In this document: positions 1-57,693 of the stretch, one piece after another
Position numbering within the stretch: position 1 is the first letter of the stretch
Layout of the letters: every line of letters begins with the position of its first letter
IMG/VR virus record: IMGVR_UViG_2563366730_000001
Coordinates: 1 to 57,693 of that record
Origin: a virus
Direction: 5' to 3' (one strand)
Length of the DNA stretch: 57,693 nucleotides
Program-made: the position numbers and the translations under genes
Notes under the pieces: model-generated
The model's database searches: none
Seen by the model: only the letters and a program-made list of their open reading frames with translations
What the model was told of the DNA's origin: nothing

Positions 1-95
1 ATGTAATTATTTCATAAAAACCAAAATATGCTAAGGAATAATTAATCAAAATATAACAAATTATTCTAAAACTTAATAATTCAAGACACACCTCA
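1..95. repeat. 95-bp terminal direct repeat, left copy (identical to 57599..57693)
   Basis: Base-by-base comparison of the first and last 95 nt of the window shows an exact match. Confidence 0.95.
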
Positions 96-179
96 CGTTG
101 AAACTGTGGTTAAGCTAGTTAAGTAATACCAATGGTTTAAGGGTTTTAGAGAGTTTGAAAAATCGATATTTCCTACATT

Positions 180-208
180 TTTCCGACATAAAAATATTAT
201 GTCGGAAA
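180..208. repeat. 29-bp hairpin-forming repeat TTTCCGACAT-AAAAATATT-ATGTCGGAAA, copy 1
   Basis: Perfect 10-bp inverted arms with a 9-nt loop. Identical 29-mer at 1422..1450. Confidence 0.9.
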
Positions 209-299
209 CTAAACTAAGACAAGAGGCTTTTGAATTTTAGAATAAGATATACTAATTATGCTAAGATATGAATCTTAAGTTGTTTTTGGGGGAAAAGTT

Positions 300-1298
300 A
301 TGAAAAAAAGACTAATATTATTTTTTCATCCAGCCGATGAAAGAAAGCCCGAAAAGGATCAAACTATATATAAATGGGCAAAAGATGTTAGGCATTCACG
401 CAAGTACGTAGTCTCAAATGGGAAGTTGTTATCATCTATAGATGATGAAATTAAGGAATGTAATTTTGGATTTTGGACTGAATGGGAGGCAATATCCAGA
501 TTTGAAGAAATAAACAATGCAAGCGAAAATAAAAAAGGTTTTCCAGAGAGAAGGCATTATCCAATTAAGCCACTTTCTGAAGGTTGTAATTCCATAAGTT
601 CAGAGGGAAATGGAAGTTGCAAAACAGGATATTTGAATACAGATCCATGTGTGCTTGGAAATATGTTTTTATATTCTAATTGTCAACAAGATAACAATGT
701 GAAAAAGTGTAAGATACTAAAAGATTTAGAGCCAGGTGGAATTATTCTTTTTGGATCTGGGAAGCAATCTAACGAAAAAAATATATATGATAAGTTTATA
801 TGTGATACCATTTTTGTTACAAAATATAAAATTGAGAATTTGTCTTCTGAAACTTTTGAAGACTTCTATAATGATACTATTCAAAAGCTTAAAGAACAAA
901 AAGCACCTGATAGAACTTTAGAGAGATTTACTAGACTTAGCAAGTGGTACTATACTTTAACTATAGAATCTTTAAAGAATAAGAATAAGTATTATACTCT
1001 ATATATTGGAGCTACTATTGATGATAGGATAGATAATATTTATAGCTATGTTCCATGTAAAGAAATAGAGGATTTAAACTCTGATATTGGATTTGAAAGA
1101 CCAGATTTATCAAGAGTTCTTAAAAATTATTTTACGAATGTTAAAAACAATAATGGAGGTTTTGGAAACCAAACAATAAATTATAAGAATGACGTTGATG
1201 ATATAGAAGACATAGAGGAAGTATGGAATAAAATTAAGGAATGTATTATAAATCACTATAAGCTAGATATTGGTACATTATGCGATTTTTATGAATAA
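300..1298 (+). CDS. hypothetical protein (332 aa), integrase-adjacent cargo gene
   Basis: Long ORF with an SD-like GGGGGAAAAG upstream of the ATG. Convergent with int and bracketed by the 29-bp repeat. No family recognised by eye. Cys-rich central segment. Confidence 0.7.
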   Translation: MKKRLILFFHPADERKPEKDQTIYKWAKDVRHSRKYVVSNGKLLSSIDDEIKECNFGFWTEWEAISRFEEINNASENKKGFPERRHYPIKPLSEGCNSISSEGNGSCKTGYLNTDPCVLGNMFLYSNCQQDNNVKKCKILKDLEPGGIILFGSGKQSNEKNIYDKFICDTIFVTKYKIENLSSETFEDFYNDTIQKLKEQKAPDRTLERFTRLSKWYYTLTIESLKNKNKYYTLYIGATIDDRIDNIYSYVPCKEIEDLNSDIGFERPDLSRVLKNYFTNVKNNNGGFGNQTINYKNDVDDIEDIEEVWNKIKECIINHYKLDIGTLCDFYE

Positions 1299-1421
1299 GT
1301 ATTAAAAAATATACGATTATGTGTTTTCTTTTAAGCTTATATTTTATACAGACATGTGTTGAAATTATGTTAACATAAGTAATCTTAATGCTTAGATTAC
1401 TTTAGAAATCTAAAAGCGAGA

Positions 1422-1450
1422 TTTCCGACATAAAAATATTATGTCGGAAA
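1422..1450. repeat. 29-bp hairpin-forming repeat, copy 2 (overlaps the int stop codon)
   Basis: Identical to 180..208. The last int codons (..TTT CCG ACA TAA on the minus strand) lie inside it. Confidence 0.9.
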
Positions 1451-2596
1451 TTTTGTCTTTATTATAGTTTCAAAAATATCAACACTCTCTTTTTTCATTT
1501 TTTCAGTTACATGTGAATATGTATCCATTGTTGTTGCTAATTTACTATGCCCTAGACGAGCTTGTATTTCTTTTATATTAGCTCCAGATTCTAATAACAT
1601 AGTAGCATGTGTATGTCTTAGAGAATGAAATTTGAAATTAATACCTAATTCGTAATTGACTACTCGACTTAGATACTTTAAACTGTCGGTAGTAAGTAAT
1701 TCCCCATTTTCTTTTAAGCATACAAAATCAAAATCATTTTTCTTATAATGAACACCATATTTAAGTTTATTTTCAAGTTGACTTTTATGGTGTTTTTTTA
1801 ATAAGTTAATTAGTGTTTTACCAATGTATATTGTTCTTATACTACTTGCAGTTTTTGGACTATTAAAAATCCAAACACCTAAATCGTTACGATAGAGAAT
1901 TTTTTCAACCTTTATAGTTCCTTTTTCTAAATCAATACAATCCCAGGTTAAACTCATAACTTCAGCTGCTCTCATTCCAGTATGAAAAGCTATTTGTAAA
2001 GGTGTATAGAAGTTAGAACCATAAGGAAATCGTTCGATTATTCTACTGTAGTCTTCAGTTGTTATTATTTTAAGATCATCTGGATTATTTATTAATCTGG
2101 TATCATATTTAGGTAAATATACATGAATCATTGGGTTTACTTTTATCAATTCATATGGATTTACAGCCATTCTAAATGAGCCGCTTAGAACACCATATAA
2201 ATTAGATAAATAGTTCTTACTAAATCCATTTCTGTATTTAAGGTTTATCAACTCTTGTAATCTTGCAGAGGTAACTTGCTTAAGTTTATAAATACCTAAA
2301 TCCTTTTTTATGTGATTCCTTATAAGCTGTTCATAGCTCTTCTGGGTATTAGGCTTACAGTTTATAAGAACATACTCTTTAAACCAGTAATCAAGATAAT
2401 CACTTATACTCATATCACTTTCTGTAAAAACACTTCCAGCACTTTCAAATTCAACTATAGCTTTTCTAAGTGATTCAAGAGCTTCTTTTTTTGTAGATCC
2501 ACCAGCTCTTTCTATTCTTTTTCTTTTGCCGTTCTCTCTTCCAACTTCAAAAGAGTAGTACCATTTACCATTTTTCTTTCGGACACTTCCTTGCAT
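1439..2596 (-). CDS. int: tyrosine site-specific integrase
   Basis: N-terminal arm-binding type sequence (GSVRKKNGKWYYSF). Catalytic-region motifs TGMRAAEV, HSLRHTHAT, LGHS and DTYSHV. SD GGAGGTG lies upstream. Confidence 0.95.
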   Translation of the reverse strand: MQGSVRKKNGKWYYSFEVGRENGKRKRIERAGGSTKKEALESLRKAIVEFESAGSVFTESDMSISDYLDYWFKEYVLINCKPNTQKSYEQLIRNHIKKDLGIYKLKQVTSARLQELINLKYRNGFSKNYLSNLYGVLSGSFRMAVNPYELIKVNPMIHVYLPKYDTRLINNPDDLKIITTEDYSRIIERFPYGSNFYTPLQIAFHTGMRAAEVMSLTWDCIDLEKGTIKVEKILYRNDLGVWIFNSPKTASSIRTIYIGKTLINLLKKHHKSQLENKLKYGVHYKKNDFDFVCLKENGELLTTDSLKYLSRVVNYELGINFKFHSLRHTHATMLLESGANIKEIQARLGHSKLATTMDTYSHVTEKMKKESVDIFETIIKTKFPT

Positions 2597-2745
2597 GTTA
2601 ACACCTCCGTATTTAATTCTCCTATAGTAGAAAAGTAGTTTCTATAGGTAATGTTTTCCCCATTCTGTATACAGATATCTTTTTTTATGCTTTTATAAAT
2701 AGTTTGTTTATTAATTCGAATACATAGAATATATTCTTCTAACAT
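2512..2745 (-). CDS. small protein upstream of int, possible Xis/HTH-like
   Basis: 77-aa ORF with a strong SD (GGGGGA, 6-nt spacing). Its 3' end overlaps the int 5' end in another frame. Function inferred only from position. Confidence 0.4.
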   Translation of the reverse strand: MLEEYILCIRINKQTIYKSIKKDICIQNGENITYRNYFSTIGELNTEVLTCKEVSERKMVNGTTLLKLEERTAKEKE

Positions 2746-2760
2746 AGAACATCCCCCTTA

Positions 2761-2799
2761 TTACAAAGTAAATAAAAAGTTTCTTTATTCACTTTGTAA
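2761..2799. promoter_or_regulatory. 16-bp-arm inverted repeat (1 mismatch, 7-nt loop) directly 5' of the xis-like/int unit
   Basis: TTACAAAGTAAATAAA aagtttc TTTATTCACTTTGTAA read directly from the sequence. Confidence 0.5.
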
Positions 2800-2973
2800 T
2801 AATTATTTCATAAATTGAATAATTATGTAATTGTCTGTATACAGAATTTATCTTCAAAATATAACAAAATTAGCTTATATAATCCAAATTAAATATGTAG
2901 ACAACAAAAAACAATTAATATATACATTTGAATATGTTAAGTATGTTTATATAAGTAAATTAAATAAAAGAAT

Positions 2974-3010
2974 TAAAAAAAGACAGTAGATATTTTTTTA
3001 TCTACTGTCT
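2974..3010 (-). terminator. rho-independent terminator of the repressor gene
   Basis: 11-bp stem AGACAGTAGAT/ATCTACTGTCT followed by a T-run on the minus strand. Overlaps the repressor stop codon. Confidence 0.7.
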
Positions 3011-3389
3011 AGTCGTTTTTGTTTTTAGCTTTTTCAATTAATTTATTAACATCAAATCCTACTTCTTTAAGTTGATTAATTAAATTTTCAACTTCTTGTG
3101 GAGTAAGATTATGAGGATAATTTTTATTTATTTCTATCTCTATATCATTACCATCTAAATTATAATTATATATTTTTGCTATTGGATTATCAGTTCTATA
3201 TAATAAATAATCTATAGATACATTAAAATAATCAGCTATTTTTATAATCATATCTGCATCTGGAGTTCTTTTACCATTTTCCCAGTTAGAAATAGTTCCT
3301 TTATGAACATTAAACATTTTCCCTAACTCTTGTTGATTTAAGCATTTGTCTTCTCTTAATTCTTTTATTCTATCACCAATAGTTTTCAT
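3009..3389 (-). CDS. CI-like XRE-family repressor
   Basis: N-terminal HTH_XRE (LNQQELGKMFNVHKGTISNWENGKRTP). Divergent from a Cro-like gene. Confidence 0.85.
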   Translation of the reverse strand: MKTIGDRIKELREDKCLNQQELGKMFNVHKGTISNWENGKRTPDADMIIKIADYFNVSIDYLLYRTDNPIAKIYNYNLDGNDIEIEINKNYPHNLTPQEVENLINQLKEVGFDVNKLIEKAKNKND

Positions 3390-3486
3390 AATGACTACCT
3401 CCTATATATTATTATACACAATTAATTATTATAAAAATAAATAACGACATAATGAATATTTTTTTTGAAAAAGATTAAAAATAGTA

Positions 3487-3515
3487 TTGACAGACGACAA
3501 TATGACAACTATAAT
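3487..3515 (+). promoter_or_regulatory. sigma-A type early rightward promoter
   Basis: TTGACA (3487..3492), a 17-nt spacer, then TATAAT (3510..3515). Located 45 nt upstream of the Cro-like ATG. Confidence 0.7.
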
Positions 3516-3559
3516 TGAATTATGATAAGTAGTCACTTTGAATACAAGGAGGTGATTAA

Positions 3560-3784
3560 ATGGTTAATCGTAAATTAAAGTCACTTAGAGCTAAATATGG
3601 AGATACCCAAACAGACTTAGCTGATTTTCTCGATATAAGAGTATCTACATTCAATTTTAAAGAGAATGGTAAAACTGAATTCACGCTTAGTGAAGCATAC
3701 AAAATATCTAGAAAATATAATAGCTCAATAGAAGAAATTTTTTTTACTGACCTTGACGTCGATATGACAACAGATACGGCTTAA
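3560..3784 (+). CDS. Cro-like XRE-family regulator
   Basis: HTH (TQTDLADFLDIRVSTFNFKENGKT). SD AAGGAGGTG. Divergent from the repressor. Confidence 0.8.
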   Translation: MVNRKLKSLRAKYGDTQTDLADFLDIRVSTFNFKENGKTEFTLSEAYKISRKYNSSIEEIFFTDLDVDMTTDTA

Positions 3785-3946
3785 TATATCTTATGTAGTT
3801 CTTTAAAAAATAAATTAGTAAAAGTGAGGTATGTAAAAGGCAGGAAAAGTAACAATTCTAGTATTTAAGAACTGTTAGAGAAATGACTATTATATTGATA
3901 TTTTAAATAAGATTGTAAGAAAGTTTAGATAGAAAAGGAGATAAGA

Positions 3947-4099
3947 ATGGTCATAAGGTTATTTATAAGAATATTACTTAAGAATAAAGATAGCTTCATT
4001 AAACCGATTAAGTTAAATGGGGAAGTTTATGTAATTAATATTGAGAAATACGAATCATCAGATATGTATATGAAAGGTTTAGAGGGAAAAGTGCTTTAG
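3947..4099 (+). CDS. small hypothetical protein (50 aa)
   Basis: Hand-translated ORF below the track cutoff. SD AAAGGAG lies 6 nt upstream. The ORF ends inside a hairpin. Confidence 0.35.
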   Translation: MVIRLFIRILLKNKDSFIKPIKLNGEVYVINIEKYESSDMYMKGLEGKVL

Positions 4100-4116
4100 T
4101 TCAGAAACTAAAGCAC
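4091..4116. terminator. hairpin between convergent genes (possible bidirectional terminator)
   Basis: 10-bp stem GTGCTTTAGT/ACTAAAGCAC with a 6-nt loop. The flanking U-tracts are weak. Confidence 0.45.
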
Positions 4117-4124
4117 AATTGTAA

Positions 4125-4349
4125 TTAAAGGTACGAATTTAGTTTATTTAGTCTAGGGCAACATTTTTCAATTTTATTAGTGATTGAAGAATAAAGATCT
4201 ATATCTACATTTATGCTTTTGTGAGATATAGGAGAGTTAGGAAGATTTTTAAGTTCGGTTAATTTTTTAATTTCCTTTTTAAAATGTCCATAGATAAAAA
4301 TTATTTCTTCAGATGTAAAATCAAAATCCATTAATAGTTCTCCTTTCAT
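4125..4349 (-). CDS. hypothetical protein
   Basis: 74-aa ORF on the minus strand within the early region. No motif recognised. Confidence 0.5.
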   Translation of the reverse strand: MKGELLMDFDFTSEEIIFIYGHFKKEIKKLTELKNLPNSPISHKSINVDIDLYSSITNKIEKCCPRLNKLNSYL

Positions 4350-4426
4350 ATGTATTTGGTATTACACTACCATAATTACATTATAGGATGATAATGGAAG
4401 TAAAACAATAAAAAGGAGGTAACAGT

Positions 4427-4618
4427 ATGGAAGAATTAAAGTTTACTGTTACACAAGAGCAAAGAGAGAAAACAATAGATAAAATTTTAAAACTTGTAGA
4501 GAGTGAGTTTGAAGGAGTAGAAATTACAGCATTATTTACTAAAGTGATTTTACAAGAAACTATAAAAACATTAGAAGATAGATGCTTATCAGCAACACTT
4601 AAAAATTTAAATAAATAA
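4427..4618 (+). CDS. hypothetical protein
   Basis: 63-aa ORF with SD AAAGGAGG. Confidence 0.6.
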   Translation: MEELKFTVTQEQREKTIDKILKLVESEFEGVEITALFTKVILQETIKTLEDRCLSATLKNLNK

Positions 4619-4661
4619 GGGTAAGATGGAAGGGAATAAATCCTAAGGAGGAATCCCTAAA

Positions 4662-4877
4662 GTGTCAGTTTTAAAAACAAAAGAATTGAGAAGAGAGAAA
4701 AGAATATCTTTATCTCAATTAAGTTACAAAAGTGGAGTGGCTAGAGGGTATTTAACAGAGTTGGAAAAAGGGAAATACTCTAATCCAGGAATACAAGTTC
4801 TTGGTAAGTTGTGTAAGGCCTTAAAAGTAACACCAAATGAGCTTATAAGTGAAAGTATTTGGAAGTGGGAGGAGTGA
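4662..4877 (+). CDS. XRE-family HTH regulator
   Basis: GTG start after SD AAGGAGG. HTH sequence ISLSQLSYKSGVARGYLTELEKGK. Confidence 0.8.
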   Translation: MSVLKTKELRREKRISLSQLSYKSGVARGYLTELEKGKYSNPGIQVLGKLCKALKVTPNELISESIWKWEE

Positions 4878-4882
4878 TATTA

Positions 4883-5086
4883 TTGGATCCAGTACTTTAT
4901 ACAGTTGCAGAAGTAGCAGAATTATTAAAAATAAATAGAAATGCAGTTTATGAACTTATTAGTAAAAATATTCTAGTAGGCTTAAAGTTGGGAAGTATGA
5001 AAATAACTAAAGCTGAGCTAATGAGATTTCTAAATGAATATGTAGGTAAGGACTTAAGTGATTTAGATGATATAAAGAAGTTATAA
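4883..5086 (+). CDS. xis: excisionase-family (MerR-like) HTH DNA-binding protein
   Basis: YTVAEVAELLKINRNAVYELISKNIL..GLKLG matches the excisionase-family HTH pattern. Probable TTG start 8 nt after GGGAGGAG. The track ORF begins at 4859. Confidence 0.7.
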   Translation: MDPVLYTVAEVAELLKINRNAVYELISKNILVGLKLGSMKITKAELMRFLNEYVGKDLSDLDDIKKL

Positions 5087-5097
5087 GGAGGGTGAAA

Positions 5098-5277
5098 ATG
5101 AAGGGAATTTCAACAGTTAAGGACTTAGTAAATTATTTAAATAACTTTGAAGAAGACATGGAAGTAAGGATACAGCAGATAGAACCTGTATCAATTTATA
5201 GAATTAACAAACGTGAGATAAACATCTACAAGTATGGAAAAGTAATAGGAAAGAAAACAGTTTTAGTAATTTGCTAA
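5098..5277 (+). CDS. hypothetical protein
   Basis: ORF with SD AAGGAGGG. The track start at 5092 (GTG) is an alternative. Confidence 0.6.
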   Translation: MKGISTVKDLVNYLNNFEEDMEVRIQQIEPVSIYRINKREINIYKYGKVIGKKTVLVIC

Positions 5278-5291
5278 AACATCAGATGAGT

Positions 5292-5311
5292 AAGGCTGAA
5301 AAGCCTTTTTA
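5292..5311 (+). terminator. rho-independent terminator
   Basis: AAGGCT gaaa AGCCTT followed by TTTT. Confidence 0.7.
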
Positions 5312-5413
5312 AAATAAGTTTTTTCTGTAAAAAAGAAAATACCTTCCCAATATATTCTATGTGGGACTGGTTGAAAAGATTACAAAAAGTTTTTATATAA
5401 GGAGTGAAGAATT

Positions 5414-7147
5414 TTGAGTATACAAGAATTAGTCCAATGTCAAGTAGAGGGGTTAAGAATAAAGAAGTTAAATATTAAAAACTTCTTAGGTTTAGAAGAG
5501 TTAGGATTAGATTGCAGCAAGGTAAATCTTATAAAGGGGCCTAAGGGAAGTGGTAAAAGTTCTATTATAGAAGCCATAGAAAAGACATTTACTAATAGGA
5601 ATAGACGTACAGAGGTTATAAAACATGGGGAAGAGGAAGCTACATTATTTGTTGAATTAGATGGCGGATTATCTGTAGATAGAAGATTAAGAACAGATAA
5701 AGGGGATTACTTAAAAGTAAGGAAAGAAGATGGAGCAGTTCCAAGTACAGAAAAGTTTTTAAGAAGTTTAATAAATGGAGATATTTTTAGACCATTAGAT
5801 TGGGTAAATATGAATATTAAAGAACAAACAAAATCTATCCTAAGTATGTTAGAAATCGGTTGGAGCAAAGAAGATATTGTTAATTGGTTTGGCGACCTCC
5901 CTAGCAATATCGACTTTGACCAACACATTCTACTCATTCTTAAGAGTATAGAACAAAAATACTACAAAGATAGGGAAGAAGTCAATAGGAAGATAAGAGA
6001 ACTTAAGACTCAGATAAAAGTAATATTGGATGAATTACCTGCAGAATATGATGGAGAAGAGTGGAGAAATCTTAAAATTCAGGAGTACTATAACAAAGTT
6101 TCAGAAGCTCAAAAAATTAACCACTGGATTGAAGAAGCTAAGAATTTACAGGCTAACTTTGAGGATAAGATTAACTCCATAAAAGCTAATGGTGAAAGTG
6201 AGAAGTCTAAGATAGCTTTAAAGTTTAAAGATAATAGGCAGGACATAAAGGATATTATAGAACTTTCTAAATCTAAGATAGATAAAGCAAAAGATACTAT
6301 TAATGGATTAGATAAGACTTATGAAACAGGACTAAAAGGGATTGAATTAGATAATGAGAGAGCTAAGGTAGACCTAGAAACAGAGTTACAAGCCAAGATT
6401 CAAGAACTTAAGTCTTCATATATAGAAAGAATGGATTTAGTTAATAAAAAAGCTAATGAGGATAAAGAAAACCTAAAGAAGCAACTAGAAATAACAAAGG
6501 AAGAGTCCAAGGACCTTATATCTATAAATGAAAATAAAGTAGCAGCTAAAGAACAGGAGCTTTTATCTATGGATAGCTTAGAACAGCAGGAACTTAAAGC
6601 TGTAGATGAAAAAGTAAATGCAGAGGTAGAAAAAGAAGAAGTTAGGATTGGCAAGTCAATTGAGTATTTAGAAAATAATGAACCTGTGGATATAGATCCA
6701 TTACAAGAAGAAGCAGAAAAAATAAGTGAAATGCAAAGTTACTTAAGACAATGGGATATGATGCTAAACATTCGTGATGGAGAGTTAGCAGATAAAGAGA
6801 GATATAGTAATGATCTTACTATAAAAATAGATAAGGCAAGAGAGTTACCAGGAGACTTACTAAAGAAAGCTAAGATGCCTATAGAGGGAATAAGTGTAGA
6901 TTCTGATGGATTAATAAGAATAAATGGAACTCTAATAGATGGTTTAAGTGATGGAGAAAAGCTTGAATTAGCTATGAAGATTGCAAAGGCACAAGCAGGA
7001 GTACTTAAAATTATTTGCTTAGATAAATTTGAGTCTTTAAATCCAAAGGCACAAGAAAAGCTTATAGAGGAAATGAAAAAAGATGAATATCAATATTTTG
7101 TAACTAGCACTATGGCAGATGAATTTGAAATAGAAAAAATAGGATAG
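5414..7147 (+). CDS. SbcC/RecN-like SMC-type AAA ATPase of the recombination module
   Basis: Walker A GPKGSGKSS, a long coiled-coil middle, signature-like LSDGEK and Walker B ICLDKFESL. TTG start with SD AAGGAG. Confidence 0.8.
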   Translation: MSIQELVQCQVEGLRIKKLNIKNFLGLEELGLDCSKVNLIKGPKGSGKSSIIEAIEKTFTNRNRRTEVIKHGEEEATLFVELDGGLSVDRRLRTDKGDYLKVRKEDGAVPSTEKFLRSLINGDIFRPLDWVNMNIKEQTKSILSMLEIGWSKEDIVNWFGDLPSNIDFDQHILLILKSIEQKYYKDREEVNRKIRELKTQIKVILDELPAEYDGEEWRNLKIQEYYNKVSEAQKINHWIEEAKNLQANFEDKINSIKANGESEKSKIALKFKDNRQDIKDIIELSKSKIDKAKDTINGLDKTYETGLKGIELDNERAKVDLETELQAKIQELKSSYIERMDLVNKKANEDKENLKKQLEITKEESKDLISINENKVAAKEQELLSMDSLEQQELKAVDEKVNAEVEKEEVRIGKSIEYLENNEPVDIDPLQEEAEKISEMQSYLRQWDMMLNIRDGELADKERYSNDLTIKIDKARELPGDLLKKAKMPIEGISVDSDGLIRINGTLIDGLSDGEKLELAMKIAKAQAGVLKIICLDKFESLNPKAQEKLIEEMKKDEYQYFVTSTMADEFEIEKIG

Positions 7148-7158
7148 GGGGATTAAAA

Positions 7159-7395
7159 ATGAATAACAGTATTAAAGAAAAAACAATTGAAGAAATAAGA
7201 AATTGTATGAGAATTCAAAAAGAACTTTGTGAAGAAAAGGGGTATCCAAATTTTGCTCCAAGTAGCGGAACTTGTTGGAAGTGTAATAGAAATATTTATC
7301 AAAGTTATCAAATTAGAGAGAGGAAATCTATTGGAGAAACAGGAGAAAGGTTAGTAACCGGTTGTCCTCACTGTTTCAGAAGCTATTGTGATTAA
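7159..7395 (+). CDS. small zinc-ribbon protein
   Basis: CWKC...CPHC Cys pairs. Confidence 0.65.
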   Translation: MNNSIKEKTIEEIRNCMRIQKELCEEKGYPNFAPSSGTCWKCNRNIYQSYQIRERKSIGETGERLVTGCPHCFRSYCD

Positions 7396-7407
7396 GAGGT
7401 GTTTTTA

Positions 7408-8457
7408 ATGATTGAATTTATAGAAAATAAAAGTTTATTTCCTAGTGTAAAAATAGTCTTTGATACTAGAAAAGACAATGAAGAAAGAACTCAATGGCTT
7501 AATCAAAGATGTAATAGTATAGGCGGTTCAGAAATAGCGAAGATAGCAGGATTTAGTAAGTATGGAAGTCCATTAACTGTATTTAATGAGAAACTTGGAT
7601 TAAGTGAAAAGTTTAAAGGTAATATACACACTAAGTTTGGCAATAGAATGGAGCCAATAATTAGAGAATGGGTACAAGAAGACTTTGAGAAGGCTACAAA
7701 AATTAAACTTACTACTTATGAGTATCCATACATGATGGTTCATAAAGAACATGAATACTTTAGTGCTAATATAGATGGTTTAGCAAGATTAGAAGATAAC
7801 TACACATATTGGGAAAATAGAGATACAGCAGAGATTAAGCAAATAGGTAAGGATGAACTAATAGGTATTGAAATCAAAACAGCTAGTGAGTTTCTAACTA
7901 AGATGTGGCAAGGAGAAGAGATTCCAGATGAATATTATTGCCAAGTTCAATGGTATATGGGGATTACAGGTCTTAACTACTTCTTAATTGTTTACTTATT
8001 AGGTAAAGAAGTTAAATGGAAGGTAGTCCCTAGGAATGAAGATGATATAAAAGTTTTATTTGAAATGGGAGAAAAGTTTTGGAATAGTAATATTCTCACA
8101 AAGATACCACCAGAGCCAACAGGTTTAGAAGTAGAAACTAAAGAGATACTTTTTAAACAAGCCTTAGATAATGATATAGAAGCTACTATAACGGATAATA
8201 AGTTATCTAGGTATAAAGACATTACAGAAGAGATAAAAGCATTAGAGAAGGATAAGGAGCATATTAAACAACTTATATATTTAGATATGGGAGATAGTAA
8301 AAAAGCTACAGATGGAATTTATAAGATTAGTAGATTTGAAGTTAAAAAAGATAAGTTAGATACTAAGACACTTAAGGAAAAATATCCATTGACATATGAA
8401 GCTATACTTCAAGGACAAAGTGAATTTGTAAATATGAGAATTGCTAAATGTAAATAG
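7408..8457 (+). CDS. YqaJ-like (lambda Exo-type PD-(D/E)XK) recombination exonuclease
   Basis: IGGSEIAKIAG, NIDGL, IEIKT and YYCQVQWYM motifs. Sits adjacent to RecT. ATG at 7408 lies 8 nt after AAGAGG. The track start is 7399 (GTG). Confidence 0.85.
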   Translation: MIEFIENKSLFPSVKIVFDTRKDNEERTQWLNQRCNSIGGSEIAKIAGFSKYGSPLTVFNEKLGLSEKFKGNIHTKFGNRMEPIIREWVQEDFEKATKIKLTTYEYPYMMVHKEHEYFSANIDGLARLEDNYTYWENRDTAEIKQIGKDELIGIEIKTASEFLTKMWQGEEIPDEYYCQVQWYMGITGLNYFLIVYLLGKEVKWKVVPRNEDDIKVLFEMGEKFWNSNILTKIPPEPTGLEVETKEILFKQALDNDIEATITDNKLSRYKDITEEIKALEKDKEHIKQLIYLDMGDSKKATDGIYKISRFEVKKDKLDTKTLKEKYPLTYEAILQGQSEFVNMRIAKCK

Positions 8458-8471
8458 AAGGAGAGATAAAA

Positions 8472-9350
8472 ATGGCTAATATAAATGGCGGCTTAGTTAC
8501 TAATAAACAAGCAGCAACTACTAATGTACAATTAACACCACAAAAGAAAATGCAGAATGCCTTAGAGAAGATGATACCAGAGATTAAAAAAGCAGTAGCA
8601 AATACAATGACACCAGAGAGATTTAGTAGGATAGCTTTAAGCTTATTCAATGGGAATCCTGTGTTTTGGGAAGCTGATACAACAACATTTTTAAGTGCTC
8701 TAATGCAGAGTGCTCAGTGTGGTTTAGAACCTAACACAGTCCTAGGAGAAGCTTACGTTATACCATATAGGAATAACAAAGCAAACATTGTAGAAGTAAA
8801 CTTCCAAGTTGGATATAAAGGTATATTGAAGATGGCTTTTAATACTGGAGAATATGAGGCTATATATGCTCATGAGATAAGAAAAGGTGATGAATTTTCT
8901 TATGAATACGGACTACACAAAAACTTAGTTCATAAGCCTGCAGATGTTCCTAATGAAGAAGTAACACATTATTATGCAGTGTATAAACTTAAGAATGGAG
9001 GTTGTGACTTTGTAGTATGGTCCAGGGAAAGAGTAGATAAGCATGCAAGAGATTTTTCTAAGAATTATTTATATAAAGGTGAAGTTAATAAGAATTCAGT
9101 TTGGGCCAAGAATTTTGACTCAATGGCTAAGAAAACAGTACTTATAGATGTTTTAAAGTTTGCACCTAAGAGTGTAGAAATGGCCAAGGCATTAGACCTT
9201 GATTATAAGTCAGAGGCAAAAGAAGAGAAGGTAAGTAGTTTTAATTACATTGATGTAGACCCTATACCATTAAATGATACTCAAAATAATATTAATTATA
9301 TAGAAAATAATGAGCAAGAGGAATTGTTTAAAGATTCACCATTAGAGTAG
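8472..9350 (+). CDS. recT: RecT-family single-strand annealing protein
   Basis: GLEPNTVLGEAYVIPY...FQVGYKGILKMA is a RecT-like core. Follows the exonuclease. Confidence 0.9.
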   Translation: MANINGGLVTNKQAATTNVQLTPQKKMQNALEKMIPEIKKAVANTMTPERFSRIALSLFNGNPVFWEADTTTFLSALMQSAQCGLEPNTVLGEAYVIPYRNNKANIVEVNFQVGYKGILKMAFNTGEYEAIYAHEIRKGDEFSYEYGLHKNLVHKPADVPNEEVTHYYAVYKLKNGGCDFVVWSRERVDKHARDFSKNYLYKGEVNKNSVWAKNFDSMAKKTVLIDVLKFAPKSVEMAKALDLDYKSEAKEEKVSSFNYIDVDPIPLNDTQNNINYIENNEQEELFKDSPLE

Positions 9351-9386
9351 TGAAATAGGGTTAAGAATCATGGAAAGGAGAAACTT

Positions 9387-10319
9387 ATGGCAGAAGTAAA
9401 GTGGATAAAGATAACTACCAATATGTTTGATGACGAGAAAATTAAACTTATAGATGCTATGCCAGAAAGAGATACGATTCATTATATCTGGATAAGGTTA
9501 CTAGTTCAATCAGGTAAGACAAATGCAAATGGGTATATATTTCTTAATGAGAATGTCCCATATACAGAAGAAATGTTGTCCACTATATTTAACCGTCCAC
9601 TAAATAGTGTAAGGCTTGCCCTTCAAACTTTGTCCAACTTTGGCATGATACATGTCCAAGAAGACAGGCTAATTAAAATTAATAATTGGGAAAAGCATCA
9701 AAACATTGAGGGTATGGAGAAAGTACGGGAACAAAATAGACTTAGAAAACAAAAGGAAAGAGATCGAAAAAAGCAAGTTAGTTTACCAGAATCTTGCCCT
9801 AAAGATGATACGTCATGTGATGGTCACGTGACAATCACGCAACAGAATAAGAATAAGAACAAGAATAAGAAAGAAGAATTAGATATAGATAAAGATATAA
9901 ATAATAATAACAATAAGATATATAATACAGAGATTAATACTGGTAGTTGTTGTTGTGATGAAATTAAAAATTTAGATAATGCATATGTATTTAGACATTT
10001 TCAAAAATGTGGATTTATGTTAACACCTTTGCAGTATGAAGAGATCTCTGCTGATATAGAGCTTTATTCACATCAATGGCTAGTAGATGCAGCTAAGGAA
10101 GCAAGCAATAGAGGAAAGTTAAACTATAGCTATGTAAAAGGCATATTAGAAAATTGGAAAGCTAAAGGCAGAGAATATAAGCCAATTAAGAATCAAGAGC
10201 CTTATAAAAAAGCAAGTGGTTTCAACAATTTTGATCAAAGAAAGTATGACGGAAGTGATGGAGGAATGACCATAAAAGAGCTTGAGGAAGGATTATTAGG
10301 TCTTAATAAAAATAAATAA
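9387..10319 (+). CDS. phage replisome organizer with C-terminal DnaD-like domain
   Basis: N-terminus VKWIKITTNMFDDEKIKLIDAMPERDTIHYIWIRLL. C-terminus YVKGILENWKAKG. Low-complexity N/K linker between them. Confidence 0.8.
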   Translation: MAEVKWIKITTNMFDDEKIKLIDAMPERDTIHYIWIRLLVQSGKTNANGYIFLNENVPYTEEMLSTIFNRPLNSVRLALQTLSNFGMIHVQEDRLIKINNWEKHQNIEGMEKVREQNRLRKQKERDRKKQVSLPESCPKDDTSCDGHVTITQQNKNKNKNKKEELDIDKDINNNNNKIYNTEINTGSCCCDEIKNLDNAYVFRHFQKCGFMLTPLQYEEISADIELYSHQWLVDAAKEASNRGKLNYSYVKGILENWKAKGREYKPIKNQEPYKKASGFNNFDQRKYDGSDGGMTIKELEEGLLGLNKNK

Positions 10320-10336
10320 AAAAGGATGGGGGATTA

Positions 10337-10891
10337 ATGGATATGGAGATTTTATTAATAACTATAGGGATAGTTCAAGTTGTGGTTATCATGGGAGTGG
10401 TAGTTACTCTAGAAAGAGTAATAGACGAAAAGATGGAAGCAGTTCAAGAGAGATTTTTAGATTCTCACAGTAAAGTTATAAATGCTATTACAAACACAGA
10501 GGATAAGTTAATTAGGGAACTTGAAGAGTCAGAGCAGTCTATAGTGTTTGAAAATGTAGATCAAAGAAGAATCGCTACAGCAGAGTTAAAAGAGTTAATT
10601 GATGATACTAGATATAAGTTGTTAAAAGCAATAAATATAGGAGTTAGATATAACGTTGATAAGTTCAAAAGCACTATAGAGGGGAATGCACAGGTTTTAG
10701 AAGAGGTTTGTATATCTAAGGATGAACTAATTAAGAAATTAGATGCACAAGTAGATTTAAATATGGTCAACTTAAAAGAATTCAAAAATGGACTATCAGG
10801 AATGATAGAAAGAGAGTGTCAAAAACAAATGTTTAGATACATCATGCATGAAGTTCTATTTAATAACAAAAAATTAAAGAGTGAAAAATAA
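10337..10891 (+). CDS. membrane-anchored hypothetical protein
   Basis: N-terminal TM helix (ILLITIGIVQVVVIMGVVV) followed by a coiled-coil-like region. Confidence 0.6.
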   Translation: MDMEILLITIGIVQVVVIMGVVVTLERVIDEKMEAVQERFLDSHSKVINAITNTEDKLIRELEESEQSIVFENVDQRRIATAELKELIDDTRYKLLKAINIGVRYNVDKFKSTIEGNAQVLEEVCISKDELIKKLDAQVDLNMVNLKEFKNGLSGMIERECQKQMFRYIMHEVLFNNKKLKSEK

Positions 10892-10966
10892 GATACTATA
10901 TAGCATGAATATTAATATAACTTTGGTTAAAGACTAATATAATCAATATCTAATGTAGGTGATTAT

Positions 10967-11137
10967 ATGTATAAAGTTATAGTTGAGTTACCCAAAAATA
11001 TAAAATTTTTAGAGGAAAAATATGCAGAGGTTCTTGCGGATATAATCGCTGAAGAATTTACTCAAGATGAATTAGGTTATCTAATTGAAAGATTGGAAAA
11101 TAGAGAAAGAAGCTTAATAAAGGATAATAAATATTAA
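10967..11137 (+). CDS. small hypothetical protein (56 aa)
   Basis: Hand-translated ORF with SD-like TAGGTGA upstream. Confidence 0.4.
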   Translation: MYKVIVELPKNIKFLEEKYAEVLADIIAEEFTQDELGYLIERLENRERSLIKDNKY

Positions 11138-11203
11138 AAATCTTAAACCAATGATGGTAGATTGAAAAGCTCTTAATTAATGAACAAAAGATGAGGTGAT
11201 AAA

Positions 11204-11317
11204 ATGCCAAAGGTAATTATAGTAAAACCTGATATAACCAAAAAACAAAATGAAGAAAACTTAAAGAAAGTAATCGCCGTATTAGAACTTATTGCACAAG
11301 AGATAACTGAAGGTTAG
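11204..11317 (+). CDS. small hypothetical protein (37 aa)
   Basis: Hand-translated ORF with SD GAGGTGA. Confidence 0.35.
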   Translation: MPKVIIVKPDITKKQNEENLKKVIAVLELIAQEITEG

Positions 11318-11481
11318 TCCTTTTTATATATTAATCAACATAAGAAAACACTTAGCATTATATTATACTAAGCTCTAAGATATAAAGCCAAAGACCTTCT
11401 CACTTTATGATATGCAAAATAAATTGAGAAGATGAGAAAAAATTTAAAATAAAATTTAGTACAAGCATAGGAGGGGATTAA

Positions 11482-11814
11482 ATGAATAAGAAAGAGGTCA
11501 TAAATCAATTAAAGAGTTTAAAAGAGCACTGTGAAGGGTGGAAGGAAGAACCTTGGGTTGATGATGTACAAGCTTTAGACTACGCAATAAAGAAACTAGA
11601 AGAAACTACTCTTGAAGTACCAGTTCAAGAGCAGTTAGAAAAATTATATTTAAGTAATGTATCTATAAAAGATTTAGTAGATGAATTATTAAAACGTAAT
11701 GACTGTGTTACAGAGTTAAGAGCTGAACCTTATGAAAAATATAGTATTTCTAGAGAATATAACGGTACCATAACCGATTTAGGTCCGGCAACAATTTTAA
11801 GAATTATAGACTAA
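11482..11814 (+). CDS. hypothetical protein with a C-terminal BC1881-like segment (paralog of 21962..22105)
   Basis: The C-terminus [27 protein letters not shown]...[10 protein letters not shown] aligns with the 47-aa ORF at 21962. The family name is recalled from memory only. Confidence 0.6.
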
Positions 11815-12035
11815 GGCAATGGTTGGAATGGGTATTTGTGTCTAATATAGGTAGAAAAATATTTACCTTTTGATGGTGAAGACATTAAAGCAGAATAAAC
11901 AGCTTCAGGTACATGTAGATACCTATAAACTTTACCAGAGTGAAATTCAATTTCTAATGTTGAATTTTCATATCCAACGGAGCATAAATTCTTAGAAGAA
12001 ACTTGAGTTCTTTGCATAGTATCACCGCCTTTCAA
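11811..12035 (-). CDS. KTSC-domain protein
   Basis: [48 protein letters not shown] matches the KTSC-domain pattern. Convergent with the previous gene, with a 4-nt 3' overlap. Confidence 0.8.
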
Positions 12036-12086
12036 CTGGTGATATTCTTCACAAATACTAAAAAATCCTTTAGGAGTGATATTAAA

Positions 12087-12260
12087 ATGTTACAAGCTCT
12101 GAAAATATATTATAACTTAACAGATAAGCAATTTAGAGAAGCACTTAAGTTAACAACAGAGGACATTAAATTCAACCGTATAGGATTTAACAAAAGGACA
12201 AGCTTGCATGACACAATAACTATCTTAGAAAGATCCATAAAACTTGTAAGGAGGTGTTAG
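12087..12260 (+). CDS. hypothetical protein
   Basis: An internal ATG with SD AGGAGTG avoids overlap with the KTSC gene. The track ORF starts at 12003. Confidence 0.5.
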
Positions 12261-12261
12261 C

Positions 12262-12378
12262 TTGGAGGGATTATTTAAAACTATATTTCTTACATTATTG
12301 GCTTATTTGGTTGTAAATGTAGTAGAAAAATCTTTAACTGTATATAAGAAAAATGATTTATTTAAGGAGGAATATTAA
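12262..12378 (+). CDS. small hydrophobic protein (38 aa)
   Basis: TTG start 8 nt after AAGGAGGTG. One predicted TM segment (IFLTLLAYLVVNVV). Confidence 0.3.
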   Translation: MEGLFKTIFLTLLAYLVVNVVEKSLTVYKKNDLFKEEY

Positions 12379-12380
12379 TT

Positions 12381-12620
12381 ATGAAATCAACAGGAGTAGT
12401 AAGAAAAGTGGATGAGCTAGGAAGGATAGTACTTCCGATAGAGTTAAGAAGGACATTAGATATTGAGGTTAAAGATGCTCTAGAGATATTTACAGAAGGA
12501 GAGCAAATAATACTTAGAAAGTATCAACCAGCATGTATCTTCTGTGGAGAAGCTAATGATATGACTAACTTTAAAGGTAAAAACATATGCGAGCATTGTT
12601 TAAAGCAACTTAAAAAGTAG
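12381..12620 (+). CDS. AbrB/SpoVT-family DNA-binding protein with a C-terminal Cys4 segment
   Basis: The N-terminus GVVRKVDELGRIVLPIELRRTLDI is the classic AbrB swapped-hairpin motif. The C-terminus carries CIFC...CEHC. Confidence 0.85.
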   Translation: MKSTGVVRKVDELGRIVLPIELRRTLDIEVKDALEIFTEGEQIILRKYQPACIFCGEANDMTNFKGKNICEHCLKQLKK

Positions 12621-12707
12621 GACATATATAAGCTTTTAGGATCTAGTACAAGAATATATATCTATAAATCTATATATATGGATATAACAATATAAGGAGG
12701 ATAAACT

Positions 12708-13106
12708 ATGGAAAATATGATTAACCTTGAGAATTTTGCTGAGGGAGCACTAGCAGAGAAAATGGATATGGCATTAAAGGAGGTGTTAGGAAATATTTCA
12801 GATCCAAATACAGATTACAAGCTAAAAAGAAAACTTACCCTAGAAATGACCTTTGCTTCTGGTGAAGATAGAGAGTTAGCAGAAGTAGCTATAATAGCTA
12901 AAACCAAGTTAGCTCCAAATAAACCAATAGCAACAAAGATTGTAATTGGAACAGATGGTAAGGGTGGAATACTAGCTAGTGAATATAAGAAGCAAGTACC
13001 AGGGCAAAGTGTTATGCGAGTAGAGGATGGAACTGGCGAGATTGTGACAACTGCAGAAGAGAAGGAAAAAGCAATAGACCTTAAGGGAATAAAATTAGTT
13101 AAATAA
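12708..13106 (+). CDS. hypothetical phage protein
   Basis: 132-aa ORF with SD AAGGAGG. Confidence 0.65.
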   Translation: MENMINLENFAEGALAEKMDMALKEVLGNISDPNTDYKLKRKLTLEMTFASGEDRELAEVAIIAKTKLAPNKPIATKIVIGTDGKGGILASEYKKQVPGQSVMRVEDGTGEIVTTAEEKEKAIDLKGIKLVK

Positions 13107-13128
13107 TAAATTTTAGGAGGAAGAAAAG

Positions 13129-13842
13129 ATGATAAATAGAGAAGGATTAGAGTATTTAGTAGGTTTAGGAGAAGGAAAGAAAATAATAATTGAAACAGAA
13201 CAAGGAGTATTTACAACTAGGAACTTAACTAGAGTTAAAGCTCCGAGGGCATCAGTATTAGGAGTATCAACTTTAACAGGATTTGTAGATTATATAAAGG
13301 CAAACATAGATAAATTACAAGGAGAGTTATTGATACAAGTTAAATCACATGGGGAAGTTAATCTATATAGTACTTTAAATAGTGATAAGGAAAGAGAGGA
13401 GTATATAAGAGCAGAAGCTATACTTCCAAATAACATTCACTATGACTATTTTTTAGATACAGAGAAATTTAATATCATGCTACAAAGTTCATTTGTAAAT
13501 GTGGGAGATAGAGAAATTTTATTAAAATATACAGGTCTCATAAGAGATGAAGCTGTAAAAAGTACAGGGGATGATGGGGTAAGTCAGTCAGTAACAGTTA
13601 AAACTGGTGTAGCAACTGTAGGACAAGCTATAGTTCCTAATCCAGTATCACTAGCACCATATAGAACATTCCCAGAAGTAGAACAACCATCAAGTAAATT
13701 TATATTTAGAATGCAAGAAGGCCCAAGAGCTGCTATATATGAAGCAGATGGAGGAGCATGGAGAAATGAAGCTATGAACAACATAAAGGCTTATCTAACT
13801 GAGAATTTAGAAGGCTTAGAAAATATAAAGATAATTTCATAG
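13129..13842 (+). CDS. hypothetical phage protein
   Basis: 237-aa ORF with SD AGGAGG. Confidence 0.65.
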   Translation: MINREGLEYLVGLGEGKKIIIETEQGVFTTRNLTRVKAPRASVLGVSTLTGFVDYIKANIDKLQGELLIQVKSHGEVNLYSTLNSDKEREEYIRAEAILPNNIHYDYFLDTEKFNIMLQSSFVNVGDREILLKYTGLIRDEAVKSTGDDGVSQSVTVKTGVATVGQAIVPNPVSLAPYRTFPEVEQPSSKFIFRMQEGPRAAIYEADGGAWRNEAMNNIKAYLTENLEGLENIKIIS

Positions 13843-13909
13843 AAACATATAAAGTTGGACAGGCTAGGTTAAACACCTAGTTTGTCCTAAAAATAAAAGA
13901 GGTGAGTTT

Positions 13910-14287
13910 TTGAATTATTTAGTATGTGAGGAATGTGGCCGTAATGAGGGGATAGAACTACATCATATAATTTTTAAAAGTCAATCTCCATGCATGGCCA
14001 ATATAGAAATCAATTTTAAGTACTTATGTTATAAATGCCATAGGGGTAATGATGGTCCACACTTAAATAGAGTTAAGGACCTTGAATATAAATATAGACT
14101 TCAAAATAAGTTGTTTGAAAAGTTTAGCAGCAAAGCTTATTACACAGAGGAAGAAATAAGGAAGCTACTCAAAATATCCAAGGGTGAAGCAAGTAAGATA
14201 CTTAAGAAACTTAAAGTCTATAAAGAAGGCTACTGTAAGATAGAGCTTATTCAAAGGCTTATGGGAGGTAGAATCTATGCAAAGTAA
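13910..14287 (+). CDS. HNH-like zinc-binding nuclease
   Basis: CEECG...ELHHI...N..YLCYKCHRGNDGPH (CxxC, HH, N, CxxCH). TTG start after GAGGTGAG. Confidence 0.55.
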   Translation: MNYLVCEECGRNEGIELHHIIFKSQSPCMANIEINFKYLCYKCHRGNDGPHLNRVKDLEYKYRLQNKLFEKFSSKAYYTEEEIRKLLKISKGEASKILKKLKVYKEGYCKIELIQRLMGGRIYAK

Positions 14288-14432
14288 CAAAGAAAATTTT
14301 ATGTTATATGCTAAGAAAAGACTTATAGAAAAGAATAGTAAATCAGATAGAGAGTGTGGAGCCTATTTCAAAAACTTTCATGATAGTAGAAAAAGAAAGT
14401 GGAATGTAAAGTTTGGAGGCTTTAAATGGTAG
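14277..14432 (+). CDS. small hypothetical protein (51 aa)
   Basis: Hand-translated ORF that overlaps both neighbouring genes by a few nt. Confidence 0.3.
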   Translation: MQSNKENFMLYAKKRLIEKNSKSDRECGAYFKNFHDSRKRKWNVKFGGFKW

Positions 14433-14818
14433 TAGTAGAAGGCAAGATTAAAGGAAAGGCTAGGCCAAGAATGTTTAATGGGAGAGCAATAACACCTAAA
14501 GATACAGTTAGTTATGAAAATTGGGTAAAGATATGCTACCAACAACAAGATGGTAGACAGCTTACAGGGTCTATAAGAGCCAATATAACAGCTTATTATA
14601 AAGTGCCTAAGTCTTATACCAAAAAGAGATTACAAGTTATAAGAGAGGGGATAGAGTATCCACAAAAGAAACCTGATGCAGATAACATAGCAAAGATTAT
14701 TTTGGACTCTTTAAATAAAATAGCTTTTGATGATGATAGCCAGGTTACTGAACTTACAATTTTAAAGAGATATACAGAAGATTTAGAGAGAGTGGAATTT
14801 GAACTAGAGGAGGTGTAG
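14426..14818 (+). CDS. rusA: RusA-family Holliday junction resolvase
   Basis: GKARPR, TPKDTVSYENWV and KKPDADNIAKIILDSLNKIAFDDDSQV motifs. Confidence 0.85.
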   Translation: MVVVEGKIKGKARPRMFNGRAITPKDTVSYENWVKICYQQQDGRQLTGSIRANITAYYKVPKSYTKKRLQVIREGIEYPQKKPDADNIAKIILDSLNKIAFDDDSQVTELTILKRYTEDLERVEFELEEV

Positions 14819-14821
14819 GCC

Positions 14822-15682
14822 TTGAATAGACAACAGAGAAGAAAAATGCAAAGGGAAGTTAATCAAAGTACAAAGATACTGGATAACTTTAGTTCTAAGC
14901 AGTTACAAGTAATAGAGGATATAACTAATGCAAAGGCAGAAGAAAGAGCCAATATGAAATTAGATGAACTAAGTTTTATTACAGACATGTGTATAAGTAC
15001 ATTATTTATAGAGCTATTTCCTGAGAAGGATTTTGAATATATAAAAGATGTTGAAAATAGATTAGCACATCTAATTGAAGAAGATATTATCAAGTGGAAA
15101 AAATTAATTGAAGGGAAGGATTTTAATATGGCAAAGAAGCTTATAAAAGAGATAGAGGAAAAAGTGAAAAAGAAAGCTATAGAGCTTATAGAGAAGGATG
15201 TTAAGCAAAAGGAATCAATAGAAATTTTACTTACACAATTTCCAAACTTAAGTAAAGCTATAATTACCAATGTTTATAAAAATACTAAGTTTGAACTTAA
15301 GGAAAATAAAGATGCTGAAAAGAAGTTTGATAAAGAAACGGAAGAAGCAGCAGAGTATATATTCGAGGAAGAGATAGAGAATAAAACTATAGAAGAAGTT
15401 AAAGTGGACAAGCATTCTGTGGTACAAGTTGTAGAAGAACCTAAAGATATTAAAAAAGAATCAAAAGGAGCTGAGAAAGTGAGTAAGTTAAAGATTAAGA
15501 GCATGGTACTAGAAGGTGAAAATGGAATATATAGAGTGTGTCCTGAGGGTGTAGAGCTACAAGGACAAGAATTAATAAGCTTCTCAAACTTAGAAGAATT
15601 AGAGAAGTATAGGGGTGAAGAGCTTAAAAAGTTTGAAAATAGAATAGCAGAGTTCAGAGAAGTATTTAAGATGAGAGGTTAG
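14822..15682 (+). CDS. hypothetical protein, highly charged with coiled-coil character
   Basis: 286-aa E/K-rich ORF with a TTG start. Confidence 0.6.
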   Translation: MNRQQRRKMQREVNQSTKILDNFSSKQLQVIEDITNAKAEERANMKLDELSFITDMCISTLFIELFPEKDFEYIKDVENRLAHLIEEDIIKWKKLIEGKDFNMAKKLIKEIEEKVKKKAIELIEKDVKQKESIEILLTQFPNLSKAIITNVYKNTKFELKENKDAEKKFDKETEEAAEYIFEEEIENKTIEEVKVDKHSVVQVVEEPKDIKKESKGAEKVSKLKIKSMVLEGENGIYRVCPEGVELQGQELISFSNLEELEKYRGEELKKFENRIAEFREVFKMRG

Positions 15683-15685
15683 TAT

Positions 15686-16030
15686 ATGACACCAGTTGAT
15701 ATAATGAATAATCTTGATATTTGTATAAGAGCATTAGGTCAAGGTAACACAGAGCTTAAGACTTTAGGTATAAAGAAAGCAGAAGCAGAAAGAAAGTATA
15801 GAATAGCTTTAAATAAAGAAATATTAAGACTTAAAGTGGACAAGTATCCAGCTACATTAATCCAAGAGTTAGCTAGAGGAAATAAGGAAGTAGCTGAACT
15901 AAGACTTAATAGAGATATAGCAGAGAGCAGCTATTATACAGCTATAAGTGCTATGGATAATTTAAAGATAGAAATAGAAGTCCTTATAAGTAAATTAACT
16001 TGGCTAAGGGCAGAGTTTAAAAATAGTTAA
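15686..16030 (+). CDS. hypothetical protein
   Basis: 114-aa ORF. Confidence 0.6.
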   Translation: MTPVDIMNNLDICIRALGQGNTELKTLGIKKAEAERKYRIALNKEILRLKVDKYPATLIQELARGNKEVAELRLNRDIAESSYYTAISAMDNLKIEIEVLISKLTWLRAEFKNS

Positions 16031-16201
16031 GAGAAAATTATAAAGTGGGAAATATAGTAGACTTAAGGATGTTTAAATTTGAAAATGATTAAGAAGAATG
16101 TGTTATGATGAAGGTTATAAATGTTATAATAGTATATTTGTAGATAATATAAAGGTGAGGTATGAGACTGATAAAAATCAAGAAGATAGGATTTATCTTG
16201 A

Positions 16202-16242
16202 AACAATCAGATATTCCTTCTTGCAATAAATATCTGATTGTT
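16202..16242. repeat. 13-bp perfect inverted repeat with a 15-nt loop
   Basis: AACAATCAGATAT ... ATATCTGATTGTT. No U-tract on either side. Confidence 0.8.
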
Positions 16243-16356
16243 CAGAAATAATTTAAAAATGTAATAAAGAACTATTTACGTATGGTGTTAGATTTAAATT
16301 TGTATACTCTATAATTTTCTGAATCTGATTATTATAAAAAGCAAGAACTTATAATA

Positions 16357-24168: not shown

Positions 24169-25394
24169 TGGAATTTGAACAGTTTGGTGAAAAAGCTTGG
24201 AACTTCATTGATACACCAGTAATTTTAGATGCAAGTATTAATATTTTAGAGGGAAGTGTAAGAAGTGGTAAGACTATAGCAATGCTTCTTAAATGGCTTA
24301 GATATGTAGAAGAAGGCCCGAAAGGTCTATTGATAATGACAGGAGTATCTAAAGACACCGTATATGATAATGTTCTTAGAGATTTATTTGAGACCTTATA
24401 TGAAGAAGATTATTCCTATAATAGACAATCAGGAGACCTAAGGATATTTGATAGAGAGATAAAAGTTATAGGGGCAAAAGATGAAGGTTCAGAAAAGTAT
24501 TTAAGGGGTAAAACTTTGGCAGGAGCCTATTGTGATGAGTTATCCTTAATGCCTGAAAAATTCTTCAAGCAATTACTTAATAGACTTTCAATTAAAGGAG
24601 CTAAACTGTATGGAACTACTAACCCAGATAGCCCATACCATTATCTTTATACAGAATATATAACAGATAAAGAAAAACTAGAGAGTGGAATGGTTAAGGT
24701 TTATCATTTTATGTTAGATGATAATCCAAGTTTAGATGATGAATACAAAACCTTTATTAAGAATGCTTATACTGGATTTTGGTATGAACGAATGATTTTA
24801 GGGTTATGGGTAATTGCTCAAGGTGCTATATATGGAATGTGGGATAAAGAATTAAACACTTTTATAGATGAAGATTTACCGCCAGGATTTAAAAGTATGG
24901 CCCAAAGGTATATTTCAATTGACTATGGAGCATCAAACCCTACAACCTTTTTAGATATTTGGGATGATGGAGATACAGTTTGGATATTAGATGAGTATTA
25001 CCATGATAACAATAAAAAAGGACAAAAAGAAAATTCACAGTATGCAGAAGATTTAGTAAAGTTTATAGGAAGTGATTATCCTAGATTTGTTATTATAGAT
25101 CCATCAGCTAAAAGTTTAAAAATATCTATAAGAAATAAAGGAATAAGAACCAAAGATGCAGATAATGATGTATTAGAAGGAATAAGAATGGTATCTACAA
25201 TGATATCTAATAGAAAATTAAAAGTTCATAGGAAAAACTGTCCTAATTTTCTAGAAGAAGTGGCAGGGTATGTATGGGATGAAAAAGCAGCCTTACGTGG
25301 AGAAGATAAACCAGTAAAAAGTAAGGACCATACTTTAGATGCAGCAAGATATTTTGTGAAAACTATAATTAAGTCTAGAAGGTTAGCAAGATAA
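24168..25394 (+). CDS. terL: terminase large subunit (PBSX/Terminase_3-like)
   Basis: Walker A GSVRSGKT, Walker B-like AYCDE, and a C-terminal nuclease region (IDYGASNP). Confidence 0.9.
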   Translation: MEFEQFGEKAWNFIDTPVILDASINILEGSVRSGKTIAMLLKWLRYVEEGPKGLLIMTGVSKDTVYDNVLRDLFETLYEEDYSYNRQSGDLRIFDREIKVIGAKDEGSEKYLRGKTLAGAYCDELSLMPEKFFKQLLNRLSIKGAKLYGTTNPDSPYHYLYTEYITDKEKLESGMVKVYHFMLDDNPSLDDEYKTFIKNAYTGFWYERMILGLWVIAQGAIYGMWDKELNTFIDEDLPPGFKSMAQRYISIDYGASNPTTFLDIWDDGDTVWILDEYYHDNNKKGQKENSQYAEDLVKFIGSDYPRFVIIDPSAKSLKISIRNKGIRTKDADNDVLEGIRMVSTMISNRKLKVHRKNCPNFLEEVAGYVWDEKAALRGEDKPVKSKDHTLDAARYFVKTIIKSRRLAR

Positions 25395-25454
25395 GTCATA
25401 AGAGATAACATCTATTGAAGATGTTATTTTTATTTTGCATGAAAGGAGGTAACC

Positions 25455-26918
25455 ATGAAGAAGAAAAGGAATAAGAGATATTCTAGGGATTCTAAACCTA
25501 GAATAAAAAAAGATAATAGAGTTATGGCAATAGATGCTTTTTCTAATGTTCTTGCAAGGCTAGGAGCAGGTACACCTAATCTTTTAGAAGGTACAGACTA
25601 TCCAATGACTAGACTTACACAGAATTTTCAGCTTATGAATAGTCTTTATAGATCGCATTGGATAGTAAGAAAGGTAATAGATTGTATTCCGGAAGACATG
25701 TGTAAGAATTGGATAAATATAAAAACTCAATTATCTCCTAATGATTTAGATAGGTTTATAAAGTTAGAGAGAACAACTAGGGTACAAAGAGATATATTAC
25801 AAGGATTAAAATGGGGAAGACTTTATGGTGGAGCTGGAGCAGTAATTATAATAGATGGACATGAGGATATACTAAACACTCCTTTAGATTATGACATGAT
25901 AATGCCTGGAAGTTTTAAAGGAATGATAGTAACAGATAGATGGTGTGGTTTAACTCCTGGTGATGAAATTATAGAAGACTTAGGAAGTCCAGACTTTGGA
26001 TTACCTAAATACTATGATTGGAATACAGAAGCAGGTGGATGCATAAGAGTACACCATAGCAGGGTTCTTAGATTCATAGGAAGAGAACTTCCTAACTGGG
26101 AAAGGTATACTGAACAACAGTGGGGTGCTTCAGAAGTAGAAGTAATCTTTGATGAATTAAAGAAACGAGATAATACTAGTTGGAATATAGCACAGCTTGT
26201 ATTCTTAGCTAACTTAAGAGTATTAAAGATGGCTGACTTAGGAGAGTTGCTTGCTGTAGCAGATGAACAGGCTCAGAAAGAATTATATGATACTGTACAG
26301 GCTCAAAACTGGTTAATGTCTAATATGGGGATGTATATATTAAATAAAGATGATGATTTTCAAACACACCAATATTCATTTAGTGGGCTTAACGATATAT
26401 ATGAAAGCTTTATGTTAGATGTAGCAGGTGCTGCTGAAATACCAGTTACTAAACTATTTGGTAGAAGTCCAGCGGGGTTTAATGCTACTGGAGAATCAGA
26501 TTTACAAAATTACTATGATGTAATTGAGCAGAAACAAGCATCACAGCTATATCCAGTACTAGATAAGTTACTACCTATAATGTTTATGAGTGAGTTTGGA
26601 GCTATACCAGATGATTTGGACTATGAGTTCAATTCAATAGGTTCTCCAAAAGAAACAGAATTATCGGATATAGTTGATAAAAAATCTAATGCAATAATTA
26701 ATGTATTTAATGCTGGACTAATAAGTCAAAAGACTTCATTAAAGGAATTAAAGCAAATGGGAGAAACAACAGGGATGTTTACTAACATAAGTGATGAAGA
26801 TATAGAAAATGCTGATGAAGATATAGATCCAGTAGGTGATGTACCAGAGGAGAATGGAGAATTAGATTATGAAGAATTACAAGGATACACAATTAAGGAG
26901 GAAAAGAAATATGGATAA
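25455..26918 (+). CDS. portal protein (DUF1073-like)
   Basis: 487-aa ORF immediately after TerL, with an acidic C-terminus. The family is recalled from sequence character only. Confidence 0.8.
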   Translation: MKKKRNKRYSRDSKPRIKKDNRVMAIDAFSNVLARLGAGTPNLLEGTDYPMTRLTQNFQLMNSLYRSHWIVRKVIDCIPEDMCKNWINIKTQLSPNDLDRFIKLERTTRVQRDILQGLKWGRLYGGAGAVIIIDGHEDILNTPLDYDMIMPGSFKGMIVTDRWCGLTPGDEIIEDLGSPDFGLPKYYDWNTEAGGCIRVHHSRVLRFIGRELPNWERYTEQQWGASEVEVIFDELKKRDNTSWNIAQLVFLANLRVLKMADLGELLAVADEQAQKELYDTVQAQNWLMSNMGMYILNKDDDFQTHQYSFSGLNDIYESFMLDVAGAAEIPVTKLFGRSPAGFNATGESDLQNYYDVIEQKQASQLYPVLDKLLPIMFMSEFGAIPDDLDYEFNSIGSPKETELSDIVDKKSNAIINVFNAGLISQKTSLKELKQMGETTGMFTNISDEDIENADEDIDPVGDVPEENGELDYEELQGYTIKEEKKYG

Positions 26919-27069
26919 TCTGAAGGAAATTAATGAGCTAAAAAATCTATGTACACCAATAGTAGAGTATTTAAAAGAGAATTACGACCCATATTGTAAA
27001 GTTATTATATCAGACAATGAAATAAAGCTAGTATCTACGAAAATAGGAATACCAATTAATCAAGAGTAA
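26911..27069 (+). CDS. small hypothetical protein
   Basis: An ATG after AGGAGG is preferred over the track start at 26869. Confidence 0.45.
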   Translation: MDNLKEINELKNLCTPIVEYLKENYDPYCKVIISDNEIKLVSTKIGIPINQE

Positions 27070-27098
27070 TAGATTGTACTTTTATAGGAGGAAATTAA

Positions 27099-27311
27099 AT
27101 GGATATAATTTCAGAGCGAATTGTTAATATCTATAAATTAGAGAATAAAATAAAGTCTGCTCGCTGTAATGCTGATAATATCGAAAGGTTTATCAAAGAA
27201 AAAAATTACAACAGAGCAGAAGAATTTTCAAAAATACTTTCATTACAAATGCATGAACTTGATTGTTTTGAATTTCAAATAGAGCATAGGAAAATAAATA
27301 AAATAGATTAA
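27099..27311 (+). CDS. hypothetical protein
   Basis: 70-aa ORF with SD AGGAGG. Confidence 0.5.
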   Translation: MDIISERIVNIYKLENKIKSARCNADNIERFIKEKNYNRAEEFSKILSLQMHELDCFEFQIEHRKINKID

Positions 27312-27314
27312 TAC

Positions 27315-27569
27315 TTATTTATTTAAATCAATTGTTGGTTCAAAAGAATTTAATTCATTACAAGGATATTCTTTACAAAAAGCGTAAAGAGCTAATTTAC
27401 GGTTTCTTTTATATTCTGGTAAGTTATTATTTTCAATTATTGGGCAAATACCAAATTGAAATTCAGCTTTATAGGTATCTCCAATAAGCTTGTATTTACC
27501 AGAAACAGATAAATCAATATTTCAAAATGAACAATGAATCTTTTTACTAACCAATGTATAGTATGGCAT
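27315..27569 (-). CDS. 84-codon Cys-rich ORF interrupted by one in-frame TGA (27522..27524): candidate selenoprotein or nonsense pseudogene
   Basis: Strong SD AAGGAGGTG lies 7 nt before the ATG. Translation is MPYYTLVSKKIHCSF[TGA]NIDLSVSG...FCKEYPCNE...K*. A hairpin at 27494..27514 follows the TGA. The ORF is missing from the track because the downstream part has no Met. Confidence 0.45.
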
Positions 27570-27624
27570 AAATGAACACCTCCTTTAAGAATATTTTAAC
27601 ATTAAATTATAAGTTGGTGATAAT

Positions 27625-28470
27625 ATGACACTGAGAAAAAATACGGCTAAAGACCTTTGGAAGCCTAAAAGAAGAATAGAGGAAATGTATAAACGAACCT
27701 TAAAGCAGATAGCAAGTCAGATACAGGTTAAATTAAAAGATGCTAAGACAATAGAGGAAATATTAGTAGAACTTAAAAAAGCAATCAATAGTCCAGAGTT
27801 TAGCAGGTATGCAGATAGAGCAGCTATGAAAATGGTAACTAGTTTATTTGCAGATGCAGGACATACCTGGAGGCAAGCAGCTAGGAAGAATAGTAAAGGT
27901 AAGGGTATATACGAAGCATTAAAGAGAGAACTTAATGGGCCTATAGGTGGATCTATCAATGAACAAATACGAAGAAATGCACATTTAATAAAAAGCATGC
28001 CTTTAAGTATATCTAAAGATATTACAGAACATGTATCTAAAGAAGCCTTTAAGGGTAGAAGAGCAGAGTATATAGCAGAGGATTTACAAAAGGAAATACC
28101 AACTATGTTTGAGTCTAAAGCTAAGCTAATAGCTAGAACAGAAGTAAGTAAAACTTCTACAGCATTAACTAAGGCTAGATGTGAAAACATGGGGATCGAT
28201 TGGTATATATGGCGTACATCAGAAGACCAGAGAGTAAGAAAGAGTCACTACCATATGGAAGGGGTGATTGTTAATTGGAACAATCCACCTAGCCCTGAAG
28301 CTTTAAACAATGAAAAGAATGTAGGTTATTATCATGCAGGTAATATTTATAATTGTAGATGTTACCCAGAAGCAGTAATAATCTTAGATTTAATTAAATG
28401 GCCATCTAAAGTTTATTACAATGGTTCTATAGTAAGAATGACTAGAAAGCAATTTGAAGAAATAATGTGA
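27625..28470 (+). CDS. head morphogenesis protein (SPP1 gp7 / Mu F family)
   Basis: ARTEVSKT, W.WRTSEDQRVRKSH and YNCRCYPE motifs. Confidence 0.85.
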   Translation: MTLRKNTAKDLWKPKRRIEEMYKRTLKQIASQIQVKLKDAKTIEEILVELKKAINSPEFSRYADRAAMKMVTSLFADAGHTWRQAARKNSKGKGIYEALKRELNGPIGGSINEQIRRNAHLIKSMPLSISKDITEHVSKEAFKGRRAEYIAEDLQKEIPTMFESKAKLIARTEVSKTSTALTKARCENMGIDWYIWRTSEDQRVRKSHYHMEGVIVNWNNPPSPEALNNEKNVGYYHAGNIYNCRCYPEAVIILDLIKWPSKVYYNGSIVRMTRKQFEEIM

Positions 28471-28483
28471 TATTTAAAAAGTA

Positions 28484-28492
28484 TGTTATAAT
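28484..28492 (+). promoter_or_regulatory. extended -10 promoter element (TGtTATAAT) for the GNAT moron
   Basis: TG-T-TATAAT read directly, 47 nt upstream of the GNAT ATG. Confidence 0.45.
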
Positions 28493-28538
28493 TTACTAAA
28501 TGTAGATTGATAAATTGGAATCTGAAGGAGAAATTTTT

Positions 28539-29117
28539 ATGAAAGATAATTCATTTATAGAAACTGAAAGGCTGATATTAAGAAAGTTTACTGAAAAAGA
28601 TATAGATGCTTTTTTTTCGATTTTAAGTGATAAAGAGGTAAATAAATTTTTACCAATGTTCCCGCTTAAAGATATTGAAGAAGCAAAACAATACTTGCAA
28701 GAAAGATATCTAGTGTCAAACGGTTATCATTATGCTATTTGCTTGAAAGTAGATAACGTACCTATAGGATTTATTAATGTAAGTGATAATGAAAGTCACG
28801 ACTTAGGATATGGATTAAAAAAGGAGTTTTGGCATAAAGGAATTGTAACAGAAGCAAGTAAAGTAGTCATAGAACAGCTTGAAAAAGATGGTATTCCTTA
28901 TATTACAGCTACACATGATGTTAAAAATCCAAGAAGTGGGGCTATAATGAAAAAAATAGGAATGACTTACCAATATTCATATGAGGAACAATGGCAACCA
29001 AAGGATATACTTGTAACCTTTAGGATGTATCAATTAAACTTTGATGAGCAAAAAGATAGAGTATACAAAGAATACTGGAATAAGTACCCTGTCCATTTTA
29101 TTGAAAAAGATGTTTAA
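28539..29117 (+). CDS. GNAT-family N-acetyltransferase (RimJ/RimL-like)
   Basis: ETERLILRKFTEKDIDAFFSILSDKEVNKFLP and GYGLKKEFWHKGIVTEA. ATG after GAAGGAG. The track start is 28515 (TTG). Confidence 0.85.
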   Translation: MKDNSFIETERLILRKFTEKDIDAFFSILSDKEVNKFLPMFPLKDIEEAKQYLQERYLVSNGYHYAICLKVDNVPIGFINVSDNESHDLGYGLKKEFWHKGIVTEASKVVIEQLEKDGIPYITATHDVKNPRSGAIMKKIGMTYQYSYEEQWQPKDILVTFRMYQLNFDEQKDRVYKEYWNKYPVHFIEKDV

Positions 29118-29183
29118 ATTCTAGCTTAGTTATGAGTATATTATAAACACATTATTAAGTAAAAAAATAAATGACATATTAAA

Positions 29184-29222
29184 ATATTGCATTATTCATA
29201 AATGAATTTGCGATATTTTTTT
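29184..29222 (+). terminator. rho-independent terminator after the GNAT gene
   Basis: ATATTGCA ... TGCGATAT (one G.U pair) followed by TTTTTT. Confidence 0.55.
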
Positions 29223-29250
29223 ATTACGCAATTTAAATAAATAGTGAATT

Positions 29251-29275
29251 AAGTCTTAGAAATAAGGCTTTTTTA
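29251..29275 (+). terminator. second terminator-like hairpin
   Basis: AAGTCTTA gaaa TAAGGCTT followed by TTTT. Confidence 0.55.
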
Positions 29276-29304
29276 TTTTGCTTGAAAGGAGGTGATGAAG
29301 ACAT

Positions 29305-30600
29305 ATGAGAGCATTTTATGGATCTAGATTTAGTCCTAACATGACAAAGACACCTGAAGGTTTTTTAATATGCCATAACGTTCCTATTGCTCGTACAGGA
29401 TGGTATACATACTTACCTAGTGAGCTAGGAATAAAAAGTGATAAGCAGACTATAGAGGTATATAGAAGTCCAGATGAGGTATTCAATAGAGCAGCTATAG
29501 CAAGCTTCGAAGGTAAACCAGTAACAGATGACCATCCACCAGACTTATTAACTCCAGATAATATTAATATCTATTTAAGGGGTACTGTACAAAATGTAAG
29601 ACAAAGTAAAGAAGAAGATGATCTTTTAGTAGCAGACTTAGTTATCTATGATAGTTGCCTTATAAAAGAAGTAGAAGGTGGGAAAAGAGAAGTTAGTTGT
29701 GGATACGAATTTGAATGTAAAGAGAATGAAGATGGGACATATAGACAGATTAATATATGCGGTAATCATGTAGCGGTTGTTGATGCTGGAAGAGCTGGCA
29801 ATCGTGTATCTATAAAAGATTCTAAGAACAAAGAGTTGGAAGGGGAGAAGAAAGTGAGTAAAAAAGTAAAAATACCACAAAAAAGAGGACCAGTAACAAA
29901 TATATTAGCGGCATTAGGATTTAAGCACTATGCAGCTGATGCAGAACCAGATGAAATAGCTAACACTATAGATCAGTTGGTGGAAGAAAGGAAAGAAGGA
30001 GAATATGAGGATATAGAAGTAACTCCTAAGCAAGAAAATGAAGAAGCAGCTAAGGATTCAAGTCCAGAGATAGCTCAACTTACACAACAGGTATCAGGTT
30101 TAACTAAATTAGTAGAGCAATTACTTACAAAACAAAATGAAGAAAAGGCACCAGAAGAAGCAATAGATGAAATGATTAATAAGTTAGAAGAAAATACAGT
30201 AGGGGATGAAGAAGAATCAGTTACAGTTCCAGTTGGAGAGATAGGGGATGAAGATATTCCAGATGGTGTAGTAATAAGCCCTGAAGATAGACCTAAAAAC
30301 CCAATACCAGGAACTGATAGTAATCAAACTATGTTAATGGCATTAAAAGCTATGAAGCCTATAATAGCAAATATAAGTAATCCAGTAGAAAAGAAGAAAG
30401 CTTGTGATTCTCTTTTAAGTGCATTCAAGACTTCTAAGAAGACACAACAAAGTAATAATGGTTATGCAGATATATTAAGAGCACAAAAGAAGAATGCAAT
30501 GGATAGAAAAAGGGCAGATGATGAAAAAGCAAAAGAAGTAGAAGCTATAGGAGAAAATTATAAGAAGCAATTTAATCCACATTACAAGGAGGGGAAATAA
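29305..30600 (+). CDS. scaffolding or prohead-protease-like protein (DUF2213-like)
   Basis: Position between MuF and the capsid gene. N-terminus PEGFLICHNVPIARTGWYTY. Acidic coiled-coil centre. Confidence 0.65.
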   Translation: MRAFYGSRFSPNMTKTPEGFLICHNVPIARTGWYTYLPSELGIKSDKQTIEVYRSPDEVFNRAAIASFEGKPVTDDHPPDLLTPDNINIYLRGTVQNVRQSKEEDDLLVADLVIYDSCLIKEVEGGKREVSCGYEFECKENEDGTYRQINICGNHVAVVDAGRAGNRVSIKDSKNKELEGEKKVSKKVKIPQKRGPVTNILAALGFKHYAADAEPDEIANTIDQLVEERKEGEYEDIEVTPKQENEEAAKDSSPEIAQLTQQVSGLTKLVEQLLTKQNEEKAPEEAIDEMINKLEENTVGDEEESVTVPVGEIGDEDIPDGVVISPEDRPKNPIPGTDSNQTMLMALKAMKPIIANISNPVEKKKACDSLLSAFKTSKKTQQSNNGYADILRAQKKNAMDRKRADDEKAKEVEAIGENYKKQFNPHYKEGK

Positions 30601-30601
30601 T

Positions 30602-31129
30602 ATGCCAGGAAAAGCAATAGGAATTGAACTTAATTTAGGTTATCCAGGTACAGTATCTAGGAGTGTAGATACCATAATAACAGCAAGAAAGGTAAAAAGT
30701 AAAATAGATGGTGATAAAGAAACAGCTTCTCCAGTAGCTTTTGGGGAGGCTGTTATTTTAAATCCAGATAATTCTTATAGTAAGTTTTCTAGTACTAATA
30801 TAGCAACAGATTTTGTAGGCATAGCAGTAAGAGAAGTTAAGCAGACTATAGATTATTATTCTGCTGCTAAATATTTGCCAAATGAAATTATGGACGTTCT
30901 TAATAGAGGTAGCATAACAGTTAAATGTAATAACGGTAAGCCAGCAGCAGGGGGGAAGGTTTATATAAGAATAAAAGAAAATCCAACTTTACCTAATGGA
31001 AAGATTGGACAATTTGAGGCTGTAGCAGATGGAGAAAATACTGTAGAAATTCCAAATCTAAAGTGGGCTACAGGTAAATTAGATAGTAATAAAGTAGCAG
31101 AAGTTACTATTCTTAATAGGACTATATAG
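30602..31129 (+). CDS. head structural or decoration-like protein
   Basis: Position immediately upstream of the major capsid gene. No motif recognised. Confidence 0.45.
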   Translation: MPGKAIGIELNLGYPGTVSRSVDTIITARKVKSKIDGDKETASPVAFGEAVILNPDNSYSKFSSTNIATDFVGIAVREVKQTIDYYSAAKYLPNEIMDVLNRGSITVKCNNGKPAAGGKVYIRIKENPTLPNGKIGQFEAVADGENTVEIPNLKWATGKLDSNKVAEVTILNRTI

Positions 31130-31140
31130 GAGGTGCAGGA

Positions 31141-32169
31141 ATGAAAGGAACAACGAATATAAATGCTTTTAATGGACAGGTGCATAATGCATTTAATAAC
31201 ATAACACCAACTAGAACAGCTTTGGATGCAGCAAGTGATGGATCAGGGATGGCCTTCTTAGTTGGAGAGTTAGAAAAAAGAGATGCTAAGCTAAATGAAC
31301 CACTAACAAGTGTTACATGGATGAGAGATATAGTAGCTAAGACCGGTGGAGGATGGATAGAAAATACATCTAATTTATTTGTTGACTATGCTACTACAGG
31401 TGGTAATAACTATGGATTAATTAGAGGACAGACAAACAACATACCTGTAATGCAAGCTAATACAAGTAAAGATACATTTAAGGTGTTCCCTTGGTCTAAT
31501 ATACTAAAAGTACCTTTTATAGATCAACAGAAAATGCAATCTATAGGAAGATCCCTTGATAGCATATTAGATGATGGTATTAGATTAAACTACAATAAAA
31601 CTATAGATTACATGGTTTATAGAGGTGTAGAGGAAGAAGAAGTCTATGGATTAGTTAATAATACAGCAATTACTATTACAAGTGTGGCTAAAGGTGAAAA
31701 AGGAAAATCAGAATGGGCTACTAAAACAGCAGATGAAATATTAGATGATATAAATACAGTACTTACAGAAGCATGGACCAATAGCGAGTATGATTTAGGA
31801 GGTATGCCAAACCATATATTAATATCTCCACAGCAATACACTTACATTGCTACTAGAAAGGTTAGTGAGGCAGGAAATGTGTCTATTCTAACTTATCTAT
31901 TAGAAAATAACATAGCTAAGAACCAAGGAGTTGAGCTTGCAATAGTTCCTTGTAGATGGTGTGTAGGTGCTGGGCTTAACAAGACTAACCGTATGGTGGC
32001 TTATGTAAATGATGAAAGTAAAACACTAATTGATATACCAGTACCAATTATGAGAGCAATGACACAGCCTAGTGTAGGAGATGTTGCTTATTTAACTGCA
32101 TATATGGCTAATATAGGACAAACTAAGTTCTTATATACACAATGTGTTTTATATGCAGATGGAATATAA
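31141..32169 (+). CDS. major capsid protein (DUF2184-like)
   Basis: 342-aa ORF at the capsid position, followed by a strong terminator. Confidence 0.7.
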   Translation: MKGTTNINAFNGQVHNAFNNITPTRTALDAASDGSGMAFLVGELEKRDAKLNEPLTSVTWMRDIVAKTGGGWIENTSNLFVDYATTGGNNYGLIRGQTNNIPVMQANTSKDTFKVFPWSNILKVPFIDQQKMQSIGRSLDSILDDGIRLNYNKTIDYMVYRGVEEEEVYGLVNNTAITITSVAKGEKGKSEWATKTADEILDDINTVLTEAWTNSEYDLGGMPNHILISPQQYTYIATRKVSEAGNVSILTYLLENNIAKNQGVELAIVPCRWCVGAGLNKTNRMVAYVNDESKTLIDIPVPIMRAMTQPSVGDVAYLTAYMANIGQTKFLYTQCVLYADGI

Positions 32170-32190
32170 AAGTAATTAAAATTAATAAAT

Positions 32191-32222
32191 AAAAAGCTTT
32201 AGTGTGATGCTAAAGCTTTTTC
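32191..32222 (+). terminator. rho-independent terminator after the capsid gene
   Basis: AAAAGCTTTAG tgtgatg CTAAAGCTTTT followed by a T-run. Confidence 0.75.
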
Positions 32223-32240
32223 TATTTAAGGAGGAAGAAT

Positions 32241-32501
32241 ATGAGAATATATACAAACAAATCATTACTTTTTATAAATGGAGATGAAAAAATTAAAGTT
32301 AAAAATCTTGAAATAATAGATGTACCAGAATGGATAGAGAATACAGGTCTTTTTAGCTTAGCTAAATCGGATGGAACTTTAACAGTGATAGAAAGTAAAG
32401 AGGATAAAATAGCAGCAGAAAATGGTGATCTAAGAAAGCAAAGCAAGACTAAAGGTAAAGCAAATAAAGATGAAGTAGAAGAAATAGAAAAAAGTGAATA
32501 G
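32241..32501 (+). CDS. hypothetical protein
   Basis: 86-aa ORF with SD AAGGAGG. Confidence 0.55.
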   Translation: MRIYTNKSLLFINGDEKIKVKNLEIIDVPEWIENTGLFSLAKSDGTLTVIESKEDKIAAENGDLRKQSKTKGKANKDEVEEIEKSE

Positions 32502-32509
32502 GTGATTTT

Positions 32510-32989
32510 ATGAGTACTTTCAATGGGTTAATAAGTAGTGCTGGAAATATGAAGCCTGGAACTAATCCACCTTTTACATTAGAAAATTTCTATGAGGTAT
32601 ATCCACAGTTTGGAGAGAATGCAGAGGGGAATTATACAGTACCTAAAATAGTATTAGATATGTATTTAGATATGGCCAATGCCTGTATTAAAGAAAGTAG
32701 ATGGCATAGACAATGGAGATATGGAATGTGTTTATTTATTGCACATTTTTGTACCTTATACTTACAAGGCGTAGCTGATGTTAATGGTGGAGTTAAAGGC
32801 ATATTAGAAGCAGGTAAAACACGAGGACTAGACACATCCATAAGTGTTGGGGATGTATCTATATCAACAGATTATAGTATTACTATGAGTAATATAGAAG
32901 GCTGGGATGGTTGGAGCTTAAGTACTTATGGTCAGCAACTAATAACCTTAGGTAAGTTAGTTGGAAAAGGTGGAATGTATGTGTATTAA
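32510..32989 (+). CDS. head-tail connector/adaptor candidate (DUF4054-like)
   Basis: Assigned from its position in the head-tail joining block. Confidence 0.5.
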   Translation: MSTFNGLISSAGNMKPGTNPPFTLENFYEVYPQFGENAEGNYTVPKIVLDMYLDMANACIKESRWHRQWRYGMCLFIAHFCTLYLQGVADVNGGVKGILEAGKTRGLDTSISVGDVSISTDYSITMSNIEGWDGWSLSTYGQQLITLGKLVGKGGMYVY

Positions 32990-33001
32990 GGGTGTTCTTA
33001 T

Positions 33002-33619
33002 ATGCTAAATGGATTTACTAATATGCTTATAACAAAAGATTTAACCAAGGACATTAAAAAATCTCTTGAGGATTTAGCTAAAAAAACAGTATGCATAGGT
33101 ATTCCAGAGGAAGAGAACACCATGCATGATAAGATAGCCAATGCAGAATTACTATATATCCATACCCATGGAGTAAGAGATGTAACAATGAGAAGAGCTA
33201 TGCAACATGATTTAGATAGTGGTACTCCTTATAGTAAAGTCCATGAAATGTATGTACATGAAAATGGATCTCCACTTTGGCATAGTCCACCTAGACCAGT
33301 TCTTGAGCCTGCTATGGATAATAGCAAAGAGGAAATATCTGAACAGATGAAAGAGGCAATTATGGCTGCTCTGGATGGAAATAATCCAAGTGTTGAATTA
33401 CAAAAGGCAGGAGCACTTGGAGAAAGGGCAGCTAAAGACTGGTTTACTAATCCTGATAATAATTGGCCTCCAAATAGTGAAGTAACAATCAAAGGTAGTA
33501 AAAAGGATAAGAACGGTAAGAAGTTTATAAAAGGAAAAGGTTCAGATAGGCCACTAATAGATACAGGAGCATTGAGGAAAAGTATAATTTATGTGATTAA
33601 AGAAGGGGATAAGGAATGA
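33002..33619 (+). CDS. head-tail joining protein candidate
   Basis: Assigned from position. Overlaps the next gene by 4 nt (ATGA). Confidence 0.5.
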   Translation: MLNGFTNMLITKDLTKDIKKSLEDLAKKTVCIGIPEEENTMHDKIANAELLYIHTHGVRDVTMRRAMQHDLDSGTPYSKVHEMYVHENGSPLWHSPPRPVLEPAMDNSKEEISEQMKEAIMAALDGNNPSVELQKAGALGERAAKDWFTNPDNNWPPNSEVTIKGSKKDKNGKKFIKGKGSDRPLIDTGALRKSIIYVIKEGDKE

Positions 33620-33990
33620 TTAATGTATCTAGAGTAATAAATGATCCTAGATTATCACAAGGGTTTAGTATCTTTAGAAAGTCAGGAAAGTGGGATAAAG
33701 GTAGATTTGTACAAGAAGAGGCTAAAGTAAATATGTCCGGAGTAATAAGTGTAGCAAAGCCCAAAGACATAGAAATGATTCCAGAAGGTGATAGAGTAGG
33801 TGGGGAATTAGCTATTTATAGTACACAAGAAATATTTACTACACGTAAGGGAGATATATCTAAAGAAAAGGATTCAGGTACTTCTGATGAATTACTATGG
33901 CATGGTGAAAGATATAAAATATACTCCGTAAGTCCGTATAGGGATTACGGATACTATAAAGCTATAGCTATGAGAAAGGCTAGTTGTTAA
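33616..33990 (+). CDS. head-tail joining protein candidate
   Basis: Assigned from position and translational coupling. Confidence 0.5.
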   Translation: MINVSRVINDPRLSQGFSIFRKSGKWDKGRFVQEEAKVNMSGVISVAKPKDIEMIPEGDRVGGELAIYSTQEIFTTRKGDISKEKDSGTSDELLWHGERYKIYSVSPYRDYGYYKAIAMRKASC

Positions 33991-33991
33991 T

Positions 33992-34546
33992 ATGGCAGAC
34001 CAAGTTTTAAGACTTAAGGAAATAGAAGACTTTTTTTATTTAATTACATGCCAGATGTTAGATATAGATCTAGAGAAAGAAGAAAATCAAAGCAAGGTTA
34101 GGATTGCATGGCCAACGGATGGAGCCCCAGCATGGTCCATAAATGAAGATGTAGCTTATCTAAGAATTACACCAGTAGATGATAAAATGGCTAGACAACA
34201 AAATATTATATATAATCCACATGAACAGGACAAAGCTTATGCTAAAAAGCAAACAGTATATACAAGAGTTCATAAAGTTAATTGGACTTTATATGGTCCA
34301 AATAGCTATGATAATGCAGATGTAATAAGACATATGATTTTTGATTATGATTATATGAAAAAATTCAAAGTTAAGAACTTATTTCTTATAACAGATGTAC
34401 CAATGCCTACAAGATTGCCAGAATATTATAATGGCCAATGGTGGGAAAGAACAGATTTTTCTGCTACTTTTAACGAAGCTGTAATTAGGGAGACTAAAGT
34501 ACCTTATATTACTGGTACAGAAATAAAAACTATTCATAATAGATAA
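33992..34546 (+). CDS. tail completion/terminator protein candidate
   Basis: Lies directly before the sheath gene. Confidence 0.5.
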   Translation: MADQVLRLKEIEDFFYLITCQMLDIDLEKEENQSKVRIAWPTDGAPAWSINEDVAYLRITPVDDKMARQQNIIYNPHEQDKAYAKKQTVYTRVHKVNWTLYGPNSYDNADVIRHMIFDYDYMKKFKVKNLFLITDVPMPTRLPEYYNGQWWERTDFSATFNEAVIRETKVPYITGTEIKTIHNR

Positions 34547-34561
34547 AAAGGAGGAGAGACA

Positions 34562-35668
34562 ATGACATTACCATTAAGTGATGCAGTAGACGTATCCGTA
34601 AGTGTAGGTCCGGTTAGTTCTGTTAGGACTAATTTTAATTTAGCGATTATAGTTGGATCATCTAAAATTATAAAACTTCCTGATAGAGTAAAAACATATT
34701 CTAAAATGGGAGATATGACTGCGGATGGATGGACAGGAACTGAGCCAGAATATTTAGCAGCTCAATTATATTTTTCTCAAACACCAAAGCCAACAAAGAT
34801 TGCGGTAGGAGTTTGGGATAAGGAAAAGGGAGAGACTGCTGTACAAGCAATGACTGCCTGTAGAGAAGATAATTCCGAATGGTACTTAGGATATGTTTGT
34901 GGTGTTACTAAAAGTGAAATTATAGAAATAGCTAAGTATATGGATTCTGCTACTCCAGCTAGCATCTATTTTTATACAACTAGTGATAGTGATGTATTAG
35001 AGAATAAGAAGGGAAATGTAGCAGAAACATTAAATAAATCTGGAGTTCATAGAACTTTAGGACAATTTTCTACTACAGAAGATGCAATAATGGCTATAGC
35101 AGGATATGCTATGGGAGCCAATACACAAACAGCTGGTTCTGCCTATACACTTAAATATAAACAAGAAACAGGGGTAGAGCCTGAAAACTTAACAAGTACA
35201 CAAGTAACAATATTAAAGAATAATAATTGTAATGTTTATATAAATAGGGGATCAGTTTATAACTTGTTTGAGAATGGTGTAATGGCAGATGGAACACCAT
35301 TTGATGAGATTTTAAATTTAGATATATTAACAAATAATATTCAATCTGCAGTTATAAATGCACTACAAACATCATCTAAAATACCACAAACTGACCATGG
35401 GATTGATAATTTACTAAATCATATTACAGCACCATTAGAAAAGGCAAGGAATATAGGTTTTATAGCTCCTGGTATATGGAACACTGCAAGTATTTTAAGT
35501 GTTAAGACAGGAGATACATTATCTAGAGGATATATGATTTTAGCAGATAGTATAGATGAGCAATCTCAAGTTGATAGAGAAGCTAGGAAGTCTCCACCAA
35601 TATATGTATTGGTTAAGCTTGCAGGATCTATAGAGTTTGTATCTATAAAACTATTTATAAATAGATAG
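34562..35668 (+). CDS. tail sheath protein (DUF3383-like)
   Basis: 368-aa ORF preceding the tube, chaperone and tape-measure genes. Confidence 0.65.
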   Translation: MTLPLSDAVDVSVSVGPVSSVRTNFNLAIIVGSSKIIKLPDRVKTYSKMGDMTADGWTGTEPEYLAAQLYFSQTPKPTKIAVGVWDKEKGETAVQAMTACREDNSEWYLGYVCGVTKSEIIEIAKYMDSATPASIYFYTTSDSDVLENKKGNVAETLNKSGVHRTLGQFSTTEDAIMAIAGYAMGANTQTAGSAYTLKYKQETGVEPENLTSTQVTILKNNNCNVYINRGSVYNLFENGVMADGTPFDEILNLDILTNNIQSAVINALQTSSKIPQTDHGIDNLLNHITAPLEKARNIGFIAPGIWNTASILSVKTGDTLSRGYMILADSIDEQSQVDREARKSPPIYVLVKLAGSIEFVSIKLFINR

Positions 35669-35679
35669 GAGGTAAAAGT

Positions 35680-36108
35680 ATGTATAGCACATATAGCTTT
35701 GAAGATGTAACATGTTCATTTCAACATCCAGGTGTTGGAGCTTCTTCATCAACAGGAGCTGGTCTAGGTAGCATAGCAATAGCTATGGCTAATGATAAGA
35801 CTTCGCATGATGTTGCTGCAGATGGAACTGTGATGATATCTAAAATAGCAGGTAAGAATGGAACGCTAACAATAACAATGCAACAAACATCAGAGCTTCA
35901 TAAGTACTTACTACGTTGGTATAACTATGTAGAAATAGCGAACTCTAGCGAATTTGCTAAGATGGCTATAACTGTTAAATCTAATAATTTAGGAGATATA
36001 ACTACATGTACAGGAGTTACACCACAGAAATTAGCAGATAGACCATATCAATCACAAGGACAACAGGTAACATGGAACTTAATGTCTGCAGAAATAACAC
36101 AGAGCTAG
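35680..36108 (+). CDS. tail tube protein
   Basis: 142-aa ORF between the sheath and chaperone genes. Confidence 0.55.
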   Translation: MYSTYSFEDVTCSFQHPGVGASSSTGAGLGSIAIAMANDKTSHDVAADGTVMISKIAGKNGTLTITMQQTSELHKYLLRWYNYVEIANSSEFAKMAITVKSNNLGDITTCTGVTPQKLADRPYQSQGQQVTWNLMSAEITQS

Positions 36109-36119
36109 GAGGGAATTAA

Positions 36120-36581
36120 ATGGATATGCCAGTTTTATTTAAAGATATAGAGGTAGAAGGACGTAACTTTAGATTAAATAAAATGGATGCTAGAACAGGA
36201 TCATTTATGCTATTTAAGTTAGTAAAAATAATAACACCTATATTTAAGAATTTAAAAGTTGATAATATAGAAGACATAAGCTTAGATGATATTAATCTTA
36301 CAGAGGTAATGTCATCTATTTTTTCTTTACCAGAAGATGAATTTAGATATATACAAGATAACTGTTTAAAAGTTGTAGAGGAAGTATTACCCGCAGGGCC
36401 AGCAATAGTTTTAGATAAGCATGGAAGTTATGGTGTATTGGGCATTGAATTTAATACAGGACTATTAATGAACCTAACAATACAATCCTTAATTTTTAAT
36501 GTATCAGGTTTTTTCGCAGGAAGCCCCTTGAGTTCAATAGCCAAGGGGTTGAATATCTCCCAGCTGAATTTAAAAATATAG
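36120..36581 (+). CDS. tail assembly chaperone (G-like)
   Basis: Lies upstream of the tape measure gene. A slippery heptamer sits at its 3' end. Confidence 0.6.
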   Translation: MDMPVLFKDIEVEGRNFRLNKMDARTGSFMLFKLVKIITPIFKNLKVDNIEDISLDDINLTEVMSSIFSLPEDEFRYIQDNCLKVVEEVLPAGPAIVLDKHGSYGVLGIEFNTGLLMNLTIQSLIFNVSGFFAGSPLSSIAKGLNISQLNLKI

Positions 36582-36745
36582 ATGCCTATTTATATGCTCC
36601 TGTTATCGCTGGCATGTGGAAACAACACGAAGTCTGGGATGGGACTTATACATTGGATGATTTATTAGATGTACACGAAATGATGGCAGTGAAGTCAGAA
36701 AATGAACGCAGGGCATATGAAGCTTCTCAAAGGGAGGTGATGTAA
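36120..36745 (+). CDS. tail chaperone -1 frameshift product (G-T-like)
   Basis: After the slip the reading is FKNIDAYLYAPVIAGMWKQHEVWDGTYTLDDLLDVHEMMAVKSENERRAYEASQREVM*. Confidence 0.55.
36569..36575 (+). promoter_or_regulatory. -1 programmed frameshift slippery heptamer T_TTA_AAA
   Basis: X_XXY_YYZ heptamer 2 codons before the TAG stop. The -1 frame stays open to 36745. Confidence 0.6.
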
Positions 36746-36904
36746 CTGGCACTAGATCTTATAAAAAGTTATCTTATAGGCATAGGGTTTGATGTAGATT
36801 CTAACTCAGCAAAAAAAGCAGAAAGCTCTATAGAGCAAACAGAAGAAAAAATTAAGAAATTTAATGAGAATAGTAAGAAAGGTTTTTCAGAGAGCAATGA
36901 AGCA

Positions 36905-38317
36905 ATGAAAGGCCTTTTTTCATTATTTGGCTCATCTAGTTCTTTGGGAAAGTTATTCCCAGAGTTACAAAAGCCTTTTAATGGATTAATTAAAGATATA
37001 AAAGTAGTAAAAAAATTATATGAAGACTTGAAAAGCACAGGTCAAGGGGCAGATTCAAAAGGTAATCTAAATAATTCTAAGGAAAAATCTATTGATGGTT
37101 TTAAAGAGTTAGAGAAGTCATCAGAAAGTTTAAAAATTAATGGTGGTAAGTTCCTATCAGATTTTTCTTTTAAAAGTGTAGGTTCTTTTTTAGCCATTGT
37201 AGCAGTAATAACCGCAGTAATAGCTTTAACGAAAAAATTACTTGGTTCACTAGCAAATATGGCAAAACAAGATATAGAACATGAAAAGTTATCTAGGCAG
37301 TTATGGACAACTAAGGAAAATGCTAAGGATATAGATAGTGCTTTAAAAACACTAGGGGCAACTATGGAAGACCTTTGGTTAAGTCCAACTCTTTTAAAGC
37401 AATTTAACCAATTAAGAAAAGATTCTCAAAGCTTAAGATTACCTCCGGAGTTTCAGAACAATATAAAAGTTATACAAGGGATAGGATTAGAATTTAAAAG
37501 ACTAAAACAACTAGGTTCTTTAGCTATGCAATGGATAGGTCATTATATTTTAAAGTATATTGCTGGGCCACTTGCAGAGTTTAGAAAGAAATTTAGTAAC
37601 TTTAATAATAAATTTATAAAAGTAATTCCAGCTATAGCTAAGGTAATAGGTTCAGCTATAGGTATTATACTAAGAATATTATTATTAATATTTAAGTTGC
37701 TATCTCCAATATTTATAATAATATCTAAAATAGTTGGTTTTATAATAGGTCTTGTTGATAAGATACCAGCACCACTAAAAAATATATTAAAAATAATAGG
37801 AGCTATAGCAGCTTTAATAATGGCAGGTCCAGTTGGAGCGATAATATTTGTCCTAGGTCTTTTAGATGATCTATTTACTTTCTTAAGAGGTGGAAAATCT
37901 ATAATAGGAAGTGTCTTTGGGTTCTTTAAAGATATAGGAAGTAGTGCTATAGATGCTTTAGGGAATAAGTTAGAAGGCTTTAAAGAGAAGTTTAAAAAGG
38001 CTATGGAAGGTATAAAAGACAAAATTAAAGGAGTTTTTGGAAAAATAAAAGACTTTTTTAATGGGGAAGAAACTGAAACAGATATACAATCTAAAATTGA
38101 TGTTTACCATAGGGATATAGAAGGTAATAGGTCTACTCCACCAAGTTACACAAGTAGTAGCAATACAGCTAACAATGAGACGACAACTAACAGCAATAAT
38201 AGAATTACTAATACTAATACAATACAGATTTATGGCAATGATTCTAATTCTAATGCTAATGCAGTAGATAGAAAGTTAAGAGGGATAAATACAAGGAGCC
38301 TACAGGGGGTGTACTAA
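36905..38317 (+). CDS. tape measure protein (coding may begin near 36746)
   Basis: Central hydrophobic/Gly-rich region, helical N-terminus, and position after the chaperone gene. Confidence 0.75.
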   Translation: MKGLFSLFGSSSSLGKLFPELQKPFNGLIKDIKVVKKLYEDLKSTGQGADSKGNLNNSKEKSIDGFKELEKSSESLKINGGKFLSDFSFKSVGSFLAIVAVITAVIALTKKLLGSLANMAKQDIEHEKLSRQLWTTKENAKDIDSALKTLGATMEDLWLSPTLLKQFNQLRKDSQSLRLPPEFQNNIKVIQGIGLEFKRLKQLGSLAMQWIGHYILKYIAGPLAEFRKKFSNFNNKFIKVIPAIAKVIGSAIGIILRILLLIFKLLSPIFIIISKIVGFIIGLVDKIPAPLKNILKIIGAIAALIMAGPVGAIIFVLGLLDDLFTFLRGGKSIIGSVFGFFKDIGSSAIDALGNKLEGFKEKFKKAMEGIKDKIKGVFGKIKDFFNGEETETDIQSKIDVYHRDIEGNRSTPPSYTSSSNTANNETTTNSNNRITNTNTIQIYGNDSNSNANAVDRKLRGINTRSLQGVY

Positions 38318-38844
38318 TGGCAGAAGAGATAGTAAAGACTTATTTTGATACTGGAAAAGAAAAGCTAATTTTTGATGCTATTTTTAGTACCCAACATGAT
38401 ACTTCTTTAAATATTACAGAGCATCCAATACAAACAGGAGCAGACATAGCAGATCACGCCTACGAGGAAGCTTCTAGATTAAACTTTGATATTGGTATGA
38501 GTGATGTAATGGAGAGTTACTTTAGTGGACAGTTTCATGACAACACTTCTAGATCTGTTAGTGCCTATAAGAAGTTAAGAGAACTGCAAAAACAAAGAGT
38601 ACCTATAACAGTAGTAACTAGGCTTGGAACTTATAATAATATGATGGTGGAGACAATAAGTACAACAGATGATAATAAGACTACTTATGGGTTAAGAGCT
38701 ACAGTAACATTAAAACAAATATTTGTAGTAAGTGTTACTACTGTTAAGGTATCTCAGAGACCACAAAAATCTAACCAAACCAATGAAGGAGACCAAAAAG
38801 TTATTAAAGCTGATGAAGGTTTCCTTTTTAGTCTTTTTAAATAA
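38317..38844 (+). CDS. tail/baseplate protein
   Basis: Assigned from position. Its start overlaps the tape-measure stop (TAATG). Confidence 0.5.
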   Translation: MAEEIVKTYFDTGKEKLIFDAIFSTQHDTSLNITEHPIQTGADIADHAYEEASRLNFDIGMSDVMESYFSGQFHDNTSRSVSAYKKLRELQKQRVPITVVTRLGTYNNMMVETISTTDDNKTTYGLRATVTLKQIFVVSVTTVKVSQRPQKSNQTNEGDQKVIKADEGFLFSLFK

Positions 38845-38856
38845 AGGAGGTTTAGC

Positions 38857-39180
38857 ATGTATATAGTACCTTTAACACCAAGTCCAAACCAAACTTTTAC
38901 AAGTACTATCCCTATAGATGGAAAGAAAATTAAACTGTATTTCTTTCTAAGATATAATACAGAACAAAAGTGTTGGCAAATGGACTTGTCAGATTCAGAA
39001 AAAGCTCCTTTAATAAACTCTATACCCTTAATAGGATCCCTTAATATTTTAGAGCAATATAGCTATTTAAAGATTGGTTCAGCCTATATTGTAAAATTAA
39101 ATCCTAATATAGATAGTGATAGACCAAATGAACATAATCTAGGTAAAGAGTTCATTCTAGTTTGGGGTGATACTCAATGA
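38857..39180 (+). CDS. tail/baseplate protein
   Basis: Assigned from position. Has a 4-nt overlap with the next gene. Confidence 0.5.
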   Translation: MYIVPLTPSPNQTFTSTIPIDGKKIKLYFFLRYNTEQKCWQMDLSDSEKAPLINSIPLIGSLNILEQYSYLKIGSAYIVKLNPNIDSDRPNEHNLGKEFILVWGDTQ

Positions 39181-41126
39181 GTAAAGACTTTATTAATAAA
39201 ATAGTTCCTGGGGCTAAGAAGACTTTTGAAAAGTATGGTGTGTTTCCAAGTATAACAATAGCACAAGCTATCTTAGAATCAGGATGGGGAAAATCTAAAT
39301 TATCAAAAACTGATAATAATTTGTTTGGAATTAAGTTTCCTGGAGCACATGATCCATCCTTAAGAATATCTAGGGGAACTTGGGCCACTGATGATGGTGG
39401 ATATTATGTCCATTATCAAAGTTGGGGTGACAGTATAATAGACCATGGATATTTTCTTAAAAACAATGAAAGATATACAAGACATGGAGTTTTTAGAGCC
39501 AAGACACCACTAGAACAAATAACCGCAATAAAAGCAGCAGGATACGCTGGTAATCCAAACTATGTGAAGGAAGTTACTAGCGTTATGAATGATAATAATC
39601 TTACTCAGTATGATAGTGGGACTTATACAGGGGGAGAAAGTGGAGAGAGTGCAAATAATCAACCAGGAATGACTGTAGAATCTACTAATTATCAAGTTAT
39701 TAAAGGCAGTGAAAAAGAAGGAGACATACTTTTTGGTAGAAGATATAGAATAACCGTTTCAGATTCAAAAGGAAATGCAATAGATGTCTCACAATTGCAT
39801 TGCACCTTCAACATAACCAAAACAATACAAATGGAACCTAATACGTCAGAGATAACAATATATAACCTTAATGCTCAAACAGAGAATACAATAATGATTA
39901 GTGGTGTTAGGGTAACAATAGAGGCGGGATATGAGGGGATTCAATTCGGTCTTATTTTTGATGGTGACATATTGCAGACCATTAGAGAAAAAGAAGGATC
40001 AACAACATATAAACTTACTATAATCGCCTTAGATTCAGATAGGGCGATTAATTTTGATATAGCTAACTTTTCTATAACAAGAGGTCAAACAGCAAGAAGC
40101 ATGGTAGACCATATAGTAAGTAAAGCCCAAAATCCTATATCCTTAGGAAGTATATCAAACCAATTAAGTGGACAAACACTTACCAGAGGAAAAGTATTCT
40201 TTGGAAAGTCTAGTGACTATTTAAGGCAGATTGCTAAGAGTAATAATATGCAGTATTACATGGATAATGGTACTTTAAACCTTATAAATATGGATGATTT
40301 ACCAGAGGGAGAAATATTTGAGTTGAGTCCTAAAAGTGGACTTATAGGAACACCAGAACAAACAGACTATGGAATATCTGGGCAGTGCTTATTAAATCCA
40401 CAGATAAAGTTAAATAGTCTTATACATGTAGACAATAGTTTAGTAAGGGCTAAAAGAATAGATTTAAATGGTTCTAATTCTGTTCCAGGGGTAGGAGGAA
40501 CTACAAGTAATAGTGTAAGAGATAAGATTATAGCAGAAGCAAAACAAATCTGTGATGATCCTAATGTAGAATATAGTCAACCGTACAGAGGTCAAACCAT
40601 TAACGGAATTAAGTACTATGATTGTTCTCTATTTGTTAAGCATTGTTACGAAGTAGCTGGACTTGAAATGGTTGATATAACTTACCCACAATATAAGTTA
40701 GTAGCCAGTAGCGGTAAATTTATACCACAATCTGAGGCACTACCAGGAGATATAGTATTTTGGGGTAAAGGAGATGCATGCCATCACGTAGCTATTTATG
40801 CTGGAGATGGATATTGCTATGCTGCTAGAGGAAGAGATGGCAAGGCACCAAAAGACCAAGTTGCATACCATGCCCTTTATGGAGTAACAGAGTTTGGAAG
40901 ACCTAAATGTATGATAGATGTAGATAAAGGTATATTGCCTAGTGCTAATAGTTCTAATAATACTAATAGTGATGTTCCGCAAGTACTATTTAGGTCCTTA
41001 GATAAGGATGGTATATACAGAGTAATAAAATTAGAGTATTCAGGAGATACCAGGGGCAATGATTGGTATGTAAAGTTTGAAACCATAGACCAACTTGGTG
41101 GAATGATTCCAGCAGTAGCAAGGTAG
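39177..41126 (+). CDS. tail-associated lysin: N-terminal glucosaminidase, hub-like middle, C-terminal NlpC/P60 peptidase
   Basis: ITIAQAILESGWGKSKL..NNLFGIK marks the glucosaminidase domain. YYDCSLFVKHCY...GDIVFW..GDACHHVAIYAG marks the NlpC/P60 Cys-His-His domain. Confidence 0.8.
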   Translation: MSKDFINKIVPGAKKTFEKYGVFPSITIAQAILESGWGKSKLSKTDNNLFGIKFPGAHDPSLRISRGTWATDDGGYYVHYQSWGDSIIDHGYFLKNNERYTRHGVFRAKTPLEQITAIKAAGYAGNPNYVKEVTSVMNDNNLTQYDSGTYTGGESGESANNQPGMTVESTNYQVIKGSEKEGDILFGRRYRITVSDSKGNAIDVSQLHCTFNITKTIQMEPNTSEITIYNLNAQTENTIMISGVRVTIEAGYEGIQFGLIFDGDILQTIREKEGSTTYKLTIIALDSDRAINFDIANFSITRGQTARSMVDHIVSKAQNPISLGSISNQLSGQTLTRGKVFFGKSSDYLRQIAKSNNMQYYMDNGTLNLINMDDLPEGEIFELSPKSGLIGTPEQTDYGISGQCLLNPQIKLNSLIHVDNSLVRAKRIDLNGSNSVPGVGGTTSNSVRDKIIAEAKQICDDPNVEYSQPYRGQTINGIKYYDCSLFVKHCYEVAGLEMVDITYPQYKLVASSGKFIPQSEALPGDIVFWGKGDACHHVAIYAGDGYCYAARGRDGKAPKDQVAYHALYGVTEFGRPKCMIDVDKGILPSANSSNNTNSDVPQVLFRSLDKDGIYRVIKLEYSGDTRGNDWYVKFETIDQLGGMIPAVAR

Positions 41127-41690
41127 GTGATAGAAATAAGAATTTTAAATGAAATTATAGGTTCAGATCAAGGTATGCTTAGAAGTATGGGTGATGGATG
41201 GAAGAATGTATTAAGGGTTGCGTGTCCAGGAATAATACAAAGCTTTAATTCTGATGAGCAGACAGTAACAGTTCAACTGGCATTAAGGGAGCTTATCTCT
41301 AAAGAAGATTTAAACCAGGAGTGGGTAAACATACCTATATTGTTAGATGTACCTATTGTAATGCCTAGAGCTGGTAACTATTGTATGACATTTCCTATAA
41401 AACAAGGTGATGAATGCTTAGTTATATTTGCAGATATGTGTATAGATGCTTGGTTTTCCTATGGTGGAATACAAAACCAACTTGAAAGAAGAAGACACGA
41501 TCTATCGGACGGATTTGCAATATTAGGAGTCTGGTCTCAGCCTAATAAAATAAAAAACTATTCAACAAATTCATGTCAATTAAGAACTATAGATGGAAAG
41601 TCTTTTATAGAACTTAAACCAGGAGAAATTAATATAAATGCATCAAATGTCAGAGTTAATGGAAAGGATGTGTTAACTCATGAGGTATAG
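41127..41690 (+). CDS. baseplate spike/V-like protein (Gp138 N-terminal-like)
   Basis: Assigned from position and from GIIQSFNSDEQTVTVQLAL...PILLDVPIV. GTG start. Confidence 0.55.
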   Translation: MIEIRILNEIIGSDQGMLRSMGDGWKNVLRVACPGIIQSFNSDEQTVTVQLALRELISKEDLNQEWVNIPILLDVPIVMPRAGNYCMTFPIKQGDECLVIFADMCIDAWFSYGGIQNQLERRRHDLSDGFAILGVWSQPNKIKNYSTNSCQLRTIDGKSFIELKPGEININASNVRVNGKDVLTHEV

Positions 41691-42036
41691 AATGTTAGAT
41701 ATTAATGGAGATTATTCTTTTGGTAAAGGCCAGCAAAATATAACTTATGGCACTTATGCAGTAGCACAGGCTATAAAAACTAGGCTTTTATTACTAAAGG
41801 GTGAATGGTGGGAGAATGTAGAGGAAGGATTACCACTTTTTCAGAATATACTTGGACATTCAGGGGCACCAGACAATTTAGATTTAGTTGATAACTTAAT
41901 AAAGGAAAGAATAATAAAAACAAAAGATGTACTATCAATAAAGAACTTTGAAAGTAGCTTTGAAAATAGAGATTATTCTTTTAGTTGCAAAGTAGAAACA
42001 AGATATGGAGATGTAACATTATCCTTAGACTTTTAG
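41680..42036 (+). CDS. baseplate wedge protein (W/gp25-like)
   Basis: 118-aa ORF preceding the baseplate J-like gene. Confidence 0.45.
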   Translation: MRYRMLDINGDYSFGKGQQNITYGTYAVAQAIKTRLLLLKGEWWENVEEGLPLFQNILGHSGAPDNLDLVDNLIKERIIKTKDVLSIKNFESSFENRDYSFSCKVETRYGDVTLSLDF

Positions 42037-42051
42037 AAAGGAGGGCTTATA

Positions 42052-43226
42052 TGACTTATTTTGCTCCCTATATAGATAAATCAGGATTCCATATGCCGAC
42101 TTATATAGATGTAAGAGATAAACTTATAGAAGATGCAAAATCTATCTTTGGACAAGACATTTATTTAGGAGAAGATAGTCAAGACTACCAATGGATTTCA
42201 ACAGTAAGTGAAAAAATATATGATGCTTTTCAAATAGCACAGCATGTTTATAACAATCGTGGTCCTAATGTAGCTATAGGAAGTGGACTAGATTCTATTG
42301 TTAAAATTAATGGGATTAAAAGAAAACCAGCTATTTATAGTAAGTGTAAAGTAATTGTTAGTGGGATAAAAGAGACTACAATTAGGAATGGAATAGTTAC
42401 TGATAAAGGAAATATAAAATGGGATTTACCAGCAACAGTTGTCATTCCTGAAAGTGGTGAACTTGAGACTATAGCTACATGTGAGATACCTGGACCAATA
42501 GTAGCTAATCCAGGGGATATAACAGGAATATTTAACCCTACTTTTGGTTGGAATGGTGTATATAATAAAGAAAGTGCAATCTTAGGATCTAATATAGAAG
42601 GTGATGCAGATTTAAGAAAAAGACAAAGTCAAAGTACCGCACAAGCAAGTTTAACTATGTTAGAAGGGACAAGTGGAGCAGTAGCACAAGTTAAAAAAGT
42701 ACGTAGGTCGAAGGTTTATGAGAATGACACTAATTTAATAGATAAACGAGGATTACCACCACACTCCATTACTGCAGTAGTAGAGGGCGGAGAAGATAAA
42801 GATATAGCTAATGCAATATGGATTCATAAAGGAATTGGGTGTTTTACAAATGGAGATGTAACTGTAAAAATTACAGATAAAAAAAGGCAGGTAACACCAA
42901 TTAAATTCTTTAGGCCAACATATGTAGATATAGAAGCAACAATAAATATAAAGAAATTAAATGGATACACAACAGAAACTACAGAATCCATTAAAAGAAA
43001 CTTACAAACTTATTTAAATGCTATGGATATAGGGGCGAATTTATCTTTATCTGCATTATGGGGAGTGGCATTACAAGCAATGCCTAATTTAATGGACCCT
43101 ATGTTCTCCATAACTTCTATAACTGCAGCAAGAGTAGGAGAAACCCAAAAGACAGAAGATATAGAACTAAAATTCAATGAGGTTTGCAGAGGAAATGTAA
43201 ATCTTATTAAAGCGAATGTAGTTTAG
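42052..43226 (+). CDS. baseplate J-like protein
   Basis: ATG after GAAAGGAGGG. The track start at 41985 lies inside the previous gene. Confidence 0.65.
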
Positions 43227-43236
43227 AGGTGATGTC

Positions 43237-43893
43237 ATGGCCATAGAAAAATATGTAGATAATATAACATCCCAACATAGGGATAAGCCTAAGTTTATTT
43301 CTTGGCTTAGTAAAAGTCTTACTATAATAGATCATGCTTATTTATCTGTTAAGAGTATAGATATAAACTTTGATTTAGATTATGCAGTAGGTAAACAACT
43401 AGATACATTAGGTAAGGTTATTGGGAGAGAAAGATTACTTACCTTCCAACCACTTAACGGACATAATCCAGTATTAGATGATGAGACCTATAGATTAGTA
43501 CTAAAAGCAAAAGTAGCTATGAATATGTGGGATGGTACTATTCCACAGATGTATGAAATTTGGGATAACATATTTAAAGATATAGGATTGCAATTACAAG
43601 ATAATCAGGACATGAGTTTTAATGCTTATATTACTGGTTATGTTAATCAAATTAGACAGGACCTAATACAGCATGGTTATATAGTACCTAAGCCAGAGGG
43701 TGTTAGAGTAAATTATATAGGTAAATCTTTGGTGGATTTTAAACCTTATTCTGCTATGGTTGTATCTATGGCTAAGAGTGAGGTTATTAATATGAGCTAT
43801 AATCCTAAAGAAATTATAAACTTTAAGCAAAATCCATATTTTATTGTACAAGGATTAAATAAAAGCACCATAAAAATGAAAGGGGTTGAATAG
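43237..43893 (+). CDS. baseplate/tail protein (DUF2612-like)
   Basis: Lies between baseplate J and the tail fibre. Confidence 0.5.
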   Translation: MAIEKYVDNITSQHRDKPKFISWLSKSLTIIDHAYLSVKSIDINFDLDYAVGKQLDTLGKVIGRERLLTFQPLNGHNPVLDDETYRLVLKAKVAMNMWDGTIPQMYEIWDNIFKDIGLQLQDNQDMSFNAYITGYVNQIRQDLIQHGYIVPKPEGVRVNYIGKSLVDFKPYSAMVVSMAKSEVINMSYNPKEIINFKQNPYFIVQGLNKSTIKMKGVE

Positions 43894-46770
43894 ATGGCAC
43901 TTTTTAAAAATATGATAATAACCAGTAAGGGAATGGAATTATATGCAAAGGCTCAAGCAGGACAAAAAATACATTTTACTAAATTACAGGTTGGATCTGG
44001 TCAAATAGATACACAAAATCCTGTTACTTTACTAAGATTATTAAATCCTAAACTAGATGTTCCAATAACATCTATAGCGCCTAATCCAGAACTTAAAAGT
44101 GCAACAATAATAGGGAGTATAACAAATAAAAATGTTAAAGAGGCTATTTATATTTGTGAAATAGGACTATATGCAAAAGATCCAGATGAGGGAGAAATAT
44201 TATATGGATATGCTAGCGCTGGTGGTTATGGAGATTATTACGCCCCGGAATCACAAGGTCCTTATAGTTGGCAGTATGAAATTAATGCATCCATAGGAAA
44301 TGCTGCTAATGTTACTGCAGAGCTTAGTCAATTACAGTGGGATTATGGAGTAGTAAATTCTAATAAAACTTTCTATATTATACAAGGATCTAACCAAAGG
44401 GAAATAAATAAAAATATAGATGATAATCTAAAAACGTTAACTGATGAAAGTAGAGAAGCAAAGAATAAAATTAAGGTAATCGAAAGTACTATAGAGGATG
44501 GAAGATGTAGTTTCTCAACATCCAACGCACTAACAAAGTTGGATAATGTACAAGATGGGTATTTAACAGATGTAGTTATTAAGGGGAGAACTTTAGTTAA
44601 CTTATGTTTAGATGGTAAAGTTCCTAAAAGTATAGAGGATGTTGGAGGAAAGCAGACATATTATTTTAAGCATAATGTATCTGCTAAGGGGGTATATACA
44701 ATTGGATTTAGAATACAAAATTCAACACTTGATACATCTAGCATAAGATTTTTATATCCTATAGATGGAGGTATGGTTGAATACCCTGTTTCGAGTTACT
44801 ATGCTAAAAAAGATGGATACCATTGGATAACAGTCAATGTAGAAAAAAATATAACCAATGAGATGTGTGGATTATATGTTTACCTAACAAATAAAGGAGA
44901 AAAGGCAACTCTATCAGAAATAATGGTTTTAAAGGGTGATTACACATCAAGTCCACCAATCTACTTCGAAGGAATTAAGTCTGCTGGAGAAGTCAACTAT
45001 ATAGATGGAAAATATATCGGTAAGAACTTATTTAAAGGAGAATATCAAAAAAAGTATATTCGAGGTGGAGATGGTAATAGTACTTTCCTTGACGACTCAA
45101 ACACGAGAAGTGCTGTAATACCTATAGAGGCAGGAGGAAAATACTCAGTAAAAAAACATAGCATGAGCAACAGGTTTTCAATATGCTTGTATAATTCGAT
45201 AGAAATAGGTTCGAACGCTACGCAAATTATCAATATGAGTGATTCTTTAACACAGACTACATTTACTAATACAAGTAATTCTAAGTACATGGTTATTTAT
45301 GTGTCTAATGCAAAAGAAGAACCTTTGTTATTGGTGGAAAAGGGAGACGGTTTTAGTGAATATGAATCTTACTATGAAGGTAATAAAATTGAGATTTTAA
45401 GTACCGGTAAAAATCTATATAGGGTTGATATAGCTAAATTTAATGGCACTGATAGAATTTATACTTCAACTGATTTAATATACAATTTTAATGAAATGTA
45501 TGCAATAAACAATTCAAATAAGAGATTGATTTTTGGAATTTCAAATAAACCTAATGGAGTTTGGATAAGGGATTATATTGTCAATGCAAATTCAATGCAA
45601 AAAATTCCTTTATATTCAAATGAATATGTGAAAACTGTAGCAGGACTATTTTCAGATGGATGGAAAGAAGCTGATTTAGATTATCTTAAAAATAATATTA
45701 TGGTAACTAGTACCTTAGATACTAAGCAAGAATCGTATAAATCTAATAAAACAGAAATTCTATTAAAAGAACCTTTAAGAGGTTTACCGAATGGTGTCGC
45801 AGATACTATCAATCAAAGTAATGCTTTAACAAGAAGAATAATCAAAAAAAATATTTTGAGTTCATGGGATTGGAAGGTAAATACTTGGGCAGAAACATTA
45901 CCAAATAGTATAGCATTTCAAGCGGGAGTAGAAGATATAAAGCATGGGGTAGGTGTGAATTTGATATGCAATAAGTTCACAGCATCAGATAAGGTTGGAA
46001 ACGTTGATTTCGAAGGCATTACCTTGTCCGCTCAAAGTAATCTTTTGAGTATCAGGATTGCAAAAAATAAATTGAGTACCCATGACATAACTGGCTTTAA
46101 GAAGTGGTTAGATGACAATGAAGTTTTTATTTATTGTGAAAAAAAAGAGCCAACAATAGAACAAACCAATAATCCATTAAACATAAGAACATTTAAAGAT
46201 GGTTATATACAACAAAATACTATTCTTCCAGCTACTATAGAGGGAAGATATCCTATTAGTTTAGGAGGTTCTATACAAAGCAATACTAATGCTATAAATC
46301 AGATGGAAAATGAGCTATTTGGAGTTTGGAGAAGTATATTAAGTTTAACTGATAATATGTTAAGTAGAGTTAGATGTGAAACAGAAAAGGTGATTATAAA
46401 GGGAGATTGGGTTGGGCCTAATAATGAGTGTTCCATACTTTATGAATATTTACCTAATAATGTTGTTAGGGCAAACATAAAATGCACAGAAATAAAATTA
46501 AATGGTAATGGATCAGCTACATTCAATGTTCCACTAAAGTTTTTAACTAACATTGAAGACACCTATGGTGGAGGAGGTCAGATTTATAGAATCTTAGAAA
46601 ATGGGAGTTGGATAACAGATGACTTTAGAACAACATCCTATAATGTAACATGCCAACCGAATGGGAATAACCTAATAACAATTTGGGTGGATGAAGTAAA
46701 TCAACTCTCACAGGGACAACTTGCTGAGAAAGCTGGGATACATGCTTATACAATATTAAAATTAAAGTAG
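43894..46770 (+). CDS. tail fibre protein
   Basis: The N-terminus MALFKNMIITSKGMELYAKAQAGQKIHFTKLQVGSGQ resembles the phage tail-collar fibre N-terminal domain. 958 aa. Confidence 0.75.
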   Translation: MALFKNMIITSKGMELYAKAQAGQKIHFTKLQVGSGQIDTQNPVTLLRLLNPKLDVPITSIAPNPELKSATIIGSITNKNVKEAIYICEIGLYAKDPDEGEILYGYASAGGYGDYYAPESQGPYSWQYEINASIGNAANVTAELSQLQWDYGVVNSNKTFYIIQGSNQREINKNIDDNLKTLTDESREAKNKIKVIESTIEDGRCSFSTSNALTKLDNVQDGYLTDVVIKGRTLVNLCLDGKVPKSIEDVGGKQTYYFKHNVSAKGVYTIGFRIQNSTLDTSSIRFLYPIDGGMVEYPVSSYYAKKDGYHWITVNVEKNITNEMCGLYVYLTNKGEKATLSEIMVLKGDYTSSPPIYFEGIKSAGEVNYIDGKYIGKNLFKGEYQKKYIRGGDGNSTFLDDSNTRSAVIPIEAGGKYSVKKHSMSNRFSICLYNSIEIGSNATQIINMSDSLTQTTFTNTSNSKYMVIYVSNAKEEPLLLVEKGDGFSEYESYYEGNKIEILSTGKNLYRVDIAKFNGTDRIYTSTDLIYNFNEMYAINNSNKRLIFGISNKPNGVWIRDYIVNANSMQKIPLYSNEYVKTVAGLFSDGWKEADLDYLKNNIMVTSTLDTKQESYKSNKTEILLKEPLRGLPNGVADTINQSNALTRRIIKKNILSSWDWKVNTWAETLPNSIAFQAGVEDIKHGVGVNLICNKFTASDKVGNVDFEGITLSAQSNLLSIRIAKNKLSTHDITGFKKWLDDNEVFIYCEKKEPTIEQTNNPLNIRTFKDGYIQQNTILPATIEGRYPISLGGSIQSNTNAINQMENELFGVWRSILSLTDNMLSRVRCETEKVIIKGDWVGPNNECSILYEYLPNNVVRANIKCTEIKLNGNGSATFNVPLKFLTNIEDTYGGGGQIYRILENGSWITDDFRTTSYNVTCQPNGNNLITIWVDEVNQLSQGQLAEKAGIHAYTILKLK

Positions 46771-46781
46771 GAGGGAAATGC

Positions 46782-47108
46782 ATGAGTGAGTATATTTTAG
46801 CTATACTTAATGGAAATCTGGTCTTAATTAACACTATATTAAATAGCATACCTTCTAATTATATAAAGATTAATAATGAATTAGTTGGGTATTTTAGAGA
46901 AAGAATATGTACTCATACTTTTAATGGTGAAACAATAAAAGAAGAGAAAATAACTACAAAAGAACAAATAGACAAATATTTAAGTATAAAACTAAATATG
47001 ACAATTCCAGATACAAGTAATAAAAATAAGGATCAGGAAATAAAAGAATTGAAAGATACCATAGACGCTCTTATTTTATCTAATTTAGGAGGTAAGACAG
47101 ATGTTTAA
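46782..47108 (+). CDS. hypothetical tail-fibre-associated protein
   Basis: The C-terminus DQEIKELKDTIDALILSNLGG is paralogous to that of 47235..47402. Confidence 0.5.
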   Translation: MSEYILAILNGNLVLINTILNSIPSNYIKINNELVGYFRERICTHTFNGETIKEEKITTKEQIDKYLSIKLNMTIPDTSNKNKDQEIKELKDTIDALILSNLGGKTDV

Positions 47109-47232
47109 TACTTTAAAAAGACTATATTTAGAACAAAGGTTAACAGATATTATGTTAGGTAGAGCAGTTGAAAAAGGATGGATTACAGAAGAAGAAAAAA
47201 AAGAAATAATGGATTCAAATGGAGGTATGTAA
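47101..47232 (+). CDS. XkdX-family small protein
   Basis: Hand-translated as MFNTLKRLYLEQRLTDIMLGRAVEKGWITEEEKKEIMDSNGGM. GWITEEE.KEI is the XkdX hallmark. Confidence 0.65.
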   Translation: MFNTLKRLYLEQRLTDIMLGRAVEKGWITEEEKKEIMDSNGGM

Positions 47233-47234
47233 TA

Positions 47235-47402
47235 ATGGATAGCTTTGATGTAATTATGGAGAATTGCCCTTTTCTAAAGAGAGTTATAGAAAATAAAATA
47301 GCAGAGGAGGTAGGAAAAAAAGATGAAGAAATAGAAGAGCTTAAGGAAACAGTAAAGAACCTTACAGAAACACTACTTATAGGAGGTATTTCTAATGTAT
47401 AA
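47235..47402 (+). CDS. small coiled-coil protein (short paralog of the 46782..47108 C-terminus)
   Basis: ATG after GGAGG. The track ORF starts at 47178. Confidence 0.45.
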   Translation: MDSFDVIMENCPFLKRVIENKIAEEVGKKDEEIEELKETVKNLTETLLIGGISNV

Positions 47403-47514
47403 AATAGTATTGGAGCTATGGTTAGAAAAAAGAATAGATGAGAGTGGATTAGATAGGGCAATAAAATTTAGGTGGATTACAGAAGAACAGAAAAAAGAAA
47501 TAATGGATATGTAG
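47395..47514 (+). CDS. second XkdX-like small protein
   Basis: Hand-translated as MYKIVLELWLEKRIDESGLDRAIKFRWITEEQKKEIMDM. Confidence 0.55.
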   Translation: MYKIVLELWLEKRIDESGLDRAIKFRWITEEQKKEIMDM

Positions 47515-47515
47515 A

Positions 47516-47551
47516 AGAATCTAGGCAATAGAAAGGCTTAGATTCTTTTTA
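47516..47551 (+). terminator. rho-independent terminator after the tail module
   Basis: AGAATCTA ... TAGATTCT followed by TTTT. Confidence 0.65.
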
Positions 47552-47586
47552 TTGCCTTAAAACCTAAGAAAAGGAGTGATATACAA

Positions 47587-48342
47587 GTGATGAAACCACC
47601 AATTACAAGAATGGGCGGAAAGTCCAAATTAAGAAAAGAAATAATAAGTATGATACCAGATCACACTTGTTATGTTGAGTTATTCTTTGGAGCAGGATGG
47701 GTTTATTTTGGAAAAGAACCTAGTAAGGTTGAAGTTATAAATGATATTGATAAAGAACTAATAAACCTATTTAGAATGATAAAATATCATGCTCCAGAAA
47801 TAGAGAGAATGCTTGAGTACGAATTCTCAGGTAGAGATATTTTTGAGGAATATAAGAATATGACTATTGAAAATCTTACAGAGATACATAGGTCTGTAAG
47901 GTTTTTGTATTTAATAAGTCAATCCTTTGCAGGTAAGGGAAATCATTATGGATATGGTACAAATTCTAAACCTAAACCACAAATTTTTTACAAAGGTATT
48001 TTAAATGATATAAAAGAAAGGCTTAGAAATACTTATGTTGAAAATCTAAGCTTTGAAAAGACAATTGAAAAGTATGATAGAGATTATACTTTCTTCTTTG
48101 CAGACCCACCTTATTTTGAAACAGCAGGTTATGGTAACAGTTTTAAGGAAGAAGAACACTTAATATTAAGAGATAAACTTAAAAATATAAAGGGTAAATT
48201 CTTATTAACAATTAATGACCATGAGAAGGTTAGAGAATGGTATAAAGATTTTAATATAAAAGAAACAGAAGTAAGCTATTCTGTGGCTAAGGATAAGAAA
48301 GCAAGGGGGAAGTATAAAGAATTAATAATAACTAACTATTAA
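47587..48342 (+). CDS. D12-class N6-adenine DNA methyltransferase (Dam-like), orphan
   Basis: GGKSKL, ELFFGAGWV (motif I) and FADPPY (motif IV). Confidence 0.9.
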   Translation: MMKPPITRMGGKSKLRKEIISMIPDHTCYVELFFGAGWVYFGKEPSKVEVINDIDKELINLFRMIKYHAPEIERMLEYEFSGRDIFEEYKNMTIENLTEIHRSVRFLYLISQSFAGKGNHYGYGTNSKPKPQIFYKGILNDIKERLRNTYVENLSFEKTIEKYDRDYTFFFADPPYFETAGYGNSFKEEEHLILRDKLKNIKGKFLLTINDHEKVREWYKDFNIKETEVSYSVAKDKKARGKYKELIITNY

Positions 48343-48356
48343 AGGTAGGTGTTATT

Positions 48357-48638
48357 ATGAGTGTTGAGATAGGAGTTATATGTACTTTACTAGGAGCTTT
48401 ACTAGGTTACTTAGGATTTAGAAGAAATGAAAATAAAGACATAAAAGAAGACGCTAAAAGTAATGCTCATTTGTCTACAACCCTAGCTTATATAAGTAAA
48501 GGTGTAGATGATATAAGACTAGATATTAAAGCACAAGACAGGAGAACAACGGACATAGACTCTAGGTTAATAAGGGTTGAGGAAAGCAGTAAATCAGCAC
48601 ACAAAAGAATTGATACATTAGAAAAAGAAGGTGTATAG
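48357..48638 (+). CDS. lysis-cassette membrane protein (N-terminal TM plus coiled coil)
   Basis: TM segment IGVICTLLGALLGYLGF. Lies directly before the holin gene. Confidence 0.5.
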   Translation: MSVEIGVICTLLGALLGYLGFRRNENKDIKEDAKSNAHLSTTLAYISKGVDDIRLDIKAQDRRTTDIDSRLIRVEESSKSAHKRIDTLEKEGV

Positions 48639-48641
48639 TAT

Positions 48642-48902
48642 ATGGATTTAATAAAATTTGTTCCAGAGCAGTTACTTATATTAGTAGCTGCTCTTTATGT
48701 TATAGGCATATTTTTAAAAGCATCTAAAATAAAAGATTGGACCATACCATGGATTCTATTAGTTGTAGGTATAATTGGAGCTATAGGAATAGAAGGAATA
48801 AGTGTATTAGCGATAATAGAAGGGGTTATATGTACTGGAGTTGCAGTGCTAATTAATCAATTAATTAAACAAAGTACGGAAAAGAAGGATCTAGGAAACT
48901 AG
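48642..48902 (+). CDS. holin
   Basis: 86 aa with 2-3 TM helices and a charged C-terminus. Lies upstream of the endolysin. Confidence 0.7.
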   Translation: MDLIKFVPEQLLILVAALYVIGIFLKASKIKDWTIPWILLVVGIIGAIGIEGISVLAIIEGVICTGVAVLINQLIKQSTEKKDLGN

Positions 48903-48937
48903 GTTCTTTTTTATTTTAAAGATAAGGAGAGGATATT

Positions 48938-49756
48938 ATGAAAATAGGATTAAGAGGTGGACATAGTGAGAATCATAAAGGTGCAAGTTCTGATATAACT
49001 GGGTATGATGAATGGTCTCAAATGCAAGAACTTTATAGAAATGTAAAAACTGTTTTAGAAGCTTATGGACATACAGTGATAGATTGTAATGCTTATAATT
49101 CAAGCTCTATAAATGATGAGTTAACTCAAGGAACAAGTAAAGCAACTAATAATGGAGTTGATATATTTATATCTCTTCATATGAATGCATTTAATGGAAG
49201 TGCACAAGGACACGAATGTTGGATATTTGATGAAAATAGAAATACTATAGCAAAAGATGTTGCTAAAAGAATAGCTAAAAACTTTGGTAATCATGGATTT
49301 AAACTAAGGCCAGAAAATAATGGCGTAAAAGGAATGAAACAATATAATAAAAACTATCATGATTTAAAGGCACCAATAGCGCCCGCTATTATAGTTGAAA
49401 CAATATTTTGTGATAGTTTAGAAGATAAGAAAATTTGGGCTCCTACTTCTTGGGATGAATTAGCTAGACTTGTTGTAAATGGAATAGATCCTAATATACC
49501 TTTAATGTTAAATGATTCTAAAAAATCAAAAGAACCTTCAGAGGGTTATGTAGTTACAGGATATTTAGATAAACAGCTTAAAAATTATGATGGGGCAGAG
49601 GTTGCAGGAGCTATAAGATATTACTTTAAAGATATAGATAGAGTGTATATTAGAAGTAATTCCATAGGTATGTGGTTAGAAACACAGTTATTGCCTATGG
49701 ATAAATGCAAGGAAATAAAAGAGTTATTAGGTAGTTGGGGTAAAATTAGATGTTAA
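48938..49756 (+). CDS. endolysin, N-acetylmuramoyl-L-alanine amidase (Amidase_3) with a C-terminal binding domain
   Basis: GLRGGHS, DIFISLHMNAF and AIIVETIFCDS motifs. Confidence 0.9.
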   Translation: MKIGLRGGHSENHKGASSDITGYDEWSQMQELYRNVKTVLEAYGHTVIDCNAYNSSSINDELTQGTSKATNNGVDIFISLHMNAFNGSAQGHECWIFDENRNTIAKDVAKRIAKNFGNHGFKLRPENNGVKGMKQYNKNYHDLKAPIAPAIIVETIFCDSLEDKKIWAPTSWDELARLVVNGIDPNIPLMLNDSKKSKEPSEGYVVTGYLDKQLKNYDGAEVAGAIRYYFKDIDRVYIRSNSIGMWLETQLLPMDKCKEIKELLGSWGKIRC

Positions 49757-49911
49757 TATTTATAATATTATATAAATTTTTGGTAAAAATTTGTATGAGA
49801 ATACAATAATTATATTTATAAAAAATACATATTTACCATTTTATTATTTAGATGTAAAATAAATACAGATACAATTTTTATATCTAAATTATAGAAAGGG
49901 GGAAATTAAGA

Positions 49912-50220
49912 ATGAAAAAGTTTTTTTCAAAAAAGAAAATCTTTGCGCTAGTTTTCGCTAGTATGATGTTATTCTCTGCTACGGCAGCATTTGCAGCACC
50001 TGTTTGTCCAGCATATGAGGATGGACATAGATTTTATAATCAGGTATATTTAAGGCAGGAAACTCAGACAGTGAGGCATTATCCAACTAGTGTTGGTCCA
50101 GGATGTGATGTTACTACAACATATAATGTTTATAAAAAAACTTGTGCTTGTGGATATTCAACTCCAACAGGAATTATAAGAGAAAAATTATATGAATCTC
50201 ACTCAGTGAATCATAATTAA
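49912..50220 (+). CDS. small secreted Cys-containing protein
   Basis: Signal peptide MKKFFSKKKIFALVFASMMLFSATAAFA/AP. Four Cys residues in the mature part. Has its own terminator. Confidence 0.7.
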   Translation: MKKFFSKKKIFALVFASMMLFSATAAFAAPVCPAYEDGHRFYNQVYLRQETQTVRHYPTSVGPGCDVTTTYNVYKKTCACGYSTPTGIIREKLYESHSVNHN

Positions 50221-50234
50221 TGGTATTATAAAAT

Positions 50235-50277
50235 AAAAAAGGTGGTCTAGGGAGTAATCCTTAGACCACCTTTTTTA
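50235..50277 (+). terminator. strong rho-independent terminator
   Basis: GGTGGTCTA ... TAGACCACC followed by TTTTTT. Confidence 0.85.
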
Positions 50278-50753
50278 TTTTATAATAAATATTGGAGTTA
50301 GGTGTAAATAATGTATAGATAATTACAATTCTCTTAACAATTAAGCTTGTTTATACCAGTAAAGATACAGAAATAGATGACACCAAATGGACTGAGAAGC
50401 TTTATAATAAAATAAAAAAGATTTTAATATAGATTATGAAATCATAATGCTAAATAAAAATACAGTGAAATATAATAATAGTGCTGATGGAATATATATG
50501 TGGTAATAGCAGTTATGGAATCAATATTGTTTTTTTATTTTAGCAAATATTTTACCAATATATATAAATCCAATAAGTACATCTGCTACAGTTATGTAGT
50601 TTGTATATGATATACTTAAGGGGAACCTACAATTAGACATAAATCTTTTATTAATCATATAACTTTAATGGTATTAAATGAATTAAGACCAGAAAACGAA
50701 AAAAGTCTAGAGAATAATATTCATATTAGACTTTCATAGTAATTTTGGTGTTA

Positions 50754-50783
50754 TAGACAAATTTACCATATTTAATGTAAAAT
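50754..50783 (+). promoter_or_regulatory. candidate promoter of the ATPase-methyltransferase operon
   Basis: TAGACA, an 18-nt spacer, then TAAAAT preceded by TG. AT-rich context, so the call is weak. Confidence 0.3.
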
Positions 50784-50787
50784 GAAA

Positions 50788-50817
50788 TAACCACTAAATT
50801 TTATATATAAGTGGTTA
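50788..50817. promoter_or_regulatory. 8-bp perfect inverted repeat (TAACCACT n14 AGTGGTTA), candidate operator
   Basis: Read directly. Lies between the candidate -10 element and the SD of 50846. Confidence 0.5.
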
Positions 50818-50845
50818 CTAAATAAATATATAGTGGGGGAAGTAT

Positions 50846-52423
50846 ATGATACATAGCATAGAAATAAAAGATTTTAGAGCACTTAAAAATGTGAATATAA
50901 ATTTAGGAAAATATATAACAGCTATTTCTGGAAGAAATGGATTGGGAAAGTCTACAATTTTAGCTTTATTGGGAAATACATGTGAGTTAAAGGTAAAAGA
51001 AGGAAAAACACTGTTTGATACGCAGTTTAGAACAGAGTTTAGTGAAATATTTAAAGCTTCTAAGGAATTTGATAAGAGTGGTTCCGATAAATTTAAGGTT
51101 AATTTTAATGATATAAGTAATCCTGATAAGATAAGTGACTGTAAAATAAGCAGAGTAACATGGCAAAAAGGTAAAAGATTTAGAGTTATACCAGAAACAA
51201 AAAATGAAAAGGAGAAAAATAGCAGAAAAAAAGAATTACCCTCTATATATCTTGGTTTATCAAGATTATATCCTATAGGCGAAGTCAGTGACGAGGAAAT
51301 AAATATTAAAAATATTAAATTAGAAGAAGAAGAAGAAATTTATTTTGTAGATAACTATATTGATATTTTAAATTTAAAAATGGATGAAGGAGAAAATCTT
51401 TCTTTTGAAATGATAGATATAGGACGAACTAGAAGAAAAAAGGGAATAGGAGTTTGTACATCAACATATAGTTCTATTACTAATTCAGCTGGACAAGATA
51501 ATATAGGCCAAATAATAATGTCTATATTATCATTTCGTAAATTATCAAAAAATAATAAAAATTATAATGGAGGATTGCTATTAATTGATGAAATAGATGC
51601 TGCTTTACATCCTATTGCTCAAATAAAATTAGTTAGATTTTTGTATAAGGCATGTAAAGAATTAAAATTACAAGTTGTATTTACTACACATAGCGTCTCC
51701 TTATTAAAATATTTATGTTCTAAGGTTTTACATAATAAAAATACTAATGTAAATAATTATGAAATACATTACTTAACTACAAATAATGGGCCTTTAAAAG
51801 TTTTGAGAAATACAGAATTTCCAATTATAGAAAATGACTTAATGCTTTCTCAACCAGGAAGCAATATAAAGAAAATAACCGTTTATTCCGAAGACTCTGA
51901 AGGAAGATGGTTTTTTCAAAAACTTACAGAAAAATATTCTTTATATTTAGATGTTATTAAAGTAAAATTATCATATGAATCATTACTTCAACTTAATAAA
52001 AATGATCCACTTTACTTTTCAAATGTACTTTTTGTGTTAGATGGAGATGTAAAATCAATTGAGGAATCAGGAAACTCTAAAGGAAATATAATTAAGTTAC
52101 CAGGTGAAGTTAGACCAGAGCAAGTCATATACGAGTTTCTATTAAATTTAAGTTCAGATTCTCAGCTTTGGGAAAATGGACTTAACATAGGTTTTTCAAA
52201 AGAGAGTATTGAAGAAAATGGACCATTATCACAAAAGTTTGATGGAAAAGATAGAGAAAGATACAAAAAATGGTTTAATGAAAATTTAGGAATAATAGAA
52301 TCATTAGATGTCTTTGGTTATTGGATTAAAGAAAATGAGGAAATGTATAATAATTTTATAGAGAGATTTAAAAGTTCTTATAATACAATAGCCAAAAGAA
52401 AATTATCTCCTATTATAAAGTAA
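50846..52423 (+). CDS. ABC-type ATPase fused to a Toprim-like C-terminal domain (OLD / PARIS AriA-AriB / AbiL-like)
   Basis: Walker A GRNGLGKST, signature-like NSAGQ, Walker B LLLIDEIDAALHP and H-loop FTTHS. The C-terminus has an acidic strand ITVYSEDSEGRWFF and a DxD motif VLFVLDGDV. SD GGGGGAAG. Confidence 0.7.
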   Translation: MIHSIEIKDFRALKNVNINLGKYITAISGRNGLGKSTILALLGNTCELKVKEGKTLFDTQFRTEFSEIFKASKEFDKSGSDKFKVNFNDISNPDKISDCKISRVTWQKGKRFRVIPETKNEKEKNSRKKELPSIYLGLSRLYPIGEVSDEEINIKNIKLEEEEEIYFVDNYIDILNLKMDEGENLSFEMIDIGRTRRKKGIGVCTSTYSSITNSAGQDNIGQIIMSILSFRKLSKNNKNYNGGLLLIDEIDAALHPIAQIKLVRFLYKACKELKLQVVFTTHSVSLLKYLCSKVLHNKNTNVNNYEIHYLTTNNGPLKVLRNTEFPIIENDLMLSQPGSNIKKITVYSEDSEGRWFFQKLTEKYSLYLDVIKVKLSYESLLQLNKNDPLYFSNVLFVLDGDVKSIEESGNSKGNIIKLPGEVRPEQVIYEFLLNLSSDSQLWENGLNIGFSKESIEENGPLSQKFDGKDRERYKKWFNENLGIIESLDVFGYWIKENEEMYNNFIERFKSSYNTIAKRKLSPIIK

Positions 52424-52469
52424 ATCTGTTATAGGATATAATTTAATTATATTATTTAGGAGGTGAAGT

Positions 52470-53351
52470 ATGGCTAAAGAAACATATTCACCGTTAAGAT
52501 ATCCAGGAAGTAAAAATAAATTAGCCGAATATATAAAAGAATTGATTTATTTAAAGAAACTGAATAATTCAACATATGTTGAGCCATTCTGTGGAGGAGC
52601 TTCAGTGGCTTTGTCACTATTAATAAATGGGCATGTATCTAATATAATAATCAATGACTATGATAAATCAATATATGCCTTTTGGTATTCTGTGATATAT
52701 CATAATAATGAGCTATGTGAACTGATTAAAAATACTAATATTACAATGGAAGAATGGCAAAAACAAAAAAAGATTCAATTTAATAAAGAAAAGGAAGATT
52801 TATTAAGCTTAGGATTCTCAACGTTATTTTTAAATAGAACTAATAGATCTGGAATATTAAAAGCAGGGGTAATTGGTGGAATAAATCAATTAGGAACATA
52901 TAAGCTTGATTGTAGGTTTAATAAAGATAAACTAATACAAAAGATAAAGCTAATTGGAACATATAGAGATAGGATTAAAGTTTACAATTTAGATACAGAA
53001 GAACTTATAAAGCAAGTAATTTCAAATTTAAATAAGAAATCATTTATTTTTTTTGATCCACCTTATTATAAAAAAGGCTCATGTTTATATACTAATTTTT
53101 ATAAACATGATAATCATATTTCCTTATCTAATAAAATTAAAAATATAAAATATCATTCCTGGATTGTTACATATGATAATATAGATAATATAAAAAGAAT
53201 GTATAAAGGATACTTTAAGGAATTATATAAATTAAATTATTCTGTAAAAGTTAAATATAAAGGAGAAGAAGTAATTATGTATAGTAATACTTTGAGTAAA
53301 GATTTAAAAAATAAAAATTTAACTATACATAAATATTGTGATAAAGTTTAA
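52470..53351 (+). CDS. D12-class N6-adenine DNA methyltransferase (second copy in the element)
   Basis: YPGSKNKL, EPFCGGASV (motif I), FLNRTNRSG and FFDPPYY (motif IV). SD AGGAGGTG. Confidence 0.85.
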   Translation: MAKETYSPLRYPGSKNKLAEYIKELIYLKKLNNSTYVEPFCGGASVALSLLINGHVSNIIINDYDKSIYAFWYSVIYHNNELCELIKNTNITMEEWQKQKKIQFNKEKEDLLSLGFSTLFLNRTNRSGILKAGVIGGINQLGTYKLDCRFNKDKLIQKIKLIGTYRDRIKVYNLDTEELIKQVISNLNKKSFIFFDPPYYKKGSCLYTNFYKHDNHISLSNKIKNIKYHSWIVTYDNIDNIKRMYKGYFKELYKLNYSVKVKYKGEEVIMYSNTLSKDLKNKNLTIHKYCDKV

Positions 53352-53378
53352 ATTATATAAATTAGATAGGGTGAGTTT

Positions 53379-53579
53379 ATGGGAGTGACGAATAGACTAA
53401 AAGAAATTAGAATGAAAGAATATATGATGGATCAAAATGAATTTGCAAAGTTTATTGGAGTTACAAATAAAGTTTATTGGAGTTGGGAGAATGATAAAAG
53501 TAGACCAACTTTAGAAAAAGCTTTAGAGATATCCAAAAAATTAAATATAAATGTTAATGAAATATGGCATCTAGAATAG
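53379..53579 (+). CDS. XRE-family HTH regulator (controller-like)
   Basis: MDQNEFAKFIGVTNKVYWSWENDKSRPTLEKALEISKKL. Starts 27 nt after the methyltransferase stop. Confidence 0.8.
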   Translation: MGVTNRLKEIRMKEYMMDQNEFAKFIGVTNKVYWSWENDKSRPTLEKALEISKKLNINVNEIWHLE

Positions 53580-53605
53580 ATGTCTATTTTTTTATTCTTT
53601 ATATT

Positions 53606-53636
53606 AAAAAATATTAGACTTAATCTAATATTTTAG
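53606..53636. terminator. bidirectional terminator-like hairpin
   Basis: AAAAATATTAGA cttaa TCTAATATTTTT. Confidence 0.65.
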
Positions 53637-53718
53637 GAAACTTTTCAGAGTTTACTACATATGATATACCAAGAGAGTTAAAAAAATATAAAACAAGTAT
53701 GAAGGAAGGTGTGAAGAT

Positions 53719-53865
53719 GTGGCTAAAAAGGTGCCTATTAGTTTCAAAGAGACAACCAAAGATATAAAGCTATATACATTTATTATGTCTATAGAGGAAA
53801 GAGAAAGAAGTGCTTGGATTAAAGAACAGTTAAGAAAAGTTTTAGAGAAAGAAAATAATAATTAG
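53719..53865 (+). CDS. small ribbon-helix-helix-like protein (48 aa, GTG start)
   Basis: Hand-translated as (M)AKKVPISFKETTKDIKLYTFIMSIEERERSAWIKEQLRKVLEKENNN. The pattern is beta strand plus two helices. Confidence 0.4.
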   Translation: MAKKVPISFKETTKDIKLYTFIMSIEERERSAWIKEQLRKVLEKENNN

Positions 53866-53877
53866 GAGGTATATATA

Positions 53878-54120
53878 ATGTTAGGTTTATTAAAAGTTTT
53901 AGATTTAGGAAGAGAAGATCTGTATGTAGAGAAAGGGATATTAAAAAGAGAAGGTAATTGTAATTGGGAAGAGTGCTTTATTGTGGACAGTGGGGAAGGG
54001 GGATTCTTAGATTTAGAAGGAAATTGGATTGAGGACTACTTAGAAGATTGGAAGCCTAAAGGCATCTTAATAGATGCAGAAATGGGTATTAACAATATAA
54101 AAAATAGCCTAACCGATTAA
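53878..54120 (+). CDS. small acidic protein
   Basis: 80 aa with about 18 D/E versus 8 K/R residues. SD AGGAGG. Confidence 0.55.
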   Translation: MLGLLKVLDLGREDLYVEKGILKREGNCNWEECFIVDSGEGGFLDLEGNWIEDYLEDWKPKGILIDAEMGINNIKNSLTD

Positions 54121-54200
54121 AGGCTAGACTATCCCTAAGTTACTGCTGCGTTCACTACTGCGTACGCTTACTAGCAGTATATGCATATGCTATATAAAAG

Positions 54201-54228
54201 TTGACAGTATTTATATACATTTTACTAT
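54201..54228 (+). promoter_or_regulatory. candidate promoter reading antisense to the small peptide gene and into the virB2-like gene
   Basis: TTGACA, a 16-nt spacer, then TACTAT. Confidence 0.35.
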
Positions 54229-54245
54229 TATTAATGAAAATTTTA

Positions 54246-54326
54246 CTATCTTAATAAAGTTTCTGCGATTCTAACTCCAGTAGAAAAAGCCATTGTTATT
54301 AATGCTATAGCAAAAGTTATAGTCAT
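54246..54326 (-). CDS. 26-aa hydrophobic peptide (type I toxin-like)
   Basis: Hand-translated as MTITFAIALITMAFSTGVRIAETLLR. SD GGAGGTG lies 7 nt before the ATG. Confidence 0.4.
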   Translation of the reverse strand: MTITFAIALITMAFSTGVRIAETLLR

Positions 54327-54396
54327 ATAAAACACCTCCAGATGATAAAGTAGGTTTTCTTAATTCTATTATTAACTATTAGGGAGGGGATTATAC

Positions 54397-54807
54397 ATGG
54401 AAATAACGTTCTTTTATTATAATGAAAACTCTTTTAAAAACAGACTAATGAGAGAGAAGTATAAATGGGGAGAAGAGTTTGCTAAAGTAGTTATGGCAGA
54501 TAAGAAGCTTAAAGCTCTTACTACATTTGTTATGGCCAATACATTAATGTTAAAAAAGGCTTGTGCATCATCAGCAGAAATAGCAGCTGACTTAGGAAAA
54601 GTAGACTTAGCAGGAGGAACTTTACTGACAATATGTAGAAGGTTTGGTTATTGGGTTTGCCTAATAATGTGTATTGCAGAAATAATTAAAAGCTTATCTC
54701 AAGGGGATACAAAGGGTATAGGGAAAATTGTGGCCAAGTATACTATAGGTTTTGCTACCTTTTATTTCTTGCCATGGATATTTGATTTAATAAAGGCTAT
54801 GTTTTAA
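54397..54807 (+). CDS. polytopic membrane protein, TrbC/VirB2-pilin-like architecture
   Basis: Long leader, then a signal-like segment ending ...KKACA/SS, then two hydrophobic helices separated by a short polar loop (SQGDTKG). SD GGGAGGGG. Confidence 0.5.
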   Translation: MEITFFYYNENSFKNRLMREKYKWGEEFAKVVMADKKLKALTTFVMANTLMLKKACASSAEIAADLGKVDLAGGTLLTICRRFGYWVCLIMCIAEIIKSLSQGDTKGIGKIVAKYTIGFATFYFLPWIFDLIKAMF

Positions 54808-54822
54808 GGGGGAGGGGAGAAT

Positions 54823-55041
54823 ATGTCAGAGTATGTTTTAGGAATAATTAAGGATGTAGTTCTAGGGATTATAAAATGGATAGTGATAGGAGTAGTTAAC
54901 TGTAGCTACTGGATATTTCTACTCTGTGCTTTAGTATGCCTAATACTTTATATAGCAGGTCTTAAGAAAGCTGGTAAATATGTACCTATAAGTTTTATCG
55001 CCTATCTTTTCTTACAAGCAATCAAAGGAGCTATTATGTAA
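54823..55041 (+). CDS. small 2-3 TM membrane protein (VirB3-like position)
   Basis: 72 aa, almost entirely hydrophobic. Its stop overlaps the start of the ATPase gene (TAATG). Confidence 0.45.
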   Translation: MSEYVLGIIKDVVLGIIKWIVIGVVNCSYWIFLLCALVCLILYIAGLKKAGKYVPISFIAYLFLQAIKGAIM

Positions 55042-57377
55042 TGTTAGAGAAATTTAAAAAGAAAGAATTTATACCATGGGATAAGTACTTTAAACTTATT
55101 AAACCTAATTATATTTATCTTAAAATAATACCTCATAAATCTATAAGAAATTACAATTCTAGTAATATAGCAAAGGCTATTACACATACCTTTAGATCCA
55201 TAAACAAGAGAATAAAAATTGAGCAAAAAAAGTTGTGGTTTGAGTTAAACTTTAAAATTAGCTATGTAATAGATATAGAGAGTGATAATGCTAGTTTCTA
55301 TTTTATAGTTCCTGAAGTATTTCAAAATATTTTACTAGAGAAAATAAGTGAGATATGGACCAAAGCTACAATAGAAAGGGTGGAATGTATCAATCCTTTT
55401 GCTTTTGACTCTACTAAGTATCAACTAGGATATAAGAAAGAAGATGCTTTAAGCTTACAAGTGGATAAAAAGAGCAATGAACCTTTAAATTCTATCCTAA
55501 ATGTAATAGAGATAATGAAGGATGAAGATAGGGTCACTATAATATATAACTTTCTTCCAAGAACACAATTTGGATGGCTTAAGCAGTACCAGGATACAAT
55601 GCAGAAACTAAAGGAGCATAAACCTATAGAAAAAGAAAAAATGAGCTTCTCTTATATAAGTAAGGGTTTATTGTCCTATGTAGTGGATTTGCTTGATACA
55701 GTTATGGAAGTCTTTAATGATTTTACAGGAGGTACTAAGCAGAAAGAGAACCAACAGAGCTTTGCAGAAGCTTTAGCAACTGCATTGGAACAGGAGAAGG
55801 AATTAAGTAATGATACTAAGAAGAAAAAGGACATTAGGGTATTAGACACTCAAATAGTAGTGGTTAGCAGCAGTAAGGATAAAACTAGAGAGGATAATAA
55901 TGCTCTATCGGTTTGCCAAAGTTATAGAGTTTTAGACGAGGACAATGAACTAAACTATAAAAAAATTACTTCTAATATAAGTACTAAAGAATATAAGTTT
56001 AAAAATGTAGATGTTAATACAATTTCTACAGATGAAGCACAGAACTTTATACAGATACCAGGGAGACAGCTTTTAAGAGATCATAGGATAAAACATATCA
56101 ATATAGAAGAAACTCAAGTTCCAGATAAATTACAGGAAGGTTATTTTTCTTTAGGAGAAGTTAAATATAAAGGAAGTGTTTCTAACTCTTATCTAGAAAA
56201 TGAATATAATATAGGTAATTTACCCTTAGTCCTTATAGGGAGCCAAGGAAGTGGTAAAACAACCTATATGAAGAATATAGCTAGGTATTGCAGCAACAAC
56301 GGGGAAGGTGTATTCCTAATAGACTTCATTAAAAATTGTGAGTTAAGTAATGATATAGCTAAAGTTATACCTAAGGATAAACTAATAGTCTTAAACCTAG
56401 CAGAGGAGAAAGACATTCAAGGATTAGGATTTAATGAGATAAAAATCACAGATGACATGACTTCCTATAAAAAGATGATGTTAGCCAACTTGCAGAGCCA
56501 ACAAGTTATGGCTCTAGTAGATAGTATAAGTGTAGGAGATCCTTTGTCCAGCAGAATGAGAAGATTCTTAAGTGCTGCTTGTAATGTAGTTTTTGTACAA
56601 GGTCACAGCAGTATAAGAAATGTTATAGAGTGCTTAGAAAATCATAATAAGAGAAAGAAATATATAGAATCCCTACCTAAATTACTGACCAATTTATTAG
56701 AGGATGATATAGATACTTTAAGCGAATTAAATGAATGGTCCAAAGCAACTAAAAATAATCCACCTGAAATTATAGGGACTAAAGAATCCAAAATAGAGCA
56801 CATACTAGATAGAATTTCATTACTAAGAGAGGACTTTAAACTTAAGTATATGTATAATAAAAACTGTAGTAATAATATAGATTTAGTTGAATGCATGGAG
56901 CAGGGAAAAGTAGTCCTAATCCAGATGAAAGAATCTGATTTTCCAACTAAAATGATTAAGAATATCCTGGTTACTTATTGGATAAGTAAGATATGGTTAA
57001 CTAGTCAATTAAGGGGTAGTTTAAAAGACAGGCCTTTAAGATGCAATGTAATTGCAGATGAAATATTCCAAGCCCCCACATGCATGAAAACATTAGAATA
57101 TATACTTCCACAGAGTAGAAAGTTTGGTTGTAAATTTATTTTCAGCACTCAATACATTAAACAATTAGAAAGTATATTTAATACATTAGAAGCTAGTGGA
57201 TCTAGTTATATGCTGTTAAAAGGTTCTATGGAAGATGACTTTAATCACTTCAAATCTAAGTTGGAGAACTTTGAATTTGAGGACCTTAGGGACATGCAAC
57301 AATTTAGCAGTCTAAATCTTATATACTATTCTAGCGGATATGCCAGTTTTATAAGTAAGCTTCCTAGGCCTGTTTAA
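55041..57377 (+). CDS. VirB4/HerA/FtsK-superfamily P-loop ATPase (778 aa)
   Basis: Mid-protein Walker A IGSQGSGKTT, Walker B CNVIADEIF, and the SRKFGCKFIFSTQ motif typical of the HerA/VirB4 clade. No TM segment. Confidence 0.7.
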   Translation: MLEKFKKKEFIPWDKYFKLIKPNYIYLKIIPHKSIRNYNSSNIAKAITHTFRSINKRIKIEQKKLWFELNFKISYVIDIESDNASFYFIVPEVFQNILLEKISEIWTKATIERVECINPFAFDSTKYQLGYKKEDALSLQVDKKSNEPLNSILNVIEIMKDEDRVTIIYNFLPRTQFGWLKQYQDTMQKLKEHKPIEKEKMSFSYISKGLLSYVVDLLDTVMEVFNDFTGGTKQKENQQSFAEALATALEQEKELSNDTKKKKDIRVLDTQIVVVSSSKDKTREDNNALSVCQSYRVLDEDNELNYKKITSNISTKEYKFKNVDVNTISTDEAQNFIQIPGRQLLRDHRIKHINIEETQVPDKLQEGYFSLGEVKYKGSVSNSYLENEYNIGNLPLVLIGSQGSGKTTYMKNIARYCSNNGEGVFLIDFIKNCELSNDIAKVIPKDKLIVLNLAEEKDIQGLGFNEIKITDDMTSYKKMMLANLQSQQVMALVDSISVGDPLSSRMRRFLSAACNVVFVQGHSSIRNVIECLENHNKRKKYIESLPKLLTNLLEDDIDTLSELNEWSKATKNNPPEIIGTKESKIEHILDRISLLREDFKLKYMYNKNCSNNIDLVECMEQGKVVLIQMKESDFPTKMIKNILVTYWISKIWLTSQLRGSLKDRPLRCNVIADEIFQAPTCMKTLEYILPQSRKFGCKFIFSTQYIKQLESIFNTLEASGSSYMLLKGSMEDDFNHFKSKLENFEFEDLRDMQQFSSLNLIYYSSGYASFISKLPRPV

Positions 57378-57467
57378 TATAAAATATATGAGGAATAATA
57401 TAATGGGAAGCATTGATAATAGTAAGCTTATGAATATAATGTTGGAAACAATAAAAATTCCGACATT

Positions 57468-57485
57468 CTTCCGACCATATATAAG
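57468..57485 (+). repeat. two tandem TTCCGAC half-sites, 11 bp apart (the same heptamer as the arms of the 29-bp repeat)
   Basis: TTCCGACATTCTTCCGAC read directly. Confidence 0.6.
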
Positions 57486-57598
57486 TTATTAGAAAATATA
57501 TTAAAATATATAGAAGTATGATTTAATAATTTGAATCAAAGTTTTTTACCTATTAAGGTGACATAGAGATAAACATAGTTATGATAAGATATAGAATA

Positions 57599-57693
57599 AT
57601 GTAATTATTTCATAAAAACCAAAATATGCTAAGGAATAATTAATCAAAATATAACAAATTATTCTAAAACTTAATAATTCAAGACACACCTCA
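57599..57693. repeat. 95-bp terminal direct repeat, right copy
   Basis: Identical to 1..95. Confidence 0.95.

Follow-up and report, generated by a model that had tools for sequence, protein, structure and literature searches.

The module lies within positions 50754-53636 of a 57,693-nt stretch of viral DNA (IMGVR_UViG_2563366730_000001, positions 1-57,693; in the following, the window), which belongs to a prophage of Clostridium hydrogeniformans. Three co-directional genes are found here on the plus strand. Gene 1 (50846-52423) encodes a predicted OLD-family ABC-ATPase–Toprim fusion of 525 aa, gene 2 (52470-53351) a 293-aa D12-class N6-adenine DNA methyltransferase of the PD-Lambda-5_B family, and gene 3 (53379-53579) a 66-aa XRE/HTH_3 protein. 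The reading frames and their spacers of 46 and 27 nt agree with a first-pass annotation of this DNA, and the SDs it had proposed are seen as a purine-rich stretch 5' of each start codon (GGGGGA, AGGAGGTGA, GGGTGAG). Its placement of the genes behind the lysis cassette also holds, with a C. butyricum prophage displaying the identical arrangement. The G+C content of the module (0.21-0.27) is lower than that of the flanking phage genes (0.29-0.33), suggesting acquisition. A megablast search of the locus DNA against GenBank phages returned no match.

The gene upstream of the module ends in a very strong terminator (50233-50278, -37 kcal/mol), on which the sole Rfam match in the intergenic regions, a spurious miRNA, is located. 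Upstream of gene 1, promoter-like hexamers TAGACA-18-TAAAAT (50754..50783, plus strand) agree with 10 of 12 consensus positions. While the element noted at first pass thus exists, it is no rarer than chance: 31 promoter-like sites in this AT-rich region compare with 32.4 expected after shuffling, so that it is treated as a candidate only. The perfect 8-bp inverted repeat that had been described, TAACCACT-N14-AGTGGTTA (50788..50817, plus strand), lies downstream of the putative -10 box and upstream of the SD. It occurs once in the window, folds with -7.8 kcal/mol (z = -2.8), and may act as an operator or a 5'-UTR hairpin. A near-identical repeat is found at -65 in a related locus (L003) that has no XRE gene. 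A family-wide operator was considered and rejected, as the repeat is confined to the window and L003 and close relatives carry other hairpins. At the distal end, a terminator-like element, comprising a hairpin (53566-53584) and a subsequent U-run (53566..53594 in all, plus strand; -9.2 kcal/mol, z = -3.6), overlaps the stop codon of gene 3 and is followed by an 11-bp hairpin composed of A/T only (53608..53634, plus strand; -7.8 kcal/mol), which the terminator scan did not call. The latter had been annotated as the closing terminator (53606..53636); the hairpin is real but weak and nearly all A/T, and the one at 53566 is the better candidate.

Gene 3 matches HTH_3 in Pfam (4e-11) and, weakly, the PADLOC profile 'Control_protein' (0.008). 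It is probably co-transcribed with genes 1 and 2 in the prophage. Yet an XRE gene adjoins the ATPase/methylase pair in none of the more than 160 other loci fetched, and an XRE homolog elsewhere within the fetched flank was seen in only 4 of them. On this survey, the XRE protein was rejected as an integral component, the role it had been given at first pass, and gene 3 is a local regulatory add-on of the prophage outside the conserved system. Moreover, controller (C) proteins are usually encoded upstream, whereas gene 3 lies downstream.

The N-terminal part of gene 1 (50846..51847, plus strand) is assigned to an ABC ATPase domain of the OLD/AAA_15 type by Pfam (AAA_15 1e-18, AAA_21 1e-13), Foldseek, and invariant residues, and contains a beta-rich, Arg-rich insert at residues ~45-210. 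Every motif quoted for genes 1 and 2 at first pass was recovered in place; in the ATPase these are GRNGLGKST (Walker A), NSAGQ (signature), LLLIDEIDAALHP (Walker B/D-loop), and FTTHS (H-loop). The Walker A lysine K35 is present in 129/129 aligned sequences, and R140, S214, G216, D248, E249, and H282 are invariant in all 131 methylase-linked homologs. Over its full length, the protein matches phrog_3940 (4.7e-136), a family of its own, and the ATPase family, which amounts to about 700 clusters at 50% identity, is common among the prophages that Clostridium, C. difficile, Fusobacterium, and gut Firmicutes carry.

The C-terminal part (51848..52423, plus strand) is predicted to form a Toprim-like nuclease domain with a helical tail, carrying the motifs ITVYSEDSEGRWFF and VLFVLDGDV and the residue pattern E349/D350 ... 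D399-G-D401. None of the 131 methylase-linked homologs departs from E349, D350, D399, or D401, and the model of this domain (pLDDT 93) has the order b-a-b-a-b-b, in which the Glu ends strand 1 and the DxD follows strand 3. When the C-terminal domains of relatives were searched in isolation, 9 of 56 matched the HEC-04 profile (best 1.6e-7; the domain of L045 aligns with profile positions 313-407), and a match to ATPase-Toprim_I-B was obtained at 2.3e-5. Structure comparison, which had been proposed as a check, is two-sided: the full-length model reaches the Retron-Eco8 effector (2.6e-11), Thermus OLD (6p74, 1e-10), GajA, and PtuA, but the isolated C-terminal domain finds nothing at E <= 0.001 in Foldseek, with OLD C-terminal regions at E = 0.2-0.4 and a TM of about 0.35. 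A profile search of this domain against PDB sequences returned nothing, and Pfam on 56 C-terminal domains of the family gave a single match, to DUF4435 at 0.012. Hence, the Toprim call draws on motifs, topology, and PADLOC profiles. Taken together with Pfam and the full-length Foldseek matches, these bear out the earlier view of an OLD-type ABC-ATPase–Toprim fusion, and the sequence and the model identify gene 1 as a predicted OLD-family nuclease in which an ABC ATPase is joined to a C-terminal Toprim with Glu and DxD.

The methylase assignment of gene 2 was likewise borne out (Pfam MethyltransfD12 4e-20; motifs EPFCGGASV and FFDPPYY). Its strongest PADLOC match is PD-Lambda-5_B (PDLC04018, 2.4e-119, profile positions 3-280 of 291), ahead of MTase_II (8e-100), and the closest solved structure is 7m6b (6.5e-34). 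The membership in PD-Lambda-5_B is absent from the first-pass annotation. DPPY, E38, G42, N122, R123, G136, G137, and R149 as well as the SAM-binding motif are invariant in all 161 members of the methylase family. The presumed DNA-contact residues N122, R123, G136, G137, Q140, and R149 vary little or not at all among loci with either of the two partner types described below, which makes a single methylase specificity shared by the whole family plausible; exchange of the effector would then be compatible with restriction–modification logic. Cloning of the related system PD-lambda-5 needed an mrr-deleted host (PMC9519451), implying that the chromosome becomes methylated and that the methylase is active in vivo.

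A survey of gene neighbourhoods, put forward at first pass as the test of the ATPase–methylase pairing, found the two coupled in every assessable locus. Homologs of gene 1 have a neighbouring methylase of the PD-Lambda-5_B family in 134/134 assessable loci, in more than 10 phyla, in phages and plasmids, and in either gene order. When anchored on the ATPase, 72 of 80 genome loci contain a methylase on the same strand, directly adjacent in 69, with the order ATPase-methylase in 48 and methylase-ATPase in 24; the remaining 8 are contig-end truncations or one decayed locus. No intact ATPase of the family was seen without a methylase in the loci surveyed, and in the decayed loci L033 and L076 both genes are gone together. 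The linkage is kept at 26-30% identity in Acinetobacter, Bacillus (in divergent orientation), Nicoliella, Staphylococcus, and Psychrobacter, and the divergences of ATPase and methylase are correlated (Mantel r = 0.53, p <= 0.001). Across these loci, the pair is not accompanied by any conserved third gene. The coupling is far above chance and appears obligate in every assessable locus. The pair is found in prophage lysogeny or moron slots, and this setting, together with the low G+C content, fits a role in defence.

While the methylase belongs to one family, its partner is of two kinds, either the ATPase–Toprim protein or the unrelated ParB/HEPN protein of PD-lambda-5, and no further effector family occupies the slot across 160 loci. 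At least nine loci contain methylase, ATPase–Toprim, and ParB/HEPN protein together, four of them confirmed by profile. Methylase similarity across the partner types (47%, maximum 72%) is as high as that within them, and the effector is exchanged as a cassette beside methylases that are up to 99% identical. About nine subfamilies of the ATPase–Toprim effector (below about 34% identity) are interchanged beside near-constant methylases, and between L093 and L094 the effector gene alone is cleanly replaced with conserved flanks. A docking domain common to the ATPase–Toprim protein and PD-Lambda-5_A was sought and not found. The shared methylase and the swapped effector place the locus as an effector-swapped variant of PD-lambda-5 and, at the same time, as a new context of OLD nucleases. 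Judged from the sequences, genes 1 and 2 very probably form one mobile two-gene immunity module that is an effector-swapped relative of PD-lambda-5.

The most likely mechanism, to which we assign a probability of roughly 0.45, would be a methylation-licensed immunity resembling restriction–modification. The methylase would mark the DNA of the lysogen and its prophage at a motif that is apparently fixed across the family, and the ATP-gated Toprim protein would stay silent on marked DNA. On unmarked foreign DNA it would fire, reading the unmethylated site either itself or through the methylase as reader, and would then cut the DNA or possibly, like P2 Old and AriB, tRNA. Restriction–modification logic would thereby run on a nuclease fold unused by known restriction enzymes. 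Residue conservation indicates strict selection on both active sites (161/161 methylases; 131/131 ATPase–Toprims). By parallel with HEC-04, in which defence requires the Walker A and the Toprim E/D/D residues (Payne et al. 2024, bioRxiv 10.1101/2024.01.29.577857), gene 1 may be regarded as a credible nuclease. Several points weigh against licensing. Phage proteins trigger the nearest characterised ATPase–Toprims, namely IbfA/HEC-04, PARIS, P2 Old, and retron Eco8, which serve as sensors for abortive infection, and several of them cleave tRNA rather than unmethylated DNA. The exchange of effectors beside almost identical methylases would be easier to explain if the effector did not read the methylation motif. 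PD-lambda-5, a validated system with broad protection against phages (Vassallo et al. [quoted passage not shown] So does the Toprim assignment itself, which comes from motifs, topology, and profiles, with no significant Foldseek match of the isolated domain.

The main rival, which we hold to be possible but doubtful, is a guard or abortive-infection system ('RM+Abi', PARIS-like) in which the ATPase–Toprim protein would act as a suicide effector that is restrained by the methylase or guards it. Licensing and a PARIS-like sensor had both been raised at first pass. Phage interference, such as a DNA-mimic anti-restriction protein, SAM depletion, or another phage trigger that the variable inserts of the ATPase would detect, would release the Toprim nuclease, which would attack tRNA or host DNA and abort the infection. 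The closest functional relatives named above act in this way, OLD-ABC/Toprim modules recur inside the methylation systems Hma and BREX, where they have been proposed as backup effectors, and the turnover of effector cassettes beside a constant methylase suits a sensor in an arms race. The same slot is also filled by a HEPN-bearing protein, typically an RNase, the loci with all three genes (at least nine, four profile-confirmed) point in this direction, and a compacted RM+Abi system is the reading favoured by the authors of PD-lambda-5 (PMC9519451). However, neither bait nor scaffold would need the catalytic residues that are invariant in 161/161 methylases, the ATPase–Toprim gene nearly always accompanies the methylase alone, with no complete primary restriction system to guard, and IbfA and a homolog on an Arsenophonus plasmid are standalone relatives that need no methylase.

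The remaining alternatives carry less weight. Post-segregational killing is known from Type II restriction–modification systems, and the pair could stabilise its prophage or plasmid in this way, or the methylase could mainly shield phage DNA in new hosts, with defence secondary or absent. That the pair always resides on mobile elements (prophages, plasmids, integrase loci), with no intact ATPase seen without methylase and both genes lost in L033 and L076, would agree with such selfish addiction, but we consider it improbable: the sister system PD-lambda-5 protects broadly, HEC-04/IbfA are defence genes, and a turnover as fast as that of the effector is a usual trait of immunity genes. It also overlaps with the licensing reading and is compatible with it. 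Very unlikely is a coincidence of neighbours, in which a phage methylase flanks a defence hotspot that receives independent single-gene defences (IbfA-like, ParB/HEPN). Such an origin would account for the effector-only replacement between the conserved flanks of L093/L094, and comparable prophage hotspots are known in P2 (PMC9519451). It is at odds with a methylase in all assessable ATPase loci, in more than 10 phyla and varied surroundings, in both orders and even divergently, with the restriction of the slot to two effector families in 160 loci, and with the correlated divergences. We give equally little credence to a three-gene Type II system whose XRE protein, as a C-protein, would time nuclease against methylase via the inverted repeat. 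The position of gene 3 only 27 nt behind the methylase, its C-protein size, its weak 'Control_protein' match (0.008), and the overlap of the repeat with the putative promoter would favour it; yet no XRE gene adjoins the pair in the other >160 loci fetched, L003 keeps the repeat without the gene, and gene 3 is last, not first, in the operon.

Beyond the licensing mechanism, the PD-Lambda-5_B methylase could conceivably anchor a modular restriction-modification-like class, perhaps as the subunit that reads the DNA, with non-homologous proteins (OLD-type ATPase–Toprim, ParB/HEPN, or the two together) as interchangeable effectors, a proposal that we regard as speculative. If it were true, a Toprim fold and an ABC ATPase would together underlie a restriction enzyme for the first time, in the form of the ATPase–Toprim version. 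The pair itself is a widespread two-gene unit, unnamed so far, that joins methylation-based self-marking with effectors of the OLD/PARIS type. The methylase with its two unrelated effectors, apparently both present in at least nine loci (four profile-confirmed), offers a natural experiment on licensing and restraint, and the module is a direct handle on the mechanism of PD-lambda-5. It also has a practical bearing on phage therapy and the genetic tractability of clostridia.

Among known systems, PD-lambda-5 shares with the locus the methylase family (gene 2 at 2.4e-119), the organisation as a two-gene operon whose effector measures about 430-580 aa (gene 1: 525 aa), and the prophage slot between a CI-like repressor and ImmA/integrase, which holds PD-lambda-5 proper in C. 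perfringens ATCC 13124 and the ATPase version in C. difficile. In contrast, the effector differs, being the ParB/HEPN protein PD-Lambda-5_A there and an ABC-ATPase–Toprim here: hhalign detects no homology between PD-Lambda-5_A and the gene 1 family (probability 0.5%), and PD-Lambda-5_A is outside the 25 best PADLOC matches of gene 1. By its methylase, the locus thus belongs with a named system that has been validated experimentally, as a variant whose effector is non-homologous. As the window contains no homolog of PD-Lambda-5_A, detection tools would not call it, and PADLOC 2.0 did not call the module as a system. The searchable literature holds no description of the ATPase–Toprim and D12 methylase pair.

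Restriction–modification systems of Types II and III resemble the module in that they carry, on mobile DNA, an adenine methylase gene in tight linkage with that of a nuclease, and Type III may offer an analogy for an ATPase-nuclease subunit that depends on the methylase. Unlike these systems, the module has no SF2 helicase motifs, and profile searches of its genes against known restriction-endonuclease families gave no match. Neither an ABC ATPase nor a nuclease of the Toprim fold is, to our knowledge, part of any described restriction enzyme.

HEC-04/IbfA is the counterpart of gene 1 in architecture, a fused ABC-ATPase–TOPRIM protein of about 520 aa, with IbfA being a single-gene defence from IncI1 plasmids. 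HEC-04 is also the top PADLOC match of gene 1 (4e-25), but the match covers the ATPase part only (gene 1 residues 2-293; profile 27-283 of 494; 86 bits), and the homology is, as far as the sequences indicate, remote. Moreover, HEC-04/IbfA is standalone or embedded in Hma without an obligate methylase, whereas the gene 1 family is always methylase-linked. PARIS AriA models match gene 1 through the ATPase motifs only (4.5e-22); on the AriB side, one of the relatives' 56 C-terminal domains matches AriB (0.016) and one DUF4435 (0.012), and that of the window protein returns no match. The match to GajA of Gabija is weak (1.3e-15, ATPase motifs only), and the locus has no GajB UvrD-like helicase gene.

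With OLD classes 1-4, finally, gene 1 shares the N-terminal ABC ATPase followed by a C-terminal Toprim, and over the whole chain its model most closely resembles the Retron-Eco8 effector and Thermus OLD. The published contexts are solitary genes (class 1), a UvrD-like helicase (class 2), a retron (class 3), and PARIS (class 4); the locus contains no UvrD-like helicase, retron reverse transcriptase or ncRNA, or split AriA/AriB pair. Instead, the neighbour is a D12 methylase (134/134 loci), which lies outside the published class scheme and constitutes a fifth genomic context for the classification of OLD nucleases.

Comparative sequence analysis showed genes 1 and 2 to form a two-gene functional unit. 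In a survey started from the ATPase–Toprim protein of gene 1 and restricted to one genome per species, 80 loci were obtained from phyla including Bacillota, Fusobacteriota, Synergistota, Actinomycetota, Melainabacteria, Elusimicrobiota, Campylobacterota, Pseudomonadota, Planctomycetota, Chloroflexota, Bacteroidota, and others. A homolog of the gene 2 methylase lies on the same strand in 72 of these, directly adjacent in 69; among the 72, the ATPase comes first in 48 and the methylase in 24. Coincidental adjacency is unlikely. The other eight are cut off by a contig end, but for a decayed locus that retains a methylase remnant. Even beside remote ATPase relatives (26–30% identity) the methylase is kept, as in Acinetobacter, Nicoliella, a Staphylococcus hominis plasmid, a Bacillus toyonensis plasmid (in divergent orientation), and a Psychrobacter plasmid, in which the ATPase and Toprim parts are split. 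On the latter (pVan23-1, 2965–5624), the methylase follows separate genes for an ATP-binding protein (404 aa) and a second protein (156 aa), a split that resembles that of PARIS AriA/AriB or may reflect a frameshift. An Arsenophonus plasmid homolog (24.5% identical) is without methylase and marks the edge of the methylase-linked clade.

The 66-aa XRE gene, which the first-pass annotation had counted as a third member, adjoins the pair in none of the other loci examined, and a search of 136 loci found no conserved third gene besides the pair; a three-gene system controlled by a C-protein is unlikely. CI-like HTH genes (40/136 loci) and integrases (26/136) reflect the prophage context, and the two-gene unit is mobile and carried by prophages. 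In three decayed copies (L033, L076, and L078), both genes were apparently lost together: in L033, a 2.4-kb insertion splits the methylase and the ATPase is truncated, while L076 retains a truncated ATPase and only a methylase remnant. On C. butyricum pCFSA3989 (10282–13596), a further methylase of 251 aa, distinct from that of the homologous pair, lies about 1.8 kb downstream of the pair and precedes a large AAA ATPase gene; the two may represent another methylase–ATPase unit.

At the locus itself, gene 1 (50846–52423, +), gene 2 (52470–53351, +; 46-nt spacer), and gene 3 (53379–53579, +; 27-nt spacer) were confirmed as predicted, each with a purine-rich Shine–Dalgarno sequence, as was every motif quoted for genes 1 and 2. 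The Pfam families hit are AAA_15/AAA_21 (gene 1), MethyltransfD12 (gene 2), and HTH_3 (gene 3). A very strong terminator (50233–50278, −37 kcal/mol) closes the upstream gene. Among the proposed transcription signals, the 8-bp inverted repeat at 50788–50817 is real and occurs once in the window, the promoter-like element is weaker than claimed, such sites being no commoner than in shuffled sequence (31 found versus 32.4 expected), and the supposed terminator at 53608–53634 is only a weak A/T hairpin; a preferable candidate at 53566–53584, with a U-run behind it, overlaps the stop codon of gene 3. A near-identical inverted repeat (core ACCACT ... AGTGGT) occurs in the comparison locus L003 (5715–5743), in both cases about 30–60 nt 5′ of the ATPase start; the two ATPases are only 49% identical. 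L003 is without the XRE gene.

The window is a prophage or phage-like element, encoding an integrase (1439–2596), an Amidase_3 endolysin (48938–49756), tail-fibre genes, and holins. The module has a G+C content of 0.21–0.27 compared to 0.29–0.33 in its flanks. Between endolysin and module lies a gene for a 102-aa protein (49912–50220, +) with a signal-peptide-like N-terminus, several cysteines, and no Pfam or PHROG family match; a terminator with a perfect 26-bp stem follows it. Downstream of the module lie phage-associated genes (53719–57377, +): one for a 48-aa protein (phrog_18533), two for small membrane proteins, and one for a 778-aa P-loop protein (phrog_5156) with a weak match to the DNA-binding domain of TrwB/coupling proteins. 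The element may be a phage-plasmid, or it may carry a module for DNA translocation.

Gene 1 falls into phrog_3940 (4.7e-136), a family of unannotated function with 695 representatives at E <= 1e-30 from clusters built at 50% identity. Its AlphaFold model (pLDDT 83.6) matches over the whole length the Retron-Eco8 OLD effector best (Foldseek, 2.6e-11), next Thermus scotoductus OLD (1e-10), and then GajA and PtuA. The C-terminal 191 residues, modelled at pLDDT 93, fold into a b-a-b-a-b-b unit and a helical bundle, with E349/D350 at the end of strand 1 and D399-G-D401 after strand 3, a placement that in the model corresponds to the canonical Toprim layout. Among 56 family C-terminal domains, nine match the PADLOC HEC-04 profile (best 1.6e-7), two ATPase-Toprim_I-B (2.3e-5), and one AriB. 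One domain aligns with HEC-04 profile positions 313–407, which, if profile and protein numbering roughly agree, should cover the metal site E319/D375/D377, whose mutation abolishes defence (bioRxiv 10.1101/2024.01.29.577857). On this layout and these profile matches, we accept the Toprim assignment, with the caveat that the C-terminal domain alone was negative or weak by Foldseek, PDB profile search, and Pfam.

Gene 2 matches the PADLOC profiles PD-Lambda-5_B (2.4e-119) and Type II methylase (8e-100); it was rejected as a canonical Dam, scoring only 72 bits against TIGR00571 (cut-off 115). A second adenine methylase of the window (47587–48342, +), directly upstream of the holins, scores above this cut-off (121 bits) as a true member of the Dam family; it shares only 26% identity with gene 2. 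The phage therefore has one solitary Dam-like and one effector-linked methylase.

In a methylase-started survey of IMG/VR, the ATPase–Toprim gene adjoins in 56 of 80 loci, and in the other 24 a 430–580-aa gene occupies the same upstream slot. All ten of these tested were PD-Lambda-5_A (E 1e-29 to 1e-282), annotated as ParB/HEPN by Vassallo et al (PMC9519451) and carrying the ParB-like motifs NPR and EGNRR in its alignment. With an hhalign probability of 0.5%, the two effectors are unrelated. Pooling 160 loci gives 134 with ATPase–Toprim, 24 with PD-Lambda-5_A, and two with neither. The methylases are not separated by partner type: those partnered with the ATPase average 46% identity among themselves, those partnered with PD-Lambda-5_A 53%, and pairs across the two groups 47% (maximum 72%). 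In 144 of 159 cases, a methylase shares its partner type with its nearest neighbour. At least nine loci by tblastn, four confirmed by PADLOC profile, contain a PD-Lambda-5_A-like gene, ATPase, and methylase together; such three-gene loci, of varying gene order, include L129 (1354–5142), L037 (319–4175), L043, L028, L126/L127, and L058. PD-lambda-5 proper occupies a prophage slot in C. perfringens ATCC 13124, and the ATPase version the equivalent slot in C. difficile prophages.

The methylase-linked ATPases form about nine subfamilies (22–33% identity between them), and methylases can be 81–99% identical even when linked to different ones. Between the IMG/VR contigs L093 (3083–4934) and L094, methylases are 99% but ATPase–Toprim proteins 24% identical; DNA identity is 81% upstream and 93% across the methylase, and the ATPase gene is without DNA homology, a clean cassette replacement. 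ATPase and methylase divergences are correlated (Mantel r = 0.53, p <= 0.001), with the ATPase evolving faster (mean identity 34% versus 46%). Catalytic residues are invariant in both alignments, and both activities are evidently under selection. Since this invariance extends to the putative DNA-contact region of the methylase, a single specificity across the family is suggested.

We favour methylation-licensed, R-M-like immunity, at a probability of roughly 45%, because the methylase active site is invariant, no intact effector was seen without methylase, and PD-lambda-5 has an mrr phenotype. The main rival, a PARIS-like guard or abortive-infection mechanism, is rather less probable; it draws on how all characterised ATPase–Toprim relatives behave, the turnover of the effector gene, the HEPN protein as alternative effector, and the repeated occurrence of OLD-ABC/Toprim modules inside Hma and BREX.

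In PADLOC 2.0, gene 2 receives the label PD-Lambda-5_B and gene 1 a weak HEC-04 label; no system would be called at the locus. A methylase-linked class is absent from the published OLD scheme (classes 1–4). The two-gene unit emerges from these comparisons as a sister of the validated defence system PD-lambda-5, with which it has the methylase family in common, whereas the effector there is PD-Lambda-5_A and here an ATPase–Toprim protein. The locus is thus a variant of a PD-lambda-5-type system, built on an ATPase–Toprim and D12 methylase pair for which we found no description in the searchable literature.
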